From IMG/VR virus record IMGVR_UViG_3300020578_000011: 64,000 nucleotides of DNA; one strand, written 5' to 3'. Of the stretch, positions 1-64,000 are shown one piece after another. How positions within the stretch are numbered: position 1 is the stretch's first letter; every line of letters begins with the position of its first letter. Position numbers and translations under genes: made by a program. Source of the DNA: a virus. Below the pieces are notes generated by a model. It was not told where the DNA came from and ran no database searches. It saw only the letters and a list, made by a program, of their open reading frames with translations.

Positions 1-3000
1 TATGCAATTTGGTTTAGAAGTAGAAATTGGTATAGAACAGGTGGAACATTAGGTTCTGGTGCTACTCTTTTATTAAGAGCAAAAGAATATGGTCCCAATG
101 GAGATAAGTTATTTTTTAACATTGAATATCCAACAGCTCCAAATCAAGATTTTAATATAGATCACATAACCTCACCAGATGGATCTTTGTCTACCTATAC
201 GTTAGCAAGTGGCGATACGATTCCTACTGGAATAACTAGTGGAAATACTTTTTCTATAACAAAAAATGGAAACGAATGTACTTTAGATTTTAAAGAATCA
301 AACATAGATTTGTCTGCATTAAATCCGGCCGGTGGAGATATCATATCAATAACAGATCAGAGTGTGTCTGCTTCAAATAGAGGTTCTTTTAGAATCAATT
401 CATTTAATTCTATTAATAAAACTTTAACAATAACCAATGCAGCAGGATTTGCTACAACTCAAGGTTCTCCTGAGATATACAATATACAAACAATAGCAGA
501 TGTGGTGGGTACGCAAGGAAACATAACGATAACTTGTACTTCCGAAGGAAATACTTCTAATAAAGTTGGCAGCGGTGATTATTTAATATTAAAAGATAAT
601 CAAGGAAATAAAATTGTATATTGGTATGCAGTTAATAATAGTGGATCTGCTCCATCTTTAACTGGAATTTATCAATATATAAAAATAGCAACAATAGTAA
701 CTGGAGACACTGCAGCAGATGTTGCATCTAAAACCGCTGCTGTAATAAATGGTTCATATTCAGATTTTACAGCAAATTATTCTTCTGGAAATTCTGGAAA
801 TTCGTTTACTGTATTTAATACTTTTAATGGACCTGTTGTGTTGGATGAAAGTGGAAACTCTGGTACTGGTTTTGTTTATTCAAAAATAGATGGAAATCCT
901 AATCAAACACTTGGTGGAAAATATTTTACAATACACGACACAAATGGAAGCGTTGCGGTTTGGATGAATGTATATTCAAACACAGAGCCTGCACATGGTG
1001 CTGATAGGTCGATTCAAGTAGTGATTCCTTCTGGTAGTAGTTCTAATAATGTTGCTGATTTAATTGCTTCTGCTTTAGATTTAGATACTCAATTCTCTTG
1101 TACATATCTAAGCAATGTTGTCACTATAACAAACATATATAATGGAAGTCTTGAAAACGCGAACACTAACACAAGTGGCTTTACTATACAGACAGGAACA
1201 AATGGACAAAACGATGGAGTAGAAACAATAAATTCAGCTGAAGGTATTAAAGTATTTCCATTAATAGAAAATGATGCACAAACAATAGCTGAAAATATTA
1301 ATAATAATTCATTAATAATGACAGCTGTTTCAATTGGTGATTCCTCTAAACTTTTCACAAGATCTACTAAAGAAGAAACATCATCTATTGCATATGATCA
1401 TGCTTCGATCGATGGAAAAGTAAAAATGTTTGATGGTGAATCTTTTATAAAAATATTTGATAACGTAAATCCAAATTTTATACTTAAAAAAGATTTAGAA
1501 TTACAAAACGTTCAACCATCAATATATAATATGTCAAATTGTCCAAATCCAAACTCTTCTGAACTTGGTGAGTTTTTTAAATTAATTCCAAAAACAATTA
1601 AAAATGTAAAACATCACTTAAATCATAGAGCTCTTTCTCAACTTCCCATCGTAGCAGATGTTGATATTTGTAATAATTTTAGAAGAATTCAAATTAAATC
1701 TAAAAAACTTGGAACAGCTGGATCTGTTGAAGTCGTTGGTGGTCGAGCTAATTTAGGTGAATTTAGTATTTTTGGAGATAGTCAAATTTCAAGTAGTTCT
1801 TCTTCCAATATGTTAGAAACTAAAATATCAGCATATCCATCTACTATAAATTCAAATGATATAATTAAAGTTTATAATGAAAAATCTGCAAAAAGACTTT
1901 CTCGTTTAAAATCAACAGATACAGTAGATGTTGCTGTAGTTTCTAATACCGAGTCTGAGTATTATTTTAATAAAAAAGATATTAATTCTTATTTCTTTGT
2001 ACCATGGACAGTTACTGATGTTTCTTCTTTATACGGGAAGGCAAATGGGATTGTTTGGAGATGGCAACACGGTGATGCTGGAAAAACATTAAACATAACA
2101 TCTTTAACAAATGGATTAATATCAGATCTTGCTTTTGTAAATGAATACGCATCAGATGGATCCACTGGTTCTGTTTCTTTAGAAGTTTTTTCTAAAACAA
2201 ATGGAACTTTTTCTACTAAATTAAGTTTTAGTTTATCTACTAATTCAACACCTACAAATGGTGATTATTTTACTTTTAGAAATGCAGATAATGATACGTT
2301 TGCTGTGTGGTTTAAAATAGGGAGTGGATTTAGTCCCAGTGGTACTACTTATACAGATGCTTCATATAAAATACAAGTAGATATATTAAACACAGATTCT
2401 GCAAATCAAGTAATAGAAAAACTTAAATCAACACTTTTATCAAATCCTGAATTTGCATTGAAATTCTCATCATCAGATCTTCCTGCGACTTCGTTAGAGA
2501 ATGTCTACGCCGGTGACTCATTGGGTGTTTGGGGAACTGAAAATTTTACTCAATGCAATATGAAAAACCAATCACAATCAACAGGCGAGGGAGAGATCTC
2601 TAATTTTCCTATAATAGCAGTAAATGCATTAAATAGATATATAGATGTAGTAAATCCTAATGGTGTTGCTACATCTTTTAGACCTTTAGAAAATATAGGT
2701 AATATAGAAATCTTTCCTTCTCTTGGAATAAGATGGAGATTGAAACATTCTGCTTATTTTTCAATAACAAGTATTCAAGTTGTATCAGGAATAGCTAAAG
2801 TAATAACTTCTTCTTCACACGGTCTTGGACTTGGTGACACTGTTACAATTGCAAATACGGGTATTGTAGGATTAAATGGTGATAAAGTTATTCAATTAAC
2901 ACCTGATTCCAATTCTTTTACTTTTAATACGACAGTGAGCGACGGTATCTATGCAGGTGGTATTGCAATTGCCCAAGGAAGGCAAAGAACTCGATATAAA

Positions 3001-4323
3001 ATAGAAAGTTTAGGTTTTAATAATTTAGTTAGAATAAGTAGAAAAAATGGAGATTCTCCATATTTTACAGACTGCGGTGTTGCAGTTGATGATTTTGTAA
3101 AAATAAGTGGATTTACTTTTTCATCTGTTAATAATGGTTTTTTTAGAATTTTAGCAGTTGATAATGACTCTTTTGTTATTGAAAATCCAAACTTTAAAGA
3201 AGAATTAGATACCTATGTAAAATTTAACAACTTAGATAATGTTGTGACATGGGTTGCCAATGACACTAAGATAACAGGAATTGCTGGATCTTTTGCGAAC
3301 TTAAGTAATGGCATTTGGGTAAAGAAAAAAGAAGACTCAAATGAATATTTAGTACAAGTTATATCTTGCGACACTGGCAACTACTCAACTGCAACTATTG
3401 TAAATCTTGGATCTAGATATCTTGGTTCTGATTCTTTATCTGCTGGTCTTGCTATAGATCAAGAGCTTTCAATAGATCAAGGTGTCTATTTACAAGATGT
3501 TAATGATATTATTTTTTATGAAGCAGACTCTATTATTGCTGGAGATTATTTAGTAATAGATAATATATCAAATCCATATTGGTTTAATTCCTCAAACTCT
3601 GGTGTGTTTAAGGTTCAAAAATTTGGAACAAATTCAAGTTCAAAATCTCAATATATAAGAATTCAAAATAATGCAGCAGTTGCACAGTCTTCTGTTCAAA
3701 TGTCTGTTAGCTTAAATGGATTGTATTTACTTGAAAATGAAAATTACAAATATGAATCAATAAGAAAAGTAGAATATGCTTGTATAAATGAGTCAAATCC
3801 AAATCAAAGACTTGTTTATTTAACACCAGATCATCAGCTTAATAAAATAACAAGTCTATATGGTTCTAAAATAAAATCACTTGGAAAATTAGGCTTTGAT
3901 GTTGGTGTTACTTCTGGGGTGGATGGCTATATCTATTACACTGGATTAATGCAAACTGTTCAGAGAATAATTGACGGATATGAGCCAGATCCCACAAACT
4001 ATCCTGGAAGAAGAGCCGTTGGATCTGCGATAGAGGTTCTTCCTCCTCTTATTAGACAAATAAGTATAACGCTTGATATAACTACTAAAGATGGTGTCAA
4101 CTTAACAGATGTTACTAATGACATCAAGTCTATCGTAATTAATTATGTAAACTCACTGGGAGTTGGAGATGATGTTGTTCTTTCAGAAATAATATCAAGA
4201 GTCATGTCTATAAATGGAGTATATTCAGCCACTTTTACAAACCCAGTTCCTTCTGAACAAACCATACCTATATATGATGATCAGAAGGCTTTCATATCTC
4301 CAGAGTTAATAAGCTTGTCTTGA
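1..4323 (+). CDS. Very large baseplate wedge protein with C-terminal baseplate J-like domain (5' truncated by the window)
   Basis: The frame is open from base 1, so the track start at 187 is internal. The C-terminus (LIRQISITLDI...IVINYVNSLGVGDDVVLSEIISRVMSINGV) is typical of baseplate J/gp6 C-terminal domains. It also has repeated 'YF..VW...IQV.I...A.VA' modules and an FCCH-like HGLGLGDTVTI module. Confidence 0.7.
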   Translation, partial: YAIWFRSRNWYRTGGTLGSGATLLLRAKEYGPNGDKLFFNIEYPTAPNQDFNIDHITSPDGSLSTYTLASGDTIPTGITSGNTFSITKNGNECTLDFKESNIDLSALNPAGGDIISITDQSVSASNRGSFRINSFNSINKTLTITNAAGFATTQGSPEIYNIQTIADVVGTQGNITITCTSEGNTSNKVGSGDYLILKDNQGNKIVYWYAVNNSGSAPSLTGIYQYIKIATIVTGDTAADVASKTAAVINGSYSDFTANYSSGNSGNSFTVFNTFNGPVVLDESGNSGTGFVYSKIDGNPNQTLGGKYFTIHDTNGSVAVWMNVYSNTEPAHGADRSIQVVIPSGSSSNNVADLIASALDLDTQFSCTYLSNVVTITNIYNGSLENANTNTSGFTIQTGTNGQNDGVETINSAEGIKVFPLIENDAQTIAENINNNSLIMTAVSIGDSSKLFTRSTKEETSSIAYDHASIDGKVKMFDGESFIKIFDNVNPNFILKKDLELQNVQPSIYNMSNCPNPNSSELGEFFKLIPKTIKNVKHHLNHRALSQLPIVADVDICNNFRRIQIKSKKLGTAGSVEVVGGRANLGEFSIFGDSQISSSSSSNMLETKISAYPSTINSNDIIKVYNEKSAKRLSRLKSTDTVDVAVVSNTESEYYFNKKDINSYFFVPWTVTDVSSLYGKANGIVWRWQHGDAGKTLNITSLTNGLISDLAFVNEYASDGSTGSVSLEVFSKTNGTFSTKLSFSLSTNSTPTNGDYFTFRNADNDTFAVWFKIGSGFSPSGTTYTDASYKIQVDILNTDSANQVIEKLKSTLLSNPEFALKFSSSDLPATSLENVYAGDSLGVWGTENFTQCNMKNQSQSTGEGEISNFPIIAVNALNRYIDVVNPNGVATSFRPLENIGNIEIFPSLGIRWRLKHSAYFSITSIQVVSGIAKVITSSSHGLGLGDTVTIANTGIVGLNGDKVIQLTPDSNSFTFNTTVSDGIYAGGIAIAQGRQRTRYKIESLGFNNLVRISRKNGDSPYFTDCGVAVDDFVKISGFTFSSVNNGFFRILAVDNDSFVIENPNFKEELDTYVKFNNLDNVVTWVANDTKITGIAGSFANLSNGIWVKKKEDSNEYLVQVISCDTGNYSTATIVNLGSRYLGSDSLSAGLAIDQELSIDQGVYLQDVNDIIFYEADSIIAGDYLVIDNISNPYWFNSSNSGVFKVQKFGTNSSSKSQYIRIQNNAAVAQSSVQMSVSLNGLYLLENENYKYESIRKVEYACINESNPNQRLVYLTPDHQLNKITSLYGSKIKSLGKLGFDVGVTSGVDGYIYYTGLMQTVQRIIDGYEPDPTNYPGRRAVGSAIEVLPPLIRQISITLDITTKDGVNLTDVTNDIKSIVINYVNSLGVGDDVVLSEIISRVMSINGVYSATFTNPVPSEQTIPIYDDQKAFISPELISLS

Positions 4324-4330
4324 GGTTTGT

Positions 4331-6466
4331 ATGACGAATAATCGCAAAGCAAAAGATTCAATATCAGATCAGATGAATCCATATTTTAGGGTTCAGTTGA
4401 ATCCTAATTGGAAAGCATTAATAGAAGCAATTGGAGAATCTGATCAAGAAATAGCTGATCTTGTTCAAGAAGTTAGAAAACAATTTTTTGTAAGCACATC
4501 TACTCGTCCATATATAGATAAATTAGCATCTAATGTTAAAATTAGTAGACCTAAAGTTGTTGGAATGGATGATCAAACTATGCGTAAATACATTCCAATA
4601 CTGGCATATCAACCAAAACAAGTAAAATTAGTATTAGATCAATTATTAGATATTTTCTTTTTTAAAGAATCAACTACTGCTTTTGCAGAATCTTCAGTTA
4701 GTGAGCCTTTCTTATTAAAAAACGGATGGGATCTTACTTATCTTGTTGATAATTCAATTTTAGAAGAAATATATTTTAAAAGTGAAGATTTTGCAGATAT
4801 ATCTAATGCAACTGTCGACGAGGTTGTAGCTTGCATAAATCGTCAAGCTAAAAAATCATTTGCAGTTGCATTTGATAATCGTATACAAAAAAAGAAATTT
4901 ATAAGAATATTTACAAACACAATTGGATCAAAGGGATCTGTAGAAGTCACGGGCGGAAGAGCAAATATATCTATAAATTTTCCAGGTTTTATAGAAAATG
5001 CAGGATCTGGTTCTAGTACTAAATGGCAATTTTCAAAAATAGGTGATACTATAAAAATGCAACATGTACAAGGCTCGTCTCCTAGTTTAGAGTTTGTACA
5101 AGCTGGTGATGTTGCGATATTGGATTTTCCAAATAATTTTAAAAACAGTGGAAGTTTTATTATAAAAGAAGTAAATTTAAGTGATAACTATATTAAATTT
5201 ACTAATTTATTTAGTACAGAAGGTATTTTTGATCATTCTTTAGTTCCAGGATATTTTGTAAGATTTATTTCACCTAGAAAAAGTGTTGTCTATACTAGAG
5301 ATAATAGATCAGTTGTTTGGGAAGCAGCTCCTGGTGAGATTGTTATAGAAATGCCATCCACTCCTCCGGTTGTTAGAAGAAAACTAAAAGGATCGGCCCA
5401 CATAAATGGCCTAGTTGCTCCAATGATTAATAGAATCTCAGACACATCTTTAGAGTTGGATGATGCATCTGATTGGCCTAATTCTGGCAAAATAGTAATC
5501 GAACCAACGCAAGAAATAAAAACACATATTTTAACATCAATAGAAGATGATATTATATCTAAAAAAATAGAAGGAAGATATGATTGCACTGAATTAATTT
5601 TTAATTATACTAATAAAAATGGAAATGTATTAAGTGGTATATCTCCAAATTTGCCATTTTCTGCAGACATTTTTGAATTAGATATTTCTAGTTTACAAAG
5701 AGATTCTAATAATATAGTAACAGTTACAACAACAACTAATCATAATTTATCAGCTGGAACAGCCATTAGAATATATTCTGTAACAGAAACAACAAATGCA
5801 AATAATTTTAATGGAACATGGTTAGTTGACTCTGTTGTTAATTCTAATTCATTTAAATACAAATCCCTAGGTTCTCCTTCAGTTTTAAATGATGGAAAAG
5901 TAAGAATAGAAAAAATAGGCTTATCTAATAATGGAAGTCGTATTTATTTAAATTCAGCAATTATTAATACTAAAATAATAGGCCCAATGCTATGGGACAC
6001 TGGGGCACCTTTTGTGCTTTCTTCTTATACCGGTAAGACTATTACAGATATAAAATCTGGAAATATAGTATTAAACTTATCTATTGATCCATCAAACAAC
6101 ATACCTCAAGATCAGGGTTTTTTAATTTTTGATTATGGACTAAAAACACAAGAAGGACCTGTTAGGTATCTTTACAAAGCCTCTAACTCTACCATTGTAA
6201 TGGATCCTGCATATGTTTTTCAATATAATCACCTGCCAGGATCTGAAATTGTCGCAATAAGAAGAAAAGGTGCACATGTATTAGATGGCCTTGGAAAGGA
6301 ATACGGTTTTTATGTATCTGATCCTAGTGCGGCCAGAGAGGTTTTAAAAAGCTTAATATCGTCTGTAAAAAGCGTGGGAGTATATCTTAGATACATAATA
6401 AAATATCCAAATGTTGTCTATTCGGAATACGATCTATATGGAGAAACTTCTAATTTATTAGATTGA
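4331..6466 (+). CDS. Baseplate/tail structural protein (wedge partner) with FCCH-like beta module
   Basis: 711 aa, directly after the baseplate J-like gene. Contains a VTVTTTTNHNLSAG...FNGTWLV module. The C-terminal 'LISSVKSVGV' resembles the ends of gpI-type wedge proteins. Confidence 0.5.
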   Translation: MTNNRKAKDSISDQMNPYFRVQLNPNWKALIEAIGESDQEIADLVQEVRKQFFVSTSTRPYIDKLASNVKISRPKVVGMDDQTMRKYIPILAYQPKQVKLVLDQLLDIFFFKESTTAFAESSVSEPFLLKNGWDLTYLVDNSILEEIYFKSEDFADISNATVDEVVACINRQAKKSFAVAFDNRIQKKKFIRIFTNTIGSKGSVEVTGGRANISINFPGFIENAGSGSSTKWQFSKIGDTIKMQHVQGSSPSLEFVQAGDVAILDFPNNFKNSGSFIIKEVNLSDNYIKFTNLFSTEGIFDHSLVPGYFVRFISPRKSVVYTRDNRSVVWEAAPGEIVIEMPSTPPVVRRKLKGSAHINGLVAPMINRISDTSLELDDASDWPNSGKIVIEPTQEIKTHILTSIEDDIISKKIEGRYDCTELIFNYTNKNGNVLSGISPNLPFSADIFELDISSLQRDSNNIVTVTTTTNHNLSAGTAIRIYSVTETTNANNFNGTWLVDSVVNSNSFKYKSLGSPSVLNDGKVRIEKIGLSNNGSRIYLNSAIINTKIIGPMLWDTGAPFVLSSYTGKTITDIKSGNIVLNLSIDPSNNIPQDQGFLIFDYGLKTQEGPVRYLYKASNSTIVMDPAYVFQYNHLPGSEIVAIRRKGAHVLDGLGKEYGFYVSDPSAAREVLKSLISSVKSVGVYLRYIIKYPNVVYSEYDLYGETSNLLD

Positions 6467-6529
6467 TAGTTTACAATGTATAATTATTAAAGTTAACAGC
6501 ACAAAATATAATAAAGTGCTTAATGGAGT

Positions 6530-9500
6530 TTGAATATGGCTGTATTATCTCGATTGCTGGTTGGTTCTCAACAACGTCTTGATTTGCCAGATGTTTTAGC
6601 AATCGAGTCGTATGTATCATCAGATTTTAAGAATTTAATAAAATCTTTTGTTGGATCATCGCCAATGATTCTTAAAGGATTTGAAGTAATAGACGCACCG
6701 CTTAGCATAAATCAGACAAATGTATCTATACGTGTTGCAGGTTCTGTTTTATACAATTCTCAATCATCTGCTGGCAGTTTCTTTTGTGGATTGGAAGAAG
6801 GACATCCATTAGCAACTCCACTTGTCCCTGATTTAAAAAACAATTCTACAAATTATGTCTATCTAACTCTCTCATCAGAGGGCTATGCTCAAGATACAAG
6901 AGCTTTTTGGGATGTTGACTTAAACAGTGGAGAGGGTGGTGAATTTAATCAAATAGTCAATACTCAATCTGTATTAAAAGTAGATATTAATGTATCTGTT
7001 TCAACTTTTCCAGATGGGACAATACCAATAGCAAAAATAGTAAAAGACGGATCCAGCATTAAAGAAATAATAGACTGTAGAAATATGATGTTTAGACTTG
7101 GATCTGGAGGCGTGTCTCCAGATCCAACAAATAAATTTTCTTTTAGATCACTGCCATCTTTAACATATACAAGAGACGAGCCGCCTATTTCTGTGGCAGG
7201 AACATCTGCGCCATCTCCGTTTTTTGGAGGAGATAAAAACATCTTTTCATTAAAAGAATGGATGGATGTTGTAATGACTAAAATATTAGAACTTTCTGGA
7301 ACAACATATTGGTATGAATCGTCTGCTGCTATAAGTTTACTTAATCTTTTTGATGACACGGTAGGAAGTTCAATAAAATCAAAAGGTCAATGGACACATG
7401 ATTCTAGTGTAGCTGGAAAAGTAACATGGTCAGAAGATATTATTTATCGCAAAATGAACGACCCAAGAGAGATAATAATAAGATCAAACGCAACAGGTAT
7501 AACGCTCGACAATGATGAAGTTATGTTTGTGCAAATGATTAGAAATGAAAAAATAAATTCATTTAACACAAGTGTTGGTTTTGAAAATAATAAAAACTAT
7601 ATTAATGGAATACAAGGTTCTTTTTCCAATTTAAAAAAAGGTGATTGGGTAAAGAAAAATAGTGATAATGATAATTTATACTTAAGAGTAGAAGAATTTT
7701 ATACAACCGAAGATTTAGCAAGCGGAGCTGGAGAGTCTGCGAATCTAGCTAGATCTGTTAAACTTAGCTCGACATATCAAGGAACAACTGAAACCTCTGT
7801 TCCAGCTGTGTATACAAGAGGCGTGTACGAAAATCTTGATATACAAAAAGCAAATAGATCCACTTCAACAATGTGGCTTCTTGGTGGTGGTTTTTACTGG
7901 TTGGCAAATAGATCAGATACTGTGCAAAATATACAATCTATAACCCCTGTTTATTTAACAAATGTTAATATAAAAGAGTCAGATGGAAAAAGAGCAAAAT
8001 TAGAATTTGCATCTAATCATGGTTTGTCTGATGGAGATAGGATTGTAGTATCTAATGCAGCAGCATATAATGGACTATATCAAGTAGAGGTTCAATCTTC
8101 TACTGTTGTAATAATAGAAACAGCAATAACTACAAATTTATCTAATATTACAGTTAGTTGGGCTGTTGTAACTACTAAAGAAAGATACTCTGATGGACAA
8201 TCTGGTGGCATATTGCTAGAATCTGCAAATCACGGATTTGAATCAAATCAAACAATTAAAATTACATCAACCGGAACTAACTATGATAGTTATAATTCTG
8301 GTTATTATAAAATAAATGTATTAAGCAATACTCAATTTCAAATTCCATATGATTCAAATACTACATATGTCGCACCCACTATTGGAATTGTAAATCAAGG
8401 CGTGGCTTCATGTGCTAGAATTAACTTAAGAACAGAATTTGGAGCTGTTAAGGTTATCCAAGGAGAATCTATTGATATCAATGAGCCAGATAGTGTCAAT
8501 ATATTAAGATTTATTGGCATGGATTCGTTATCTCAATCTTCTCCAGTTTATTCAATTCCTACTACAGATAACACTCTTCAAGGTTTTCAAAATTTCAATT
8601 CAGAATCTACAGATAGCGTAACAAGAAGACTTTCTAGATTGACATCCATGATGGCAGATCGAGTACAAGATCGTGGATCTATAACACATGGAAGAGTTAC
8701 TTTTAGAAACGAAACATCTGGATCAGATCAAATAATAAGCTCAAATGGCAATTTATATATAGAAAAACCCGGATCACCAAAACAAATAATTGATATTCCA
8801 GATTCTTTTAATTTATCAACAAATCAAGCATTAGTTGCTTCTATTAATAGAGAGTCCAATTCTACTATAATTCCAGTTGTAGAAACCCTGTACGATCCAT
8901 TTTTGCTAGATGAAAATAAAATAATATTATTTTATAGATTCAGCGACACATCAGTGTACTCATGGCAAGGTGTTGAGATAAAAAATTCTAGCTCATGGAC
9001 ATCTAATGATCATGAGAATGCTCAGAATAAAAATATCACAGTAATAGACAAGGCTGGTGTTTCTTTTACAAAAACAACATCTAGTAGCGGTTATTTTTAT
9101 TACAACAGTTCAAGCGGCATAATTACCGTATCTATAAACGGATCTTCTTCAGATAACACCATAAATGTATCTGCTATTAATGCACTTTCACAAGCAACTA
9201 GAACATTATCAAATGGACAATGTGTCTGGTTAAGAATTAATAGAGTTAATAGTAAGACTTTCAACAATATTAATACAAGCTCAACATATCAAGACAGCGA
9301 TACAAATGGTACCTTGTATATAACAAATAAAGCAGATGTCCCTGTTGATGAGGACGTTTTTGTAATCTATGCTTTAGATAATTTAGTTCTTTCTACTCTT
9401 AATCACACATCTGCCGTTGGCAACATATATGAAGAAAAAAAGATAATAGGTATCGGCGGACTTTCTTTAGGTTCTTTAATAAAACTTCCACATGATTCTA

Positions 9501-10402
9501 GAAATAATAACGAACCTCAAGCATACTCAAAAGGAGCTGGTCAATTAGAGGTTTATTTAAATGGTCAAAAATTAGTTAGAACAATTGACTGGGACGAAGA
9601 CCCCTCGACGTCTAATTTTGATTTAGCAGACCAGATAATTATAAATCAAAACTTAGTAGAAGAAGATGTTTTAGTTTTTAGAATAGCATCTACTGGTGGT
9701 GTTTATTTCTCAAATGTAACAAATTTTACAGATTTACAAGATGCATATGATAATGAAAGATCAATAACAACAATTCCTGGTTTACCTGTTTTAATAGACG
9801 GGGGATCTGATGTTGCTCTTAAAATAGTTGGAAAAATAGAAATTGGAAACACCGATCCAGGAGAAAACTATAATTTAAATGTAAATGGAACTGCAAAATT
9901 TTATAATTCAAACGCCGGTGTGTCAATTGAAGACGGCGGTATTAGATTTAACGAAACTGGTTCTTCTCCAAACTCTGTTTTATTAAAAGCATCTGATTCA
10001 ATGCTTACTAATGTAACAATAAAACTTCCATCTACATCTGGACTTAATAATCAGATAATATCAACTGATGGACTAGGTTCTCTTGTTTGGATAGATAAAA
10101 ATCCAAATATATTAGGACAGATGTCTAGTAATTTAGCATCTGGAACAATAGCAACAATAGATCCATTGGTTTATAGGAGTTTTATAGGACAGGTATCGAT
10201 ATTTATATCTTCAGTTAATAAGGCAGAAACTTTTCATTTAGTTGGCTCTAATAATGGAGTATCTTGGAAAATGAGTCAAACAACAGCTGGAGATTCTACT
10301 AATATAACAATTGCAATTGATAATAGTGGTTCTTTAACTTTTTCTGATCCAGTTTCTCAAGATAAAAATATTAAATTTGACTTATCAACACTGTTGATTT
10401 AA
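6530..10402 (+). CDS. Baseplate/tail fibre protein
   Basis: 1290 aa, Ser/Thr/Asn-rich and beta-rich. Has two NHG(L/F) FCCH-like modules and an LEVYLNGQKL module. Lies in the tail gene cluster. The ATG at 6536 is an alternative start. Confidence 0.6.
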   Translation: MNMAVLSRLLVGSQQRLDLPDVLAIESYVSSDFKNLIKSFVGSSPMILKGFEVIDAPLSINQTNVSIRVAGSVLYNSQSSAGSFFCGLEEGHPLATPLVPDLKNNSTNYVYLTLSSEGYAQDTRAFWDVDLNSGEGGEFNQIVNTQSVLKVDINVSVSTFPDGTIPIAKIVKDGSSIKEIIDCRNMMFRLGSGGVSPDPTNKFSFRSLPSLTYTRDEPPISVAGTSAPSPFFGGDKNIFSLKEWMDVVMTKILELSGTTYWYESSAAISLLNLFDDTVGSSIKSKGQWTHDSSVAGKVTWSEDIIYRKMNDPREIIIRSNATGITLDNDEVMFVQMIRNEKINSFNTSVGFENNKNYINGIQGSFSNLKKGDWVKKNSDNDNLYLRVEEFYTTEDLASGAGESANLARSVKLSSTYQGTTETSVPAVYTRGVYENLDIQKANRSTSTMWLLGGGFYWLANRSDTVQNIQSITPVYLTNVNIKESDGKRAKLEFASNHGLSDGDRIVVSNAAAYNGLYQVEVQSSTVVIIETAITTNLSNITVSWAVVTTKERYSDGQSGGILLESANHGFESNQTIKITSTGTNYDSYNSGYYKINVLSNTQFQIPYDSNTTYVAPTIGIVNQGVASCARINLRTEFGAVKVIQGESIDINEPDSVNILRFIGMDSLSQSSPVYSIPTTDNTLQGFQNFNSESTDSVTRRLSRLTSMMADRVQDRGSITHGRVTFRNETSGSDQIISSNGNLYIEKPGSPKQIIDIPDSFNLSTNQALVASINRESNSTIIPVVETLYDPFLLDENKIILFYRFSDTSVYSWQGVEIKNSSSWTSNDHENAQNKNITVIDKAGVSFTKTTSSSGYFYYNSSSGIITVSINGSSSDNTINVSAINALSQATRTLSNGQCVWLRINRVNSKTFNNINTSSTYQDSDTNGTLYITNKADVPVDEDVFVIYALDNLVLSTLNHTSAVGNIYEEKKIIGIGGLSLGSLIKLPHDSRNNNEPQAYSKGAGQLEVYLNGQKLVRTIDWDEDPSTSNFDLADQIIINQNLVEEDVLVFRIASTGGVYFSNVTNFTDLQDAYDNERSITTIPGLPVLIDGGSDVALKIVGKIEIGNTDPGENYNLNVNGTAKFYNSNAGVSIEDGGIRFNETGSSPNSVLLKASDSMLTNVTIKLPSTSGLNNQIISTDGLGSLVWIDKNPNILGQMSSNLASGTIATIDPLVYRSFIGQVSIFISSVNKAETFHLVGSNNGVSWKMSQTTAGDSTNITIAIDNSGSLTFSDPVSQDKNIKFDLSTLLI

Positions 10403-10414
10403 TGGAGAAAAGCG

Positions 10415-12223
10415 ATGGCTGATAATTTTATAAATATAAAAAGTGGATTAAACATACCATCGTATCCAGATTTAATTTCATTAAATGCAATTTCAAATCC
10501 AAAGCCAGGTGATTGTGCTTTAGTAAATGGTTTTTTATATATATACAACGACACAGTGTGGAATTCTATTGGAGCTGTTTATTCTGTTAATGAAAAAATT
10601 GGAAACGTAAATCTTACTACTATAGATATACCAGAAGATCCATCTGGTCTTTACTATACAGATACTAGAGCAAAAACAGCCGCGATTGTTGATTCAACAT
10701 CTGGATCACAAACAGATCAAGCTGCATCTGTTTCTGCTATGAAGAATTATATAAATAGTGAAATTGGTATTGAAACTTCCAATAGAACATTGGCAGATTC
10801 TGCTTTGGTTAGCAAAAGCGGCGATTCTATAACTGGTAATTTAACTTTTTCTAATGGATCTGGCATTGAATCTACTTCTGATAATTCTGAATTAAATATT
10901 GGAACAACTTCTTATACTCACTCTGTAAATATAGGAACAGGCTCTCATGCTAGTTCTATAAATATAGGAACGGGAACAGGAACATCTACTATAAATATCG
11001 GAGCAGCTGGCGATACTGTAAATATCAATGGAGAGCTTACGTATGTTGGTGTTTCAAATTTAAATGTAACCGATAAAGATATAAATTTAAATGTTGGTGG
11101 GCCAGTTGCCTCTGGTGAAAGTTCTGGTGTTCATGTTGAAGAGGGTGGGATTATAACTGGTTATGTTCATGTTGCAAATTCTAGAAATAGCTGGGAAATA
11201 AAATCTCCAGCTAAAACCGGAACTATTCAAATAACACCTTCTAATAATGCTTTTAATACAGAAATTGTTTCATCTTCAACTTCAAATAGAACAATAACGC
11301 TTCCAGATTTAACGGGCACGATTGCTTTAACGTCTCAATTAAATAATTATATTTTAAATTCTGAAAAAGCAACAGCATCTGGCATTGCTACACTTGGTGT
11401 TGATAGTAAATTAATATTATCTCAATTGCCAAATCTTACAACTGCAAATATACCAGAAGATCCATCTGGTCTTTACTATACAGATGCTAGAGCAAAAACA
11501 GCTGCAGTTGTTAATTCAACCTCTGGAACACAAACAGATCAATCTGCATCTGTTTCTGCTATGAAGAATTATGCAATTTCAATATCTGAAAAAGCAGCAG
11601 CATCTGGCATTGCTACACTTGATATCAATAGCAAATTAACATTATCTCAATTTCCAGATTCAATTGCAAAACCAATAATCGCAGATCCTATTGGCAGTTC
11701 TAGTGGATCTTCGGGCTCTATAAGATTAAAAGAATTAGCTGCTAATGGTAATAATTATGTTTCCTTTAAAGCACCTGATTTAATAAATGCAGATACAGCA
11801 TGGACACTTCCTTCCCAAGATGGCACAATAGGCCAGGTGCTTGCAACAGATGGTGCAGGAATATTGGAATGGAGAACAAGTGGAACCATTGCATCTACAG
11901 ATACTGTAGCAGCAGCTGGTTATGCATTGAATCCATCATCGGTTAATACAAAAACAACATCATATACTCTTACTTCTTTAGATAATGGAAAAGTAATTGT
12001 AATGGATAGTTCTTCTCCAGTAAATCTAACAATACCATCTGGTTTATCTGTTGGTTTTAATTGTATGATAATACAAACTGGAGCAGGCCAGGTTACACTT
12101 GTTGCAAGCGGTACAACGTTAAATTCTGTAAATGGTTTAAAAATAAGTGTACAACATGGTTCTGTTTCGGTAATGAGTTATGCTTTTAATGTTTTTAATA
12201 TCTCTGGAAATGTTACATTTTAA
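10415..12223 (+). CDS. Tail fibre protein with internal duplications
   Basis: Contains NIGTG beta-helix-like repeats, RTITLPD.TGTIAL and WTLPSQDGT.GQVLATDG.G.L.W fibre motifs, and a C-terminal YTLTSLDNGK domain. Confidence 0.75.
   Translation: MADNFINIKSGLNIPSYPDLISLNAISNPKPGDCALVNGFLYIYNDTVWNSIGAVYSVNEKIGNVNLTTIDIPEDPSGLYYTDTRAKTAAIVDSTSGSQTDQAASVSAMKNYINSEIGIETSNRTLADSALVSKSGDSITGNLTFSNGSGIESTSDNSELNIGTTSYTHSVNIGTGSHASSINIGTGTGTSTINIGAAGDTVNINGELTYVGVSNLNVTDKDINLNVGGPVASGESSGVHVEEGGIITGYVHVANSRNSWEIKSPAKTGTIQITPSNNAFNTEIVSSSTSNRTITLPDLTGTIALTSQLNNYILNSEKATASGIATLGVDSKLILSQLPNLTTANIPEDPSGLYYTDARAKTAAVVNSTSGTQTDQSASVSAMKNYAISISEKAAASGIATLDINSKLTLSQFPDSIAKPIIADPIGSSSGSSGSIRLKELAANGNNYVSFKAPDLINADTAWTLPSQDGTIGQVLATDGAGILEWRTSGTIASTDTVAAAGYALNPSSVNTKTTSYTLTSLDNGKVIVMDSSSPVNLTIPSGLSVGFNCMIIQTGAGQVTLVASGTTLNSVNGLKISVQHGSVSVMSYAFNVFNISGNVTF
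10610..11651 (+). repeat. Intragenic direct repeats in the tail fibre gene (10610-10750 vs 11431-11571; 11360-11427 vs 11586-11651)
   Basis: Near-identical DNA copies encoding IPEDPSGLYYTD.RAKTAA...SVSAMKNY and SEKA.ASGIATL. Confidence 0.9.
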
Positions 12224-12240
12224 TATAAAGAGAAAATATT

Positions 12241-14589
12241 ATGTTTTCTATACCAACCATGCACGGATCTTTGAGTAAATTGCTTCAAAAAGATTATAGT
12301 AATTTATTATTTAATGGAAGTATATATTGCTCGACACAAGACGATCAGCATATTTATCTTGGTGGTGATTTTACAAATATAATTAATACAACACTTACAA
12401 AATCATATAGAAATGCATTAATTAATAAATTAGATGGATCTTTAGTTAATTCTGTAGTTAGATCATATTTAAATGGAGATGTTAATTCTTACGCCATAGA
12501 TGGCGAGTATATGTATATAGGTGGAAGTTTTACTAGTTATAATAATGTAACTAGAAATCGCATAGCTAAAATTAATATCCAAACTGGAATATTAGATTCC
12601 GTTTTTGATCCTGGAGACGGCTTTAGTAATAATGTTTTTTCAATTATTTTAGATGGGAATGATTTATATATATGTGGAAGTTTTAGTAGGTATAATAATA
12701 TAATGGCACAAGGTTTGGTTAAAATAAACAAAACAACTGGTGCATATGATAGTTCTTTTAATACATCTACTGGTTTTGATTCTAGTGTTTATTCGATGTT
12801 ATTAAATGGAAATGATTTATATATTGGTGGAGCTTTTAGCAGCTATAAAGGACAAACAAGAAATCGTTTAGTTAAAATTAATAAACTCACAGCAGCAGTT
12901 GATCCTGTTTTTGATATTTCTGGTGGATTTAGTTCTAGTATATATACATTGGCTTTAGATGGCAATAATTTATATGTTGGTGGAGCTTTTAGCAGCTATA
13001 AAGGACAAACAAGAAATCGTTTAGCTAAAATTAATAAAGACACAGCTATTGAAGTGGATACAGTCGGTACTGGTTTTAGTACTACTAGTGGATTTGATTC
13101 CTCTGTTAATTCATTATTATTAGATGGAAACAATCTATATGCAGGTGGTATGTTTACAGCTTACAAAAATAAAGTAAGAGAAAGAATAGTCAAGATAGAT
13201 AAAACAACAGCCGCAGAAGTAGATGCATCTGGTACTGGTTTTAGTACTACTAGTGGATTTAGTTTTCAAATTAAAACCATGATGGTTGACGGCAATAATC
13301 TATATGTTGGTGGAGCTTTTAGCAGCTATAAAGGAAACACCAGAGGGCATATAGTTAAAATAAACAAAGACACAGCAGCAGAAGTAGATGCATCTGGTAC
13401 TGGTTTTAGTACAACTAGTGGGTTTAATAATGCTGTTTATTCAATGGCAAGCACACCATATGGTTTGTATGTTAGTGGTTCTTTTACCACTTATAAATTA
13501 GATAATTTTTTTAATCGTTCTCGTATTGTTAAAATAAATAAAAAAACATCATTAATAGATACTGATTTTAATACATCTAGTGGTTTTAATAGTAGCGTTC
13601 TTTCAATACTTGTAAATGAAAATGATCTATATGTTGGTGGTTCTTTTTCAGGTTATTCGTCAAATGATAGACAATATTTAGCTAAAATAAACAAAATTAC
13701 AGCAGCAATTGATCCTGTTTTTGATATTTCTGGTGGATTTAGTTCTAGTATATATACATTGGCTTTAGATGGCAATAATTTATATGTTGGTGGTCAGTTT
13801 ACTTTCTACAAAGAAAACGCTAGACAACGAATTGTTAAAATAGATAAAATAACAGCAGCAGAAGTAGATCCCAATGGCACTGGCTTTAGTACTACTAGTG
13901 GGTTTAACAATACAGTAAGATCGATATTGTTAGATGGAAATAATTTATATGCGGGTGGTGTGTTTACAGCTTACAAAAATAAAGTAAGAGGAAGAATAGT
14001 CAAGATAGATAAAACAACAGCAGCAGAAGTAGATGCATCTGGTACTGGTTTTAGTAAAGGCGGAGACGTTGATCTCTCGTCTCCATTCGATCCAATTGTT
14101 TCTTATGGTTTTACTGATTATGTTACAAGTTTACTTATAGATGGAAATAATATATATGTTGGCGGCGGTTTTAGCGGATACATGGATGGATTATCAACTA
14201 TCATAACAAGCAATCTTGCAAAAATAAATAAAAACACAGCTATTTTAGAATCTTTTGGTGCTAGTTCAAAATTTAATAATCCAGTTAACTTGATTGCAAT
14301 AGATGGTAATAATTTATATATTGGTGGTTTATTTACCTCATATTTATCTAACACTAGACAACGAATTGTTAAAATAGATAAAACAACAGCAGCAGAAGTA
14401 GATGCATCTGGTACTGGTTTTAGTACAACTAGTGGGTTTAGTGCTCAAGTTTCATCTATTTTATTAGATAATAATTATATTTATATAAGTGGTAGTTTTA
14501 CTACATATAAAAACAATTCAAAAACACATTTTATCGTTCTTGATAAAAATAATATTTCTACTTCATTAAAATATTTTATATTAGGTTAA
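12241..14589 (+). CDS. Beta-propeller repeat protein (delta-60/DUF5122-like), probable receptor-binding or tail appendage
   Basis: About 14 blades of F.S.V.S..LDGNNLYVGG.F..YK...R.RIVKI.K. Several blades are near-identical at DNA level. Confidence 0.75.
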   Translation: MFSIPTMHGSLSKLLQKDYSNLLFNGSIYCSTQDDQHIYLGGDFTNIINTTLTKSYRNALINKLDGSLVNSVVRSYLNGDVNSYAIDGEYMYIGGSFTSYNNVTRNRIAKINIQTGILDSVFDPGDGFSNNVFSIILDGNDLYICGSFSRYNNIMAQGLVKINKTTGAYDSSFNTSTGFDSSVYSMLLNGNDLYIGGAFSSYKGQTRNRLVKINKLTAAVDPVFDISGGFSSSIYTLALDGNNLYVGGAFSSYKGQTRNRLAKINKDTAIEVDTVGTGFSTTSGFDSSVNSLLLDGNNLYAGGMFTAYKNKVRERIVKIDKTTAAEVDASGTGFSTTSGFSFQIKTMMVDGNNLYVGGAFSSYKGNTRGHIVKINKDTAAEVDASGTGFSTTSGFNNAVYSMASTPYGLYVSGSFTTYKLDNFFNRSRIVKINKKTSLIDTDFNTSSGFNSSVLSILVNENDLYVGGSFSGYSSNDRQYLAKINKITAAIDPVFDISGGFSSSIYTLALDGNNLYVGGQFTFYKENARQRIVKIDKITAAEVDPNGTGFSTTSGFNNTVRSILLDGNNLYAGGVFTAYKNKVRGRIVKIDKTTAAEVDASGTGFSKGGDVDLSSPFDPIVSYGFTDYVTSLLIDGNNIYVGGGFSGYMDGLSTIITSNLAKINKNTAILESFGASSKFNNPVNLIAIDGNNLYIGGLFTSYLSNTRQRIVKIDKTTAAEVDASGTGFSTTSGFSAQVSSILLDNNYIYISGSFTTYKNNSKTHFIVLDKNNISTSLKYFILG

Positions 14590-14591
14590 AA

Positions 14592-14792
14592 ATGTTAAAA
14601 ATATTATACTCAAGAAGAACATTAATAGCAATTGTATCAATGACTTATTTATTAATATTAGGATTGGTTGTAAAGGCAGATGTTGTTGGAGCAATGGTTA
14701 TGATTGCAACATCTTTGGCTCTTGGTAATGCTGCAGAAGGTATTTTTAGTCAAGTTGGTATCAAACAAAAAAATAAGTCCGATATGGAATAA
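14592..14792 (+). CDS. Small two-TM membrane protein, holin-like
   Basis: 66 aa with an N-terminal SRR, two hydrophobic helices, an ALGNAAE motif and a basic C-tail. Confidence 0.45.
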   Translation: MLKILYSRRTLIAIVSMTYLLILGLVVKADVVGAMVMIATSLALGNAAEGIFSQVGIKQKNKSDME

Positions 14793-14800
14793 ACTATTAT

Positions 14801-14811
14801 TGTGATATGAT
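14801..14811 (+). promoter_or_regulatory. Extended -10 promoter (TGTGATATGAT) upstream of a tail fibre gene
   Basis: TRTG-n-TAnnnT motif in the intergenic gap, flanked by a tattat/ataata inverted repeat. Confidence 0.45.
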
Positions 14812-14901
14812 AATAAAGACACACACTTGGGGAGTTAACAAGTTGTGATATTAGTGCCATAAGTACTTGTCGTCTCCCTTTGGTTATAATAAGAGGTTGA
14901 G

Positions 14902-17409
14902 ATGACTATAAATAATAAATTAGATAATCGCCAATCGAGACAGAGAGCAGCATTAGATCAGGTTAGTAATGAGACAGATCTTCGTCTTGATACTATATTA
15001 AATCTTGTTAATGATGAACTAACTCCACCTCTAAGATTAAGAGCTGATATTCCAGGAACAAGATATGTTTACATAGATTCATATCAAGTACAAACCGCAG
15101 ATGGATCAAGTGGTCATAAAAGAAACAAATCAATACCACCCTTACAAGACAAGATTCCATCTTTCACTGGTGGAAACTTTCAATTGCCAAGCACAAGTGG
15201 TGGAAATATAACGGGTAGTGTTTTTCCAGTTGGTGTAACTTATACACTAAATATAACATCTGGTTTTTTTAGAAAAATGATTGTATCATTAGACTCTGAT
15301 GGTAAGATTGTTCTTTCTTTTGGAACAACGGAGTCTGTGACGGAAAGTTTAGCATCCATTCCGGCATCTGATTCTTCTACCTTTCCAATTGGAATTGTTG
15401 TTTTAAAAAATGAAGGTGGAACAATTAGAAATGTCTCTAGTGAACACATATATCAATTTACTGGAAACACTAATGCAGGCGCAGATGCAAATATAGTTAG
15501 AGTTAATAAATCAAATCATAATTTTGTAATTGGCGATGTTCTGTATTATAGCGGTTCTCAATATGAGAAAGCATTAGCTACTGTTTCTAACACATCTAAT
15601 GTTGTCGGAATGGTTTCTAAAATAGTAGATACTAATAATTTTGAATTAACAACCGATGGAAGGGTTGTTGGAAGCATACTAGCTGAAAATGCAGGAGTTG
15701 CATTGACTCCGGGTTCAAAATATTTTTTAAGCGATTCTACTGCAGGTAGGGTAACTACAACTGCTCCAACTGTTGTTGGAAGAATGAGGGTAGAGCTAGG
15801 TCAGGCACTTGGTGCAACTTCATTTGCAATATCTCCTAAACTTGGAATCGTTGTTGGAAGTGTTTATGACAGTCCAAATTTAAGAACACAAGTGAACTTA
15901 ACAGGTTCTTCGTCTGTTGAATCTACAACTGTTATTCAAAATGTAAGTGGATATGATGGAGGCGAATTAGTTGGATTTGTAACTTTAGACGCCAATACGG
16001 ATTATAAGTTTTATGTACAAGCTCAATTCATTAAAAATAGTTCAAATATTTATGACATGGCTCGTCAAGTAACGGGCGATACTCCTCCACTAGGTTTTTC
16101 TATAACCATCACACCCGCAGGTGTTATTCAAATAATACTTCCTACAATGGATGGATGGGTAAGTGGAAATATAGTTTATGCATTAAATGCACCCGCAATA
16201 GGAACAAGTTTTCCTTTAACAGTAAACACCTCTAATATAACAACTAATTATAGAGAAGTAACATCTGCATACTCGTTGACTATTAATGATTATATGGTTG
16301 TAGCATCCGGAAGCAGTACCTATTCTCTTACTCTTCCCATTATTTCTGGTTCGGGTGTTTCTTATATCATTAAATCAAACATGAATTCTGGTATTGGTTT
16401 AACAGTCAATAGAAGCGGAAGCGATACTTTTGGAGATGGGACCATATCTAAAGCCCTGTCAGCTGGAGAGGTTTTAAAGATAACAAGTAGTTCTAACAAA
16501 TGGATAATTACTGATTTTTCACAAGACATTGCTGCGGTGTCTAGTCCATCTTTAACTGGAGCAAAGATAACTGGATTAACCGCATCCAGAGCTGTTCAGG
16601 CGGATGCTAGTAAAAATTTAGTAAGTGCACCCTTTGCTCTTCCTGTTGGAGCAGGTTCTCTTTTACAGATTTTATCCTCTGGCGGAGATGGGACTTCTTC
16701 TTGGGTAACTCGTCCAAAAATAAGAACTCAGACTTTCACATCTAATGGAAATTGGACGTGTCCTGCTGGTGTTGATACTGTATTAGTTTTTGGATGCGGA
16801 GGAGGGGGAGGTGGAGGTGGAGCTCAGTCAAGTTCACAAGGTCCACAGGGAGGAGGAGGATCTGGTTTTCAATCATATATTTCCTCTACCATACCGGGTC
16901 AGCTCTACTCGATCATAATAGGGGTGGGGGGAAGTGGAGGTGGAGCTAGTGGTTTTAATGCTTCGTCTAATGGAGGTAACGGAGGATCTTCTTCATTTGG
17001 GTCTTCTGTTACTTTTCTAGGAGGAAAAGGTGGACGATATGTATTATGGATTCCAAATGGAACAGCAGGAGGAGGAGATGGCGGTGCTGGTTCTGATTGG
17101 GAGCCTATGTACAATGTAAGTTCATGGAACACTAGGGCTCAAGATGGGCAAAGAGGTTTTAATTCTGAAGGCGGTAGTGGTGGAGCAAATTATTCTTCGG
17201 CAAGCGGTGGCGGCGGCGGTGGCGGCTATACTGGAAGCGGTGGACATGGAGCTTATACCGTTTATACAGGATATCCTAATTATAATTATTTTTACTATCC
17301 AGCTACCAATGGAACCGGATACGGAAGCGGCGGAGGCGGTGGTGGAACTAATTATTCTACAGGCGGAAATGGCTCCTCTGGAATAGTAATAGTATGTTGG
17401 GTTGAATAA
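14902..17409 (+). CDS. Tail fibre protein with C-terminal glycine-rich domain
   Basis: Has a DUF2190-like HNFVIGDVLY...LTPGSKYFLS module, then FTSNGNWTCPAGV...GGGGG...GSSGIVIV, the classic Gly-rich fibre tip. Confidence 0.8.
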   Translation: MTINNKLDNRQSRQRAALDQVSNETDLRLDTILNLVNDELTPPLRLRADIPGTRYVYIDSYQVQTADGSSGHKRNKSIPPLQDKIPSFTGGNFQLPSTSGGNITGSVFPVGVTYTLNITSGFFRKMIVSLDSDGKIVLSFGTTESVTESLASIPASDSSTFPIGIVVLKNEGGTIRNVSSEHIYQFTGNTNAGADANIVRVNKSNHNFVIGDVLYYSGSQYEKALATVSNTSNVVGMVSKIVDTNNFELTTDGRVVGSILAENAGVALTPGSKYFLSDSTAGRVTTTAPTVVGRMRVELGQALGATSFAISPKLGIVVGSVYDSPNLRTQVNLTGSSSVESTTVIQNVSGYDGGELVGFVTLDANTDYKFYVQAQFIKNSSNIYDMARQVTGDTPPLGFSITITPAGVIQIILPTMDGWVSGNIVYALNAPAIGTSFPLTVNTSNITTNYREVTSAYSLTINDYMVVASGSSTYSLTLPIISGSGVSYIIKSNMNSGIGLTVNRSGSDTFGDGTISKALSAGEVLKITSSSNKWIITDFSQDIAAVSSPSLTGAKITGLTASRAVQADASKNLVSAPFALPVGAGSLLQILSSGGDGTSSWVTRPKIRTQTFTSNGNWTCPAGVDTVLVFGCGGGGGGGGAQSSSQGPQGGGGSGFQSYISSTIPGQLYSIIIGVGGSGGGASGFNASSNGGNGGSSSFGSSVTFLGGKGGRYVLWIPNGTAGGGDGGAGSDWEPMYNVSSWNTRAQDGQRGFNSEGGSGGANYSSASGGGGGGGYTGSGGHGAYTVYTGYPNYNYFYYPATNGTGYGSGGGGGGTNYSTGGNGSSGIVIVCWVE

Positions 17410-17420
17410 GGAGAAATAAA

Positions 17421-18074
17421 ATGGCAGATAAATCTTTATTAGGTAGTTATAGCGATCCAACTGGTACATATACTTTTACGGGTCTTGGTCTTGTTCCAAT
17501 TGGAACAATTTTGGCTATTGGTGATGCGGGAGCATGGGCGTTGCCGGCGAATGGTGCAATCAAAGATGGCTATGCACTATGCAATGGTCAAGAAAAACCC
17601 GCAGGAAGTGCGGCTGGGCTTGCGGCAAACTTGCCCAACTTAACCGACGATCGTTTTTTGCATGGATCAACGGCTATAGGAGGCACGGGCGGTTCCACGT
17701 CAAAAACGACCACGGGAATTGCCGCAAGTTTCGATAAAAACGTAATGAATACGAATCAAAACGCACATTTTCATAAATTGCCGTTCTGGGGATACACAAA
17801 CGAGAGTGGTACGTTTGGTCAACTAAACTTTACTATGAATACAAACCAAAATGGTCGTGGATATTATGGTGAAACTAATGTTGGTGGAAGTGCGGGTGCT
17901 ATTGCATCTACTTCTTCTGTTATTATCACACCTGCTAATGTAACTAATGTTAACTCGTCATCAGAATCAATTACATGGAACTCAGCCACCGTAACTACGA
18001 CAATTACGCAAGGTACAATCGCCGATATTCGTCCCAACTATTTCAATGTTGTTTATGTCATGCGGGTTGCATAA
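17421..18074 (+). CDS. Tail collar domain protein / short fibre
   Basis: VPIGTIL...GYALCNGQ...LPNLTDDRFLHG and C-terminal IRPNYFNVVYVMRV are collar-domain signatures. Confidence 0.85.
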   Translation: MADKSLLGSYSDPTGTYTFTGLGLVPIGTILAIGDAGAWALPANGAIKDGYALCNGQEKPAGSAAGLAANLPNLTDDRFLHGSTAIGGTGGSTSKTTTGIAASFDKNVMNTNQNAHFHKLPFWGYTNESGTFGQLNFTMNTNQNGRGYYGETNVGGSAGAIASTSSVIITPANVTNVNSSSESITWNSATVTTTITQGTIADIRPNYFNVVYVMRVA

Positions 18075-18310
18075 TGGAATATAAAATTAAGTTTAAGCAT
18101 ATGACATCTTGGTTTTGGAAAAAAATACAAGCAGCTGGTCATTCTTATAATAAAGAAATTGATAAGTTAATTATCTTTAAAAAAGATGGATCTATTGAAG
18201 AGATACCAGAATGGTCTAAATGCTATGTGAAACTTGATACTGATTTTATCTTAGCTCAAAAAAAGGATATGGAAAAAGAATCTGGCATTGATATTAAATT
18301 AAATGTTTAA
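18074..18310 (+). CDS. Hypothetical protein (78 aa)
   Basis: The ATG overlaps the upstream TAA (TAATG coupling). The track start at 17975 is probably too long. Confidence 0.65.
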   Translation: MEYKIKFKHMTSWFWKKIQAAGHSYNKEIDKLIIFKKDGSIEEIPEWSKCYVKLDTDFILAQKKDMEKESGIDIKLNV

Positions 18311-18375
18311 TTATTTACAATATGTTTAATGTGTTTATTTGTTAGTATAACAATACTAATCAATGGAGAACTTTC

Positions 18376-18489
18376 ATGAGTAATATTATAGTCAAAGATA
18401 CAACAACTGCTGTTTCTAATATACTTGAAACAATCAGACCCATGTCTGTGATTAAAAAAGAAGATCAACAGTTTTTAGTTGCTCAGTAG
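18376..18489 (+). CDS. Small ORF (37 aa, MSNIIVKDTTTAVSNILETIRPMSVIKKEDQQFLVAQ)
   Basis: GGAGA RBS before the ATG and a TATAAC -10-like element upstream. Below the ORF-track cutoff. Confidence 0.4.
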   Translation: MSNIIVKDTTTAVSNILETIRPMSVIKKEDQQFLVAQ

Positions 18490-18884
18490 CTTTTTAACAA
18501 TCCCCAAGTTATATCAATATACAGATTTTCTTCTATATTGTTTTTTTCAACATAATCTCTTCCCCAGATTATATTTATGCCTTTAAGTCTCATATCATAT
18601 ATTATTTCTGATTCTGTAAAATCTAAAACCATCTTAGATTCATAATCAATCACATGTAGTCTTCTTTCAAGATCTTTGCAAAACTCATATATCCCTTGTC
18701 TAATTATCCAAAGACTGTTTGGTTGTATTCTGTTACTTTTTATTAAAAGATCGTTTATATGATTTATTGTTTGATATATATGACTTTCAATATCTTCATT
18801 TTTAGTATTTTCTTTAGCGATTTTATTTCTTTCCATCTTTCTTTTTATCATTCTATTTACAGAGTCTCTGCTTGTCCAACTCAT
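18483..18884 (-). CDS. Hypothetical protein
   Basis: ATGA-coupled to the helicase gene, 133 aa. Confidence 0.65.
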   Translation of the reverse strand: MSWTSRDSVNRMIKRKMERNKIAKENTKNEDIESHIYQTINHINDLLIKSNRIQPNSLWIIRQGIYEFCKDLERRLHVIDYESKMVLDFTESEIIYDMRLKGINIIWGRDYVEKNNIEENLYIDITWGLLKSY

Positions 18885-19957
18885 ATAATATCCTCTGTGT
18901 TTGATATTTTATCTTCAATACTTGAAGTTAATTCTTTTAACTTATCTAGATTCATCTTATCTCGAAGATCCTTTAACTCTTCCTTTGTAACATGTGAGAA
19001 CATGCCGTTCTCGTATTTACATGATATAGTAACTTCATTCTTAAAGAATCGACCTTTTGCAAGATAGAAATTAGAAACAGGCATACCTTTGACCTTTATT
19101 ACTTCTATGACAGCTGCTGCTGCTTCATATAGACCTCTTGCCCATTTAACACGTTGTTCAAAGTTTCTTTCGGTCTCGTCTGAATTTAATGGAACCAATT
19201 GTGTCATCAATACTACGGGTGTTTTTGCATGTTGTGCGTAATCAGTTATCATGTCTTTAAAATTATATAAAGCCATAGTTCTTTCTATAGTTGGATTTTT
19301 AACTGATTTAACAATTCGTTGAGCAAAATCTATAACTATACAAGAATACGAACCGGACCTATCTATTTCATGCAATAGTTTTTCTATTGCTTCTATTGTC
19401 GTAGATCCAACAGGATCATCTGCAATAGTTATATTTGGTTCTATTTTTATAATTTCCATAGCTACCATTTTGCGAATAGATGCTGGCAACTTATCTTGAA
19501 CATATTGATTAAAATCAATACCTAATTCTGCACATGCAATTCGTGCATATATTTTTGCAGCTGTCTCTTCGTTTGAGATTACGAATGTTTTCTTTCCCTG
19601 CTTCATCAAGGCGTGCGCAATCGCTGCTGTTGTTGTTGATTTACCAGTACCAGATGCTGCACCTATTAAATACAAAGCACCGGGACATAATGGACAAACT
19701 GCTGACAAAGTTGGATTAATAAAAGTTACACTCTGCCTAATTAGAGCAGCGTCTCTCTCTAGAACGCCGATCATCTTTTTCGCATGTTCAGCACCTTTAT
19801 TTGCCTCTATCTCTGAGAGAGAAAAATCTCTCAATCTTTTATTTCTCTTCTCTGCTTCTTCAAATTTATTTACTTCAGCTTCTATTTTAGCTTGTTTAAT
19901 TTTTTGTTCTTTTTCATATAACTCAGCACGAGACATTAGTTTAACAGCATCAGTCAT
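18881..19957 (-). CDS. dnaB: DnaB-like (SF4) replicative helicase
   Basis: Walker A GAASGTGKS, ISNEE, Walker B IVIDF, VVLMTQL and a KGR arginine-finger motif. Confidence 0.85.
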   Translation of the reverse strand: MTDAVKLMSRAELYEKEQKIKQAKIEAEVNKFEEAEKRNKRLRDFSLSEIEANKGAEHAKKMIGVLERDAALIRQSVTFINPTLSAVCPLCPGALYLIGAASGTGKSTTTAAIAHALMKQGKKTFVISNEETAAKIYARIACAELGIDFNQYVQDKLPASIRKMVAMEIIKIEPNITIADDPVGSTTIEAIEKLLHEIDRSGSYSCIVIDFAQRIVKSVKNPTIERTMALYNFKDMITDYAQHAKTPVVLMTQLVPLNSDETERNFEQRVKWARGLYEAAAAVIEVIKVKGMPVSNFYLAKGRFFKNEVTISCKYENGMFSHVTKEELKDLRDKMNLDKLKELTSSIEDKISNTEDII

Positions 19958-20870
19958 TGTTGTCTCCCGTCAACTTCTTAAACTCGCGCATTATAGACTC
20001 AATAGCTGAATCTTCTGACAACATTGATATCGCGGCATCCAAAGATAATTCTCCGTTCTTCTGAGGCTGTCTCTGTGATTCTTTTGATGCTTTCTTCTCA
20101 GGAGCATGTTTGATTTCTACGGGTGTTAACACGGCCATCGCAATTTCATAATCATCTGTTGCGAGTTTTACCGCAATGTCCTTACTCTTAGGTCCTATCC
20201 AAGGAGATAGGGCATCTTCTCTAAATTTTCTAGGAAGATCGTTCTCTCCATATCCATGTGTGCGAATTGTTTCTAATAAATCTTCTAACAAAGATCTTCT
20301 TAAGTCAAAAGGTGGTCGCGGCGGAAGATTTGATTTCCAAGAAGCTAAAATCGCCCTAATTGACGGTTTGTCTTCTTTTGAATTTTTATTTTCTTCTCTC
20401 TCCTCTCTATTCTTATTCTCTTTATTCTTATTAGAGGCTGCTTTTTCAGCCCAGTACTGGGCGTCTTTTTCATCCCTGTACTGGGCTGCTTTTTCAGCCC
20501 ACTGAAAATTATTAGACTTTTTATCATCTCCTAGCATCTCTAAAATCTTAGAGTCTTGAATATAATAGAAATTTTTTGAAGGAAGACCTTTTTTCACTAT
20601 ATGAACAAGATTCATGGTCTGAAGTAGTTTGGTAGCTTGCTGTCTCATTTCCTTAGATAGATTAAGATCCATTTCTATTTGATCAGAAAGAACAAAAAAA
20701 CCGCCATCTGAATCTAATTCATTATGGTTTTTAAAATAGTCTCTTCTTGAAAGAAGATCGGCTAATAAAAGAGCTGCGTCATTACTTTTTAATAATTTTG
20801 CTATTTTTTTATTAACCATCCAAAAAGCACCTTGATTTAAGGTGCTTGTTACAATATTAAAATCAATCAT
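19950..20870 (-). CDS. Phage replication initiator (lambda O/RepA_N-like winged helix)
   Basis: N-terminal NKKIAKLL..DAALLLADLL...GFF.LS.QIE.DL.LS...QQATKLL....V...KGLPSKNFYYI, then a repeat-bearing linker and an NKNKENKN tract. Lies between primase and helicase. Confidence 0.75.
   Translation of the reverse strand: MIDFNIVTSTLNQGAFWMVNKKIAKLLKSNDAALLLADLLSRRDYFKNHNELDSDGGFFVLSDQIEMDLNLSKEMRQQATKLLQTMNLVHIVKKGLPSKNFYYIQDSKILEMLGDDKKSNNFQWAEKAAQYRDEKDAQYWAEKAASNKNKENKNREEREENKNSKEDKPSIRAILASWKSNLPPRPPFDLRRSLLEDLLETIRTHGYGENDLPRKFREDALSPWIGPKSKDIAVKLATDDYEIAMAVLTPVEIKHAPEKKASKESQRQPQKNGELSLDAAISMLSEDSAIESIMREFKKLTGDNND
20437..20504. repeat. Three 24-bp iteron-like repeats; putative replication origin
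   Basis: gctgctttttcagcccagtactgg / gcgtctttttcatccctgtactgg / gctgctttttcagcccactg inside the initiator gene, next to a strand-asymmetric AT-rich tract at about 20375-20433. Confidence 0.7.
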
Positions 20871-20878
20871 AAAAACCT

Positions 20879-21766
20879 CTATGATCTTTTAACTTTTTCT
20901 AAAAAGAATTTAGCTAATTCTTCTTCGCCATTTTTTAAAAGATCGTTCCAATCTTTGTTATCTTCATCAATTAAAGCATAATGAGTACAGCAATTTTTAT
21001 TTCTCATTTTATCAAGCATTTTAAAACCAGCTTGATCACTATCGGGTGCGGCAATTACCTTATAACCAAGGTTTATAAGTTCTTTAAGTTTATCTGATTG
21101 ATGTTCACTTAATCCAGAGCCACTTGTAGCTATACATTTAAAAGGATTTTTTAAAAAACCACCATATAATTGGTTTAATGACTGCTGAAGACTTATTGAA
21201 TTAAAAGCACCTTCGGTGATAACTATAGCTTTTATATTTGACAAAAACTGTCCTTGATTCCAACCATAAAAAAGATAACCGAGTCTTGTGCCTGGTAATG
21301 TTGTTATTTTTACCTCACTACCATCTTCCATTGTCCATGGAGATATTAAACGTATTTGTGCGCCTACAAAAGTGTTTTCATAATAATATGGAAAAACTAT
21401 TCCATTCCATTCTTTATCATAATAAAGATCATTTGTAGGTTTAATTTTTCTCTTATTAAGATAAATTAAACCGTCATTTGATGACGGATCTGATAGACTA
21501 ACAAATCTTTTTGGCCACGAAATAGCATTAACTTCGTTGTTGCCAGCTTCTTCGAAATTTAGATCTGCTTTTAATAGCTCTGATAAAGAAACGCCAGAAA
21601 CATGACAATACTCAAATATAGAGTAGCCTCTTTGACATACGCCTTGACACCACACCCATATTTCTTGAGTGTCTTTGTCTTTATGCCAATAAAGAGTTCT
21701 GTTGGCGTTTTTCTTATGAGCCTTGCAGATCAGACATATTCGTCCGAGTCTTGCAAGATTTTCCAT
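20879..21766 (-). CDS. DNA primase (Zn-binding + TOPRIM)
   Basis: CLIC...WCQGVC zinc domain, IVFPYY, ITEG and DSD TOPRIM motifs, and KDWND. Confidence 0.85.
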   Translation of the reverse strand: MENLARLGRICLICKAHKKNANRTLYWHKDKDTQEIWVWCQGVCQRGYSIFEYCHVSGVSLSELLKADLNFEEAGNNEVNAISWPKRFVSLSDPSSNDGLIYLNKRKIKPTNDLYYDKEWNGIVFPYYYENTFVGAQIRLISPWTMEDGSEVKITTLPGTRLGYLFYGWNQGQFLSNIKAIVITEGAFNSISLQQSLNQLYGGFLKNPFKCIATSGSGLSEHQSDKLKELINLGYKVIAAPDSDQAGFKMLDKMRNKNCCTHYALIDEDNKDWNDLLKNGEEELAKFFLEKVKRS

Positions 21767-21960
21767 TATTTATTCTCTTCTTGAGTCTGAGAGATTTCTT
21801 CTTGCTTGCCTGTTTTTAGATTTGTAATTAAGATTCGAACACATCCAGTGTTTTTGTCCATAGCTTGAAGTTCGATTTTATATTCATCGCCAATGAAAAA
21901 TGGACGACGCTTACTTAGCCACCAGTACATTGCGGTTTCTATTTTACGATCTGTAGACAT
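21766..21960 (-). CDS. Hypothetical protein (64 aa)
   Basis: GGAGG RBS upstream; translationally coupled to primase. Confidence 0.7.
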   Translation of the reverse strand: MSTDRKIETAMYWWLSKRRPFFIGDEYKIELQAMDKNTGCVRILITNLKTGKQEEISQTQEENK

Positions 21961-21993
21961 TTCGTATAACCTCCATTATAAAAACATAATTAA

Positions 21994-22002
21994 ATTATAC
22001 CA
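21994..22002 (-). promoter_or_regulatory. Extended -10 promoter (TGGTATAAT) for the minus-strand replication operon
   Basis: Perfect TGnTATAAT in the divergent gap, with TTCTCA at the -35 position. Confidence 0.6.
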
Positions 22003-22015
22003 CGAGATTTAATCC

Positions 22016-23419
22016 ATGAGAATAGAAATCCTTAATCATGTAATAAGGATAGACGATCCAGATAAAGAAATAGAATCGGATTTAATTAAAAAATTAACCT
22101 ATACAGATAAGTCAAAACAATATCAAATAAAAAAAATGCAAAAAAATCCATTTTCAATAAAATCTAAACTTTATCAAAAGTTAATAAATGAAGTTAATGG
22201 ATCTTTAATTGAAAAAGTTGATAATACTATTTTTGTCCCATCTGGTTTTGCTAAATATGTTATTGACTTAGTATCTAAAATTAAATCTGTTGAAATTATT
22301 GATTCAAGATACGAAACAGGTTCAAACATTGCCCTACCGTGGGCAAGTGGTTCTTATTTACTTGAATTGAGAGATTATCAAAAAGAAGCCATCGACATAG
22401 CAGTATCAAATTGGCGAGGCATAATAAACTTTGCAACAGGTCTTGGAAAAACTAAAACAGCAATATCTTTAATACGAACACTAAAAAAAAAGACACTTAT
22501 AATATGTCCATCAAACTCTGTTGCAAATCAATTTAAAGACGAATTAATTCTTGCATTTGGTCAGAATAGAATTGGTTTTATAGGCGATAGTAAATTTAAA
22601 CCTTCAGATATAACCGTATGTATAGCTGCATCTGCTAATAATCACATAGATAAAATAAAGAAATTTGATTTAGGTTTAGTTATATTTGACGAATGTCATC
22701 ATTGTCCTGCCAATACCTTTTATTCTATATCACAGGGATTGTCGCATGTTGGACGTATGTACGGATTAACTGCCACTTCTTTTAGATCTGATGGTAAAGA
22801 TGTCATGATAACAGCAGATTGTGGAGACATATTGGTTAAAAGAGATGCAGCATGGGGAATTGCAAATAACTGGTTAGCTCAACCATATTTTATAGTTAGA
22901 AAAGTAAATACAACAGGTTTTGATTTTAAAGATGACAAATTAAAATCATATAAAAATCATGTTTTAAATTCAAAAGAAATGACATCAAGAATAGAATCAG
23001 ATGCTAAAAACTTTATACAAGCAAACAAATCAGTACTTATATTAGTAGATGAGGTTGAGCATGGAGAATCTTTATCAAAAGCTCTAAAAATTCCTTTTGC
23101 TCAAGGTGAAGATAAACAATCAAATGAATATGTCGATCAATTAAACAAAGGTCTTATTCCTGGTCTTGTTGGAACAGATGGAAAAATATCAGAAGGAACA
23201 GATACTAGAAATGTAGATATTCTTATATTAGCTAATTTTAGTGCATCTAAAGGAGCCGTTTTACAAGCCGTAGGTAGAGGTCTGAGAAAAACAGATACAA
23301 AAAATCATGTTATAATTTTAGATTATATCCCAGCTGGATCTACTATGTTAAGTAGACATGCTAATCAACGTATTTCTTTTTATCAAGAAATTACGTCTAA
23401 TATAAAATTGGTAGAATAA
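22016..23419 (+). CDS. SF2 DExH helicase (UvsW-like)
   Basis: LRDYQ, ATGLGKT, DECH, GLTAT, EGTD and QAVGRGLR motifs. Confidence 0.9.
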   Translation: MRIEILNHVIRIDDPDKEIESDLIKKLTYTDKSKQYQIKKMQKNPFSIKSKLYQKLINEVNGSLIEKVDNTIFVPSGFAKYVIDLVSKIKSVEIIDSRYETGSNIALPWASGSYLLELRDYQKEAIDIAVSNWRGIINFATGLGKTKTAISLIRTLKKKTLIICPSNSVANQFKDELILAFGQNRIGFIGDSKFKPSDITVCIAASANNHIDKIKKFDLGLVIFDECHHCPANTFYSISQGLSHVGRMYGLTATSFRSDGKDVMITADCGDILVKRDAAWGIANNWLAQPYFIVRKVNTTGFDFKDDKLKSYKNHVLNSKEMTSRIESDAKNFIQANKSVLILVDEVEHGESLSKALKIPFAQGEDKQSNEYVDQLNKGLIPGLVGTDGKISEGTDTRNVDILILANFSASKGAVLQAVGRGLRKTDTKNHVIILDYIPAGSTMLSRHANQRISFYQEITSNIKLVE

Positions 23420-23423
23420 CATT

Positions 23424-23670
23424 TATCAAGATACATCCCTCTTGGTGGCTTCCGTCGTCTTGGAGCTAGAAAAAAATGTTAGAGACATGGGGCATCGGTG
23501 CTCCAATGAAAGCTGATAGGTTATGTGTGTTCTGGTCTTTTCATCGCAAGATCCGTTGGCTTGGATATGTTTTAGGACCTTGTTATGGGTTTGGTCAGGC
23601 TTAAAAGCGGACCTCAGACGCAGCAACCGAGCACAAATAGAAAAGACGTGCACACAAGGGTAAGTGTATA
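23424..23670 (+). ncRNA. Candidate structured ncRNA, 6S-like rod
   Basis: About 45% GC intergenic island downstream of TGGTAGAAT (23409-23417). Nested 5'/3' helices enclose a central asymmetric bulge (see findings). Confidence 0.5.
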
Positions 23671-23703
23671 AAATGCCCATTATATTTACTTAGGAGATTT
23701 TAA

Positions 23704-24132
23704 ATGAATCCAGAAAACAAATGTGCTAAACTTTGGAATCAAGAAGTCCCTAAATTAGAACACGATCAACAATCTTTAAATAAGATTTTTGAAATGCAAA
23801 AATCTCTACAACTTCGTCTTGGTCAAGATTTTTCTAAAATGACTCTTCATGAAAAAGTATCTTTAATAAAGGACAATTGGACTTCTTTAACATCAGAATA
23901 TGTTGAATTATTAGAACGTCTTCCATGGAAAGCATGGAAAAAATACTCTGATGAACAAAAAACAGATTGGATTTCCGAAGAACAAAAATTAGAAACATAT
24001 TATGAAGTATGCGATATGATGCATTTTATGATAAATATTTGTTTATTAGTAGGCGTAGATGCAGATACAATGTGGAAGCTTTACTATACAAAGAATGCAG
24101 AAAATTTTGCTAGACAAGACAGAGGTTATTAA
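23704..24132 (+). CDS. All-alpha dimeric dUTPase/dCTPase (MazG-like fold)
   Basis: SEYVELL..LPWK.WK, E..D..HF and KNAENFARQDRGY motifs; AGGAG RBS. Confidence 0.85.
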   Translation: MNPENKCAKLWNQEVPKLEHDQQSLNKIFEMQKSLQLRLGQDFSKMTLHEKVSLIKDNWTSLTSEYVELLERLPWKAWKKYSDEQKTDWISEEQKLETYYEVCDMMHFMINICLLVGVDADTMWKLYYTKNAENFARQDRGY

Positions 24133-24156
24133 TTTTTACTTTATTGAGGTAAATGA

Positions 24157-24870
24157 ATGTCTTGTCTTTTTAATTCATCAATTAAAATATTTAACACAGA
24201 TCCTATGGACAATTCTTCTATATGGCCTCATTCAGTTGAAATCTGCATAACTAGAGTACCTATAAGAAAAAGAGATGGGTATTCAGTAGATTTTATGAAA
24301 AATTTAGCCAATAAATTAAAAAATTCTATGGCACCAAATGGAATAGTTTTTCTTATATGCTACGCTCCGATGGAATGTAAATTTAGACCTTTTGAAATTG
24401 GAAGCGAAATGGCAAAAGTTGGTTTTAATCATATTGATAATATTGTTATAGAAAAAACTTGGTTACCTGGAAAAAGATCAGAAAATAATTTAGTAAATTC
24501 TCATGATTATGTTTTGTTTTTTTGTAATGGTGATGTTTGGAAGATAGACAGATCTCCAATAAAACAATATTTAATGCTAGATGACTCAACTTCCTGTGTT
24601 GGGAATACGTGGCTGGTCGAAACAGGATCTTTAGATGAAAGTTGCTCAGATGATCTCGCTACTTTGCTAATTAGAATGTCAGATCTTCTTCCAGGCAGTT
24701 CTGTTTTTGATCCATTTATGGGCAATTCTGCAATATTAAAAGCCTGTCTTACAATGGGTCATTCTTTAATTGGATTTGAAACTGATAAAAGAAAAACAAA
24801 ACAATATCAAAAAATAGTTGATGATTTTAAGAGAAAGGAACAAGATGCTATACGTGAAGTCCAAGACTAA
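24157..24870 (+). CDS. DNA N4/N6 methyltransferase-like protein with degenerate catalytic motif
   Basis: Beta-class order. IVIEK...NSHDYVLFF and the SAM motif VFDPFMG are present, but motif IV reads ITRVP instead of (D/S)PPY. Confidence 0.65.
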   Translation: MSCLFNSSIKIFNTDPMDNSSIWPHSVEICITRVPIRKRDGYSVDFMKNLANKLKNSMAPNGIVFLICYAPMECKFRPFEIGSEMAKVGFNHIDNIVIEKTWLPGKRSENNLVNSHDYVLFFCNGDVWKIDRSPIKQYLMLDDSTSCVGNTWLVETGSLDESCSDDLATLLIRMSDLLPGSSVFDPFMGNSAILKACLTMGHSLIGFETDKRKTKQYQKIVDDFKRKEQDAIREVQD

Positions 24871-26545
24871 GGATATTATTTCTTCATCAAATGATCTAGA
24901 AAAAATAGTTTTAGAAACTATTTCTAAAATAGCAGAAATAGCTGGAAGAACCTTAGGACCAGGAGGAAGACCAGTCTTGATTGAAAGAGAAGGTCTTCCT
25001 CCTCTAGTGACCAAGGATGGAGTAACTGTTGTTAAAGCATTAGGATTGCCTAGTGCTTCTCATAATATAGTTTTAGATACATGTAAAGAAATCTCTTTAA
25101 ATACAGCAAGAGATGCGGGAGATGGTACTACAACTGCAATTGTTTTAGCTGATGCATTAGTTAAAGCTGGCAAGCAATTTATGAAAGAAAACCCTAAATA
25201 TAATCCCCAGAGATTTGTAAATGAATTAAAAGAATGTTATAAAAAAGTAGTTATTCCATATTTAAAAAATGTAGCAATATCTGTTAAAGACGAAGATCTT
25301 AAAAAGGTCGCGATGATCTCTGCAAACGGAGATGATGAGATTGCAGACGTTGTTGTTAAAGCAGTATTGGCAGCTGGAGACGATGGGACAGTCTTAATAC
25401 AAGAAGATCAAGGCGGAGGGATGAGAGTAGAGACAATAGATGGATATATAGTAACATCTGGCCTTCGTGATGTTGGTTCTATTGGTACTTCTTTTATAAA
25501 CGACAGAGCAGGACAACGAGTAAGAATGGATGAGGGTCTCGTTGTCTTGTTTGATGGAACATTAAATGACTTAGTTCTTCCTGCAGCAATTCAAACAGCT
25601 ATAGAAAATGATCCATCTTATTTTGGAAGGCCAATAATAGTAATGGCTCATGGTTTTGCCGATCCTGTTATTGAGAAGTTTTTAGTTACATCAAAAGGCG
25701 GGGTTTCAGTTGTTCCCGTAATAGTTCCAAAATCTTCATTGGCAAATTCAAGAACAATGTTTTTATTTGACATGGCAGCGTATACGTCGGCCATGGTTAT
25801 GAATCCCGCAACTGCTAATTCATTTGATGTAAATAATTTTGGACACTTTACATCTGCTCGTATAAATACTTATGAAACATTTTTACAATGTGATTCTGAT
25901 TCTGAACTTCTTGAAAATAGAGTAAATGAATTAAAAGCCATATTAAATGATGCACACTCAGAGCATGATAGGTCTCATTTAAGGGCATCTATTGGCAAAT
26001 TAACAGGTGGAATATCAACTGTATGGGTAGGAGGAATGACCGATGCAGAAGTTAGAGAAAGAAGAGATCGTGTTCAAGATGCTGTCGAAGCTGTTAGATC
26101 AGCCGTCGCAGAAGGAATTGTCGCTGGAGGAGCAGGTACGCATTTGGGGATTGTGGTGTGTATTTCTTCGATTAAAGATAGACCCAATTCCTGGAATGTA
26201 ATGAGTCAAGCTTTGATGGCTCCATTTAAATTACTCATGCAAAATTGCGGAGAAGAAGATCAACTTGAAAAAGCTATAGAAAAAATAAAACAAAACATGG
26301 ACTCTCAATGCAAGCCTTCTATTATCTTTGACGCCTCTGATCATAAATATACAAATCCGTATTCTTCGGGGATAATAGAGCCTGCAAAAGTTCACCGTGT
26401 GGCAATTGGAAATGCTATATCTGTGGCGTCTTTGCTTACAACACTAGGTGGATTGGTAGTCTCTCCTAGAGATTATAATTTGGAAACTCAATTAGAAGTA
26501 TCTAGAGCAGCTTTTAAAGACATGATTTCAGATACTGGAGAATAA
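24845..26545 (+). CDS. groEL: Phage-encoded group I chaperonin GroEL
   Basis: TLGPGGR, VTKDGVTV, AGDGTTTA, ISANGD and AVAEGIVAGG motifs. Start moved to ATG 24845 after the AAGGA RBS. Confidence 0.95.
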   Translation: MLYVKSKTKDIISSSNDLEKIVLETISKIAEIAGRTLGPGGRPVLIEREGLPPLVTKDGVTVVKALGLPSASHNIVLDTCKEISLNTARDAGDGTTTAIVLADALVKAGKQFMKENPKYNPQRFVNELKECYKKVVIPYLKNVAISVKDEDLKKVAMISANGDDEIADVVVKAVLAAGDDGTVLIQEDQGGGMRVETIDGYIVTSGLRDVGSIGTSFINDRAGQRVRMDEGLVVLFDGTLNDLVLPAAIQTAIENDPSYFGRPIIVMAHGFADPVIEKFLVTSKGGVSVVPVIVPKSSLANSRTMFLFDMAAYTSAMVMNPATANSFDVNNFGHFTSARINTYETFLQCDSDSELLENRVNELKAILNDAHSEHDRSHLRASIGKLTGGISTVWVGGMTDAEVRERRDRVQDAVEAVRSAVAEGIVAGGAGTHLGIVVCISSIKDRPNSWNVMSQALMAPFKLLMQNCGEEDQLEKAIEKIKQNMDSQCKPSIIFDASDHKYTNPYSSGIIEPAKVHRVAIGNAISVASLLTTLGGLVVSPRDYNLETQLEVSRAAFKDMISDTGE

Positions 26546-26546
26546 A

Positions 26547-27233
26547 ATGACATTAGAATTTTTAAAATATATATTATCAAATCAATACATAAGATCTGCT
26601 TTATTGGTATTTTCTGGCATCCTAATTGGATTAGCTTTTTATCCATCTAATGATAAAGTGGTTGAACTTGAATCTAAACTTTTACAAAAACAAACAGAAA
26701 TAGCAAATCTTAAAATAGTAAATCAAGAAAAATTAGATGAATTAGAATCAAAACATAGACAAATAGAAACAATGTCTCAAGAAAGAATAAGAACATTAGA
26801 ATCAGAAAATCAAAAATTAATAAAGAAAAAAAGATTCAAAAAAGTAGTAACTACTTTACCAGATGGTACTAAAAAAGAAGAAATTATAATAATAACAGAT
26901 GAAATTGAAATAACAGAAAAACTTAAAAAATTAGAACAAGATTTATTTGAGAAACATCAAGAAGAGGTTTTTGTTTTAAAATCAAAACATAGACAAGCTA
27001 TTTCTGAATTAAATAAATCGCATAGAAAAGAACTAGAAAAAAATATAGAAGAAAAAAATAAACAAATATCATCTTCTAAAAAAATAGGTCTTGGTTTGAG
27101 ATATTCTTCTGATAATGCAATTGGTGGACACGTTCATTATCATGTGCTTGGTAATATATTCATGATGTCTGGACTTGATCTTGTTGATAAAACAAAACTT
27201 AGATATTCAATAGGTGTGGGATTGAGTTTATAA
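26547..27233 (+). CDS. Membrane-anchored coiled-coil protein with C-terminal amphipathic beta strands (spanin-like?)
   Basis: N-terminal TM, a long coiled coil, and a C-terminal strand YSIGVGLSL. Confidence 0.5.
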   Translation: MTLEFLKYILSNQYIRSALLVFSGILIGLAFYPSNDKVVELESKLLQKQTEIANLKIVNQEKLDELESKHRQIETMSQERIRTLESENQKLIKKKRFKKVVTTLPDGTKKEEIIIITDEIEITEKLKKLEQDLFEKHQEEVFVLKSKHRQAISELNKSHRKELEKNIEEKNKQISSSKKIGLGLRYSSDNAIGGHVHYHVLGNIFMMSGLDLVDKTKLRYSIGVGLSL

Positions 27234-27580
27234 TGCCTAAGTACACATATAAATGTGATGATTGTAAAAATAAAAAACAATTATATAAAAAATCTAATGT
27301 TCTAAATATAGAATGCAACTGCGGAGGTCTTATGAACAGAGATGTTCCTATGACAACCTCTGCTTCTGTTAAAGAAAAAATAGATGATTATACAAATATA
27401 TCAGTAGATCCAAATAATAAAGAAATACTTAACGAAAGATCTTTAGAGCACTTTTGGACTGTGTTGGTTCCAAGGCTATGCCAAGAGCATTCAATGGAAC
27501 ATTGTTTAAAAGAAGGATGGATGTATATAGACGAAAAAGGTCATGTTCAAATGCATACAAAACCTCCCCATAGGAGATGA
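27233..27580 (+). CDS. FmdB-family zinc ribbon protein
   Basis: MPKYTYKCDDC...CNCGG.M.R motif. Confidence 0.75.
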   Translation: MPKYTYKCDDCKNKKQLYKKSNVLNIECNCGGLMNRDVPMTTSASVKEKIDDYTNISVDPNNKEILNERSLEHFWTVLVPRLCQEHSMEHCLKEGWMYIDEKGHVQMHTKPPHRR

Positions 27581-27581
27581 T

Positions 27582-29327
27582 ATGCGAATCGTTTCTATTG
27601 ATATTGAAAATTTTTTAAGTATAGAAAAAGCACATATTGACTTTAAAAATAATGGAACTCTTTTAATAGAAGGATGGAATCACGATACAAATTCCGCAAA
27701 TGGAGCAGGTAAGACATCTATTGTTACTGCTATATCTTTTATTTTATATGGCAAATCTCCTAGAATATCTGGATCTGGCTTTGTACGTAAAAACTGTAAA
27801 AATTCAACATGTAGTGCCATATTGCATAAGAAAAATGATATTTATTTTGTTAAAAGAACAAAACCAGGTAGGTTTTTTGCTACAAAAAACAATTTAGAAA
27901 TATCTGAAGAAGAATTTTATAAAGATTTAATTTTAGATTATGATACTTTTTTATTGGTTCAATACTTTGCTCAAGGTCTTGGTCAACGCTTCTTAGATCT
28001 AAATGATACAGATCGTAAGGATCTTTTTATTAGGTTAACTAATTCATATAATTTTTCTAAAATAAAAGAAAACATAGACTTAGAGATAAAAGACTTAAAT
28101 ATAAAAAATAATGATCTTATTATTAAAGAGTCTTCTATATTGGCAAAAATTAATACATATAAAGAATCTGAGCAAAACATTGATGCATTATTGAAAGCAC
28201 AGCAAAAAAATACGACATGCATAGATGAAACTTTGATAAAAATAAAAGATTTAGAAAAAATAAAGAAACCAGATATTTCTAAAATAATAGATCTTCAAAA
28301 CAAAACTCAATTAGAAATTGATAAAATAACTCAAAACAAAGGAGCTTCTCAGCTTCTACGTAGAAAATTAAAACAAATAGAATTAGAACAACCACCAGAA
28401 GACCTGTGCGATGGTATTTGTCCATCTTGTTCGCAGGCAATAGATATAGTTAATGGAGATTTCTACAGACACGATTCCTCGTCCTTTGAGGCAAAAATAA
28501 AATCTTGGAACTTAAATAAAAAAAATAAACTATTAGAAATGACAGAATCTATAAAAGAATTAGAATCTTCATTAAGCAAAGAAGAAGATTATAAAAACAT
28601 AATAGACAAATGCCAAGATAAGATAAAAGAATTAAAAGATAGTTATATTAAAACAGAATCAAGACTTTTAGAATTAAAAAGTTTTATAAAATTAAAATAC
28701 CAAGAACTTGAATCTATTAAGTCATCCATAGATTTTCAAAACAATTTATTAAACAATATTACTAAAAATCAAAATATTTTATTAAAAATATCAGAAGAAA
28801 AAAATGAAACAACAAATAAAATCAATATATTACAGACAGTTTCTCAAATAGTATCGCCAACTGGTATTCAGGCATATATACTTGATTCTGTTGTTGATAC
28901 TTTTAATGATAAAATCAATTCAAATTTACAAGTTTCGTGGCCAAACTGCTCGTATGAGCTTAAAACATTTAAGGAAAACAAATCTGGCTCTGTTGTTGCA
29001 AAAATGTCGGATAATTTAACAATAAACGGCGAATCTATGTCAGTAGGTGCTCTATCAGGAGGAGAGAGAAGAAACCTAGCACTTTCTATAGATCTTGCTT
29101 TATTAGATACTTATATTTCTTATTCTGGATTAGATTTAAATCCAATAATACTAGACGAACCATTTGATCATTTAGATTTTTCAAATAGATCAAGAATATT
29201 CGAGCTTTTGCAAGAGTCTTCAAAGAATAGACAAATAATAGTAATAGACCATTCCTCTGAATTTAAAGCTCTTTTTGATAATATAATAACTGTTTCTAAG
29301 AAAAATGATATATCAACCCTATTGTGA
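27582..29327 (+). CDS. sbcC: SbcC/Rad50 (T4 gp46-like) ATPase
   Basis: NGAGKT, Q-loop, CPSC zinc hook, LSGGE, ILDEPF and IDH motifs. Start at ATG 27582 after the GGAG RBS. Confidence 0.92.
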   Translation: MRIVSIDIENFLSIEKAHIDFKNNGTLLIEGWNHDTNSANGAGKTSIVTAISFILYGKSPRISGSGFVRKNCKNSTCSAILHKKNDIYFVKRTKPGRFFATKNNLEISEEEFYKDLILDYDTFLLVQYFAQGLGQRFLDLNDTDRKDLFIRLTNSYNFSKIKENIDLEIKDLNIKNNDLIIKESSILAKINTYKESEQNIDALLKAQQKNTTCIDETLIKIKDLEKIKKPDISKIIDLQNKTQLEIDKITQNKGASQLLRRKLKQIELEQPPEDLCDGICPSCSQAIDIVNGDFYRHDSSSFEAKIKSWNLNKKNKLLEMTESIKELESSLSKEEDYKNIIDKCQDKIKELKDSYIKTESRLLELKSFIKLKYQELESIKSSIDFQNNLLNNITKNQNILLKISEEKNETTNKINILQTVSQIVSPTGIQAYILDSVVDTFNDKINSNLQVSWPNCSYELKTFKENKSGSVVAKMSDNLTINGESMSVGALSGGERRNLALSIDLALLDTYISYSGLDLNPIILDEPFDHLDFSNRSRIFELLQESSKNRQIIVIDHSSEFKALFDNIITVSKKNDISTLL

Positions 29328-29333
29328 TATAAT
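29323..29333 (+). promoter_or_regulatory. Extended -10 promoter TGTGATATAAT
   Basis: Perfect TRTG-n-TATAAT just upstream of ATG 29341, which implies a near-leaderless transcript. Confidence 0.55.
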
Positions 29334-29340
29334 AAACACT

Positions 29341-29769
29341 ATGAACAAGCTAGATGAAATTAAAGAAAAATTAAATTTATTAAAAGCAAACCTAATGCCA
29401 AGTCTGCGCATGCCCGGCCCTTCTATTCCAAAACCTAAAACACCATCAATGGCTGCGTCTAGTAAAAAAAATCCAATAAAAGTAGCAGAGCAAATAAAAT
29501 CACCAGAGGCAAAGCAATTTGCAATGAGAAGTGCTATTGCCCAAGTAAAATCTCAAACAAATCAATTAGCATTTAAATCTGAAGATTCAAATCAAAAATT
29601 TCATGTACTTATTGATAATCAACTAGTAAATCAAGAACCTATTAGTCAAGATGAAATAAAATCTAAGTATAAACCTGAAATAGAAACAGGCAGAATACAA
29701 ATTGTTCCAATCGTACAGGAACAATTAAGCATGTCTCCTAGTGGACAGTGGCGGCTTAAAAAGGTGTAA
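29341..29769 (+). CDS. Hypothetical protein with SGQWRLxK motif (probable head-internal protein)
   Basis: Pro/Lys-rich; shares the GQW motif with ORFs at 59030, 59986 and 63236. Confidence 0.6.
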   Translation: MNKLDEIKEKLNLLKANLMPSLRMPGPSIPKPKTPSMAASSKKNPIKVAEQIKSPEAKQFAMRSAIAQVKSQTNQLAFKSEDSNQKFHVLIDNQLVNQEPISQDEIKSKYKPEIETGRIQIVPIVQEQLSMSPSGQWRLKKV

Positions 29770-29770
29770 T

Positions 29771-30409
29771 TTGAAAATAATATTAAGCTTTGATCCTGCA
29801 GAGTCAACTGGATTTGCTGTTGCTCATGTAGATCAAAATGTTTGTAACATTGTAGAATATGGTTTTATCGATATAGACACCTCTTCCGTCTATATGGGAG
29901 ATTGGTGCATCGATTTACAAAATAAAATAGAAGAAATATCAAATAGAATCAAGCCAGATCAAATAGTTGTAGAGGATTATTTTTTTGGCAGTAGATTTTC
30001 TTCAGGGGCAAATGTAAACCCAGCGTATAGAGCAGCTATACATATATGGTGTAGAAAAAAGAATCTTCATTATGAAATTTTAAACATATCTAATTGGAAA
30101 ATTTTTATAGCAGGAAGAACGACTCCAACTAAAGAGCAAAAACAAAAATGGGGAAAAGAACCTGCAAAAAAACTAATGATTGTAGAATCTCTTTGGAAGA
30201 GATGGGGAATTAGATTTCCAAATCATTCAATATCTTCAAGAACAAATAAACCAATAATTTTTAGATATGATATAGCAGATGCTGTTTCTCAAGCAATGTA
30301 TGGAGCTTTTTTATTATATAAAACAAATGTTTTTAATTGTCTAGTTGATGTCCCACAAGATATCGAGTTTAAGAAAAATAGCAAAAGAACATACACATAT
30401 ATTGAATAG
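29771..30409 (+). CDS. RuvC-like Holliday junction resolvase
   Basis: ILSFDP...TG, IVVEDY, W+..I.G...TK and DIADA acidic residues; probable TTG start. Confidence 0.8.
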   Translation: MKIILSFDPAESTGFAVAHVDQNVCNIVEYGFIDIDTSSVYMGDWCIDLQNKIEEISNRIKPDQIVVEDYFFGSRFSSGANVNPAYRAAIHIWCRKKNLHYEILNISNWKIFIAGRTTPTKEQKQKWGKEPAKKLMIVESLWKRWGIRFPNHSISSRTNKPIIFRYDIADAVSQAMYGAFLLYKTNVFNCLVDVPQDIEFKKNSKRTYTYIE

Positions 30410-30447
30410 GTATAACAAAAATAGATCTTAAAAGGAGGATTTGTGAA

Positions 30448-30762
30448 ATGGCTAAGGAAAAGAAAATCAATTTAGGTAAAGCAGAACAGGTTCTTAGTAA
30501 AACCTTTTGTGATAATCACAAAGACGTAACCGAGGACGAGGCCGCGGATCTTGTTGTAAAAGCAGAGATGCGAGTTAAGGCATTAAAAGAAGAACGAGAC
30601 AATGATGAAAAGCTAAAAGCCGCAAAGCAAATTGTCGCAGATCTGGGCTCTGGATACAAAGCTGCTATTGATTATGAAAAGGCAAAGATAGATTTCTTGT
30701 TAGAAAGAATTAGTGAAATTCAGAATGATGAAGCAAATCCATCTTCTAGTTTAAAAGGATAA
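30448..30762 (+). CDS. Hypothetical coiled-coil protein
   Basis: Strong AGGAGG RBS, 104 aa. Confidence 0.8.
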   Translation: MAKEKKINLGKAEQVLSKTFCDNHKDVTEDEAADLVVKAEMRVKALKEERDNDEKLKAAKQIVADLGSGYKAAIDYEKAKIDFLLERISEIQNDEANPSSSLKG

Positions 30763-30765
30763 TCT

Positions 30766-31002
30766 ATGTTTTATAGATTTTTTTTAATATATTTATTATT
30801 ATTGTCTTCTAATGTTTTTGCAAAACCTGTAAAAGAAACACCAAACAATTCCAAACCAACAGATTTACATTGCTATTATTCTTCATATAAATTAAAAAAG
30901 AATGAAGAAATGAAAGATGTAAAAGTGAAAATTTGTAGTACAGGTTCTGTTAAAACAGAAAAAAGTAAAAAATCATCACTTTCAGATAGAAAATCTAAAT
31001 AG
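30766..31002 (+). CDS. Small secreted protein with signal peptide
   Basis: MFYRFFLIYLLLLSSNVFA signal peptide ending in VFA; two Cys residues. Confidence 0.55.
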   Translation: MFYRFFLIYLLLLSSNVFAKPVKETPNNSKPTDLHCYYSSYKLKKNEEMKDVKVKICSTGSVKTEKSKKSSLSDRKSK

Positions 31003-31051
31003 TTTTTGTTTTACTTTTAAATACTTAAAAACATTTATTTGATGTATAATG

Positions 31052-31078
31052 ACCCTGTATGTAAAATACAGGGTTTTT
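31052..31078 (+). terminator. Rho-independent terminator
   Basis: accctgtat-gtaaa-atacagggt followed by a T-run. Confidence 0.7.
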
Positions 31079-31132
31079 AATTTTGTTTATTATATAATAA
31101 ATATAATATTGTATGTTATTAAGGAAAAATAA

Positions 31133-32737
31133 ATGAAAAAAGCAGATAAAAAAATTTCTATAATAAAATGTTATGCAAAATTAGCAAAACAATTAAAAAG
31201 ACATGTACAAAATGAAGATTTAAATTCTGTTGGAATAACCAGAGATATGGTTTCCCATCATTTTGGATCTCTGTCGAATTTAGAAAAAATAGCAAGAGAA
31301 AAACATCCAGGATATTTTTTTGATGTAACAGTAGAGTCTCTTCATTCACCAAAGGCTCTGCAAGATCTTAGAGATATAGTTAAAAATAAAAAGAAATTTA
31401 TAATAACAACGGCTGTCCAAGGGTGCGAAGTTCATAAAGACTTTTATAAGTCAATAAAACAATACTGCAATATGAACGATGCTCATTTATTAGTTATCGT
31501 TGCCTCTGACCCAGCAGCCTCTCATGGAGGAAAATGGGGAACAATATCTGCTCAGTTAGCAAATGAAACTATAATAATAGAAGATACTAGATTAAATTCC
31601 AATGTTTTTATTAGTACCATAAAACTATCTGCAAAGCATATAGATCCCACAACCGGGCTTGGACGAATAGGTCAGAGAAATGGAACTTTCATATATGCTT
31701 CTCCTAAACAAAGGCTTAAACCCGTTCCCGTTAGTAATTCTAAACTACCTCATTTTATGATGACCACAGGGGCCATAACTTCTCCGGATTACAATACAGA
31801 ATCATACATGTCACAACGCACTGCGTATATCGCACAACATGATCATGTAATGGGTGCTGTTGTTTTTGAGATAGAAGACGATGAAACATATCACTTTACT
31901 CAAATACAAGCAGATTCAAGAGGTCATTTTATAGATCGTGGTTATATATATAGACCAACAGGAAGATCCATAGTAAGACCAGAAGGTTTTGTGCTTGGAG
32001 ATTGGCATTCTGGTGTCACAGATCCAACCGCTAAACAAACATGGGAAGAAGTTTCAAAAGAAATGAAACCCAAAAGAATAATTCTTCATGATGCTTTTGA
32101 TGGATTATCTATAAACCACCATGAAGAAAAAAACCACATATTAAGAGCTAAAAGATCAAAACTTGATCAACTTTCATTAGAAAATGAACTAAAAAAATTC
32201 TCACAGGATTTACTATATCTTTCAGAAATGTGTGATGAGCTCGTGATTGTCAAATCTAATCACGATTTGTTTTTAGCAAGATATCTGTCTGAGGGCAAGT
32301 ACGTAAAAGATCCCTTGAATCATAGAATATCTCTAGTTTTAGCATTAAAAATGCTAGATGGAGAAGACCCCCTAAAGGCAGCCGTTGAAATGAATATAGA
32401 TAACGATACTAAAAAATTATCCAAAATTAAATTTCTAAAAACAGAAGAAGATTATAAAATAGAAGGCATACAATGCGGAGCACATGGTCACCAGGGGCCA
32501 AATGGATCTAGAGGAAATGTTGCAAACATGGAAATAGCATATGGAAATTCCGTAACTGGACATTCCCATTCTCCAGAAATATTGAGAGGAGCGTGGCAAG
32601 TTGGTACTTCTTCTTACTTAAAACTAGAATATAACTCAGGTGGAGCTTCATCCTGGCTTCATTCTTCCTGTTTGATATGGCCAGGAGGTACAAGACAATT
32701 GATAAATTCAATTAATGGAAAATGGCGCATTAAATAA
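31133..32737 (+). CDS. Calcineurin-like metallophosphoesterase, T5 A1-like
   Basis: GDWH, HDAFDG, SNHD, HGH and GHSH motifs. The N-terminal KFIITTA and TTGAIT blocks match my recollection of the T5 A1 family. Confidence 0.65.
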   Translation: MKKADKKISIIKCYAKLAKQLKRHVQNEDLNSVGITRDMVSHHFGSLSNLEKIAREKHPGYFFDVTVESLHSPKALQDLRDIVKNKKKFIITTAVQGCEVHKDFYKSIKQYCNMNDAHLLVIVASDPAASHGGKWGTISAQLANETIIIEDTRLNSNVFISTIKLSAKHIDPTTGLGRIGQRNGTFIYASPKQRLKPVPVSNSKLPHFMMTTGAITSPDYNTESYMSQRTAYIAQHDHVMGAVVFEIEDDETYHFTQIQADSRGHFIDRGYIYRPTGRSIVRPEGFVLGDWHSGVTDPTAKQTWEEVSKEMKPKRIILHDAFDGLSINHHEEKNHILRAKRSKLDQLSLENELKKFSQDLLYLSEMCDELVIVKSNHDLFLARYLSEGKYVKDPLNHRISLVLALKMLDGEDPLKAAVEMNIDNDTKKLSKIKFLKTEEDYKIEGIQCGAHGHQGPNGSRGNVANMEIAYGNSVTGHSHSPEILRGAWQVGTSSYLKLEYNSGGASSWLHSSCLIWPGGTRQLINSINGKWRIK

Positions 32738-32750
32738 AAAAGGAAGATTT

Positions 32751-35700
32751 ATGCGAAATCTTCTGTTTCTAGATACAGAAACAACAGGTCTCGACTCCAG
32801 ACGTCACGATATAATTCAATTAGCATGTATTCCAATAATAAACGGCTCTAGGCAGCCTTATTTTAATGAATATGCAAAACCTAATGATTTTTCTGTGATT
32901 GAACAGGAAGCAATTTCTGTTCATGGAATAGATATTGAAAGAATGAAGACCTTTCAAGATCAGAGAAAGATGCTAGATAAGTTTATATCTTATATTAAGT
33001 CGTTTAATATTAAATTTACAATAGCGGGATATAATGTTGGTTTTGATAAGGGTTTTATTAGTGCTCTTTTTGCAAAACACAATATGTCATCTTTGTATCA
33101 CGAGCTGTTTACGCCGGATACTCACGATGTGTATCGTAGAATAAAAGCAATCAAAGAAAAAAACAACATAGGATCACTTAAACTTTCTAAAGCGTGTGAG
33201 ATGTTTGGAATAGAAATCAATGCCCATGATGCTCTTTCGGATATATCTGCAACAATAGATTTAGATATTATAGTTTCAAATTTATTACAAGACAATATTG
33301 AACATAAAGAACACATAGACATAGTTGATCATGTTTTTGAAGACTGTGCACATATTCATCTACATTCTGAATATAGTAATATAGATTCTATAATCTCAAT
33401 AGAAGACTGGGCAAGATGGGCTTTAAAAAATAAAGTAAAATACATTTCTTTTCCAGATCACGGATGGGCAGTTTCTTTATTTAAATCATTAAATACTACT
33501 TCTATAGTGGAAAAAATAAATAAAGAAGATAGTTCTAATTACGATGTACAATTATTGACAATAGTTCCTGCAATCAGCATAAATGCTAAATTTGAAAATT
33601 CAGATTTCTTTTTTAGACTAAATGCATGGGCAGTTTCTGATAAGGGTTACAAAAATCTTATCAAACTATCATCGCTTGGGTGGGATAACAAAACAATAGA
33701 TGGCGATAATTATATTCCAGTTGTAAAAATTGAACAAATTAAAAAATATTTAGAAGGAGTTTTAATTGGGACAGCTTGCGAAAAAGGAGCACTTTCTAGC
33801 GTTATACATGGCAGTAGTACTGATGAAGTTGAGAGTACTTTATTGAAATTATATGAAATTTTTGGCAAATCACTAATAATAGAATTTTTACCAATTGACA
33901 TATATAAAACATATGATCCTAAAATTGGTTTTAGAAGTAATAAAAACACAGATCTGATTCCAGATGGCAACCATGGAAAATTCATCAATAATGTTTTATT
34001 TAATTTTGTAAACAAATATAATGTAAATTATATAGTTTCAACTGCTGCTCACTTTATAGACAAAGAAGACAAAATACTGCAAGACATTGTGTCGCGATCT
34101 TCGTTTAAAGATGGTCGTTATTTCTACGAATCTAGACATCAAAAAAACTATTCTGAATGTTTTTCTATTTTAAATAGACATATTGGCGATAACTTTACTG
34201 TTGATTTTATGAAAAAAGCTATACAAAATGCAGAAAAAATAGGTGAACTTTCTAGTTCTATAAATATAAAACATGAATACCATCTGCCCAAAATCGACAT
34301 TTCTGATTCTATAAAGAAAAAAACAAATGACTACAATCAGCAACTTTATTATTTATTAATGGCAAAAATAAAAGAACATAATAGATGGATAGACGATCCC
34401 GTTTATATTGCCAGATTTAAAAAAGAATTAGATGTAATATGGAAAAATGAAAAATTAAATTTTATACCATATTTCTTATTATATGAAGACATTGGAAGCT
34501 ATGCAAGGTCCAACGGGATAATTCAAAACATAGGAAGAGGATCTGCTGGTGGTTGTTTGATTTCTTATTATCTAAAAATAATTCATGTAGACCCGATAAA
34601 GGAAGATATTCCATTTGAACGTTTCTTAAGCCATGCAAGAATAAGGGCAGGAAGTTTTCCTGATATAGATGCAGATTTTGGAGCAAGAGCGCCTATTTTG
34701 AAATATTTAAAAGAAAAATATAAACTTGGTTTTGCTCAAATAGGAACTATTCAAAAATTTAAAACAAAATATGCAATAAAAGAAACAATGTTTGCCATAT
34801 ATGGTAGAAATCGCAATGATTTTGAAATTTTAGATATATGTAAATCCATACCAGACTCCCCGCAAGGGATAGATGAGTCTGATTTTTTATATGGCTACAC
34901 CGATTCAGAGGGCGAATATCACACAGGCCACTTGCAGCAAAACAATCAACTTCAGGCGTTTTTTAAACAATATCCAGAAGCAGAAAAAACAGTAAGTAGA
35001 TTAATTGGCTTGCCAAAAGAAATAGGACGACACGCTTCTGCCTTTGTTATTTCGACATTGGATCTTTCTCATGAAAGAGTCCCTACTTTACAAATGGAAG
35101 ACGATGAACTAGGTCAAGTAACTGTTACTCAATTTGATGCTCTTATGATAGAAAAATTAGGTTTGGTTAAAGCAGATATATTACGAGTAACTACTATTAA
35201 TACAATTAAAGAATGTGTGGATTTAATTAAAGAAAGAACAAATAAAGATTTACTTGAAGAAGACGACAAAGGCGTGCAAGAAATATATAGATTACCAGAA
35301 GATCGAACAGTGTTTAAGGATTTCTATGATAGAAAAACAGATTCATCGTTTCAATTTAACACAGATCTTATTAAAGGATATGTAAAAGAATTTGCACCAG
35401 AATCTATAAAAGACCTAAGCAATCTAACCGCTCTTTGCCGTCCTGGTGCATTAGATGCTGCTTTTTTAGACACAACTGCAACTCAATATTATATTGATGT
35501 TAGAAATGGAAGAAGATCGTTAGAATATGTTCATCCAGATTTAGAATTAATTTTAAAAAAAACAAATGGTGTTTTCGTATATCAAGAAGATGTTATGCGC
35601 TTTCTAGTTGAATTTGTAGGTTATTCTTTAGAAAAATCTGATCAAATTCGTTCTGCTATTGCAAAGAAAAAACGCGACGTTATAATGAAAACATTTGAAG

Positions 35701-36734
35701 ATGTTAGATCAGCATTAAAACCTAAAAACTGGACAGATCAACAAATTGAAACAATAAATCAACAAATTTTAGCTTTTAGCTCATATTCTTTTAACCTATC
35801 TCATAGTTTTTGTTATGGCAAATTAGGCTATATTAGTATGTATTTAAAACATTACTACCCATTAGAATGGTGGTCCAGTGAGTTAAATAATTCAGGAGAG
35901 CAAAAAATTAGACACTATGTAACTGTTTTAGGAAATATGATAACAGCTCCAACCCTCGCTGTTCCTTCTGATAGGTTTATAATAATGGAAGATAAAATAG
36001 CAGCCCCCTTATCTGTAGTCAAGGGAGTCGGAGCATCTGCCATTAAAGAATTAACTGCAAAAGGACCATTTAAAAACATAGATGATTATATTGAAAGAGT
36101 GGATCATTCAAAAGCAAATGCTGGTGTTTTTTTAGCATTAATTGCCGCTCGAGCTGTTGATTGTTTTATGGATAAGGATTTAGATTATATTTTGGCAAGA
36201 AAAAAAATAGTTGAATATTATTTTAAAAAAAGAAAAACAAAAAAAGTAATAGAAAATCCAAAAACAATGCTAGAGGTGTTTTTAGAAGAAAGAGAAATAA
36301 ATAAATGTTTTAATAAAACAATTTTATCAATTCCAGAAATTCAATCAATCGCATATAAAAACTGGCCCGCATTATCTTCAACTAATAGCAAGGCAATTCC
36401 AATGAGAATGGGTGATGTTATTGTTCTTGGTAATGTAAAAATTGCAAAGGGATTGTTGCAAAAACAAGATATTTCAGAAATAGGTTTTATTGGTTTGTAT
36501 GAAGGATCTGAATCTAAATCTGGTATTTCTAAAAAATCAGGAAGACCGTGGTCAAATGTTGTTGTAAAAATATCTGACGGCCTTTCTTCAATAGATTGCG
36601 TTTGGTGGGATAAGAATAAACCATTAAAATATAAAATAAATTCAATTGTATATATAAGAGGCAGACTTAAAACAGATTGGAAAGGAAACCCATCAATTGA
36701 AATAATGGATATAGAAAAGGTTGCAGAAATGTGA
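32751..36734 (+). CDS. dnaE: DNA polymerase III alpha with fused N-terminal DEDDh 3'-5' exonuclease
   Basis: DTETTG, YNVGFD and HDALSD (exonuclease); HLHSEYS and DHG (PHP); GRGSAGG, PDIDADF and KADIL (polymerase); C-terminal OB fold. Confidence 0.95.
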   Translation: MRNLLFLDTETTGLDSRRHDIIQLACIPIINGSRQPYFNEYAKPNDFSVIEQEAISVHGIDIERMKTFQDQRKMLDKFISYIKSFNIKFTIAGYNVGFDKGFISALFAKHNMSSLYHELFTPDTHDVYRRIKAIKEKNNIGSLKLSKACEMFGIEINAHDALSDISATIDLDIIVSNLLQDNIEHKEHIDIVDHVFEDCAHIHLHSEYSNIDSIISIEDWARWALKNKVKYISFPDHGWAVSLFKSLNTTSIVEKINKEDSSNYDVQLLTIVPAISINAKFENSDFFFRLNAWAVSDKGYKNLIKLSSLGWDNKTIDGDNYIPVVKIEQIKKYLEGVLIGTACEKGALSSVIHGSSTDEVESTLLKLYEIFGKSLIIEFLPIDIYKTYDPKIGFRSNKNTDLIPDGNHGKFINNVLFNFVNKYNVNYIVSTAAHFIDKEDKILQDIVSRSSFKDGRYFYESRHQKNYSECFSILNRHIGDNFTVDFMKKAIQNAEKIGELSSSINIKHEYHLPKIDISDSIKKKTNDYNQQLYYLLMAKIKEHNRWIDDPVYIARFKKELDVIWKNEKLNFIPYFLLYEDIGSYARSNGIIQNIGRGSAGGCLISYYLKIIHVDPIKEDIPFERFLSHARIRAGSFPDIDADFGARAPILKYLKEKYKLGFAQIGTIQKFKTKYAIKETMFAIYGRNRNDFEILDICKSIPDSPQGIDESDFLYGYTDSEGEYHTGHLQQNNQLQAFFKQYPEAEKTVSRLIGLPKEIGRHASAFVISTLDLSHERVPTLQMEDDELGQVTVTQFDALMIEKLGLVKADILRVTTINTIKECVDLIKERTNKDLLEEDDKGVQEIYRLPEDRTVFKDFYDRKTDSSFQFNTDLIKGYVKEFAPESIKDLSNLTALCRPGALDAAFLDTTATQYYIDVRNGRRSLEYVHPDLELILKKTNGVFVYQEDVMRFLVEFVGYSLEKSDQIRSAIAKKKRDVIMKTFEDVRSALKPKNWTDQQIETINQQILAFSSYSFNLSHSFCYGKLGYISMYLKHYYPLEWWSSELNNSGEQKIRHYVTVLGNMITAPTLAVPSDRFIIMEDKIAAPLSVVKGVGASAIKELTAKGPFKNIDDYIERVDHSKANAGVFLALIAARAVDCFMDKDLDYILARKKIVEYYFKKRKTKKVIENPKTMLEVFLEEREINKCFNKTILSIPEIQSIAYKNWPALSSTNSKAIPMRMGDVIVLGNVKIAKGLLQKQDISEIGFIGLYEGSESKSGISKKSGRPWSNVVVKISDGLSSIDCVWWDKNKPLKYKINSIVYIRGRLKTDWKGNPSIEIMDIEKVAEM

Positions 36735-36841
36735 AGAATAAAAAATTTTACTATGCATTTTTTAAACTTTTGTATAAGATTAATATGATAAATTCAAAGA
36801 TCCTGTCAAGGATATATTCTAATTATTTGGAGGATGGTTTA

Positions 36842-37408
36842 ATGGATAGTGTTTTTATTAAAGTTGAAAAAAAGCCAGATTTTGTTTCTGATAAAGAATT
36901 AGTTATTACAAATCTAAATTTTCTAGATGAAGTAAAAAAATGCAAAACCCCTAAGCCTGCTACTGATATTTTAGGTATTAATTATATTAGAAATGTAGCA
37001 GAAGAAATAGCTAAAAAATACGATAATACATTCAATGCATATCGTAATATAGTTCCTTCTGAACATGTCGGGGTTCGATGTGAAACAGAAGAACAACTTG
37101 CTGTTGTAATTCAAAAAATGTTTCTTTCAACATATCCACAAATTTTAGATAAATATGTAGAACATCAATTAAGAAAAAGACCTATTTCTACAAGAGTTGT
37201 GTATGCAGTTGGCCATTTTAATAATTATGATGTTTTTCTTAAATTAGGTATTTCAGAAATATCTGAAAAAGAATTAGATGCGTATATAGGGGATGCAAGG
37301 GCAGAAGCCGTGGAGACTATTGTTGAAAATGTAGAATTAAAAGAAACTGAATTAGAAAAAGAAGATAAATCAAATACATTTTCAAATTTTTTTAAACTTA
37401 AAAAATAA
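36842..37408 (+). CDS. Hypothetical protein
   Basis: GGAGG RBS before ATG 36842. The track start at 36731 is probably too long. Confidence 0.7.
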   Translation: MDSVFIKVEKKPDFVSDKELVITNLNFLDEVKKCKTPKPATDILGINYIRNVAEEIAKKYDNTFNAYRNIVPSEHVGVRCETEEQLAVVIQKMFLSTYPQILDKYVEHQLRKRPISTRVVYAVGHFNNYDVFLKLGISEISEKELDAYIGDARAEAVETIVENVELKETELEKEDKSNTFSNFFKLKK

Positions 37409-37447
37409 TTTATATAACAATCGCTTAAATAGGCACAGGAGGAAAAT

Positions 37448-38632
37448 ATGGCTAAGATTAGTTTAAATATGAATTCTCTTAAAGAGAAGAAAGAATGGAA
37501 ACGACACGCTGTCAATAGTGGAGATAATGTTTATAGAATACTTCCACCATTTGGCAATTCAGCAGATGGGTATCCATATCGTCGGTGGGTGCTTGTGTGG
37601 CTGACCGATCCTCAAACAGGTAGATTAAGACCATTTTCTTCTCCCTTTTCTTTTAATCAAAAACAATGTCCAGTTTATGATTATGTTAATCAATTAGAAA
37701 ATTTATTTAAAAAAGAAGAAGCCAGAATGGTGTCTTCTGGTGAATATTCTAAAGAAGAAATTAGAGAGTATCTTAAACCTATTTCTGAAATTCTTTGGAA
37801 AATAAAACCAAAAACAACATATCTTTACAATGCATGTAACAAATCTGGAGAGGTTGGTCTTTTAGAGCTAAAGAAAACAGCACACGATGCGATTAAAAAA
37901 CAAATGATGCAATATGTAACCGATTATGGCCAAGATCCGACATCGCTCAACTCAGATGCAGACGATTCTGGTGTTTGGTTTAAAATTACTAGAACAGGAG
38001 AAAAAACAGATACAGAATACTCTGTTACCAAGAATCAAATAAAGTATAGAGATCCTAATACAGGTAAGATTTCCTGGGCAGATGATCAAGAACCATTATC
38101 GGATAATGTTGTTGATAATTATGAAGACTTAGGATATGATCTTTCTACAGTCTATCGTCAAATATCATATGATGAACTAAAAGAAGTATTGTTAGCAAAC
38201 GTAGAGCCATTGATCAATGAATATCCAATTCTTAGAATAGAGGGTTTTGATGTTGTAAATAAAAATACTCGGAGTACGGCCAATGTGGTGGTTGATAAAG
38301 AACAAAAGGACGAAAGTCCGATACACAAGGGCTCTCTATATACGAGTGTACGGTCCGTTCGCGGGCAAGCACATGATGATGGAAATCACTCTGGAAAGAT
38401 TGAAAATCAAACCCAAAAACATGTACAGATTCACGGACCTGGAAATCCTCAACGACAGGCTTTACATACTAACGTATCATCCAAAAAACCTATGGTTAAG
38501 ATTCAAGAAGAAGATGAATCTGCTGATGAGGATGTTTATCTAAAGCCTTTAAAGACTACTCAAAAAAATAATACAAAATTATCTACTCAAGATGATGTAT
38601 TTGACTATGCAGACGCAATTTTAAACAGTTGA
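37448..38632 (+). CDS. Single-stranded DNA-binding protein (T4 gp32-like)
   Basis: YRILPP, CPVYDY, G..F.ITRTG..T.Y.V motifs and an acidic C-tail. Located next to UvsY and RecA. Confidence 0.75.
   Translation: MAKISLNMNSLKEKKEWKRHAVNSGDNVYRILPPFGNSADGYPYRRWVLVWLTDPQTGRLRPFSSPFSFNQKQCPVYDYVNQLENLFKKEEARMVSSGEYSKEEIREYLKPISEILWKIKPKTTYLYNACNKSGEVGLLELKKTAHDAIKKQMMQYVTDYGQDPTSLNSDADDSGVWFKITRTGEKTDTEYSVTKNQIKYRDPNTGKISWADDQEPLSDNVVDNYEDLGYDLSTVYRQISYDELKEVLLANVEPLINEYPILRIEGFDVVNKNTRSTANVVVDKEQKDESPIHKGSLYTSVRSVRGQAHDDGNHSGKIENQTQKHVQIHGPGNPQRQALHTNVSSKKPMVKIQEEDESADEDVYLKPLKTTQKNNTKLSTQDDVFDYADAILNS
38283..38543 (+). CDS. Candidate overprinted gene in the +1 frame of the SSB tail (86 aa, basic)
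   Basis: GGAG 8 nt before the ATG; local GC rise and atypical SSB codons across the overlap. Confidence 0.35.
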   Translation: MWWLIKNKRTKVRYTRALYIRVYGPFAGKHMMMEITLERLKIKPKNMYRFTDLEILNDRLYILTYHPKNLWLRFKKKMNLLMRMFI

Positions 38633-38639
38633 GGATAAG

Positions 38640-39110
38640 ATGTCCATAGACATCGTTTCTATCGAGGGAGGCTTGGACTCCCTCGATTTGCAAAAAATAG
38701 CTTCTTATACTAGAAAATTAACAGATATTGGGTCTAGTTTTAATAAAATGCTAGCTCCAAATTATCTTCGTGATTTTATAATTGGATATGATATATCATC
38801 TGTAATGTTGGCAAAGGCAATAGAATACGAAATGAAAGCAAAAACCGCAGTTGAAACAGCAGAAGCTATTGCTTATTTAGATAGAGCTCCAGATTATTTT
38901 AAAACTAAAAATGAAAAACCAACCGTAGAATCCCGAAAAGCATACGTTTCATTAGATCCCGATGTTCAAAAAGCAAAAGAAATACACGCCAGAGCTGTTG
39001 CGATGTGTTCTTTATTAAAGAATAAAGTTCAAGAATTTAGACATGCAATAGACATAACAAGAGATATGTCAAAAGACGGCTACTCAACTCCATATGAGGG
39101 GATGCGATAA
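38640..39110 (+). CDS. UvsY-like recombination mediator
   Basis: Helical protein with KPTVESRKAYVSLDPDV; lies between SSB and RecA. Confidence 0.55.
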   Translation: MSIDIVSIEGGLDSLDLQKIASYTRKLTDIGSSFNKMLAPNYLRDFIIGYDISSVMLAKAIEYEMKAKTAVETAEAIAYLDRAPDYFKTKNEKPTVESRKAYVSLDPDVQKAKEIHARAVAMCSLLKNKVQEFRHAIDITRDMSKDGYSTPYEGMR

Positions 39111-40216
39111 TGATAAATAAATGGATGAGCAAACTTACTAAAGATTTTGGAAAAATAGCATCTGATTTAAAAAAGAAAGAACCTCAAACAATCCCATCAT
39201 GGTCGCCTTCTCTTAATTGGGCAACAGGTATTGGAGGCTTTAGACCTGGTAAGATCAATATTTTATATGGACCAGAGAGTAGCGGTAAATCAATGTTGTC
39301 AATGATGGCACTGATTGAGTTGCAAAAAAGAGATCCAGAGGCAATTGCAATATGGTTTGATTCTGAATTTTCTTTTAATACTGATTTTTTTATAAGATTA
39401 GGCGGAGATGCAGATCGTTTAGTTGTTAGAAAAAGCAATGATCCATTAAATATATTTGACTATATTGGAGGAGAGCTCTTAGAACTTCTTCAAGATGGAG
39501 CTCCAGTAAAAGCAATTGTTATAGATTCCATTAGATCAATTAGATATCCAAAAGATATTAAAAAACAATCAACAGATATGATAATGGGAGGCACCGGAGC
39601 AAACTATCTACCATCTGCATTTAAAATGATTCTTCCTGTTATTAATGAACATGAGTTATTAACTTTTTGTATACAACAAGTTTCTATTCAAATAGATCCA
39701 ATGAAAGCATTGAGAAATCCATATGTGCTTCCAGATGGTCAGTCGCTTAAACATGCAGCAGATTTGATGTTGGAAGTTACAAAATTAGATACAAAAAATG
39801 GAGTAATAGAACAAGGTGAGACAATAGCAGGAGGAGCTGCACAACTTGGTCACAAGGTACGTGTGAAAGTTAGAAAAAACCGCATGGGTATGCCTGCTAG
39901 AGTTGCACAGTTTACTTTTCATTATCAAAAAGGAATAATGGACACGGGTGGTGAGATTTTTGATTTGGGAAAATCATTAGGAATAATTAAGCATCCTGTA
40001 AATCCAGAAACAGGAAAAGAAAATATGCAAATGTGGGTTTTTGAAAACGACCCACCTGTTAGAGGTGAACAAAATATCAGAAATCTTGTTATTAATAATA
40101 AATCTTTACAAGATAGAGTAATGAATTCATGTTATTCTTTAAAAGATTCAAAAGTTGAATTAGATGAATTTGGCTTTGCAAATGATGTTGATGAGGATTT
40201 AGAAAGCATAGAGTAA
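39110..40216 (+). CDS. recA: RecA/UvsX recombinase
   Basis: YGPESSGKS, WFDSE, IVIDSI and VRKNR motifs. Confidence 0.95.
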   Translation: MINKWMSKLTKDFGKIASDLKKKEPQTIPSWSPSLNWATGIGGFRPGKINILYGPESSGKSMLSMMALIELQKRDPEAIAIWFDSEFSFNTDFFIRLGGDADRLVVRKSNDPLNIFDYIGGELLELLQDGAPVKAIVIDSIRSIRYPKDIKKQSTDMIMGGTGANYLPSAFKMILPVINEHELLTFCIQQVSIQIDPMKALRNPYVLPDGQSLKHAADLMLEVTKLDTKNGVIEQGETIAGGAAQLGHKVRVKVRKNRMGMPARVAQFTFHYQKGIMDTGGEIFDLGKSLGIIKHPVNPETGKENMQMWVFENDPPVRGEQNIRNLVINNKSLQDRVMNSCYSLKDSKVELDEFGFANDVDEDLESIE

Positions 40217-40217
40217 A

Positions 40218-40578
40218 ATGCAAAGTGATATTCCTATTAATGTAAAGTTAATGTATTTTTCATATCTATTATATAGAATGCATATTAATAGAGAAAGTTA
40301 TTTTAAATATTTTCAATCATACCAAGATGGGTTTTCTGGATGACGAAAAACTCTAAAGAAAACATAAGATCTTATATTCTCTGCATAAGGATGGTTAAAA
40401 TATTTATTAAATTAAAAATATATCAAAAAGAAACGGATTTATACAAATGGGCTCAACTTGTATACGATATGCCAAAAAAAATAACGCATATATAAATAAT
40501 AAAATAACTACTTATAATAATGAAACAACAGCTTTTTTACAATTTTTAGTTCTTCTTAATAGGATTAGAATTAGATGA
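40218..40578 (+). pseudogene. Possible frameshifted gene, or a run of very short ORFs
   Basis: ATG right after the recA stop, then three successive short open frames. The last ends ATGA-coupled to sbcD. Confidence 0.3.
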
Positions 40579-41549
40579 CTAAAATACTTTTTATTGGAGA
40601 CATGCACTTAAGACATACTCATTTACAACTTAGTAAAAGTTTATTAAAATGGATAGAAAATATCTATATTGAAAAAAAACCAGATATTATTGTAAATTTA
40701 GGCGATACCTTTGATACTCATTCTATAATTCGTTCTGAGATTCTTTGTATTTTTGATGAGCATTTAAAAAAAATATCAAATCTAATGAAATCAAATGGAT
40801 CATATATTTGTCTGTTAGGAAATCATGATCAATATAAACCAAATTCATCTGAATTTCATGCTTTTAAACCTTTTTCATCAATAAAAAATATTTTAATAGC
40901 AGATTCTATTAAGGTTATAGAAAATATAACATATGTTCCCTATGTTCATTCTAGGGAACTGTGGCCACAAACAGATACGTCTATAGTTGTAACTCATAAT
41001 ACTTTTATAGGAGCTGACTATGGCTATAAAAAAGCAGATCATGGCATAGAGACAAAAGATATAAATGCCGACATCGTCATATCTGGACACGTTCATAAAA
41101 AACAAATACTAGATTCTATTATAAACTATGTAGGAACTCCATATGCCATGTCGGCATCGGATGCGGATCAATCAAAGGGATTGTCATTATTTAACACTGA
41201 AACTTTTGAATTTGAATTTATAAAATCACCATTTCCAATGTATAAAACAATAGAAATAAATACAGATGAAGAGATTCCAGATTTGGATGTTTTTAATCAT
41301 TGGATAATGACAATTAAAGGACCAAGGGCTGAGATTAAAAATATATTAGAATCTAAACATGTAAATGACCTTAGAAAAAAGTGTAGTTTAACTATAAAAA
41401 CAGAATCTATAGATAAAATAAAATCTGATAAAGTTTCTATTTTGTCAAAAGACATATCATCAATGTTAGATGAGTATCTTAATAAAGTTTATAAAGGATC
41501 TCAAAATAAAGATGAAATAAAAAAAATAATATTACAAAACACAAGGTGA
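40575..41549 (+). CDS. sbcD: SbcD/Mre11 (T4 gp47-like) nuclease
   Basis: GDMH, LGDTFD, GNHD, SGHVH and YVGTPY motifs. Confidence 0.92.
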   Translation: MTKILFIGDMHLRHTHLQLSKSLLKWIENIYIEKKPDIIVNLGDTFDTHSIIRSEILCIFDEHLKKISNLMKSNGSYICLLGNHDQYKPNSSEFHAFKPFSSIKNILIADSIKVIENITYVPYVHSRELWPQTDTSIVVTHNTFIGADYGYKKADHGIETKDINADIVISGHVHKKQILDSIINYVGTPYAMSASDADQSKGLSLFNTETFEFEFIKSPFPMYKTIEINTDEEIPDLDVFNHWIMTIKGPRAEIKNILESKHVNDLRKKCSLTIKTESIDKIKSDKVSILSKDISSMLDEYLNKVYKGSQNKDEIKKIILQNTR

Positions 41550-41552
41550 ATT

Positions 41553-41984
41553 ATGAATGAAGAAAAAATAACTGAAATAATGGATCATATTCGTTGGACT
41601 TTGAATAATGGAATAGTTACTGATATTGTTAAAAATAATTTATATATGTATGGATCTTTGGCACACAAGGATGTGAAGGCATTAGAAGTAGCTATTGATC
41701 CGTCTACTAAAATAGTAGACTATGTAATCTATGGACCCGAGTCAATGTTAGATACTGTAACTAGGTATTATAGTATGAGGGATAAAACAGGACTTTTTAA
41801 TCTATGGAGATTAAGAAGATTGTTAAAAAAACAAGGCAATTTAGATATAGATAGGATATTAAATGGATTCGTTAAAGATCTCTGTGGTCCTGGATGGAGG
41901 GCTACATACAAGCTAAAAAATATTAGCGAGTATGTAGAAAACACAGATGAAACAGAAACACATGGAGATCAGATTAAAAATTGA
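41553..41984 (+). CDS. Hypothetical protein
   Basis: 143 aa ORF in operon context. Confidence 0.7.
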   Translation: MNEEKITEIMDHIRWTLNNGIVTDIVKNNLYMYGSLAHKDVKALEVAIDPSTKIVDYVIYGPESMLDTVTRYYSMRDKTGLFNLWRLRRLLKKQGNLDIDRILNGFVKDLCGPGWRATYKLKNISEYVENTDETETHGDQIKN

Positions 41985-42366
41985 AAACGTCACAGATGAT
42001 TTAGATATTAGACAAAGTATCTGGTTAGAGTATTTAGAAACAGACTCTGAAGATATTGATTCTATATGTAATAAATTGATAATTCAAAAAAAAATAGCTG
42101 AACAAATAGAAACTAATATAATAAAATTAACTAAATCAAAGTCTTCAGATGATTTTTTAAACATATTAAATAGTTTTACAGAATTTGAACAAGATATTAT
42201 ATCTTTAATAGTAGTGGGTATTCCAATAAACTCAATTGCGAAGTATAAAATGATAAAACCAATGAGGATAATACAGATTATTTCCTGTATTTCTTCAAAC
42301 CCTGTTTGGAGAGAATACTTTGCAGAAAAAGAACTTAACACCAAGAGAAAAATACGGTTTAAGTAA
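41962..42366 (+). CDS. Degenerate/minimal ECF-sigma-like protein (region 4 HTH)
   Basis: DIRQSIWLEYLE resembles region 2.2. LNSFTEFEQDIISL...GIPINSIAK resembles region 4. The start could be 41947 or 41962. Confidence 0.4.
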   Translation: MEIRLKIENVTDDLDIRQSIWLEYLETDSEDIDSICNKLIIQKKIAEQIETNIIKLTKSKSSDDFLNILNSFTEFEQDIISLIVVGIPINSIAKYKMIKPMRIIQIISCISSNPVWREYFAEKELNTKRKIRFK

Positions 42367-42940
42367 TGATCAGGTTATTGAGGCCGAAAAGTATCTTAAA
42401 AAACACAAGACTGCTGGAATTCTCAGTAAACACGATGCAATGCCAATGTATGAGCTTTATATATTGGGATATACTTTTGAAGATATATCAAAAAGATACC
42501 CATCTATCCCATATGGGAAGATACTGTTAACCGCAGCTTTGAGTGGATGGTCTAAGGATAGGGAGGTTGTCGCAGCCTCTCTTTACGATCGTATTAAAAC
42601 TAGAATAGTAAGATCGACAGTTGAACAAGTTGAGTTCCTAACAGACATGATATCTGTTTCAAATGTAGAAACCTCTGAAGAAGTTAGAAAGTATCTTAAT
42701 GATCCGGTTGGAAATCCTCCACCCTCTTTTAGAATTAAAACTATAAAAGATTATCAACAAGTAATAGACATGTTGGCCCAGGTAGCTGAATCTGTTAGGG
42801 GAATGGCAAATCCATCAAACGTAAGCAACGATAACAAACAAATACCACAAAATGAAATAAAAAAAATAAGTAAGAAATCAAAATCTTCAAGTGAAGAAGC
42901 TGTAATATTAGCTGAGTTAGTAGGTGATACAAGTGAGTAA
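42320..42940 (+). CDS. Probable terminase small subunit
   Basis: HTH-like GYTFEDISKRY...GW segment; immediately upstream of TerL. Confidence 0.55.
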   Translation: MQKKNLTPREKYGLSNDQVIEAEKYLKKHKTAGILSKHDAMPMYELYILGYTFEDISKRYPSIPYGKILLTAALSGWSKDREVVAASLYDRIKTRIVRSTVEQVEFLTDMISVSNVETSEEVRKYLNDPVGNPPPSFRIKTIKDYQQVIDMLAQVAESVRGMANPSNVSNDNKQIPQNEIKKISKKSKSSSEEAVILAELVGDTSE

Positions 42941-45900
42941 ATGCAGTGTGCCCGGTTGTGAAAGAGTGGTTTTAGCAAAAAATTACTGCAAACAACATTA
43001 TAAAAAATTCATATCAAGACCTAAGGAAAGAGCTCAAAAAGCAGCCTTGGCAAAGGTTGTTAAAGAAAATAAAGAAATAGAAATAGAAATCAAACCTAAA
43101 GAAGCGATAGAGATAAAAGATCCTCAGATAAAGAGCAATATAAAGTTAACAGCCGAGCAATTAGAGAAGATATTTTTTTCTCCCTGTAGAACTGAGCAAG
43201 AATTAAAAAATTATATTAAATTCTTTTTCGGTCTTCATCTCCCCGATTTTAAGGTATCGAGATACGCGGATACGACGCCCTTCCATGCCATTTGGGAGGT
43301 GTATGACATAACAGTAAATAAAAACAACCCTAAAAATATCCAAGAAATTCTATATGTTGCAGGACGTGGTAGCGGGAAGTGCGTTTTGCAAGACACTGAG
43401 ATTCTTACGCAAAATGGACTTAAACGTGTACAAGACGTCAAGATCGGCGATGTGGTCTGGACAGGCTGGTCCTGGAGATCAGTAGTCCAGACCTTCGACG
43501 AGGGAATCAAAGACGGAGTCACTTTAATCACCAAGTTTATGAGCAAGCACGGCGTGTGGTCGCTCACTGGTTCTTTAAAGCATCGCGTTCAGGCACTGCA
43601 TCCAGAGACCAACAAGATCGACTGGGTATACATGAAAGATCTAACTCCTGGTCAGCTAGTCTATAGATCTATAGAATCCTTGGGCCATCTGGTGGACGTT
43701 TCTTCTAAGGACTACGATCTTGGCTGGGTTGCTGGCTGCATAGTCGGCGACGGTTGTGTGGGCAGAGGAACAAACACGAATATATCTATGTGTGCAAAAG
43801 ACCCAGACCAGCTTGTACACTATGTGAGTCTGATAGACAGGCACCTAGGTGTGACGATAAACGTAAATTCCAGCTCTAAGTCTTCTGCTATAAAGAATGC
43901 GTCGTCTTCTACTAAGGCGTTCAGAGACTTCTTTAGGACGTACGTCGAGGGTGAACTCTGCTACTTCAAGAAACTAAAGACATTAGACCACAGTCCAAGC
44001 TTCTTGGCTGGATTCATCTCCGGTCTGATGGAGACCGATGGGTCCAAGGACTCGATCACTCTAGCCAACCCAGAACTCATACAGCAGATAGCCAAGATCC
44101 TCAATGTCTTCGGCGTGCACTCTGTAATAAATAAGAAGCGGAGAAAAGCGTCGACCACAAAGTTCGTAAAAGATCACATTGTCGAGTATCACTCGGTTGA
44201 GTACAAAACCCCGCTTCCAGAGTATGTAATGCCGCTTTTCTCTAAGCGCGATGCCTTTAAGGCGCACGCCGTCAAGATGAACGAACAGTTCCGATATCCT
44301 TCTAAGCTCATAAAGTCTTTTGCGGACCACATAAAGCAAAAATACGAGATCGCAAACGGGTACTGGCGTTTAGAGGCCGGCAAGAAAACTCATTCCGAGA
44401 TCAAGTACTCTAAGGATCTCTGGGGATCCGGCGAGAAGTCTAAAGAGTCTTATGTCTATGGCCACAAGATCGACTACTTTATAAGTCTGGCCAACCGCTT
44501 AGAAGAGCACGAGTGGGCAGAGTATCTGTCTTTCATCAGAAAGGGTTGCTACGAGACCGTAGATACCATAACGTTCGGCAAGCACTATTTCTACGATCTA
44601 GAGGTAGACGTCGATCACGCGTACTGGTCGAACGGCTTCATCAGCCATAACACTCTCGGCATGGCTATTGCAGAATTGATGGTTCTACTGCATGATCAAA
44701 GAGACGTGGTACATGTTGGCGCAATTCTTTCTCAGGCAAAAAGATGCTATGAATATCAGCAGAAGTTTTTATTAAACGATAGAATTAAACCAATCGTTAT
44801 GCCTCCTAAGACGCCAGAGGCATCTAGAATTCTTGAAAGAACAACAATGGAAAGATCTACGTTTAATGTATCTGGCGAAAAGATAACATTAGAAGTTCTT
44901 CCGTGTACATTGAAAGCATTAAACGGCCCACACGTTCCACTTGTTGTAGTTGATGAGATCGATACAGTATCTGGCGAGTCTGTCAAGGCATATAAGGAAA
45001 TATCTGGAATGCTTGACTCAAAAAGAGGAAAAAGACCTCTTCGTGTTGGTATTTCGACTAGAAAAACTAGATACGGTCTGATGAATCAAGCTATTGAAAA
45101 TGCAGAAAAACAAGGAAGAAATGTAAGAAGATGGACTGCATTTGAGTTTACAGAAAGATGTCCAGATTCAAGATCTGGAACTTCTAAAATAGAATTATTT
45201 ATTGATCAAAATTCTTTTGATGTCAGAACAAGAAATGATTATGAAAGATTAGCAACTCAAAAACAAAAAGACTATGAAAGACATGAGATGTTTGAAGGGT
45301 GCTTGAAATGTCCACTTGCACCAATATGCTTAGGTGATGCTAAAAAACAATCTTCTAAATCATCAATGTTAAAATCGATTGATGAACTTGCTCAAAAAGT
45401 CTTATCAGAAGGACCAGATTGGGCAATGGCTCAGCTTATGAATTTAAAACCAAGTGTAGAAGGAATTATATATAAAGAATTTGATGAAAGAACCCATGTC
45501 AAAACATGGAATCAAATGTGGCTTATTTTAACTGGTAAAGAGTTCCCTGGCGAGTGTGATCATGATATTTTTATAAAAAAATGTCACTCAATGGGACTTC
45601 AAGCATATGCAGGAATCGACTGGGGTTGGTCTAATCCACATACTTTGGTTGTATTTTTTGTAGACAGTAGAGAAAATATATATGTAGTTAGATGCGATGG
45701 TCAAACATACATATCAAGACCGGCATGGATGCATATAGTAAAACATAAATGGCATAATAACTATAGAATTCAATTATATTTTCCTGATATGGCAGACCCA
45801 GGTGATGCTCAGGAAATGAGAAAAATGGGTCTTCCGACTACAACTAACTCAGAAAAATCAAATATCAATGCAGGTGTTCAAGTTATTAAAAAATGGTTAA

Positions 45901-46313
45901 GAACACCAGGATCCAATGAGGCCAAGATATTTTTTGCAGCTGAAACATGTAAGCCAATAATACAGGAATTTCAATTATATCATTTTAAAGCAGATGCAGC
46001 TGGAAACATGACAGATGACCCAGACACAGAACATGATCACTGGCTCGACGCATTAAGATACTCTTTAATTAATTTATTTGGTAAAAATACTATAGTATTA
46101 GGATCTGCTGGCGTTGATATGGATGTTTCTAAAATAGTTGACTCTAGAGGTCATTTTATAAAACCACCTACTCCAGAGGAGTACGCAAAAGTTAATAATA
46201 TACCTTTTAATTCAGAGTATTCTACTGATAATATAGGTAAAATAGGAAGGCTATCTGAATTAGATGAAGACAGCGAACAATCTTCTGAAGGTGGCTTTCT
46301 TTGGACTATGTAA
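42933..46313 (+). CDS. terL: Terminase large subunit containing an intein
   Basis: Walker A GRGSGK|T split by the intein, VVVDEID, GIDWGWSNP and DHWLDALRY motifs; N-terminal CxxxxC...CxxHY finger. Confidence 0.92.
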   Translation: MSKCSVPGCERVVLAKNYCKQHYKKFISRPKERAQKAALAKVVKENKEIEIEIKPKEAIEIKDPQIKSNIKLTAEQLEKIFFSPCRTEQELKNYIKFFFGLHLPDFKVSRYADTTPFHAIWEVYDITVNKNNPKNIQEILYVAGRGSGKCVLQDTEILTQNGLKRVQDVKIGDVVWTGWSWRSVVQTFDEGIKDGVTLITKFMSKHGVWSLTGSLKHRVQALHPETNKIDWVYMKDLTPGQLVYRSIESLGHLVDVSSKDYDLGWVAGCIVGDGCVGRGTNTNISMCAKDPDQLVHYVSLIDRHLGVTINVNSSSKSSAIKNASSSTKAFRDFFRTYVEGELCYFKKLKTLDHSPSFLAGFISGLMETDGSKDSITLANPELIQQIAKILNVFGVHSVINKKRRKASTTKFVKDHIVEYHSVEYKTPLPEYVMPLFSKRDAFKAHAVKMNEQFRYPSKLIKSFADHIKQKYEIANGYWRLEAGKKTHSEIKYSKDLWGSGEKSKESYVYGHKIDYFISLANRLEEHEWAEYLSFIRKGCYETVDTITFGKHYFYDLEVDVDHAYWSNGFISHNTLGMAIAELMVLLHDQRDVVHVGAILSQAKRCYEYQQKFLLNDRIKPIVMPPKTPEASRILERTTMERSTFNVSGEKITLEVLPCTLKALNGPHVPLVVVDEIDTVSGESVKAYKEISGMLDSKRGKRPLRVGISTRKTRYGLMNQAIENAEKQGRNVRRWTAFEFTERCPDSRSGTSKIELFIDQNSFDVRTRNDYERLATQKQKDYERHEMFEGCLKCPLAPICLGDAKKQSSKSSMLKSIDELAQKVLSEGPDWAMAQLMNLKPSVEGIIYKEFDERTHVKTWNQMWLILTGKEFPGECDHDIFIKKCHSMGLQAYAGIDWGWSNPHTLVVFFVDSRENIYVVRCDGQTYISRPAWMHIVKHKWHNNYRIQLYFPDMADPGDAQEMRKMGLPTTTNSEKSNINAGVQVIKKWLRTPGSNEAKIFFAAETCKPIIQEFQLYHFKADAAGNMTDDPDTEHDHWLDALRYSLINLFGKNTIVLGSAGVDMDVSKIVDSRGHFIKPPTPEEYAKVNNIPFNSEYSTDNIGKIGRLSELDEDSEQSSEGGFLWTM
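43380..44651 (+). mobile_element. Intein with LAGLIDADG homing endonuclease (424 aa)
   Basis: Starts CVLQDTEI and ends GFISHN followed by Thr. Endonuclease blocks VAGCIVGDG and FISGLMETDG. GC is clearly higher than the flanks. Confidence 0.95.
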
Positions 46314-46343
46314 TCCGGTATGATATATAAGGGGATTTTGTAA

Positions 46344-48287
46344 ATGTCATGGTTTGAAGATTTAAAAAAATCAATACAAGACCGTCTTGTAGAAGATATC
46401 GAGCAAATGACCAAAGCAGACGCAGATAAACTTCCAGAGAAGCCACAATCAGAAAATCAAGAATCAGGTCTTGTAAGAGGTAAGGCGATATTAACAGACC
46501 CTTATTTTGAACAAGCAAGTAATAATTATTTTCTTTCAAAAAATAAAATAAGCAGAATATCAAATAGAACTCTTAGAGACATGTCTCAAAGAGATTGGCT
46601 TGTTAGCACAATCTTACAAATAAGAGCAGATACTGTTTTAAGATTTTCAAGACGTCCAGAGCGCAGATACGATATGGGTTTTCGTGTCGTCAAAAGAGAT
46701 CACAGCGAGTCATTGTCTGAACAAGATATTGATAATATAAATATGTTGGAAAGTTATATATATAATTGTGGCAGAACTGAAAATGTCCCCAAAGGACAAG
46801 AAATGCTTTTAGGTGAATTTTTAAAATTAATAGTTAGAGATGGTCTTACTTTTGGATATGTGGCAGTTGAAAAAGTCTTAACAAGAACCGGGGCTCTTCA
46901 TCGCTTCAGACCTCTTCCTGCTGAAACAATGTACTTAATAAATCAAGCAATCAATAAAACAGTTGTAGAAGATCAAGTTAAAACTGCAATCAATATGTAT
47001 CATACTAAAAAAAGCGACAATGATCCAAGGGCGGATGGGTATCTTGCGCCTAGAGAAATAGATTATTATAAGTATGTTCAATTATCAACAGACAATAGAG
47101 TTTTAAATGCCTTTGGTGATGAAGACATGGTGTTTAAATTATTTAATCCACAAAACTATGCTGACTCTAATGGATATTGCATATCTGTAGTTGAGCAGGC
47201 AATCATAATGATAACAAATCATCTAAATATAGAGGCATATAATGCTAATTTTTTTACACATGGATATGCTGCAAGGGGTATTCTTCATTTAAAAGGTGCT
47301 GTTACTCAAAATACTCTTGCTTCTTTTAGAAGACAATTTTACAACACAATATCCGGATCCGCAAATGCTTGGAGAACTCCAATTGTTGCAGGCCTTGATG
47401 ATGTTCAATGGGTTCCAATGTCGGGTTCTGCACGTGAGATGGAGTATATAAATTTTAATTCTCATATAATGAGAGCTATTTGCGCACAATTTCAAATAGA
47501 TCCAATAGAAGTTGGATTAGATTATCTTACAACGGCAAACGGCAGAGCAAGTGCACAAGCTAAAGAATCTGGTCAATTTAAAATAACATACTCTCGTGAA
47601 CGAGGTCTAATTCCCATATTAATGCTTGTTGAAGACTTATTTAATCAAGATATCCTACCTGCTTTAGACAAAGATCTTGCAGATAAATATAAATTTAAAT
47701 TTGTTGGATACACAGATGACACGGCAATGACTGATATAAGTCTTCGTCAGGCACAGATGACAGTTTTTTCTTCAATGAATGATCTTCTTCACAATGAAGA
47801 AAAAACACAAATAAACCACCCCGCTGCAAATCTTCCATTGAATCAATCTTTTTGGAATCTTGTTGAAAAAAACATGACCCGTGGAGAGATTCGTGAATTT
47901 TTCTTTGGAGATAAGGGAGCATCTAAAAGACCAGAGTTGCAATATCTTCCATCGGATCCGGCATTTTTATCTTGGAATCAGTTAATGATGACAATTAATG
48001 TTCAACAACAACAAAAAGAAATACAAAAACAACAACAGCAACAACAGCAACAAATGCAACAACAACAAATAAAACTTCAAGAAAGTCAAGAACAAAGAGA
48101 ACAAGAAGCGCATGATCATCAGATATCTGAGTCTAAACAAGAGCAAGCAAACTCTGTTGTAAGATCTCAAGATCTTTCTAGTCTACAAGATTTGGCTAGA
48201 CAATACGGTGCCACAAAAGCAACAAACATAGGCGGAAAAGAATTAAAAAATCCAATAAATACCCTTGAAGAAATAGAAAAAAAATAA
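46344..48287 (+). CDS. Portal protein
   Basis: YN.NFF.HG...RGIL, AWRTPIV and ICAQFQIDPIEVG motifs; follows TerL; poly-Gln tail. Confidence 0.9.
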   Translation: MSWFEDLKKSIQDRLVEDIEQMTKADADKLPEKPQSENQESGLVRGKAILTDPYFEQASNNYFLSKNKISRISNRTLRDMSQRDWLVSTILQIRADTVLRFSRRPERRYDMGFRVVKRDHSESLSEQDIDNINMLESYIYNCGRTENVPKGQEMLLGEFLKLIVRDGLTFGYVAVEKVLTRTGALHRFRPLPAETMYLINQAINKTVVEDQVKTAINMYHTKKSDNDPRADGYLAPREIDYYKYVQLSTDNRVLNAFGDEDMVFKLFNPQNYADSNGYCISVVEQAIIMITNHLNIEAYNANFFTHGYAARGILHLKGAVTQNTLASFRRQFYNTISGSANAWRTPIVAGLDDVQWVPMSGSAREMEYINFNSHIMRAICAQFQIDPIEVGLDYLTTANGRASAQAKESGQFKITYSRERGLIPILMLVEDLFNQDILPALDKDLADKYKFKFVGYTDDTAMTDISLRQAQMTVFSSMNDLLHNEEKTQINHPAANLPLNQSFWNLVEKNMTRGEIREFFFGDKGASKRPELQYLPSDPAFLSWNQLMMTINVQQQQKEIQKQQQQQQQQMQQQQIKLQESQEQREQEAHDHQISESKQEQANSVVRSQDLSSLQDLARQYGATKATNIGGKELKNPINTLEEIEKK

Positions 48288-48342
48288 ACTAAAATAATAA
48301 TACATAAAAGTATAATATTTATATCTGCAGGAGATTATAAAT

Positions 48343-49182
48343 ATGACTTTTGTAATAATTGAAGGTCTCGATCGAACTGCAAAGACAACGCTTGCTGGTC
48401 TTTATAATAAAAAAGGCTATAAAACAGTTCATTTTTCCGCCCCGGATAAGAAATATTTTCAAACCGGATACTCAGGTCCTTCTTATTTAGAAGATCTTGT
48501 GGAAATGTTTGTTTCTTTATCTGGACAGGATGTTGTCTTTGATAGATCTCATTACGGTGAATTAATATGGCCTTATGTCTACAACAGAAGACCATTGTTA
48601 AATCATTTTGACTTAGAGATCTTAAGAGAAATTGAATCTCAAAATAAAACAGAATATATATTAATGCATGATCCAAATATAGAATCTCATTGGAGAAGAT
48701 GTCTTCAGTATAAAGAGCCATTAACACGAACACAATTTGATTCAGCTAGATCTATGTTTAATGATATGGCTAATCAATATGATTTTGTACAATTAACAAT
48801 AGAAGATGTGGAAAATAAAATAGGAATGTCTTTACTTGAAAAAGAGAAAGAAAAAATACAAATCTCAGATGCAGAGATGGCGTCATCGAAGAGCGAAGAT
48901 ACGGATGTGGTTTCTATTAGAAAAAATAAAAGTGATATGTTACTTTCTCCCGAGCAATTAAAATTAGCAGAAGCAAATGCTATAAATCAAATTTTAATTG
49001 GAAGAATAGTAAAGAAAAAAGGTGATCATTTTGATTCAATAGAACAAAAAATAAGAGATTTCTTGAATAATGAATTATCAAATTTACTGGGAACTACAAT
49101 AAAAAACAATAATAATTTATTTTCTAATGAAGAAATAGATTTTTTAAAAGCAGTTGTTAAAAGAATGAAGGAGAAAAAATGA
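48343..49182 (+). CDS. Thymidylate/dNMP kinase-like P-loop protein
   Basis: IIEGLDRTAKTT and FDRSHYGELIW motifs. Confidence 0.75.
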   Translation: MTFVIIEGLDRTAKTTLAGLYNKKGYKTVHFSAPDKKYFQTGYSGPSYLEDLVEMFVSLSGQDVVFDRSHYGELIWPYVYNRRPLLNHFDLEILREIESQNKTEYILMHDPNIESHWRRCLQYKEPLTRTQFDSARSMFNDMANQYDFVQLTIEDVENKIGMSLLEKEKEKIQISDAEMASSKSEDTDVVSIRKNKSDMLLSPEQLKLAEANAINQILIGRIVKKKGDHFDSIEQKIRDFLNNELSNLLGTTIKNNNNLFSNEEIDFLKAVVKRMKEKK

Positions 49183-49724
49183 AGATGGTAAATCAACAAA
49201 AAACAAATCAAATACAAAGAATTGAAACTTTAGAAAAACATATTGAAAATTTATCAATGGCACTTAGAGTAAACCAAATACTATTAAAGCAAACAATAGA
49301 CCAATTGCAGCCAATGCAATCAGAGCTAAAGACAAACACTAGTATACTTAGTGATTTTCAATATAGGGTTCTTGGATTGCAAAAATATCTTCCAATAAAT
49401 AACGAGGAGCTAACTTCTATTGTCAATGAATTAAAATCAACAGACTGGGATCGAGCATCTGACAAAGATGATTTAGATAAAAAACTTGAAAAAAAAGAAT
49501 TTGTTTCATCAAAAAATGACATAGTTATAATATCTTCTGTTGTATTGGAAGGAGAAAATGTTAAAGGCGGTATATTTAGATCAAAGATAAAATTAGAAGA
49601 AGCAGGCCAAGGTCTTGTTGATGTTCTTTTAAATAAAAAAGTAGGAGAAACAGTAGAGGCTGTGTTAAACGATGAGAAACATTTAGTAAGTTTATTAGGT
49701 GTTAGGACTACGAATTTAGAATGA
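49179..49724 (+). CDS. Coiled coil plus FKBP-like domain (trigger-factor or GreA C-terminal-like)
   Basis: DIVII....EGENVKGG...LLNKKVGETVEAV segment. Confidence 0.4.
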   Translation: MKMVNQQKTNQIQRIETLEKHIENLSMALRVNQILLKQTIDQLQPMQSELKTNTSILSDFQYRVLGLQKYLPINNEELTSIVNELKSTDWDRASDKDDLDKKLEKKEFVSSKNDIVIISSVVLEGENVKGGIFRSKIKLEEAGQGLVDVLLNKKVGETVEAVLNDEKHLVSLLGVRTTNLE

Positions 49725-50137
49725 ATGATACTAAAGAAAGATTTGATAAAAAATGCCCACGTCAGTTGAAAGACTATCCTAAGGGATATTGTCCATTAGC
49801 TGTTATTCGCCTAAAATGGCTTAGATCTCTTGGTAGAGAGCCAACTGAAGAAGAAGAACTCAATGCTCCTGGGTGCAATTGGGCAATTAATCATCAAATG
49901 TCTAGTTATTGTTGGTTTGTTTATGAAACAAAATTTATGCCAGATTCTCCTGTATCCGATGTTGAAATAGCTGCTGCTTTAAACATTTCTATAGAAACAG
50001 TAAAACAAGTTGCAGATTCTGCAATGTCAAAAGTGCAATCTTCTGAACTCGTGGTAGAACTAAAGAAGACTTTAGACGGGGAGTCTATCGTTGATGAAGT
50101 TCTCGGAGTTGAAGATGAAGCAATCTATTGCGAATAA
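49721..50137 (+). CDS. Cys-rich domain plus sigma70 region-4-like HTH
   Basis: VSDVEIAAALNISIETVKQVADSAMSKV resembles region 4.2; four Cys in the N-terminal half. Confidence 0.55.
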   Translation: MNDTKERFDKKCPRQLKDYPKGYCPLAVIRLKWLRSLGREPTEEEELNAPGCNWAINHQMSSYCWFVYETKFMPDSPVSDVEIAAALNISIETVKQVADSAMSKVQSSELVVELKKTLDGESIVDEVLGVEDEAIYCE

Positions 50138-50381
50138 AGATTTAAAATCTAAAAATCTTCCAGAGATTCAATTAAAAAATCAAGAATTAGAAGAAGATGA
50201 AGAATTAGAAGAAAGTCAAGAATTAGAAGAAGATGAAGAATTAGAAGATTTAGAAGATTTAGATTTAATGAACCCTTCTGATTTTATTGAATTAATAAGC
50301 AATAATTATATATGTAGAAAAAACACTGGAAGATCTAGATTAAAACTCCACCCTAGTAAAATAAATATAAAAAATTACTAG
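50115..50381 (+). CDS. Acidic low-complexity hypothetical protein
   Basis: GGAG RBS before ATG 50115; 36-bp tandem repeat at about 50181-50248 (QELEEDEELEES). Confidence 0.5.
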   Translation: MKQSIANKDLKSKNLPEIQLKNQELEEDEELEESQELEEDEELEDLEDLDLMNPSDFIELISNNYICRKNTGRSRLKLHPSKINIKNY

Positions 50382-50389
50382 TAATTAAA

Positions 50390-50417
50390 CTAATAAGATC
50401 TGATACAATCTTATTAG
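50390..50417 (+). promoter_or_regulatory. Head-operon extended -10 (TGATACAAT) embedded in a perfect 10-bp inverted repeat
   Basis: ctaataagat-ctgataca-atcttattag, upstream of the protease RBS. Confidence 0.55.
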
Positions 50418-50429
50418 AAAGGGAGTTTT

Positions 50430-51311
50430 ATGGCTACTAAATTTGATGCGGTTGCAGGATCTGAGTTAAGAGACATTCAAGGAGAAATTCTAGATGTCAA
50501 AGGCGCAGATATTTCAGAATTAGAAGCTGGTCAAGGAATTGTTAACGACAACCATAGCAATAAGCTACCCGATGTCATCGGTAGAGTAACTGGTGCAAAA
50601 AAAATATTTAAAGTAGAAGATTGCGAAAGTGATCGTCAAAAATATTTTTGGAATAAAATAAAAGCTCCATATATATATGTTACAGGTGAACTTTTTGACG
50701 ATGAAGACCATAGATCAGCAAGGGCAGCGGCGGCTATATTAAGACATCAGCACAAAACAGATTCTCCACTTAAGCTAAAGTGCTCCGTAGAAGGAGGTAT
50801 AGTAGAAAGAGGCGAGAAAGACGATAGAATTTTAAAAAGAACAAAAATTAAAGGTTTAGCATTGACCTTTACTCCAGCCAATAATGCAACTCTTGTTGAG
50901 GGAGTTGATTTAAATAAAAGCAATAATCCACAAGAATTTGAATTAATAAAATCAATATCTCATCTAGCGAGAAAAGATGTTCCCTCTTTTATAGAAATGG
51001 CTGATACATTATCTGAAATTAAAATATTATCAAATGTAGAAAAAATAAAAGAAACAATATTAACTTTAAAAAAAAATAACATAAATAAAGCATTAGTCGC
51101 TGGATATGGCTCAGCAGGATCTCCGACAAGCCTAACTGGCGGCGGCGTTTTTCAAACTGAATCTATTGATACAAAATCAAATAAAAATCAGTATATAGAA
51201 TGTCCATCATGTGGTAAAGAGCAACCATATGTTGTATATCAAGTTAAATGTCGATCTTGTAATAAGCATTTTCCATTTGACACATTAGCTAAGTTCTTTA
51301 TAAATAAATAG
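50430..51311 (+). CDS. Prohead maturation protease
   Basis: D.QGE, NDNH, SVEG and ALT..PAN motifs (HK97/SPO1-type); C-terminal capsid-like peptide and CxxC..CxxC. Confidence 0.85.
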   Translation: MATKFDAVAGSELRDIQGEILDVKGADISELEAGQGIVNDNHSNKLPDVIGRVTGAKKIFKVEDCESDRQKYFWNKIKAPYIYVTGELFDDEDHRSARAAAAILRHQHKTDSPLKLKCSVEGGIVERGEKDDRILKRTKIKGLALTFTPANNATLVEGVDLNKSNNPQEFELIKSISHLARKDVPSFIEMADTLSEIKILSNVEKIKETILTLKKNNINKALVAGYGSAGSPTSLTGGGVFQTESIDTKSNKNQYIECPSCGKEQPYVVYQVKCRSCNKHFPFDTLAKFFINK

Positions 51312-51411
51312 TTGTAATTAATTGATATTATTAAAGTCACGTTTAACTATAATAATATGGTATATTTAAGTATTGTCGTGGATGGTTTGCATTTGATAAA
51401 AGGAGCAAAAC

Positions 51412-51795
51412 ATGGCTAATTCTGTCCAGGTTCTTGATAAAGTGGCACGAAACCTCAATCAGCTAGGCGTTCCTGCTGTTCGTGGGGCTTCTTCAGTATC
51501 GGCTGCAGGACTTACTATATCTTATGTAAGCGCCTCGGTCCAATCTCCAATGGGTGGCGTTGACAAAGATGCTTCTCCATTTCTTGGTATTGGCGTTGCT
51601 GCGCCAGGTAAATTAAAAATCAAAGGTGCTGCTGGTGAAAATTCACTTGCTGCAATTTTGGACACTGCAGCGGCGGTAAATGTTCTTGCTGTTTGTTCTC
51701 GTTTTGCTAACAATCTCCAGATCGAAGCTGGTGATTCGGCATCAGTTCTTGTAGAACTCGCTGGTCATACAGATCTTTTGATGGTTGGTGAATAA
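51412..51795 (+). CDS. Probable head decoration/structural protein
   Basis: Ala/Gly-rich, highly-expressed-type codon usage, strong RBS, in the capsid operon. Confidence 0.5.
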   Translation: MANSVQVLDKVARNLNQLGVPAVRGASSVSAAGLTISYVSASVQSPMGGVDKDASPFLGIGVAAPGKLKIKGAAGENSLAAILDTAAAVNVLAVCSRFANNLQIEAGDSASVLVELAGHTDLLMVGE

Positions 51796-51813
51796 TATAA
51801 AAGGAGTTTTGCT

Positions 51814-52596
51814 ATGACTACAAAATTAAGCAAAAGTCTCGCCGATCTCATTGATGAAACTCTAGCTGAAATCGAAGAACTAAAAAAGTCTGATCGTTTT
51901 TCTGCTGAAGAAATCGAACTTGGAGAAAAGTCAGCACAAGGCGGAATGGCTAAGGGCGACGAAGAGGACGATGAGAAAGACGAAGACGAAGACGAAGACG
52001 AAGAAGCTAAGAAAGCAGAAGACGACGAAGACGAAGACGACGAAGAGCATGAAGAAGAAGATGAAGCCAAAAAAGCTGAAGAAGAATGCGAAAAAGCAGA
52101 AGCTGAAATGGCCAAGGCTGAAGATGAGTGCGAGAAAGCAGAGCATGCTTATTCAAAAGCGCTTAAAAAGCGTGAGATGTGTAAAGCAGAACTTGAGCAT
52201 AAACTCAAGAAAAAAGAGATGAAAAAACCTCACTGGGCTAAGAAATCAGAAGGTGTCAATCTCATGGTCAAAGAAGAAAAAGAGATGAAGAAGTCACTTG
52301 CAAAATCAATTGACGAAAGAATCTCACCTCTTGAGACCAAACTTTCTCAAGTTTTAGATGTTGTTAAACAACTTGCAGATACCCCATTCCCACAGCGTGG
52401 ACACACGTATCGTCAAATCCAGCCTCTTGCAAAAAGCACTGGAGATGTAGAACCTCTTAATAAGACAGCTGTTCTTAATAAACTTCTTGATCTTAAGAAG
52501 ACTGGAACAGATGTCGATGCTGCAGATGTGATTCGTGTAGAAGTTGGTGGAAATGGTGATCTTAACGAAGTTGCTAACAAATATGGAATTAAATAA
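51814..52596 (+). CDS. Scaffold protein
   Basis: Acidic coiled coil with many K-S/K-A sites, directly upstream of the major capsid gene. Confidence 0.7.
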   Translation: MTTKLSKSLADLIDETLAEIEELKKSDRFSAEEIELGEKSAQGGMAKGDEEDDEKDEDEDEDEEAKKAEDDEDEDDEEHEEEDEAKKAEEECEKAEAEMAKAEDECEKAEHAYSKALKKREMCKAELEHKLKKKEMKKPHWAKKSEGVNLMVKEEKEMKKSLAKSIDERISPLETKLSQVLDVVKQLADTPFPQRGHTYRQIQPLAKSTGDVEPLNKTAVLNKLLDLKKTGTDVDAADVIRVEVGGNGDLNEVANKYGIK

Positions 52597-52607
52597 GGAG
52601 AAAAATA

Positions 52608-54062
52608 ATGTACGCTGACGCTTTTAATCAGATTATGCAGGGAATTGAACAAGGAGTGGTCTCTCAAGAAGAGATTGAAAACCTTAATAAGGCACTAGTA
52701 GCGGGATACGGTGGTGCTGGTCGTCCTACTGATCTAACCTATGGCGGTGTTATTCAGACTGAGTCACTTGAATCAACTCTTAAAGTTGTTACATTTGACA
52801 TGAAGAATCTTAAACTCTGGCCAGCAATCACAATCGACAAGGCTTATAACCTATTCGAACAATATAACCGTCTTGTTGGATATGGTTCAGATACTTCGCC
52901 CTATATTGCTGAAGGCGGAGCTGGACAAGAATCAGATTCAACATATGTACGTGACGGACAGCGCATCGTGTTCTTCAGCAAGCGTCGTAAGGTTTCGCAT
53001 CAGATGACTCTTGTTCGCACAACCGTTGGAGACGTTGTAGCTCAACAGGCTAAAGAAGGAACAATGGACCTTCTTAAAGATGTTGAACGTGAACTATACT
53101 GGGGACATGCTCACTTTGCAGATGCATCTGGTGCTCAATCAGGTGCAACAGCTGATCTTCCAGTTAATTCACTTGCCATGAATGGCCTTCTACAACAAAT
53201 CCTTAAGGGTGATCGTGATAGCCAATTTACTTCAAAAGATTTTGAAGGTTGGGGCGCTGAGTCATCATCTGTTGTGAAGGATCTTGCTGGTCTTTCTTTT
53301 GCACAAGACGATGTTGAAGAACTTGCAGTTCGTGCTCTTGAAAATTTCGGAGCTCCAGATCAGCTTCACGCTGAGCCCGCTGCTGTTTCTACATTCGTTC
53401 GTCAATTTTATCCACAGTTCCGTTCTGAACCAGGTCTTGCTGGTCAAACTGTTGGTTATGACGTAGCAAATGTCACCACTACTGCAGGAAAAATTGCACT
53501 TAAACCAAGTCTTTTCCTACGTCCGCGCCAACAAGTTCGTCCAGCAGCTGCTTCAGCTTCTGCTCCTTCTGTTGCGGGTCTAAGTGTTTCTGGAGCTGCT
53601 GCAGGATCAGGATCAGCTCTTTCAGCTGGTAGTTATCATTATGCAGTAACTTTTGTTAATGACTTTGGCGAATCAGCTCCAATTTTAACTTCAGCACCAG
53701 TTTCAGTTACAGCTGGACAAGTTGTTGAATTGACTCTAGCTGGTTCTGTTCCATCTTCTGTCAAGCACATGAAGGTATATCGTGCCGCAAGTGGAGCTGC
53801 AGCTTCAACGGCGCAGTTTATCTCAAATCATCGCGTGGGACTCTCCGCTATTAAAGATGCTGGTGCCAAGCGCCCTGGTCTTGGTGAAGCATTCCTTCTT
53901 GATATGCGTGCTGAAACAATGAAGTTTAAGCAACTTGCTCCTCTTGCTAAGATGAATCTTGCTGTGGTCACAACTGCACTTGAGTTTCTCTTGCTCATGT
54001 ACGGAGCACTATTTGTTTACGCACCGCGATTCAATTGCGTAATGCGAAATGTTGGTAAGTAA
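52608..54062 (+). CDS. Major capsid protein (SPO1/Twort-like) with Ig-like insertion
   Basis: LNKALVAGYG...QTESLESTLK, QLAPLAKMNLA and LMYGAL...AP motifs; Ala-rich YAVTFVN..GES insertion. Confidence 0.9.
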   Translation: MYADAFNQIMQGIEQGVVSQEEIENLNKALVAGYGGAGRPTDLTYGGVIQTESLESTLKVVTFDMKNLKLWPAITIDKAYNLFEQYNRLVGYGSDTSPYIAEGGAGQESDSTYVRDGQRIVFFSKRRKVSHQMTLVRTTVGDVVAQQAKEGTMDLLKDVERELYWGHAHFADASGAQSGATADLPVNSLAMNGLLQQILKGDRDSQFTSKDFEGWGAESSSVVKDLAGLSFAQDDVEELAVRALENFGAPDQLHAEPAAVSTFVRQFYPQFRSEPGLAGQTVGYDVANVTTTAGKIALKPSLFLRPRQQVRPAAASASAPSVAGLSVSGAAAGSGSALSAGSYHYAVTFVNDFGESAPILTSAPVSVTAGQVVELTLAGSVPSSVKHMKVYRAASGAAASTAQFISNHRVGLSAIKDAGAKRPGLGEAFLLDMRAETMKFKQLAPLAKMNLAVVTTALEFLLLMYGALFVYAPRFNCVMRNVGK

Positions 54063-54087
54063 CAAATAGTTAATTTGATTGAATAAT

Positions 54088-54128
54088 ATTAAAACGATCA
54101 GTTAGAAATAGCTGATCGTTTTAATTTA
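54088..54128 (+). terminator. Strong, possibly bidirectional, terminator after the capsid gene
   Basis: attaaaacgatcagtta-gaaa-tagctgatcgttttaat hairpin. Confidence 0.85.
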
Positions 54129-54195
54129 ATCACAACTAAGATCTGATTGCTAATATAGATGATAAAAAAAACCGAAATATTACTTATCGGTGACA

Positions 54196-54206
54196 TGTGG
54201 TACAAT
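54196..54206 (+). promoter_or_regulatory. Extended -10 promoter TGTGGTACAAT
   Basis: TRTG-n-TACAAT after the terminator and upstream of an AGGAG RBS. Confidence 0.55.
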
Positions 54207-54242
54207 AATATTACCCAAGCAAGTGCCTAGGAGATTTAAAGT

Positions 54243-54557
54243 ATGTCACGTCCCATAAACTTACCTGCCGGCTCTTCTAGAACCTCAGACGTTGGTTTGG
54301 TTTGGCGAGAAATAAAAAATGAAACAATTTCTCTTCTCCAGTTTGAGGTTCCAAAATACTGTGCTATAAGAATACATCCAGAAATAGCTGGTTTAAAAGT
54401 ATACTTTGATGGCGAACTAGCTGCAACATTAAAAGTTTCTGAACTCATGTTATTTAACTCCGGCAGAGGATTACCAGATGGCAAAGACACCGTTACACTT
54501 GCGGTAACGGGTGCTTGTCAAATTCAGATTGGTATTGAAATAGATCGCGAAAGGTAA
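54243..54557 (+). CDS. Hypothetical (virion?) protein
   Basis: AGGAG RBS, 104 aa, beta-rich. Confidence 0.7.
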   Translation: MSRPINLPAGSSRTSDVGLVWREIKNETISLLQFEVPKYCAIRIHPEIAGLKVYFDGELAATLKVSELMLFNSGRGLPDGKDTVTLAVTGACQIQIGIEIDRER

Positions 54558-54561
54558 TATT

Positions 54562-55611
54562 ATGTTTTTAGAATCTTTTCGTGATTTATTAAATAAAAAA
54601 ATAGTAAATCAAGAATTAAAAAAAACATTATTAAATACAACAGACTCTATCTTAATTGATCATGTCATAGAGACATTGGAAAAGATGGCTAGACATGCTC
54701 GTCAGTCAGCAAAAGAAAATATTAGTTTATCTAATTTTGTTTCTCAAATGGATCCAGATACAGACCATGCAGAGGCTCATTTTATAAGAGATGCAATGGG
54801 TCATCATGCCTCTCATTATAAGGCAGCTCTACAAGCAGGCAATCAAGATCTTGCAAACACACATGCAAAAGAATTCATTAAACTAGGACATCTTGCTCAT
54901 AAAATAGAGAGAATAGATCCCAGTAAAATGAAATTTGATACAATAGACTTACAACCATGGCAAGCTACCAGATCAGATCTTTTTAGCGATCCCCATAAGA
55001 CAAGTGGAGTAGATTTGACCGGCTGGAGATGTCATAAAAAAATGAAAGGCGGAAAAGACTTTTCCTGGCTTCAGAATCCTCCTCATGCATCTAGATCTAA
55101 TGAGATTTTTTCTAAACCTCATGAGACAATGACAAATCCAGACGGAACCGTTGAGCATCGTTTTCATAATGATGCATTTCCAATGGAGCATGTTAAGATA
55201 AATGGAAAACACATACCTATTGATGACGACATAGATGTTTCTCATGGTCATTTTACACCCCATTCATTTGACATGCATCCAATAATGAGTGTTTTTGACG
55301 AATCTGCCTCTACACATACTCCCGAAAAAGCTTCATCATATCAAGACAGATTATCAAAATTTCATGATTCAGTTTGGGGAAAAAATCTTTTAGCAAAATT
55401 AGGGGAATTTATATCCCCTGAGCATGGAGCAGTCAGAGGCTCGACTGTGCATAAACCAGTTGAAAATCCATTACAAAAACCACAAGACAGAAATACACCA
55501 GCTTCGCTTGATAGCATTGCATCATCAGAAGAACAGAAACACAATGAGAATGTGTCCGATCTTCTTGCTGGTCTAGGTCTTGATAATTCAAATCTAGATG
55601 AAGAAAAATAA
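54562..55611 (+). CDS. His-rich hypothetical protein, probable head-internal
   Basis: 349 aa in the post-capsid cluster. Confidence 0.6.
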   Translation: MFLESFRDLLNKKIVNQELKKTLLNTTDSILIDHVIETLEKMARHARQSAKENISLSNFVSQMDPDTDHAEAHFIRDAMGHHASHYKAALQAGNQDLANTHAKEFIKLGHLAHKIERIDPSKMKFDTIDLQPWQATRSDLFSDPHKTSGVDLTGWRCHKKMKGGKDFSWLQNPPHASRSNEIFSKPHETMTNPDGTVEHRFHNDAFPMEHVKINGKHIPIDDDIDVSHGHFTPHSFDMHPIMSVFDESASTHTPEKASSYQDRLSKFHDSVWGKNLLAKLGEFISPEHGAVRGSTVHKPVENPLQKPQDRNTPASLDSIASSEEQKHNENVSDLLAGLGLDNSNLDEEK

Positions 55612-55622
55612 CGGAGACAAAC

Positions 55623-56738
55623 ATGCCTGTTGGAGTTATAAAAACAAAAGCAGATCATAAAAAATGGAAAAAAGCAAAAAAGATTGTCGAAGAACAACAC
55701 GGCGAAATACGCTGGCCTTTGGTCATGCACATATATCAACAAATGGCTAAAGATGACGAACCAAAAGATAAAAATGTTTTAATTGAAAGAGCATTAGATA
55801 AACAAGGCAGAAAAGTCGTAATTCCACAAGAGGTTCATGATGTGTTAAAACCAATGTGGGAGAGAGATAAAGATAAATTATTAACACCAGAACAAAAACA
55901 AAAATTAGAATCAATAAAACAAGCAAAACAAAGACGTTCTGAATTTAAAATAGTAAAATCAGCAGAAGAATTAAATTATGTAGAAAGTTCTTTAAAAAAA
56001 ATAAAGCAAGAACTAGATGTTTTTTTTATTTTAGAAAAAGATGAAAAATCTGGATCAGGAGGATGGAAACCACCATCTGGTTTTGACCCCAAGACCCACC
56101 CAGACACAAGCGCATTAATGCTTATTCATGGATTAAATCCACGTGAAGCTTCTTTTATGTCTGGTGCTCATACTTCTAATGAGTATTCTAGAGGTAGGTA
56201 CTTCAGACCAACCCCTCTATCTGAAGGAATGCTTGAACATGCTAAAAGAGTAGCTAAACAAAAATTTGAAGAACATGAGCAAAAAAGAAGAGAAACTGCA
56301 GATCCGGCTCAAAATCCAGATTTATTTTTACAACACAATGCTCAAAGTGTTCACAAGGGATTTAATGGTAATTTTCAAGATGATTTAAAGAATTTTAAAG
56401 AATCTGATGAATTTAAAAATTTATCACAATCTGATAGACCTGGCAGAATCATGCAATGGAAAGCTGATTGGCAAAAACAAAACTTAGAAAATCAAAAACA
56501 ATCAGCCGCAAAAGCAGCTGGACTGCATAGTGAATTGGCAGATCATGCAAACACAGAACGAGCTAAAAAATTAATTGAGCAACGTGAAAACATATTAAGA
56601 GGCGGAGAAGGAGTTTCTGATTCTTCTTTTTCTGATAAGGTTAAAAGAGACACGCCAGATCATAGTGTAGATGAAGATTTAAGCGACGAAGACATGGAAG
56701 ATATAAAAAATCTCGAGGAAGATGATTATGGACGATAA
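55623..56738 (+). CDS. Hypothetical protein, probable head-internal
   Basis: N-terminal MP.GVIKT..D...W.KAK...W..V..IY..M small phage domain; charged body. Confidence 0.6.
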   Translation: MPVGVIKTKADHKKWKKAKKIVEEQHGEIRWPLVMHIYQQMAKDDEPKDKNVLIERALDKQGRKVVIPQEVHDVLKPMWERDKDKLLTPEQKQKLESIKQAKQRRSEFKIVKSAEELNYVESSLKKIKQELDVFFILEKDEKSGSGGWKPPSGFDPKTHPDTSALMLIHGLNPREASFMSGAHTSNEYSRGRYFRPTPLSEGMLEHAKRVAKQKFEEHEQKRRETADPAQNPDLFLQHNAQSVHKGFNGNFQDDLKNFKESDEFKNLSQSDRPGRIMQWKADWQKQNLENQKQSAAKAAGLHSELADHANTERAKKLIEQRENILRGGEGVSDSSFSDKVKRDTPDHSVDEDLSDEDMEDIKNLEEDDYGR

Positions 56739-57456
56739 TACTATACATAAATATTTAGTAAGTAATTATATGCCATTAATGATTGGTGTTATAAGAAAAA
56801 TGAAAAATAAGGGACTGATACCGCAAGATATGTCTCATTTGAGTCCAGATGAGTTATTTCTTGATCTTTATGAACCAGCTGTTCATGGTTTGATGAAGTC
56901 AATTCATACTTATGATCCTAATAAACTATCTTTAAAAACCGGTAATAAAAAAAGTTTTATAGCACATGCTTGGAGCACGATAAGTGGAATAGTATCCGAT
57001 CATCTTAAAAATAAAAACATAGCATCTGCAGATGTGAATTTAGCTAGAATTAATCAAGCTAAAAAAGAAAACGCATCAACTCAAACTATTGGTATTAAAG
57101 GACAAGGCATAGGTAGAGAGGTAGCAGAACATCTAGGCGGAACTGTTGGAGAAGAAGGAGAGGGGGTCGGTGGAGTTTCAGTTATTAGAAATCCAGAGCA
57201 AGAATTTGCAACAAGACTATCTCCAGAAGCTAAAAATATCCTCCAAGCAAAAATAGATAAAGCAAAAGCTAAACTTGGAGAAAAAACACAAACATCGTCA
57301 GATCAACCACCCGCCTTACCTTCACAGGTAAAGGAACCTTCTTCAACAGAGCCTCAAAAACCAAAGTTAATAATAAGACGCATGGCAAAACCAGATCAAG
57401 TTGATCGCATGGAAAGAATAGATGCTGCAAAAGCAGCATCTAAGAAGCCGGAGTAA
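56728..57456 (+). CDS. Stand-alone sigma70-family region 2 protein (no region 4)
   Basis: LVSNYMPLMIGVIRK (2.1), DLYEPAVHGLMKSIHTYDP (2.2) and SFIAHAWSTISGIVSDHLK (2.3/2.4). The rest is low-complexity. Confidence 0.7.
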   Translation: MDDNTIHKYLVSNYMPLMIGVIRKMKNKGLIPQDMSHLSPDELFLDLYEPAVHGLMKSIHTYDPNKLSLKTGNKKSFIAHAWSTISGIVSDHLKNKNIASADVNLARINQAKKENASTQTIGIKGQGIGREVAEHLGGTVGEEGEGVGGVSVIRNPEQEFATRLSPEAKNILQAKIDKAKAKLGEKTQTSSDQPPALPSQVKEPSSTEPQKPKLIIRRMAKPDQVDRMERIDAAKAASKKPE

Positions 57457-57459
57457 TAA

Positions 57460-58293
57460 ATGTCAATTACAGATTCTCAATACAATCCGCCGTTTCCTCA
57501 TGCTGAGCTGAATCAAGAAACACCTCATCCAGGGCGATATCTATCGCTTCCAACTGCTCAGACTTTAAGAAACACTAGTCTATTTGGAATACCGTTAAGA
57601 TCTTCTTTGACAAATCAAGAAATGAGTGATGCTACTTTAGAAGATTATATTTTAAAATCAATATCTCAATTAGAGCACGAGTTAAACATATTCATAACAC
57701 CTGTTCAATTTGAAGAGCGACATGATTATATTCGTAAGTTGTTTCAAAATTCTTATGCTTTTTTAAAATTAAATAATGCTCCAATTTTAAATGTTCAACA
57801 AGTTAGACTTAGTTTTAGCAACCAACAAGATCCACAACCAGCTTTTATAGAATTTCCATTAGAACATGTTTATGTGGATGCTCAAGAAGGTGGAATAAGA
57901 CTTGTTCCAGCGTATGGGACATCTGTTTCTGGTTTTTTATTATCTGCCTTTGCTGGTGCGCAGATGCATGCTTTAATAGCAGCTGGATTAGATGTTTTTC
58001 CAGGAGCCGTTAGAGTTAGATACAGAGCAGGCTTTGATAAAGATAAGGTGCCTGCTGTTATAGTTGGAATAGTAGAAAAACAAGCAGCATTGTTTGCACT
58101 TACGACAATTGCACCACTCATATTTCCGTATAATTCAGTAAGCATAGGCATAGACGGCGTTAGCCAAGGCGTCGGTACACTTGGGCCTAATTTCTTACAA
58201 GCAAGAATACAGGAACTTCGTCAACAAATACAAGAAGAAAAAGAAGCAGCTAAGACATATTATTTAAAACGTACTTTGATTGATTTTATTTAA
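57460..58293 (+). CDS. Head-tail connector/neck protein
   Basis: AVRVRYRAGF...PAVI and SIGIDGVSQ motifs typical of gp6/gp15-like adaptors. Confidence 0.7.
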   Translation: MSITDSQYNPPFPHAELNQETPHPGRYLSLPTAQTLRNTSLFGIPLRSSLTNQEMSDATLEDYILKSISQLEHELNIFITPVQFEERHDYIRKLFQNSYAFLKLNNAPILNVQQVRLSFSNQQDPQPAFIEFPLEHVYVDAQEGGIRLVPAYGTSVSGFLLSAFAGAQMHALIAAGLDVFPGAVRVRYRAGFDKDKVPAVIVGIVEKQAALFALTTIAPLIFPYNSVSIGIDGVSQGVGTLGPNFLQARIQELRQQIQEEKEAAKTYYLKRTLIDFI

Positions 58294-58302
58294 AGGTGTA
58301 AA

Positions 58303-58992
58303 ATGACTGTTAAAAAAAAGTCTAAGAAAATAAATAAAGTTGAGATAAAAAATCCAGATGGTTCTATTTCTAGATACCCAGGTAAAGAACCGCTGATCAA
58401 ACCTAAAAAAGATCTTTCTAAAACAATTTTAGAAAGATGGGAACTTATAAAAGCTGCATTAAATCACGAAGACTCGTTTTTGCCAATGATAAGTCGACAA
58501 GCGGTTGTTGATATGAATAAGACGCCCGAGCAAGATGCCAAAGAGCAAGTGCCAGCGCAGCAAGAACAAGAATCTCAAGAAGACAAGCCTCAAGAAGACA
58601 AACCTCAAGAAGAGCAGCCTCAAGAAGAGCAAGGATCAGACAGCCAAGATCCTGAATACGATGAACAAAAATTAATTGAAATGCTTCAGCAGGAAGGATA
58701 TTCCGATCAGGAAATAGCTCATATAGTTCATGGCCATGTTCCATCTCAACCTTCGCCAGAGGAACTTAAAAATATAGAACAGCATCAAAAACTTAGTCAT
58801 AAAGATGATCTTCATGATGTTACAATTGATCATCAAAAAGCAAACCACGATATAGAGTTGGATCATAAAAAAAGAATGCTAGATCTAGAGCGCGAGCATG
58901 CTAAAAAAGAAAAAGAAATGAGATTAAAGCATTTGGAAGAAGAATTAAAAACAAAATTAGAGCACCTAAAAAATAAACAATCACAACTATGA
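58303..58992 (+). CDS. Charged hypothetical protein with QEDKP repeats
   Basis: 15-bp tandem repeats at about 58575-58630; His-rich coiled coil. Confidence 0.65.
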   Translation: MTVKKKSKKINKVEIKNPDGSISRYPGKEPLIKPKKDLSKTILERWELIKAALNHEDSFLPMISRQAVVDMNKTPEQDAKEQVPAQQEQESQEDKPQEDKPQEEQPQEEQGSDSQDPEYDEQKLIEMLQQEGYSDQEIAHIVHGHVPSQPSPEELKNIEQHQKLSHKDDLHDVTIDHQKANHDIELDHKKRMLDLEREHAKKEKEMRLKHLEEELKTKLEHLKNKQSQL

Positions 58993-59029
58993 TATTGCTG
59001 TATAATCATATAGTATAAAAAGGTGTCTT

Positions 59030-59983
59030 GTGGAGAGGTTAATTAAATCAAAAAATGGTCAATGGTCATTGATAAAGGTGGCCGATGAAGTTAAAAATAG
59101 AATAGCTGAAAAGGTGTCTAGAATGGCCGAACAAGGTCAGGGAGATGTCAAAGCAAACACCTCAGAAAGCATTTACAACATCCCTAAAGAAGCAAAGGAT
59201 TTCAATCCTCATATTCATTTATTTCATCCCAACGCATCAGATCCTCTTCATAGATTAAATCAAGATGAGTGGCATAGTCATTTTCAAAACATGATGCAAA
59301 ATGATAAATTAAACACTGATCAAATAGATACTCTGGAGGCAGAAAATAAGCGTCGTGACAATGTTATCCACATGGCGAATCAAAAAAAATCAAAAAAACC
59401 AGTCTTTGATCCAAGAGCTATAAAAAGAGGCGAGTCTGATGTAAGATTTGACAATGTAGATTATAAAGTGCGTATAGAAAGAGATTTTGGAGACATAGAT
59501 AGAATGTCTCCCGAAGATAGAGAAAAAATTAAACAACAACACAACCTATCTACAGAAAACATAATGCAAAGAAAAGAACAACAAGAAAAGCAGCAAGCAA
59601 AAAATAAAGAACTTGCAGATAGCCACGCTGCTGAAGTTGAAAGAGTCAAGCATGAAAAGTTTAAAGAAGCTCAAAAATCAATAATGAAAAATTTACCACT
59701 TAACGATAAAAAACAAATGGATGACCTTTATAAAAGAATATCCGGCAGTAAGGATCTTGCAGACAAAATATCAAGATACCTTCACATTGTACATGAAGTC
59801 AAACCAGATGGATCTGTTGCAAATATTTCTTACCATCTTAAAAATCATGCTAGTGAACAGTTAAACGACTTCGTCACATCAATGCGCGGCGACAATGCTC
59901 CGTACACTGAAAATAGATTTGTAGGATTAGACGATGTAAATCCACATGACACACCTAACTTGATTGATAAAAAGGGAGCTTGA
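59030..59983 (+). CDS. Probable head-internal protein with N-terminal LIKSKNGQWSL tag
   Basis: GTG start with its own TATAAT at 59001. Confidence 0.65.
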   Translation: MERLIKSKNGQWSLIKVADEVKNRIAEKVSRMAEQGQGDVKANTSESIYNIPKEAKDFNPHIHLFHPNASDPLHRLNQDEWHSHFQNMMQNDKLNTDQIDTLEAENKRRDNVIHMANQKKSKKPVFDPRAIKRGESDVRFDNVDYKVRIERDFGDIDRMSPEDREKIKQQHNLSTENIMQRKEQQEKQQAKNKELADSHAAEVERVKHEKFKEAQKSIMKNLPLNDKKQMDDLYKRISGSKDLADKISRYLHIVHEVKPDGSVANISYHLKNHASEQLNDFVTSMRGDNAPYTENRFVGLDDVNPHDTPNLIDKKGA

Positions 59984-59985
59984 TA

Positions 59986-60534
59986 ATGGAAAAGTTGATA
60001 AAATCAAAAAATGGTCAATGGTCTTTAACAAAAGCAAAAGACTCCTCTGGAGACAACGACAACAACGAGATGCTAATGTCTCAACTTAAGCAGATTGTTC
60101 ACCATGTTAAAGAATTGAATTCAAACATAGATAGATCGGGCAATGAGCCTGATTGGGTAAATGCTAAAATCACAGAGGCAGCAAAAGCATTGTCAGATGT
60201 TGCTCATTATATCGACGGTCTTAAAGATGTTAAAAAGACCGAAGAAATGAAAAAAAATATGAATGATGATATGGAAAAAGAAATAAGAAGATTGCAAGCC
60301 AATAAAGATGCTGCTGGTAACTTTATAAGACCTAGAGTCAAACCCGGTAAAGCAAATAGATTTATGCATGGTGGAGTTCAAGGTTGGAATCTATTTGATG
60401 AAAGAGTAGATGAAAAAATGCAAGGTAAGAAACCTAAAAAAGAGTCAACTGATAAAGCAAAAAGCATTCAACAACCAAATACTAAACCAAAAATAGTAAT
60501 CAGAAGAAAAAAACCTAGCACAACTGAGGAGTGA
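59986..60534 (+). CDS. Probable head-internal protein with N-terminal LIKSKNGQWSL tag
   Basis: GGGAG RBS; PDWVNAKITEA module. Confidence 0.65.
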   Translation: MEKLIKSKNGQWSLTKAKDSSGDNDNNEMLMSQLKQIVHHVKELNSNIDRSGNEPDWVNAKITEAAKALSDVAHYIDGLKDVKKTEEMKKNMNDDMEKEIRRLQANKDAAGNFIRPRVKPGKANRFMHGGVQGWNLFDERVDEKMQGKKPKKESTDKAKSIQQPNTKPKIVIRRKKPSTTEE

Positions 60535-60537
60535 TTT

Positions 60538-63243
60538 GTGTTTCAGAAGGATGAGGAGACAATCGACGTATTATCGACCCGTCATCTTGGTCTTATTCCA
60601 GAAGGCCATCCTGATCGTAAAAAAATAGCTCAGCATATTAATAATCTAAGAACATCAAATCCAAATGAAGCAAGACGTTTGTATGATCGTTTCATAAGTG
60701 GTGGCGGTAGCTACATCAAAGATAAATCTGAAATTAATATTAAAGTAAATAAATCAGAAAATAATATTAATTTAACTTTAAAAAATCATTTTGAAGGTTC
60801 TTCTACTTCTCCAACTGAGTACCACTATTCGGTTCACAAAAATGGTGATGAAATTGGTCGTGCAATTGTCTTTGATAAAGACCCAAGATCAATACACTCT
60901 CAAGGCAAAGAAGGTGCTTCTTTAAAAGATATAAGAATAAAACCAGAACATCATGGCAAAGGATACTCTGAGCACATAATCAATTCACTTGTTGAAAAAC
61001 ATGGTCCACTTGCGTCCGATAGTAGAGGAAATATATCCGAAGCCGGACATAAGATGTTTAGTAAATATGGTTCTTCAATAAAATCAAAAGAAAATAAAGA
61101 TTTATATATGTTTGGAGGATCTGTGAAAAAATATTTATCTACTGAAAAATTACCTTTGTATTCTGAGTACATAGAACCGCTACAAAAGGGCGAGAAGTTT
61201 CCTCATTTTTTGAATTTCATGGGTAACCACCCTAAAGCTCGAGAAACAGCTCAATGGGTTGATGAAAATATAAAACACAGAAATTTGGCTGAGTTAGCTA
61301 TGCGTCATGCAAAAACTAAGCCAGAGGGTCTTAACGACGAAGAAAAAACTCACATTAAGCACTTTAATGATTCACTGCATATGCCAGAAGTTCAAAAGGC
61401 TGCCGGTTCGATAACAAGTCAGCATGATTTTTCTAGTGGAATTGAGCTATTGAAAGAAGCGGAATCTGCTTATCAAAAAAGACATGCAAAAGAAGCTCCT
61501 ACGTTAGTTTCGACGGAAGGAGAAAAGTTATTAGATTTTGGCGATGGAGTTGGTGTTTATAGACTTCCGTTAAATGCAGACCGTAAAAATAAAAACGAAG
61601 CCACAGCTATGGGCCATTGTGCTACTCCACATAAAGGCGGGGAGTTGTGGTCTATTAGACGTGACCACGGTAATGGAATGGTTGAACCTTTAATATCCAT
61701 ATCGCACGAAGGCGGCTATCTTGGTGAAATGAAAGGAAAACATAATTGGAAGCCATCAGCAAAACATCACGGACATATTGCTAAGTTGTTGGCGTCCGAT
61801 AAAATTAAAGGGTTTGTTGGAGGAGGGTATGCTCCAGAAAGCAACTTTGAAATTTCTGATTTAAGTGAAGGATTTAAGAATAAATTATTAGAATATAAGC
61901 CATCTTTAATTCAAAAAGTTTATAAAGAAAATTTGCCAGAAGGGTTTCAAGGAGACTATAATCATACTCCTGAAATTAAAAGTATTTTTAGTACAAGTGA
62001 TTTAGCTGCTCAACAAAAATATTTAGCAAAAATTAGTGAAAATACGGACCAGCGTAGACGTGTTCTCTGGAGCGCAGCAACAAACCCACACACACACCCA
62101 GACATTCTTCACAAACTAGCAGAAGACTCTGACCAAGATGTTGTCTGGAGCGTATCACATAACCCAAATACACATCCAGATACTCTCCACAAACTAGCAG
62201 AAGACTCTGACTACGGTGTTCTCTGGAGCGTATCAACAAACCCAAATACACATCCAGATACTCTTCACAAACTAGCAGAAGACCCTGGATACGAGTTACG
62301 CGAAAACGTAGCACTACACCCAAATACACATCCAGATACTCTCCACAAACTAGCAGAAGACCCTTATGTTCGCAAAAGCGTAGCAACAAACCCACAATTC
62401 AAAAATTTACCGCTAGAAATACAACAAAAAGTAAGACCACTTGTAAATACACCTATTCAAAAAATTATTGCTATGATTAATGATGGAGAAAATAACCCAG
62501 ACCCTGCTCATGAAGCAACAGAAGAGCTAAAATTACGCCGTCAAGAAAAATACGACAAAATTCTTTCTCCAGAAGGAAACTTAAGTGATATTCAGCATTT
62601 ATCTGAATCACACAATAATAATATTGCAAGACGAGCTAGAAATGAATTAAAACGCAGAGGATTACAAAAATCAGATCTTGAGCATAGTTTAGAATTTGCT
62701 AAAAAATACAAATCTTTAGCCAAGCATGCAGTAGATCAAGGAGACAAAGAAGGTGCTACTAAATATATGAAATCTTTATTAATTCATTTACAAAAAAGTT
62801 ATCAATTTTTAAACAATGAAAGATTTGAAAAATCTCAAAAAAATCACCCTAAAGGTGGTCTTTCTAGAAAAGAAGCTAAAAAACACGGAATACATGCCGG
62901 CATAGAAACACACGATGAAGTTAAGAGAAAAGGTGGAGTAAGCAAACTATCTAACAAAACATCTGCTCGACGTAGAAGTTTTTGTGCTCGCCACTGTGGG
63001 ATGAAGCGCAAGTTTCCTAAAGCATACAAAGATAGGCAGTCAAAAGGAAACAAAGCACTCCGCGTATGGCATTGTGGATCTTGTTCTAATTGGCTTAAGA
63101 AATCAATTGGAGCAGATGATACAATAAAATTCTATGAAGATCAAGACAATTTAATAATAGAATTTGACAATGATGTTCCACATGAAATAGAAACACTTGT
63201 CGTCGCATCTATTCTAGCTAAAGGATTTAAAGAAAATGAATAA
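60538..63243 (+). CDS. Polyvalent protein: GNAT-like + PcfJ-like + LRV repeats + DUF6321-like
   Basis: IKPEHHGKGYS (acetyl-CoA motif), EATAMGHC...EMKGKHN, NPNTHPDTLHKLAED repeats, and RRRSFCAR...KALRVWHC. Confidence 0.7.
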   Translation: MFQKDEETIDVLSTRHLGLIPEGHPDRKKIAQHINNLRTSNPNEARRLYDRFISGGGSYIKDKSEINIKVNKSENNINLTLKNHFEGSSTSPTEYHYSVHKNGDEIGRAIVFDKDPRSIHSQGKEGASLKDIRIKPEHHGKGYSEHIINSLVEKHGPLASDSRGNISEAGHKMFSKYGSSIKSKENKDLYMFGGSVKKYLSTEKLPLYSEYIEPLQKGEKFPHFLNFMGNHPKARETAQWVDENIKHRNLAELAMRHAKTKPEGLNDEEKTHIKHFNDSLHMPEVQKAAGSITSQHDFSSGIELLKEAESAYQKRHAKEAPTLVSTEGEKLLDFGDGVGVYRLPLNADRKNKNEATAMGHCATPHKGGELWSIRRDHGNGMVEPLISISHEGGYLGEMKGKHNWKPSAKHHGHIAKLLASDKIKGFVGGGYAPESNFEISDLSEGFKNKLLEYKPSLIQKVYKENLPEGFQGDYNHTPEIKSIFSTSDLAAQQKYLAKISENTDQRRRVLWSAATNPHTHPDILHKLAEDSDQDVVWSVSHNPNTHPDTLHKLAEDSDYGVLWSVSTNPNTHPDTLHKLAEDPGYELRENVALHPNTHPDTLHKLAEDPYVRKSVATNPQFKNLPLEIQQKVRPLVNTPIQKIIAMINDGENNPDPAHEATEELKLRRQEKYDKILSPEGNLSDIQHLSESHNNNIARRARNELKRRGLQKSDLEHSLEFAKKYKSLAKHAVDQGDKEGATKYMKSLLIHLQKSYQFLNNERFEKSQKNHPKGGLSRKEAKKHGIHAGIETHDEVKRKGGVSKLSNKTSARRRSFCARHCGMKRKFPKAYKDRQSKGNKALRVWHCGSCSNWLKKSIGADDTIKFYEDQDNLIIEFDNDVPHEIETLVVASILAKGFKENE
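62060..62395 (+). repeat. 72-bp-period tandem repeats encoding leucine-rich-variant (LRV) repeats
   Basis: Four to five near-identical copies of aacccaaatacacatccagatactct(c/t)cacaaactagcagaagac. Confidence 0.9.
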
Positions 63244-63883
63244 AGAATTAATAGAACTTTATAAATCAAAACCAGAACTAATAGACGAGCACAAGAAACT
63301 TGTTCAAGTTCTTCGCCACGGCACCGATACTGAACAAAAAAAAGAAGCAGAACGTCAGCTAAAAGAACTTAAAGAAATGTTAAATAAAGAAGAGAAAAAC
63401 TCTGATGATAAAAAAACACACTTGTCTACAGATGGAAAAACCTTTATCAATGGTTCTAGCATTAAAAAAATCTTAGATAGAGGGGTGAAGAATGGAGTGC
63501 AAACAAGAACATATGAAATGCATGATGGATCTGTAAAAGAAGCATACTTTCCCCACTATGAAGAATTAAAAAATTCTCCTAATCATTATCAATTAAGTAA
63601 ACTAACTAAAGAAGAATTAGAAAAAAGATGCTGGGAAGGATACAGACCCGTTGCCGGTAAAAAGCCGTATGAAAAGGGCTCTTGCGAACCTGTGTCAAAG
63701 CAAGAAGTGTTAAAAATAGAAAAAAATGGCCAATGGTCTCTTGATAAGAGCAATAATATAAAACCTTTTGGTGAAAATATATTTGATACTACAGCAAATA
63801 TTCAAAGAAAAGCTAAAAGACTTGGTGAGGTTCAAGAAGGAGTGGGTGCTAATCAAGCTGTTCATCCGTTCACAGGCCTTTGA
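63236..63883 (+). CDS. Probable head-internal multi-motif protein (CWxGY and NGQWSL motifs); frame stays open past the TGA
   Basis: CWEGYRPV...GSC and KNGQWSLDKS motifs; 39 further sense codons in the same frame to the window end. Confidence 0.6.
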   Translation: MNKELIELYKSKPELIDEHKKLVQVLRHGTDTEQKKEAERQLKELKEMLNKEEKNSDDKKTHLSTDGKTFINGSSIKKILDRGVKNGVQTRTYEMHDGSVKEAYFPHYEELKNSPNHYQLSKLTKEELEKRCWEGYRPVAGKKPYEKGSCEPVSKQEVLKIEKNGQWSLDKSNNIKPFGENIFDTTANIQRKAKRLGEVQEGVGANQAVHPFTGL

Positions 63884-64000
63884 GGAACTGCTAATGAACA
63901 AGCAAAAAGAAAATCTCAAGAAGACATTGAACAAAGCAAGAAAAAAGTAACTTCATACGATTTTTCTGGCGTCAAGCCAGAGCACCATGCTCAGGTTGTG

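Follow-up and report, generated by a model that had tools for sequence, protein, structure and literature searches.

To our knowledge, apart from tRNAs, introns and a small number of riboswitch-like motifs, few structured RNAs have been described in large uncultured phages. The closest described phage systems include the manA and wcaG motifs, structured RNAs of T4-like cyanophages (Weinberg 2010, PMC2864571; manA, RF01745), which probably occupy the 5' UTRs of metabolic genes, among them genes for nucleotide synthesis and for chaperones, and are presumed to be cis-regulatory, with an unknown ligand (PMC2864571). T4-type phages also carry PeSL (promoter-early stem-loop) cassettes, of which there are many repeats per genome and whose stem-loops are effective terminators (Arbiol 2010, PMC2839356). 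A further point of comparison is 6S RNA, the mechanism of which is summarised in PMC8545117. In the 64,000-nt stretch of viral DNA analysed here (the window; IMG/VR record IMGVR_UViG_3300020578_000011), an initial annotation had proposed that a gap upstream of a dUTPase gene encodes a phage 6S-like rod, mimicking an open promoter and sequestering the host sigma-70 holoenzyme. We find that this gap holds a conserved, folded non-coding RNA of an as yet uncatalogued kind, the conserved fold of which is branched; none of our tests supports mimicry of 6S RNA.

A conserved RNA in a variable gene slot

The gap between the helicase and dUTPase genes comprises 284 bases (23420–23703, + strand). It holds an RNA of ~260 nt, restricted to one lineage and inserted where a variable slot separates the helicase gene from the dUTPase-methylase-chaperonin operon. 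The bases, coordinates and counts of the initial annotation were all correct, and each helix strand that it named lies where it was placed. G+C in 23421–23680 is 116/260 (44.6%) versus 33.3% across the window, at the 95th percentile among 260-nt windows; the gap, which had been called the largest GC-rich one, has the highest G+C of all gaps longer than 60 nt, but the longest gap lies elsewhere. Across variants, the element has 43–46% G+C in a 33% genome, and stable RNAs of AT-rich genomes typically have a G+C above the genome average. The features of the locus are as follows.

23409–23417, + strand: TGGTAGAAT, extended -10-like motif that overlaps the SF2 (UvsW-like) helicase gene at its final codons and stop
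23425–23446, + strand: hairpin H1, AUCAAGA / 8-nt loop / UCUUGGU, right after the helicase stop, on bases assigned in the initial annotation to two outer closing stems
23457–23486, + strand: hairpin H2', irregular, 8 bp, GUC-UU-..-AGC / loop / GUU-.-GA-GAC, predicted by RNAalifold
23488–23505, + strand: hairpin e, stem UGGG/UCCA, its loop holding CGGU (23496–23499), a 5' strand of pairing X
23512–23515, + strand: GCUG, second 5' strand of pairing X, with partner CAGC at 23621–23624
23535–23647, + strand: core domain closed by helix Y, GUCUUUUC (23535–42) with GAAAAGAC (23640–47)
23551–66, + strand: hairpin a of the core domain, loop GUUGGNUU
23578–89, + strand: hairpin h3 of the core domain
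23593–613, + strand: hairpin b of the core domain
23621–23629, + strand: CAGC-A-ACCG, 3' strand of pairing X, crossing helix Y; core of the 'internal stem' of the initial annotation
23652–23683, + strand: 3' module ACACAAGGGUAAGUGUAUAAAAUGCCCAUUAU, hairpin c followed by GC-rich GCCC
23658–62 / 23674–78, + strand: hairpin c, GGGUA / UGCCC, its 11-nt loop holding the -10-like TATAAA (box at 23667)
23684–23706, + strand: U-rich spacer, SD AGGAG (23692–96) and ATG (23704–06), the start of the dimeric dUTPase gene

The element was found at the same spot in three further distinct variants from related uncultured phages, gathered by one metagenome scan and the examination of twelve contigs, which gives a comparison set of four distinct sequences (the window, L001, L064 and L073) in two deep clades. 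The dUTPase of the window phage turns up in 38 blocks of the assembly collection. Between the clades, identity is 0.62–0.68 in the element and 0.46–0.58 at four-fold sites; between L001 and L064 the corresponding values are 0.87 and 0.55–0.60, and conservation of the ~200 nt separating two promoter-like motifs exceeds the synonymous rate. Pattern scans of IMG/VR returned only the known contig, two contigs carrying the 3' module and three chance matches. Related phages fill the slot with unrelated accessory ORFs or leave it empty, and in element-less relatives the helicase-dUTPase gap measures 11 nt, so that a separate control region came in with the insertion. The element accompanies this one gene context only: dUTPase homologues (44–73% identity) that lie in different surroundings lack it upstream, and the same operon is expressed in other phages that do not carry it.

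A covariance model of the core domain (R1), searched over all loci and five whole viral records, uncovered neither another copy nor a relative elsewhere in the window or in those records. A 26-bit match in a 165-kb relative lies inside a repetitive coding ORF and was set aside as false, and matches in two other contigs (L075 and L076) rest on a shared 32-nt module. No repeat or mobile-element copy exists within the window, and a host origin was likewise rejected, pattern scans of 185,579 species genomes having given no matches or chance-level ones with unlike flanks.

Coding explanations account poorly for this conservation. The initial annotation had pointed to an 84-aa minus-strand ORF, whose conservation at the protein level would have counted against its own RNA reading; the 84 codons are open in the window, but the frame is broken in all relatives, with stops after 26 and 47 aa. 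A short plus-strand ORF from 23476 (start MLxxW) keeps its start codon in all four sequences, but its length is 42, 10, 12 or 21 aa, its SD is not conserved and the codons that vary in it fall at compensatory RNA pairs. No plus-strand frame is conserved across the four sequences, and indels in the element have lengths that are not multiples of three. Gene callers placed no gene in the gap of four other records, Pfam gave no match for the gap ORFs, and blastx against the ORFs that occupy the slot in other phages revealed no similarity, on which ground a remnant of those accessory ORFs was rejected. A decaying gene or small protein on either strand, already contradicted by these data, is hardly credible.

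The upstream boundary carries a signal of its own. As the initial annotation had recognised, the element starts just after the extended -10-like TGGTAGAAT, and we find this motif invariant in the four phages. It also encodes the helicase C-terminus, K-L-V-E-stop. TGGTAGAAT also agrees with a promoter-like motif present ahead of other genes in the window. Over the final 990 nt of the helicase gene, TTGGTAGAATAA is the longest run invariant in the four phages, and no other 4-codon window there is invariant. In the window, GGTANAAT is under-represented (6 found versus 10.8 expected), and five of its six copies immediately precede a gap or the start of a gene. These sequence patterns indicate that TGGTAGAAT is under nucleotide-level selection, and we infer that it may act as a promoter.

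Covarying helices and the predicted fold

The element is under purifying selection, non-coding and plus-strand-specific, with covarying hairpins and a branched domain. At its 5' end, H1 forms in all five variants with a single U-U cell, shows two compensatory pairs (C-G to U-A and A-U to G-C) and reaches an ensemble probability of 0.63–0.94. All cells of H2' are paired and two of its pairs are changed on both sides; H2' is nevertheless less secure, since a shorter rival hairpin, GGCUUC/GGAGCU, is possible in all four sequences. The stem of hairpin e is nearly invariant and hence uninformative, and its loop varies in step with a distal partner.

The core domain consists of hairpins a, h3 and b followed by a single-stranded 3' stretch. 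Helix Y, which closes it, had been listed in the initial annotation as a competing helix (gtcttttc/gaaaagac) and stands up to comparison: it is invariant in all four sequences, has a probability of 0.99 in the window, and yields a constrained fold that is the MFE or lies within 2.7 kcal/mol of it in each of the four. Hairpin a has three compensatory pairs around an almost invariant loop, a result matched in 1% of column shuffles, and hairpin b has two. The loops GUUGGNUU, AGUGUAUAAAA and CUAGA are invariant.

The distal partner of hairpin e lies in the core domain. In pairing X, the window and L073 have CGGU/ACCG where L001 has UGGC/GCUA and L064 has UGGC/GCCA, and the neighbouring GCUG/CAGC has a G-C pair in the window and L073 where L001 and L064 have A-U. 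Two pairs in the one strand set and one in the other are thus changed on both sides, with 100% of cells paired. Because pairing X crosses helix Y, it would, if real, be a pseudoknot contact; treated instead as a nested alternative to helix Y, it comes out ~5–15 kcal/mol worse (three sequences, L073 excluded) and was discarded in that form.

Taken as a whole, the fold has 47 pairs, with 99.5% of cells paired and ten pairs changed on both sides, compared with none in all six slid controls, and 0 of 500 shuffles reach its result; these figures apply to helices picked post hoc from the very alignment tested, with only four sequences in two deep clades. The compensatory changes are spread over five separate helices. 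At least two stacks with at least two double changes each arise in 11% of column shuffles. Helix cells include 19 G-U and no A-C, which assigns the fold to the plus strand. Thermodynamic signals are weak: the 260-nt fold is not more stable than shuffles (z = -1.07 on the plus and -1.15 on the minus strand), z-scores across analyses range from -1.1 to -1.7, and single-sequence ensembles conflict on several helices. The conserved fold is branched, not a rod, and it is probably pseudoknotted. ARAGORN, run with standard, intron and pseudogene settings, detected no tRNA or tmRNA and at a 70% threshold gave only inconsistent calls; a tRNA-like core, with hairpin a as a D-arm, was dropped for want of a conserved T-loop or anticodon arm.

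These comparisons bear directly on the 6S-like rod. The pairings described for it are present in the sequence of the window, the element follows a promoter-like motif, and the 4-bp core of the inner stem (23496–99 with 23626–29) covaries across the homologous gaps, but that core crosses helix Y, and the covariation does not extend to the outer closing stems. The three outer stems are only 62–88% paired in the other variants (87.5%, 62.5% and 79.2%), contain no compensatory pairs and have P ≤ 0.01 in the window ensemble (mean pair probability at most 0.009), the MFE of which is not the rod; their 5' strands belong instead to the covarying local hairpin H1. Where a rod with a central bubble had been drawn, the conserved form is predicted to be a three-hairpin multibranch closed by helix Y, with separate 5' and 3' hairpins. 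Rfam yielded no family at the gathering score in the window, at E ≤ 10 in 23300–23800 or at E ≤ 1 in three homologous loci, which also leaves without support the resemblance to E. coli 6S segments that had been suggested for GUGCUCC and GCUUAAAA. Failed homology alone does not exclude a functional analogue, but the branching of the fold and a length of ~260 nt against the ~180 nt of 6S RNAs count against one as well. Membership in the 6S family is already refuted, and the 6S-like decoy reading as a whole is very improbable. The sequence facts of the initial annotation hold, as does its recognition of a structured, non-coding plus-strand RNA after a promoter-like motif; its outer closing stems are not conserved, and the decoy function is not supported.

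Leader, free RNA or DNA element

The 3' module is the most conserved block in the element. Pairing in the stem of hairpin c is always kept, with U-G replaced by C-G and A-U by G-U and G-C. The 32-nt module is identical at 29 of 32 positions in another phage (two IMG/VR contigs, L075 and L076; score 49 versus a null maximum of 25), where it lies between tRNA-Lys and tRNA-Met, directly before the latter, and has no U-tract; it is single-copy both in the window and at the tRNA locus. L075 and L076, both half-complete contigs, yielded neither a helicase nor a chaperonin homologue, which is uninformative about kinship with the window phage. In the four phages, hairpin c with its U-rich tract lies 8–11 nt ahead of the SD; the downstream gene in the window matches Pfam dUTPase_2. 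A terminator scan brought up no convincing intrinsic terminator and did not flag hairpin c, which with a 5–7-bp stem and an 11-nt loop would be a poor one.

Since the dUTPase gene (23704) is the first and only one downstream and no strong terminator lies between, the RNA would most naturally be the long 5' leader of the operon. We tentatively favour this reading, in which a promoter-fed structured leader acts in cis as an attenuator or in the manner of a riboswitch; the initial annotation had named a cis-acting element of the dUTPase operon around helix Y as its main alternative, and this fits the data better than 6S RNA does. Transcription would start ~7 nt past TGGTAGAAT, near 23424; the 5' hairpin loop would dock on the single-stranded part of the core domain through pairing X, across helix Y; and the state of the fold, set by a ligand or protein, could gate RNA polymerase or ribosomes at the 3' hairpin and U-rich tract before the SD. 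Position and strand suit a 5' UTR just upstream of dUTPase, the structured domain shows covariation (in helices chosen post hoc from four sequences), and two conserved helices, X and Y, cross. Against a leader stand the weakness of hairpin c as a terminator, the lack of a recurrent gene-class association across lineages and of any indicated ligand or partner, and the occurrence of the module before a tRNA gene without a U-tract, which would be less expected of an expression platform than of a promoter or processing site. If the 3' module, with its second -10-like box at 23667, is a second promoter, dUTPase transcripts starting there would lack the leader.

The main rival to a leader is a free-standing, stable or trans-acting RNA gene carried as 'moron'-like cargo. 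Such an RNA would be transcribed from TGGTAGAAT and ended or processed at the 3' module, its invariant loops would target a protein or an RNA of host or phage, and transcription of the dUTPase operon would begin anew at the TATAAA within the module. The exchange of this slot between unrelated ORFs and nothing, the large branched fold with its three invariant loops, the elevated G+C and the position of the other phage's module, after one stable RNA and directly before the next RNA gene, all speak for it; the missing terminator, the absence of a second copy or relative in the window and five viral records, and the want of any suggested partner speak against it, and we regard it as possible but on balance rather unlikely. 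A bolder form, in which promoter, RNA and a 3' promoter or processing module make up a new class of pseudoknotted, branched ncRNA cassette that moves as a unit into variable slots and works in trans on a factor of host or phage, for instance as a protein sponge or as a decoy for a component of defence or transcription, instead of only tuning the dUTPase operon, strikes us as doubtful. The locus might also act at the level of DNA only, as promoters, operator-like inverted repeats or a recombination cassette, with helices that are chance or protein-binding palindromes. Two promoter-like motifs are present, the 3' module, a small inverted repeat that encloses a -10-like box, is common to unrelated contexts and resembles the promoter/stem-loop cassettes of T4-type phages (PMC2839356), and the stability z-scores are weak. 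Helices with 19 G-U and no A-C cells, compensatory changes in five of them and conservation above the synonymous rate between the two motifs are hard to reconcile with this, and we consider a DNA-only function improbable.

Comparison with known RNA elements

The RNA described here is conserved above the neutral rate, carries compensatory pairs, matches no catalogued family and precedes an operon whose products serve nucleotide sanitation and DNA methylation and include a phage chaperonin. If it were a leader that senses a ligand or protein, it would reveal how the dUTPase operon is timed or metered in such a phage; if it were free, an RNA would join the cargo known to pass through variable slots. 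It also illustrates how a hand-drawn '6S-like rod' can arise from real complementary segments and then be rejected by comparative data.

With 6S RNA (SsrS; RF00013, and 6S-Flavo, RF01685), the element shares a GC-enriched, sense-strand non-coding RNA of a few hundred nucleotides, a sigma-70-like -10 upstream and one conserved long-range pairing. It differs in having no covariance-model match and no conserved closing stem of its ends, and in being ~260 nt long, branched and probably pseudoknotted, whereas 6S RNA is a ~180-nt rod with a central bubble. Likeness to PeSL cassettes is confined to the 3' 32-nt module, a short unit which combines a sigma-70-like promoter element with a stem-loop and occurs in a variable region and in different genomic contexts; unlike PeSL, however, the module is single-copy in the window, and its weak stem-loop encloses the -10-like box. 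The manA and wcaG motifs are likewise structured RNAs of large myophages in likely 5' UTRs, but the element is larger, lacks an Rfam sequence or structure match and is confined to four close variants in a single gene context. Attenuating riboswitches and leaders differ from it by their known aptamers, to which it has no match, by its weak terminator and by its lack of a cross-lineage gene association, yet they share its order of parts: a promoter (putative here), a covarying domain with crossing helices, a hairpin with a U-rich tract, an SD and a gene.

A constrained non-coding gap at the helicase-dUTPase junction

The element fills a 284-nt gap at 23420-23703, between the genes for a 467-aa SF2 helicase and a dimeric dUTPase. 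A DNA methylase-like gene and then a Cpn60-family chaperonin gene follow the dUTPase gene on the same strand.

22016-23419 (+): SF2 helicase gene, with Pfam ResIII and DEAD matches
23704-24132 (+): dimeric dUTPase gene, 142 aa

The coordinates, strands and G+C count (116/260) of the initial annotation were all exact, and the gap is indeed GC-rich: at 43-45%, against 33% for the window, its G+C tops that of all window gaps longer than 60 nt. The helicase is like UvsW only in a loose sense, with Myxococcus phage Mx1 the best cultured-phage match at 27.6% identity.

The gene order primase, helicase, dUTPase, methylase, chaperonin recurs widely among uncultured phages of ~150-180 kb. Comparison of the window with L002-L009, L059-L063 and L069-L071, loci of related phages, revealed the helicase/dUTPase junction to be a hypervariable slot. 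In some relatives the two genes are just 11 nt apart and the SD overlaps the stop; elsewhere the slot holds one or two 100-aa ORFs, 189- and 71-aa ORFs, or a lysozyme-like gene. None of the accessory ORFs filling this slot in other phages shows similarity to the element. The element is confined to a narrow phage lineage: besides the window's phage (L072 is identical), it was found only in three distinct variants, namely L001, L064/L066 and L073, while L065/L067/L074 differs little from L064. The helicases of these phages share 77-84% identity with that of the window. Across clades, identity of the element is 62-68%, with gaps scored as mismatches, against 46-58% at four-fold degenerate sites in the genes on either side; when L001 is compared with L064, the values are 87% and 55-60%. 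The element's sequence is therefore constrained, in a patchy manner, with variable stems between invariant blocks.

The helicase of L001, the closest relative, has 818 aa (L001:1555-4011), against 467 in the window, and a long form also occurs at L009:1564-4008. Because the ~350-aa insert, after about residue 131, matches Pfam Hom_end, Hom_end_hint and LAGLIDADG_3, we identify it from these domains as an intein with a homing endonuclease. The helicases of the window, L064 and L073 are without it; more distant relatives have similar 809-810-aa forms.

The element is non-coding. The minus-strand 84-aa ORF, whose conservation as a protein had been named as evidence against an RNA, is shortened to 26 and 47 aa in relatives and has no Pfam match. 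No + strand frame of the element is conserved among homologues, homologue indels have lengths that are not multiples of three, and independent gene callers predicted zero genes in the gap in other records. A protein-coding role, or decay of a former gene, can be all but dismissed.

A branched fold shared by four phages

Thermodynamics alone was unimpressive (folding stability z = -1.07 over the full element, between -1.1 and -1.7 in its core). We scored nine helices on an alignment of the window with L001, L064 and L073: H2', hairpin e, the long-range pairing X (two segments), helix Y (GUCUUUUC/GAAAAGAC), which closes the core domain of hairpins a, h3 and b, these three hairpins, and the terminal hairpin c. 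This set, picked post hoc from an enumeration of all column-consistent stacks, was 99.5% paired, with 10 pairs changed on both sides, compared with 0 in six slid controls, a level reached by 0/500 shuffles; the covariation comes from just four sequences, which fall into two deep clades. Column-shuffled alignments gave a stack with at least three double changes in 1% of trials, and at least two stacks each with at least two double changes in 11%.

Hairpin a varies in its stem (AUCC, ACCC, GCUC or ACUC), while its loop GUUGGNUU hardly changes; it shows three compensatory pairs, and hairpin b shows two. H1, directly 3' of the helicase stop, has two further ones, allowing for a difference in loop length. 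These hairpins are short-range, which makes the search space much smaller, and we consider all three well supported. Pairing X and H2' are probably real, and for Y, e and c the support is one of conservation. Helix cells (one base-pair position in one sequence) include 19 G-U and 0 A-C, so the fold is that of + strand RNA.

The conserved architecture is branched, not the rod of a 6S-like RNA decoying RNA polymerase that the initial annotation had proposed. In the alignment, pairing of the three outer closing stems of that rod reaches 87.5%, 62.5% and 79%, with 0 compensatory changes, and these stems have probability <=0.01 in the window's own ensemble; the bases of their 5' strands lie in H1, as its loop and its 3' strand. 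Of the proposed inner stem, a 4-bp core survives as part of X and covaries (CGGU/ACCG becoming UGGC/GCUA or UGGC/GCCA in the other clade), with an adjacent second segment of X changing from GCUG/CAGC to ACUG/CAGU; the remainder is lost and the core crosses Y. The Y-constrained fold is the MFE or <=2.7 kcal/mol from it in 4/4 sequences, and nesting X in place of Y is ~5-15 kcal/mol worse (three sequences). X, if real, would therefore be a pseudoknot contact in which the hairpin e loop meets the unpaired 3' stretch of the core domain. Rfam returned no 6S or other family match, even at E <= 10, and ARAGORN found no tRNA or tmRNA. With every testable defining 6S feature failing, we regard such a decoy as very improbable.

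Two further long gaps without an ORF of at least 60 aa, 42941-43538 (598 nt, 38% G+C) and 60535-61053 (519 nt, 35% G+C), gave no match to the core covariance model. A 26-bit match in a 165-kb relative, L080:1165-3150 (-), was false, falling in a large ORF of ~170-nt tandem repeats; low-scoring matches in such AT-rich phages thus call for a coding check. The window has repeats of its own: a long array of diverged 153/165-nt repeats (12497-14516) inside a 782-aa + strand ORF (12241-14589), whose product is probably a repeat-rich structural protein, and 4-5 tandem 78-nt repeats, 71-89% identical (62060-62396), inside a 729-aa ORF (61054-63243).

Boundaries of the element

In the last 990 nt of the helicase gene, where 24% of codons are nucleotide-invariant, TTGGTAGAATAA is the longest run invariant in 4/4 phages and the sole invariant 4-codon window. 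GGTANAAT is rarer in the window than expected (6 observed, 10.8 expected):

12689, 18012, 21994 (-), 23410, 46236, 54199: copies of GGTANAAT

Five of the six lie just 5' of a gene start or non-coding gap, such as TGGTATAAT ahead of the divergent gene at 21960 and TGGTACAAT ahead of 54243, as if the motif were a -10-type promoter of this phage. An AT-rich gap of 408 nt (18075-18482) follows the copy at 18012. Invariance of TTGGTAGAATAA and placement of GGTANAAT support the extended -10 promoter predicted from sequence at the element's 5' edge, and transcription would thus probably begin at the base of H1, near 23424.

At the other end, a 32-nt module (23652-23683) is the best-conserved block of the element. 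It forms hairpin c, whose pairing is kept through all stem changes and whose invariant 11-nt loop, followed by GCCC, contains TATAAA. The module recurs, 29/32 identical, in the tRNA-Lys/tRNA-Met spacer of another phage (two IMG/VR contigs), where it stands 2-4 nt ahead of tRNA-Met. Because of this recurrence in a tRNA spacer, it appears to act as a small portable unit, which would be a promoter or else a hairpin for processing. The PeSL cassettes of T4-type phages (PMC2839356) come to mind, although the module is single-copy here. Matches to a looser module pattern elsewhere were due to chance. At L075:13370-13502, the module follows tRNA-Lys(UUU) in the other phage's tRNA cluster. At L076:2484-3135, another sequence takes the place of the 5' half of tRNA-Lys, with an HNH/endonuclease VII-like ORF (2484-2987) immediately upstream, which suggests a homing-endonuclease insertion at the tRNA gene.

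A candidate leader of the dUTPase operon

By default we read the element as a long structured 5' leader of the dUTPase-methylase-chaperonin operon, since a selected promoter-like motif lies 5', no strong terminator was found in the element and the dUTPase SD lies 8-11 nt 3' of hairpin c in every variant. Crossing helices and a terminal hairpin with a U-rich tract suggest that such a leader may act as an attenuator or riboswitch-like switch. A cis-acting switch for the dUTPase operon, formerly the alternative to the 6S-like decoy, thus becomes the favoured reading, one we hold tentatively. The main rival, a free-standing ncRNA cassette, would fit the location in an accessory-gene slot, the element's size and invariant loops, and the parallel of its 3' module next to tRNA genes; we consider it somewhat unlikely. 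A purely DNA-level role is less probable again.

In function, the known RNAs that come closest are manA and wcaG, two motifs of T4-like cyanophages; they are presumed cis-regulatory RNAs before metabolic, nucleotide and chaperone genes (PMC2864571), and the element has no homology to them. The element adds a new motif to a known general kind of RNA, with covariation that is modest but coherent.

Follow-up and report, generated by a model that had tools for sequence, protein, structure and literature searches.

A clade-specific portable peptide on unrelated phage proteins is a candidate head-loading tag

A 16-residue peptide with the consensus E-x-[LIV]-x-h-x-x-x-N-G-Q-W-x-[LI]-x-K is carried by four otherwise unrelated proteins encoded in the window, the whole 64,000-nt stretch of phage DNA analyzed here. 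This tag is real, portable, conserved at the level of amino acids and not of DNA, and confined to one clade of phages. We see about an even chance that it is a docking peptide, recruiting its diverse carriers to a common partner in the assembling head.

Results

The tag and its four copies in the window

59030..59077, plus strand: tag copy 1, MERLIKSKNGQWSLIK, residues 1-16 of ORF 59030-59983 (GTG start); 32.4 bits with the tag HMM
59986..60033, plus strand: tag copy 2, MEKLIKSKNGQWSLTK, residues 1-16 of ORF 59986-60534 (ATG at 59986); 36.6 bits
63704..63748, plus strand: tag copy 3, EVLKIEKNGQWSLDK, internal, residues 157-171 of ORF 63236-63883 (215 aa); 30.3 bits
29719..29763, plus strand: tag copy 4, EQLSMSPSGQWRLKK, C-terminal and diverged, residues 139-153 of ORF 29305-29769 (154 aa)

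A sequence-only reading of this DNA had picked out these four peptides, and all of them do lie on the plus strand within long ORFs, N-terminally in two proteins, internally in one, and C-terminally in one. The first carrier (317 aa) is a charged protein for which no Pfam or PHROG family was matched, and the second (182 aa) is built from the N-terminal tag, a linker of variable length, and a conserved helical domain. Copy 4 has S in place of the consensus N and scores weakly by itself (5.8 bits); it shares alignment columns with the canonical tags of 15 homologues, where E139, G147, Q148, W149, and L151 are invariant. Outside the tag, the four proteins have no credible similarity; in pairwise BLAST comparisons, it is the tags that align best. 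As with the T4 capsid-targeting sequence (CTS), a single short peptide is common to unrelated proteins of one phage. A possible fifth copy, the C-terminal INGKWRIK of ORF 31133-32737, was rejected because it has no conserved Glu at position -7 and is the conserved C-terminus of that ORF's own family.

The motif is not expected by chance: a degenerate DNA word for NGQW occurs three times in the window, compared with a mean of 0.05 in shuffled sequences, of which 0/100 reached three. An HMM of 20 columns, built from 27 instances and used with a threshold of at least 8 bits, gave 48 matches in the window and 1.9 Mb of relatives and none in reversed sequences. The genomes that carry the tag, with three to five copies each, belong to uncultured SPO1-distant myophages with a GC content of 33-52%. 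A profile search of 1.84 billion representatives found the tag in 143 protein clusters at E<=0.001; three large repeat proteins were set aside, leaving 140 credible clusters. Among these, 47 have more than one tag (two in 46 clusters, three in one), and in some small proteins both termini carry a tag (e.g., P0018, P0019, and P0029). For unbiased frequencies we relied on 30 distinct tags found without bias toward K, of which 14 are N-terminal, 13 internal, and 3 C-terminal; the corresponding numbers for 187 tags picked by the profile are 76, 101, and 10. Glu at -7 is present in all 30. A tblastn search with the 30-residue tag region against 50,697 cultured phage records gave no match, an uninformative protein word search with residues 1-40 of ORF 59030 returned only that product itself, the ESM Atlas gave no usable match for ORF 59030, and a literature search found no paper describing the tag.

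Copies 1 and 2, which are 956 nt apart, share a run of 23 identical nucleotides, as had been noticed from the sequence. Such a run could be the by-product of recombination or duplication, or a nucleotide signal, with no function for the peptide. This is close to untenable and is already contradicted by the reversed control, by codon variety, and by the spread of tag positions. The similarity between copies 1 and 2 begins at the start codon and not upstream, and copy 3 differs from the other copies at synonymous sites. Across relatives, codons vary freely: 19 tags from a search with no codon-fixing pattern use all four Gly, both Asn, both Gln, and five Leu codons. The tag also occupies N-terminal, internal, and C-terminal positions across the 140 clusters.

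A predicted hairpin on flexible linkers

In an AF2 model of the protein with copy 2, residues 2-6 and 12-16 form strands, followed by a linker with pLDDT below 50 and then by helices. The hairpin is modeled as a monomer with moderate confidence (pLDDT of about 74 and 65 for two residue blocks), and the linker that follows differs in length among homologues. Internal tags are located at module junctions. For example, ORF 63236-63883 corresponds in close relatives to two genes, each with a tag, with an endonuclease VII-like gene between them. The tag is probably a small, self-contained beta-hairpin on one or more flexible linkers.

Hairpins of this kind might instead bind each other and zip tagged proteins of different kinds together, for example into an internal body or a complex in the cytoplasm, with no single receptor. 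The presence of three to five tagged proteins in each genome would suit this, and clusters with two or three tags, particularly those tagged at both ends, have the look of cross-linkers. From the consensus, the hydrophobic residues at -5, -3, +3, and +5 may be read as a face closed by a salt bridge between E(-7) and K(+7). However, the model provides a monomeric hairpin only, and multiple tags would serve just as well for multivalent attachment to a repeated receptor, for example, a capsid lattice. We regard self-binding as rather improbable.

The end of the tag resembles a conserved motif of head proteins

46344..48287, plus strand: portal protein, with a conserved h-x-K-[AST] at residue 22, before a variable stretch
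50430..51311, plus strand: head maturation protease, with conserved L-N-K-S (161), L-I-K-S (172), and I-N-K|A (218-221)
51814..52596, plus strand: putative scaffold protein, assigned from position and composition, with L-x-K-S at residues 5, 23, and 205
52608..54062, plus strand: major capsid protein, related to SPO1 Gp6.1, with the putative maturation site L26-N-K28|A29 (nt 52683-52694)

The capsid protein matches Gp6.1 in PDB 9vel with an E-value of 1.3e-54 and is about 31% identical to its counterpart in Bacillus phage SP-10. SP-10 has the same protease-scaffold-capsid gene order, and in both phages the protease copies the N-terminal segment of the capsid protein; here that copy and a zinc ribbon make up the C-terminal module of the protease. 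The window phage has, then, a head module of the SPO1/Herelleviridae type, with a Gp6.1 homologue and this gene order. A conserved gene between protease and scaffold (ORF 51412-51795) was considered as a candidate receptor for the tag; its AF2 model (pLDDT 75.5) found nothing in the PDB at E<=0.001 with Foldseek.

It had been proposed that each tag ends in LxK and that LxK also occurs in the capsid, scaffold, portal, and protease proteins. The second part is borne out: all four families keep L-x-K, with A or S next, at fixed positions. Sites of the form [LIVMF]-x-K-[ASGN] number 13 in the four (1684 aa) and 0 in eight other conserved families of the same region (1826 aa). The capsid site L26-N-K28|A29 is invariant in 25/25 aligned sequences and is present in SPO1 Gp6.1, each of the three scaffold sites is kept in 31/31 sequences, and the portal site in 27/31. 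The first part stands for most copies: in the bias-free set, 22/30 tags have K at +7, with A or S next in 14 of those 22, and 8/30 have no K there. In the profile set, where selection by the profile biases this frequency, K is present in 167/187 tags, and in 136 of those 167 the next residue is A, S, N, or G. L-x-K[A/S] is a short motif, and the carrier proteins are Lys-rich.

The head protease likely cuts at L-x-K[A/S], judging by alignment to two PDB chains. In an alignment with the phi812-type capsid protein of a staphylococcal phage, the K28|A29 site of the capsid protein falls on K24|S25. For the staphylococcal protein, chain 5lii has 463 aa and chain 9row 439 aa, with an offset of exactly 24 residues between them. 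From these chain lengths and coordinates, we infer that 24 residues are trimmed from the staphylococcal protein. We found no paper stating this trimming, and literature searches on the Herelleviridae capsid cleavage site, including term searches of PMC3185647 and PMC5923470, turned up no stated site. Not every conserved site of this type would be cut, since one in the capsid protein (I-D-K-A, residue 76) lies inside the mature fold.

The tag could be a processing cassette and nothing more, with the hairpin presenting L-x-K|A/S so that polyprotein-like precursors are cut, and with no role in addressing. The frequency of K(+7) in both sets and the position of internal tags at module junctions are consistent with this, whereas the tags with no K, the C-terminal tags that end at +5 (the L) or +7 with nothing downstream to release, and the N-terminal tags that start at residue 2, where cutting would discard only the tag, all argue against it. 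Furthermore, the invariant E and the N-G-Q-W lie far from the scissile bond and are absent from all of the conserved head-protein sites. We judge a purely proteolytic role to be decidedly improbable. The tag cannot depend on cutting, since several C-terminal copies stop at +5; given these copies, the internal tags, and those with no K, function lies in the hairpin, and cleavage is an accessory at best.

Tagged genes, their cargo, and their genomic setting

60538..63243, plus strand: untagged 901-aa protein between tagged genes, with LRV/HEAT-type repeats and a weak match to DUF6321

Residues 213-440 of this protein, untagged in the window, recur in relatives in two other settings. In relative L076, the homologous domain (31% identity, E 1e-21) has an N-terminal tag and is encoded directly after the capsid gene. 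In relative L001, it is inserted in the head protease (32% identity, E 2e-29), with the catalytic domain on one side and the conserved K|A site on the other. A lytic transglycosylase was suspected by eye in the protease inserts of many relatives, and Pfam gave none in 6/7 proteases at E<=0.001. Tagged genes recur beside the protease gene, directly after the capsid gene, and after an adaptor-like gene. ORF 59980 and ORF 60538 are in the same frame with one TGA between them, and a read-through fusion was considered as a conserved feature; it was rejected because four relatives have separate genes, a TAA end, and another frame, and because TGA ends 17/50 ORFs in the window.

Other tagged genes are found far from the head module. 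In four long genomes, only 4/12 tagged ORFs are within 10 kb of the capsid gene. The best-conserved tagged gene occupies the slot after SbcC, in the replication and recombination module, where the window has ORF 29305-29769 directly 3' of SbcC and overlapping it; another conserved tagged slot follows a helicase gene. Recognizable cargo is rare and consists of FlgM-like, GNAT, and kinase-like domains. The commonest Pfam domain adjoining the tag is FlgM, an anti-sigma-28 factor, in 7/143 representatives, five of them above the Pfam cut-off of 25 bits, and it is also present in relative L033 (31.5 bits); the four tagged ORFs of the window had no match to FlgM (PF04316) at E<=0.01. A PI3/PI4-kinase-like domain is found in L169 (27.9 bits, cut-off 27.1) and a GNAT domain in P0113. 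ORF 56722-57456 appeared by eye to have sigma region 2, for which Pfam gave nothing.

These cargoes and slots raise the possibility, which we consider unlikely, that the hairpin docks its carriers on a hub other than the capsid, such as host or phage RNA polymerase, a sigma factor, or the replication and recombination machinery, and so brings regulators and modifying enzymes to their targets in the infected cell. FlgM, kinase-like, and GNAT domains would fit such a role, as would the slots after SbcC and helicase and a small ORF (49721-50137) that adjoins the protease and tagged genes and weakly resembles sigma region 4 (19.7 bits, under the cut-off). However, a hub leaves unexplained both the match of the tag end to the head-protein motif and the cargo domain built into the head protease. 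The types of cargo do not separate a hub from head loading, since T4 also packages and injects such enzymes and regulators, with Alt as an example (PMC9026906).

Discussion

Recruitment to the assembling head is the reading that we favor, at the even chance given above. Loading into the capsid is supported by the match between the tag end and the L-x-K[A/S] motif of head proteins, and by the one cargo domain that occurs untagged in the window, tagged beside the capsid gene, and within the head protease. Speaking against it are the tags with no K, the best-conserved tagged gene being the one after SbcC, and the small number of tagged ORFs near the capsid gene. Candidates for the common partner are the scaffold core, the protease, and the inside of the capsid. 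The second strand of the hairpin leads, in most copies, into L-x-K and A/S, where the head protease probably cuts; after loading, the protease could remove an N-terminal tag or split modules joined by an internal one. Once loaded, the carriers would be transported inside the head and would probably be delivered into the next host cell together with the DNA. Partner, loading, cutting, and injection are each our inference.

Cargo with FlgM-like domains might even couple assembly to transcription. By analogy with the export of FlgM through the finished flagellar hook, which releases sigma-28, packing of such cargo into new proheads could free a late sigma-like factor and act as a capsid-assembly checkpoint; we consider this a long shot. 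In a milder version, anti-sigma, kinase-like, and acetyltransferase cargoes would be injected with the DNA and reprogram the next host.

The T4 CTS, to which the sequence-only reading had likened the tag, is a short peptide that directs diverse internal proteins to the scaffolding core, is cleaved away by the head protease, and can carry foreign proteins (PMC3012670 and PMC9026906). In T4, as here, the peptide sits on diverse, fast-evolving proteins (IPI-III and Alt in T4), including enzymes and regulators, and directly adjoins the short cleavage motif of the head protease, a putative one in the case of the tag. The analogy holds as far as a portable short peptide beside a protease-like motif. 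It fails in that the CTS is a 10-residue N-terminal propeptide ending in L/I-x-E (PMC9026906), whereas the tag has 16 residues, is a predicted beta-hairpin, ends in L-x-K where K is present, can occur two or three times per protein, is internal or C-terminal as often as N-terminal, and in some carriers leaves nothing to cut. Packaging is proven for the CTS and only proposed for the tag, and we claim no sequence relationship. A head protease also processes many of the proteins inside the heads of the giant phages phiKZ and SPN3US, at a short motif and with cutting after Glu, and the passage of PMC9026906 on them describes no single portable hairpin (further papers on this processing are PMC5694885, PMC7411985, and PMC10052503). 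The window phage, with its SPO1 Gp6.1-like capsid protein, is of another lineage.

A second comparison is with non-viral shells, considered here by general features. Encapsulin cargo-loading peptides and the encapsulation peptides of microcompartments are short, borne at either terminus or on linkers, and dock cargo inside a shell; they adopt an extended or helical form and have no link to proteolysis. The tag differs in its predicted hairpin and its association with a protease motif, and AF2 gives two strands in place of the amphipathic alpha-helix of microcompartment-type peptides.

Whatever its function, the tag defines an undescribed peptide module specific to one clade, and L-x-K followed by A/S is a candidate cleavage rule for head maturation in SPO1-related phages. 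If the tag does load the head, it would be a second capsid-addressing system beside the short leader of T4, with an evolutionary origin and a structure of its own, able to work at the N-terminus, at the C-terminus, or between modules, and with about 140 natural cargo families, nearly all of which have no function in annotation. It would then be a compact tag to try for loading proteins into engineered phage heads, a use that had been suggested from the sequence and is speculation. It would also provide a sequence handle for packaged and possibly injected proteins in metagenomes, including candidates for anti-defense and host takeover.

Recurrence of the tag in the window and its relatives

The sequence-only reading had proposed that four peptides form a cleavable, capsid-loading tag on unrelated cargo proteins. 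Each of the four was found in frame, in a long plus-strand ORF:

29305-29769, plus strand: ORF with tag copy 4, overlapping the end of SbcC
59030-59983, plus strand: ORF with tag copy 1
59986-60534, plus strand: ORF with tag copy 2
63236-63883, plus strand: ORF with tag copy 3

NGQW occurs three times in the window, against 0.05 occurrences expected, and 0 of 100 shuffles reached three. The carriers are unrelated to each other beyond the tag. Nucleotide likeness between copies starts at the start codon, with none upstream, and the third copy shows differences at synonymous sites.

A motif scan of relatives, which the same reading had called for, recovered the tag again. With the capsid protein, we retrieved 100 related IMG/VR stretches and used the best 80 of these 100 (62-83% identity); the motif was seen in these stretches and in five long records. 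From 27 instances we derived the consensus E(-7)-x-[LIV]-x-h-x-x-x-N-G-Q-W-x-[LI]-x-K, and a tag HMM gave 48 matches at 8 bits or more and none on reversed sequences. When 30 distinct tags were collected without demanding the K, Glu at -7 was present in every one; 14 tags were N-terminal (M, or M plus one to three residues, then E), 13 internal and three C-terminal. All four Gly codons, both Asn codons, both Gln codons and five Leu codons are in use, and tag-bearing genomes span 33-52% GC. Codon use this varied shows that selection acts on the tag as a peptide.

A degenerate DNA scan of IMG/VR returned at least 124 stretches, from which 80 loci were taken with flanks. An HMM-positive tag was present in 57 loci, 51 of which encode homologues of this clade's non-tag proteins as well; the other 23 are tagless and seem to have matched by chance. 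Since tag-positive loci mostly encode clade homologues, the tag is judged to be restricted to a single phage clade. Cultured phage records gave no match to it.

Proteins that carry the tag

A profile search with 46 tag segments against 1.84 billion representative proteins yielded 143 at E<=0.001. Three large WD40, Ig-like or FG-GAP repeat proteins were set aside as presumed false positives; the remaining 140 carry one tag (93), two (46) or three (1), and some small proteins have a tag at both ends. Assembly of tagged proteins through tag-to-tag contact is an explanation that we consider quite improbable.

Cargo is largely without known families: no Pfam family was found at E<=1e-4 for 127 of the 143 representatives, no Pfam match over the cut-off for 26 of 27 local carriers, and no PHROG match for 136 of the 140, the other four matching families of unknown function. 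The recurrent exception is FlgM, an anti-sigma-28 domain found in seven of the 143 (five over the cut-off) and in L033, a relative's locus where the gene comes after the capsid gene. This domain adjoins the tag without overlap and lies directly beside it in L033:11509-12951 and in representatives P0054, P0085, P0088, P0135 and P0146. Other matches among the 143 were DUF6321 (two), DUF5661 (two), GNAT (one) and MORN (one). A tagged 504-residue protein of locus L151 has a weak match (E 7.7e-6) to a PHROG whose annotation is head maturation protease. Separately, window ORF 49721-50137, beside the protease gene, has a weak sigma-70 region 4 match below the cut-off.

The post-SbcC slot is the tagged position recovered most often (about 20 loci). 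In the ORF 29305-29769 family, the tag stands between a conserved N-terminal part and a tail that differs among members: it may be absent, a short FGENNSV end, or domains of up to 250 residues. A PI3/PI4-kinase match in the L169 tail is just over the cut-off (27.9 bits) and one in the L196 tail is below it, as is a weak GNAT match in another tail (16.7 bits). The C-terminal FGENNSV is a second short motif, standing straight after the tag or after an inserted domain (L142, L149, L168, L212, L106); ORF 63236-63883 has PFGEN soon after its tag (about 63767-63781). INGKWRIK (32714-32737) forms the C-terminus of a 534-aa metallophosphoesterase-like protein (phrog_1745, 'DNA transfer protein' by annotation), and INGQWRL that of its relatives; these ends resemble the second tag half without Glu at -7.

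ORF 63236-63883 is a single gene with one internal tag, in place of which the closest relatives have two genes. The upstream half ends in a tag and aligns to window residues 1-54 and 131-172; the downstream half starts with a different tag copy and aligns to residues 164-214. Exactly at the tag, between the halves, lies an endonuclease VII-like gene (L101:1947-2525, record G001; phrog_1035, E 1.7e-14), which looks like a mobile-endonuclease insertion. Whichever gene form is ancestral, each free-standing half retains its own tag.

We built an AlphaFold2 model of ORF 59986-60534 with four homologues. Tag strands were predicted at residues 2-6 and 12-16 (pLDDT 74 and 65 for the first two 10-residue blocks), followed by a linker at 18-24 below pLDDT 50 and two helices. 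Mean pLDDT for the whole model is 61, which supports a hairpin moderately. Alignment of the family shows an invariant tag, a conserved helical domain and a linker whose length differs by over 30 residues; the tag therefore acts as a separate tethered module.

Head proteins and the L-x-K motif

The window (GC 33%) belongs to a large myophage-like genome:

1-18 kb: baseplate and fibre genes
18-41 kb: replication and recombination genes
42.9-46.3 kb: large terminase, with intein
46.3-48.3 kb: portal
50.4-51.3 kb: head protease
51.8-52.6 kb: likely scaffold
52.6-54.1 kb: capsid protein

The terminase intein (gene at 42924-46313) carries a LAGLIDADG-type endonuclease domain, and a GroEL-type chaperonin gene lies at 24818-26545 (phrog_5725, E 1.5e-94). 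Between the protease and scaffold genes is a conserved Ala/Gly-rich gene (51412-51795, 127 aa) with an invariant L8-x-K10 close to the N-terminus of its product; SP-10 has no gene at the equivalent position, and an AlphaFold2 model (pLDDT 75.5) matched nothing in the PDB at E<=0.001.

The capsid protein shares about 31% identity with its counterparts in SPO1-like Bacillus phages and matches the solved SPO1 Gp6.1 (E 1.3e-54). Its N-terminus reads E-N-L-N-K|A-L-V-A-G-Y-G, with L26, K28 and A29 invariant in 25 of 25 sequences; the equivalent site is A-L-N-K-A in Gp6.1 and N-L-N-K-A in Bacillus phage SP-10. K28 aligns with K24 of the phi812-type capsid protein. Another PDB chain from this family has 439 residues versus 463, with matched coordinates offset by exactly 24 at both ends, which would fit removal of 24 residues after V-x-K; we found no paper stating such trimming of the phi812-type protein.

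The C-terminal part of the protease (51081-51180) repeats the capsid segment at 52683-52790 after the putative cut site (I-N-K|A-L-V-A-G-Y-G-S-A-G...Q-T-E-S in the protease), then adds a zinc ribbon. The SP-10 protease has the same duplication, and the capsid-like segment may be how the protease gets built into the prohead. Cutting cannot occur at every conserved head-protein site, since one capsid site is within the fold.

Conserved [LIVMF]-x-K-[ASGN] sites (retained in at least 80% of sequences)
Families; total length; conserved sites
Portal (2), protease (3), scaffold (5), capsid (3); 1684 aa; 13
Eight other conserved families, same region; 1826 aa; 0
Two further families; 740 aa; 1 each

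Of the 30 distinct tags, 22 also end in L-x-K, and the next residue is A (7), S (7), G (2) or N (2). A or S comes after K in 116 of 167 tags from the profile search, a set with a bias toward K. A cassette that serves processing and nothing else is improbable: some tags have no K and others form the end of their protein, which weakens this explanation.

Tagged genes and the head module

Tagged genes lie beside the protease (e.g., L001, L018, L036, L066, G005), immediately after the capsid gene (L033, L042, L064, L076), after an adaptor-like gene (in the window and in its closest relatives), after SbcC, or after a helicase. Of the 12 tagged ORFs of four long genomes, only four are no more than 10 kb from the capsid gene, and the association of tag and head is therefore partial.

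Head protease length spans about 290 to 1007 residues across loci L001-L080 (alignment A4), owing to an insert of 0-700 residues. On one side of the insert is the catalytic domain, with conserved L-N-K-S and L-I-K-S sites at its end, and on the other is the conserved K|A site. The 700-residue insert of L001, located there, is homologous to residues 213-440 of window ORF 60538-63243 and, like that ORF, carries HEAT-type repeats. The same residues are homologous to an L076 protein with an N-terminal tag, whose gene comes right after the capsid gene. In the window, this domain is neither fused to the protease nor tagged. ORF 60538 comes immediately after the small tagged ORF 59986, a gene pair conserved in relatives, and we infer that the ORF 59986 protein might be an adaptor for the ORF 60538 product. 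The two ORFs are in one frame, a single TGA and one codon apart (60532-60540); conserved read-through is unlikely, since in four relatives the genes are separate and stop at TAA.

Discussion

The tag is established as a portable, selected and clade-specific module, with moderate model support for the hairpin itself. The known concept is the T4 capsid targeting sequence, as presented in portions of PMC3012670 and PMC9026906. The concept is the same, but the peptide, predicted fold, positions and cleavage motif all differ here. A full-text search for the tag motif found no paper, and literature on capsid targeting was found only for T4 and giant phages.

That the tag docks on a cytoplasmic hub seems unlikely to us. 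A head-loading signal coupled to protease processing has, in our estimate, an even chance of being correct. Three things favour it: the domain swap, the slots in the head module, and a motif that matches, including the conserved small residue that follows K; a pure docking hairpin would have no need of that residue. The domain swap is the strongest link between tag and head, and a protein built into the head protease, with a likely cut site on either side, can hardly be taken for anything other than head cargo. Because this domain sits in the head protease or carries the tag, one cargo appears to have two routes into the head of these phages, by fusion or by tag.
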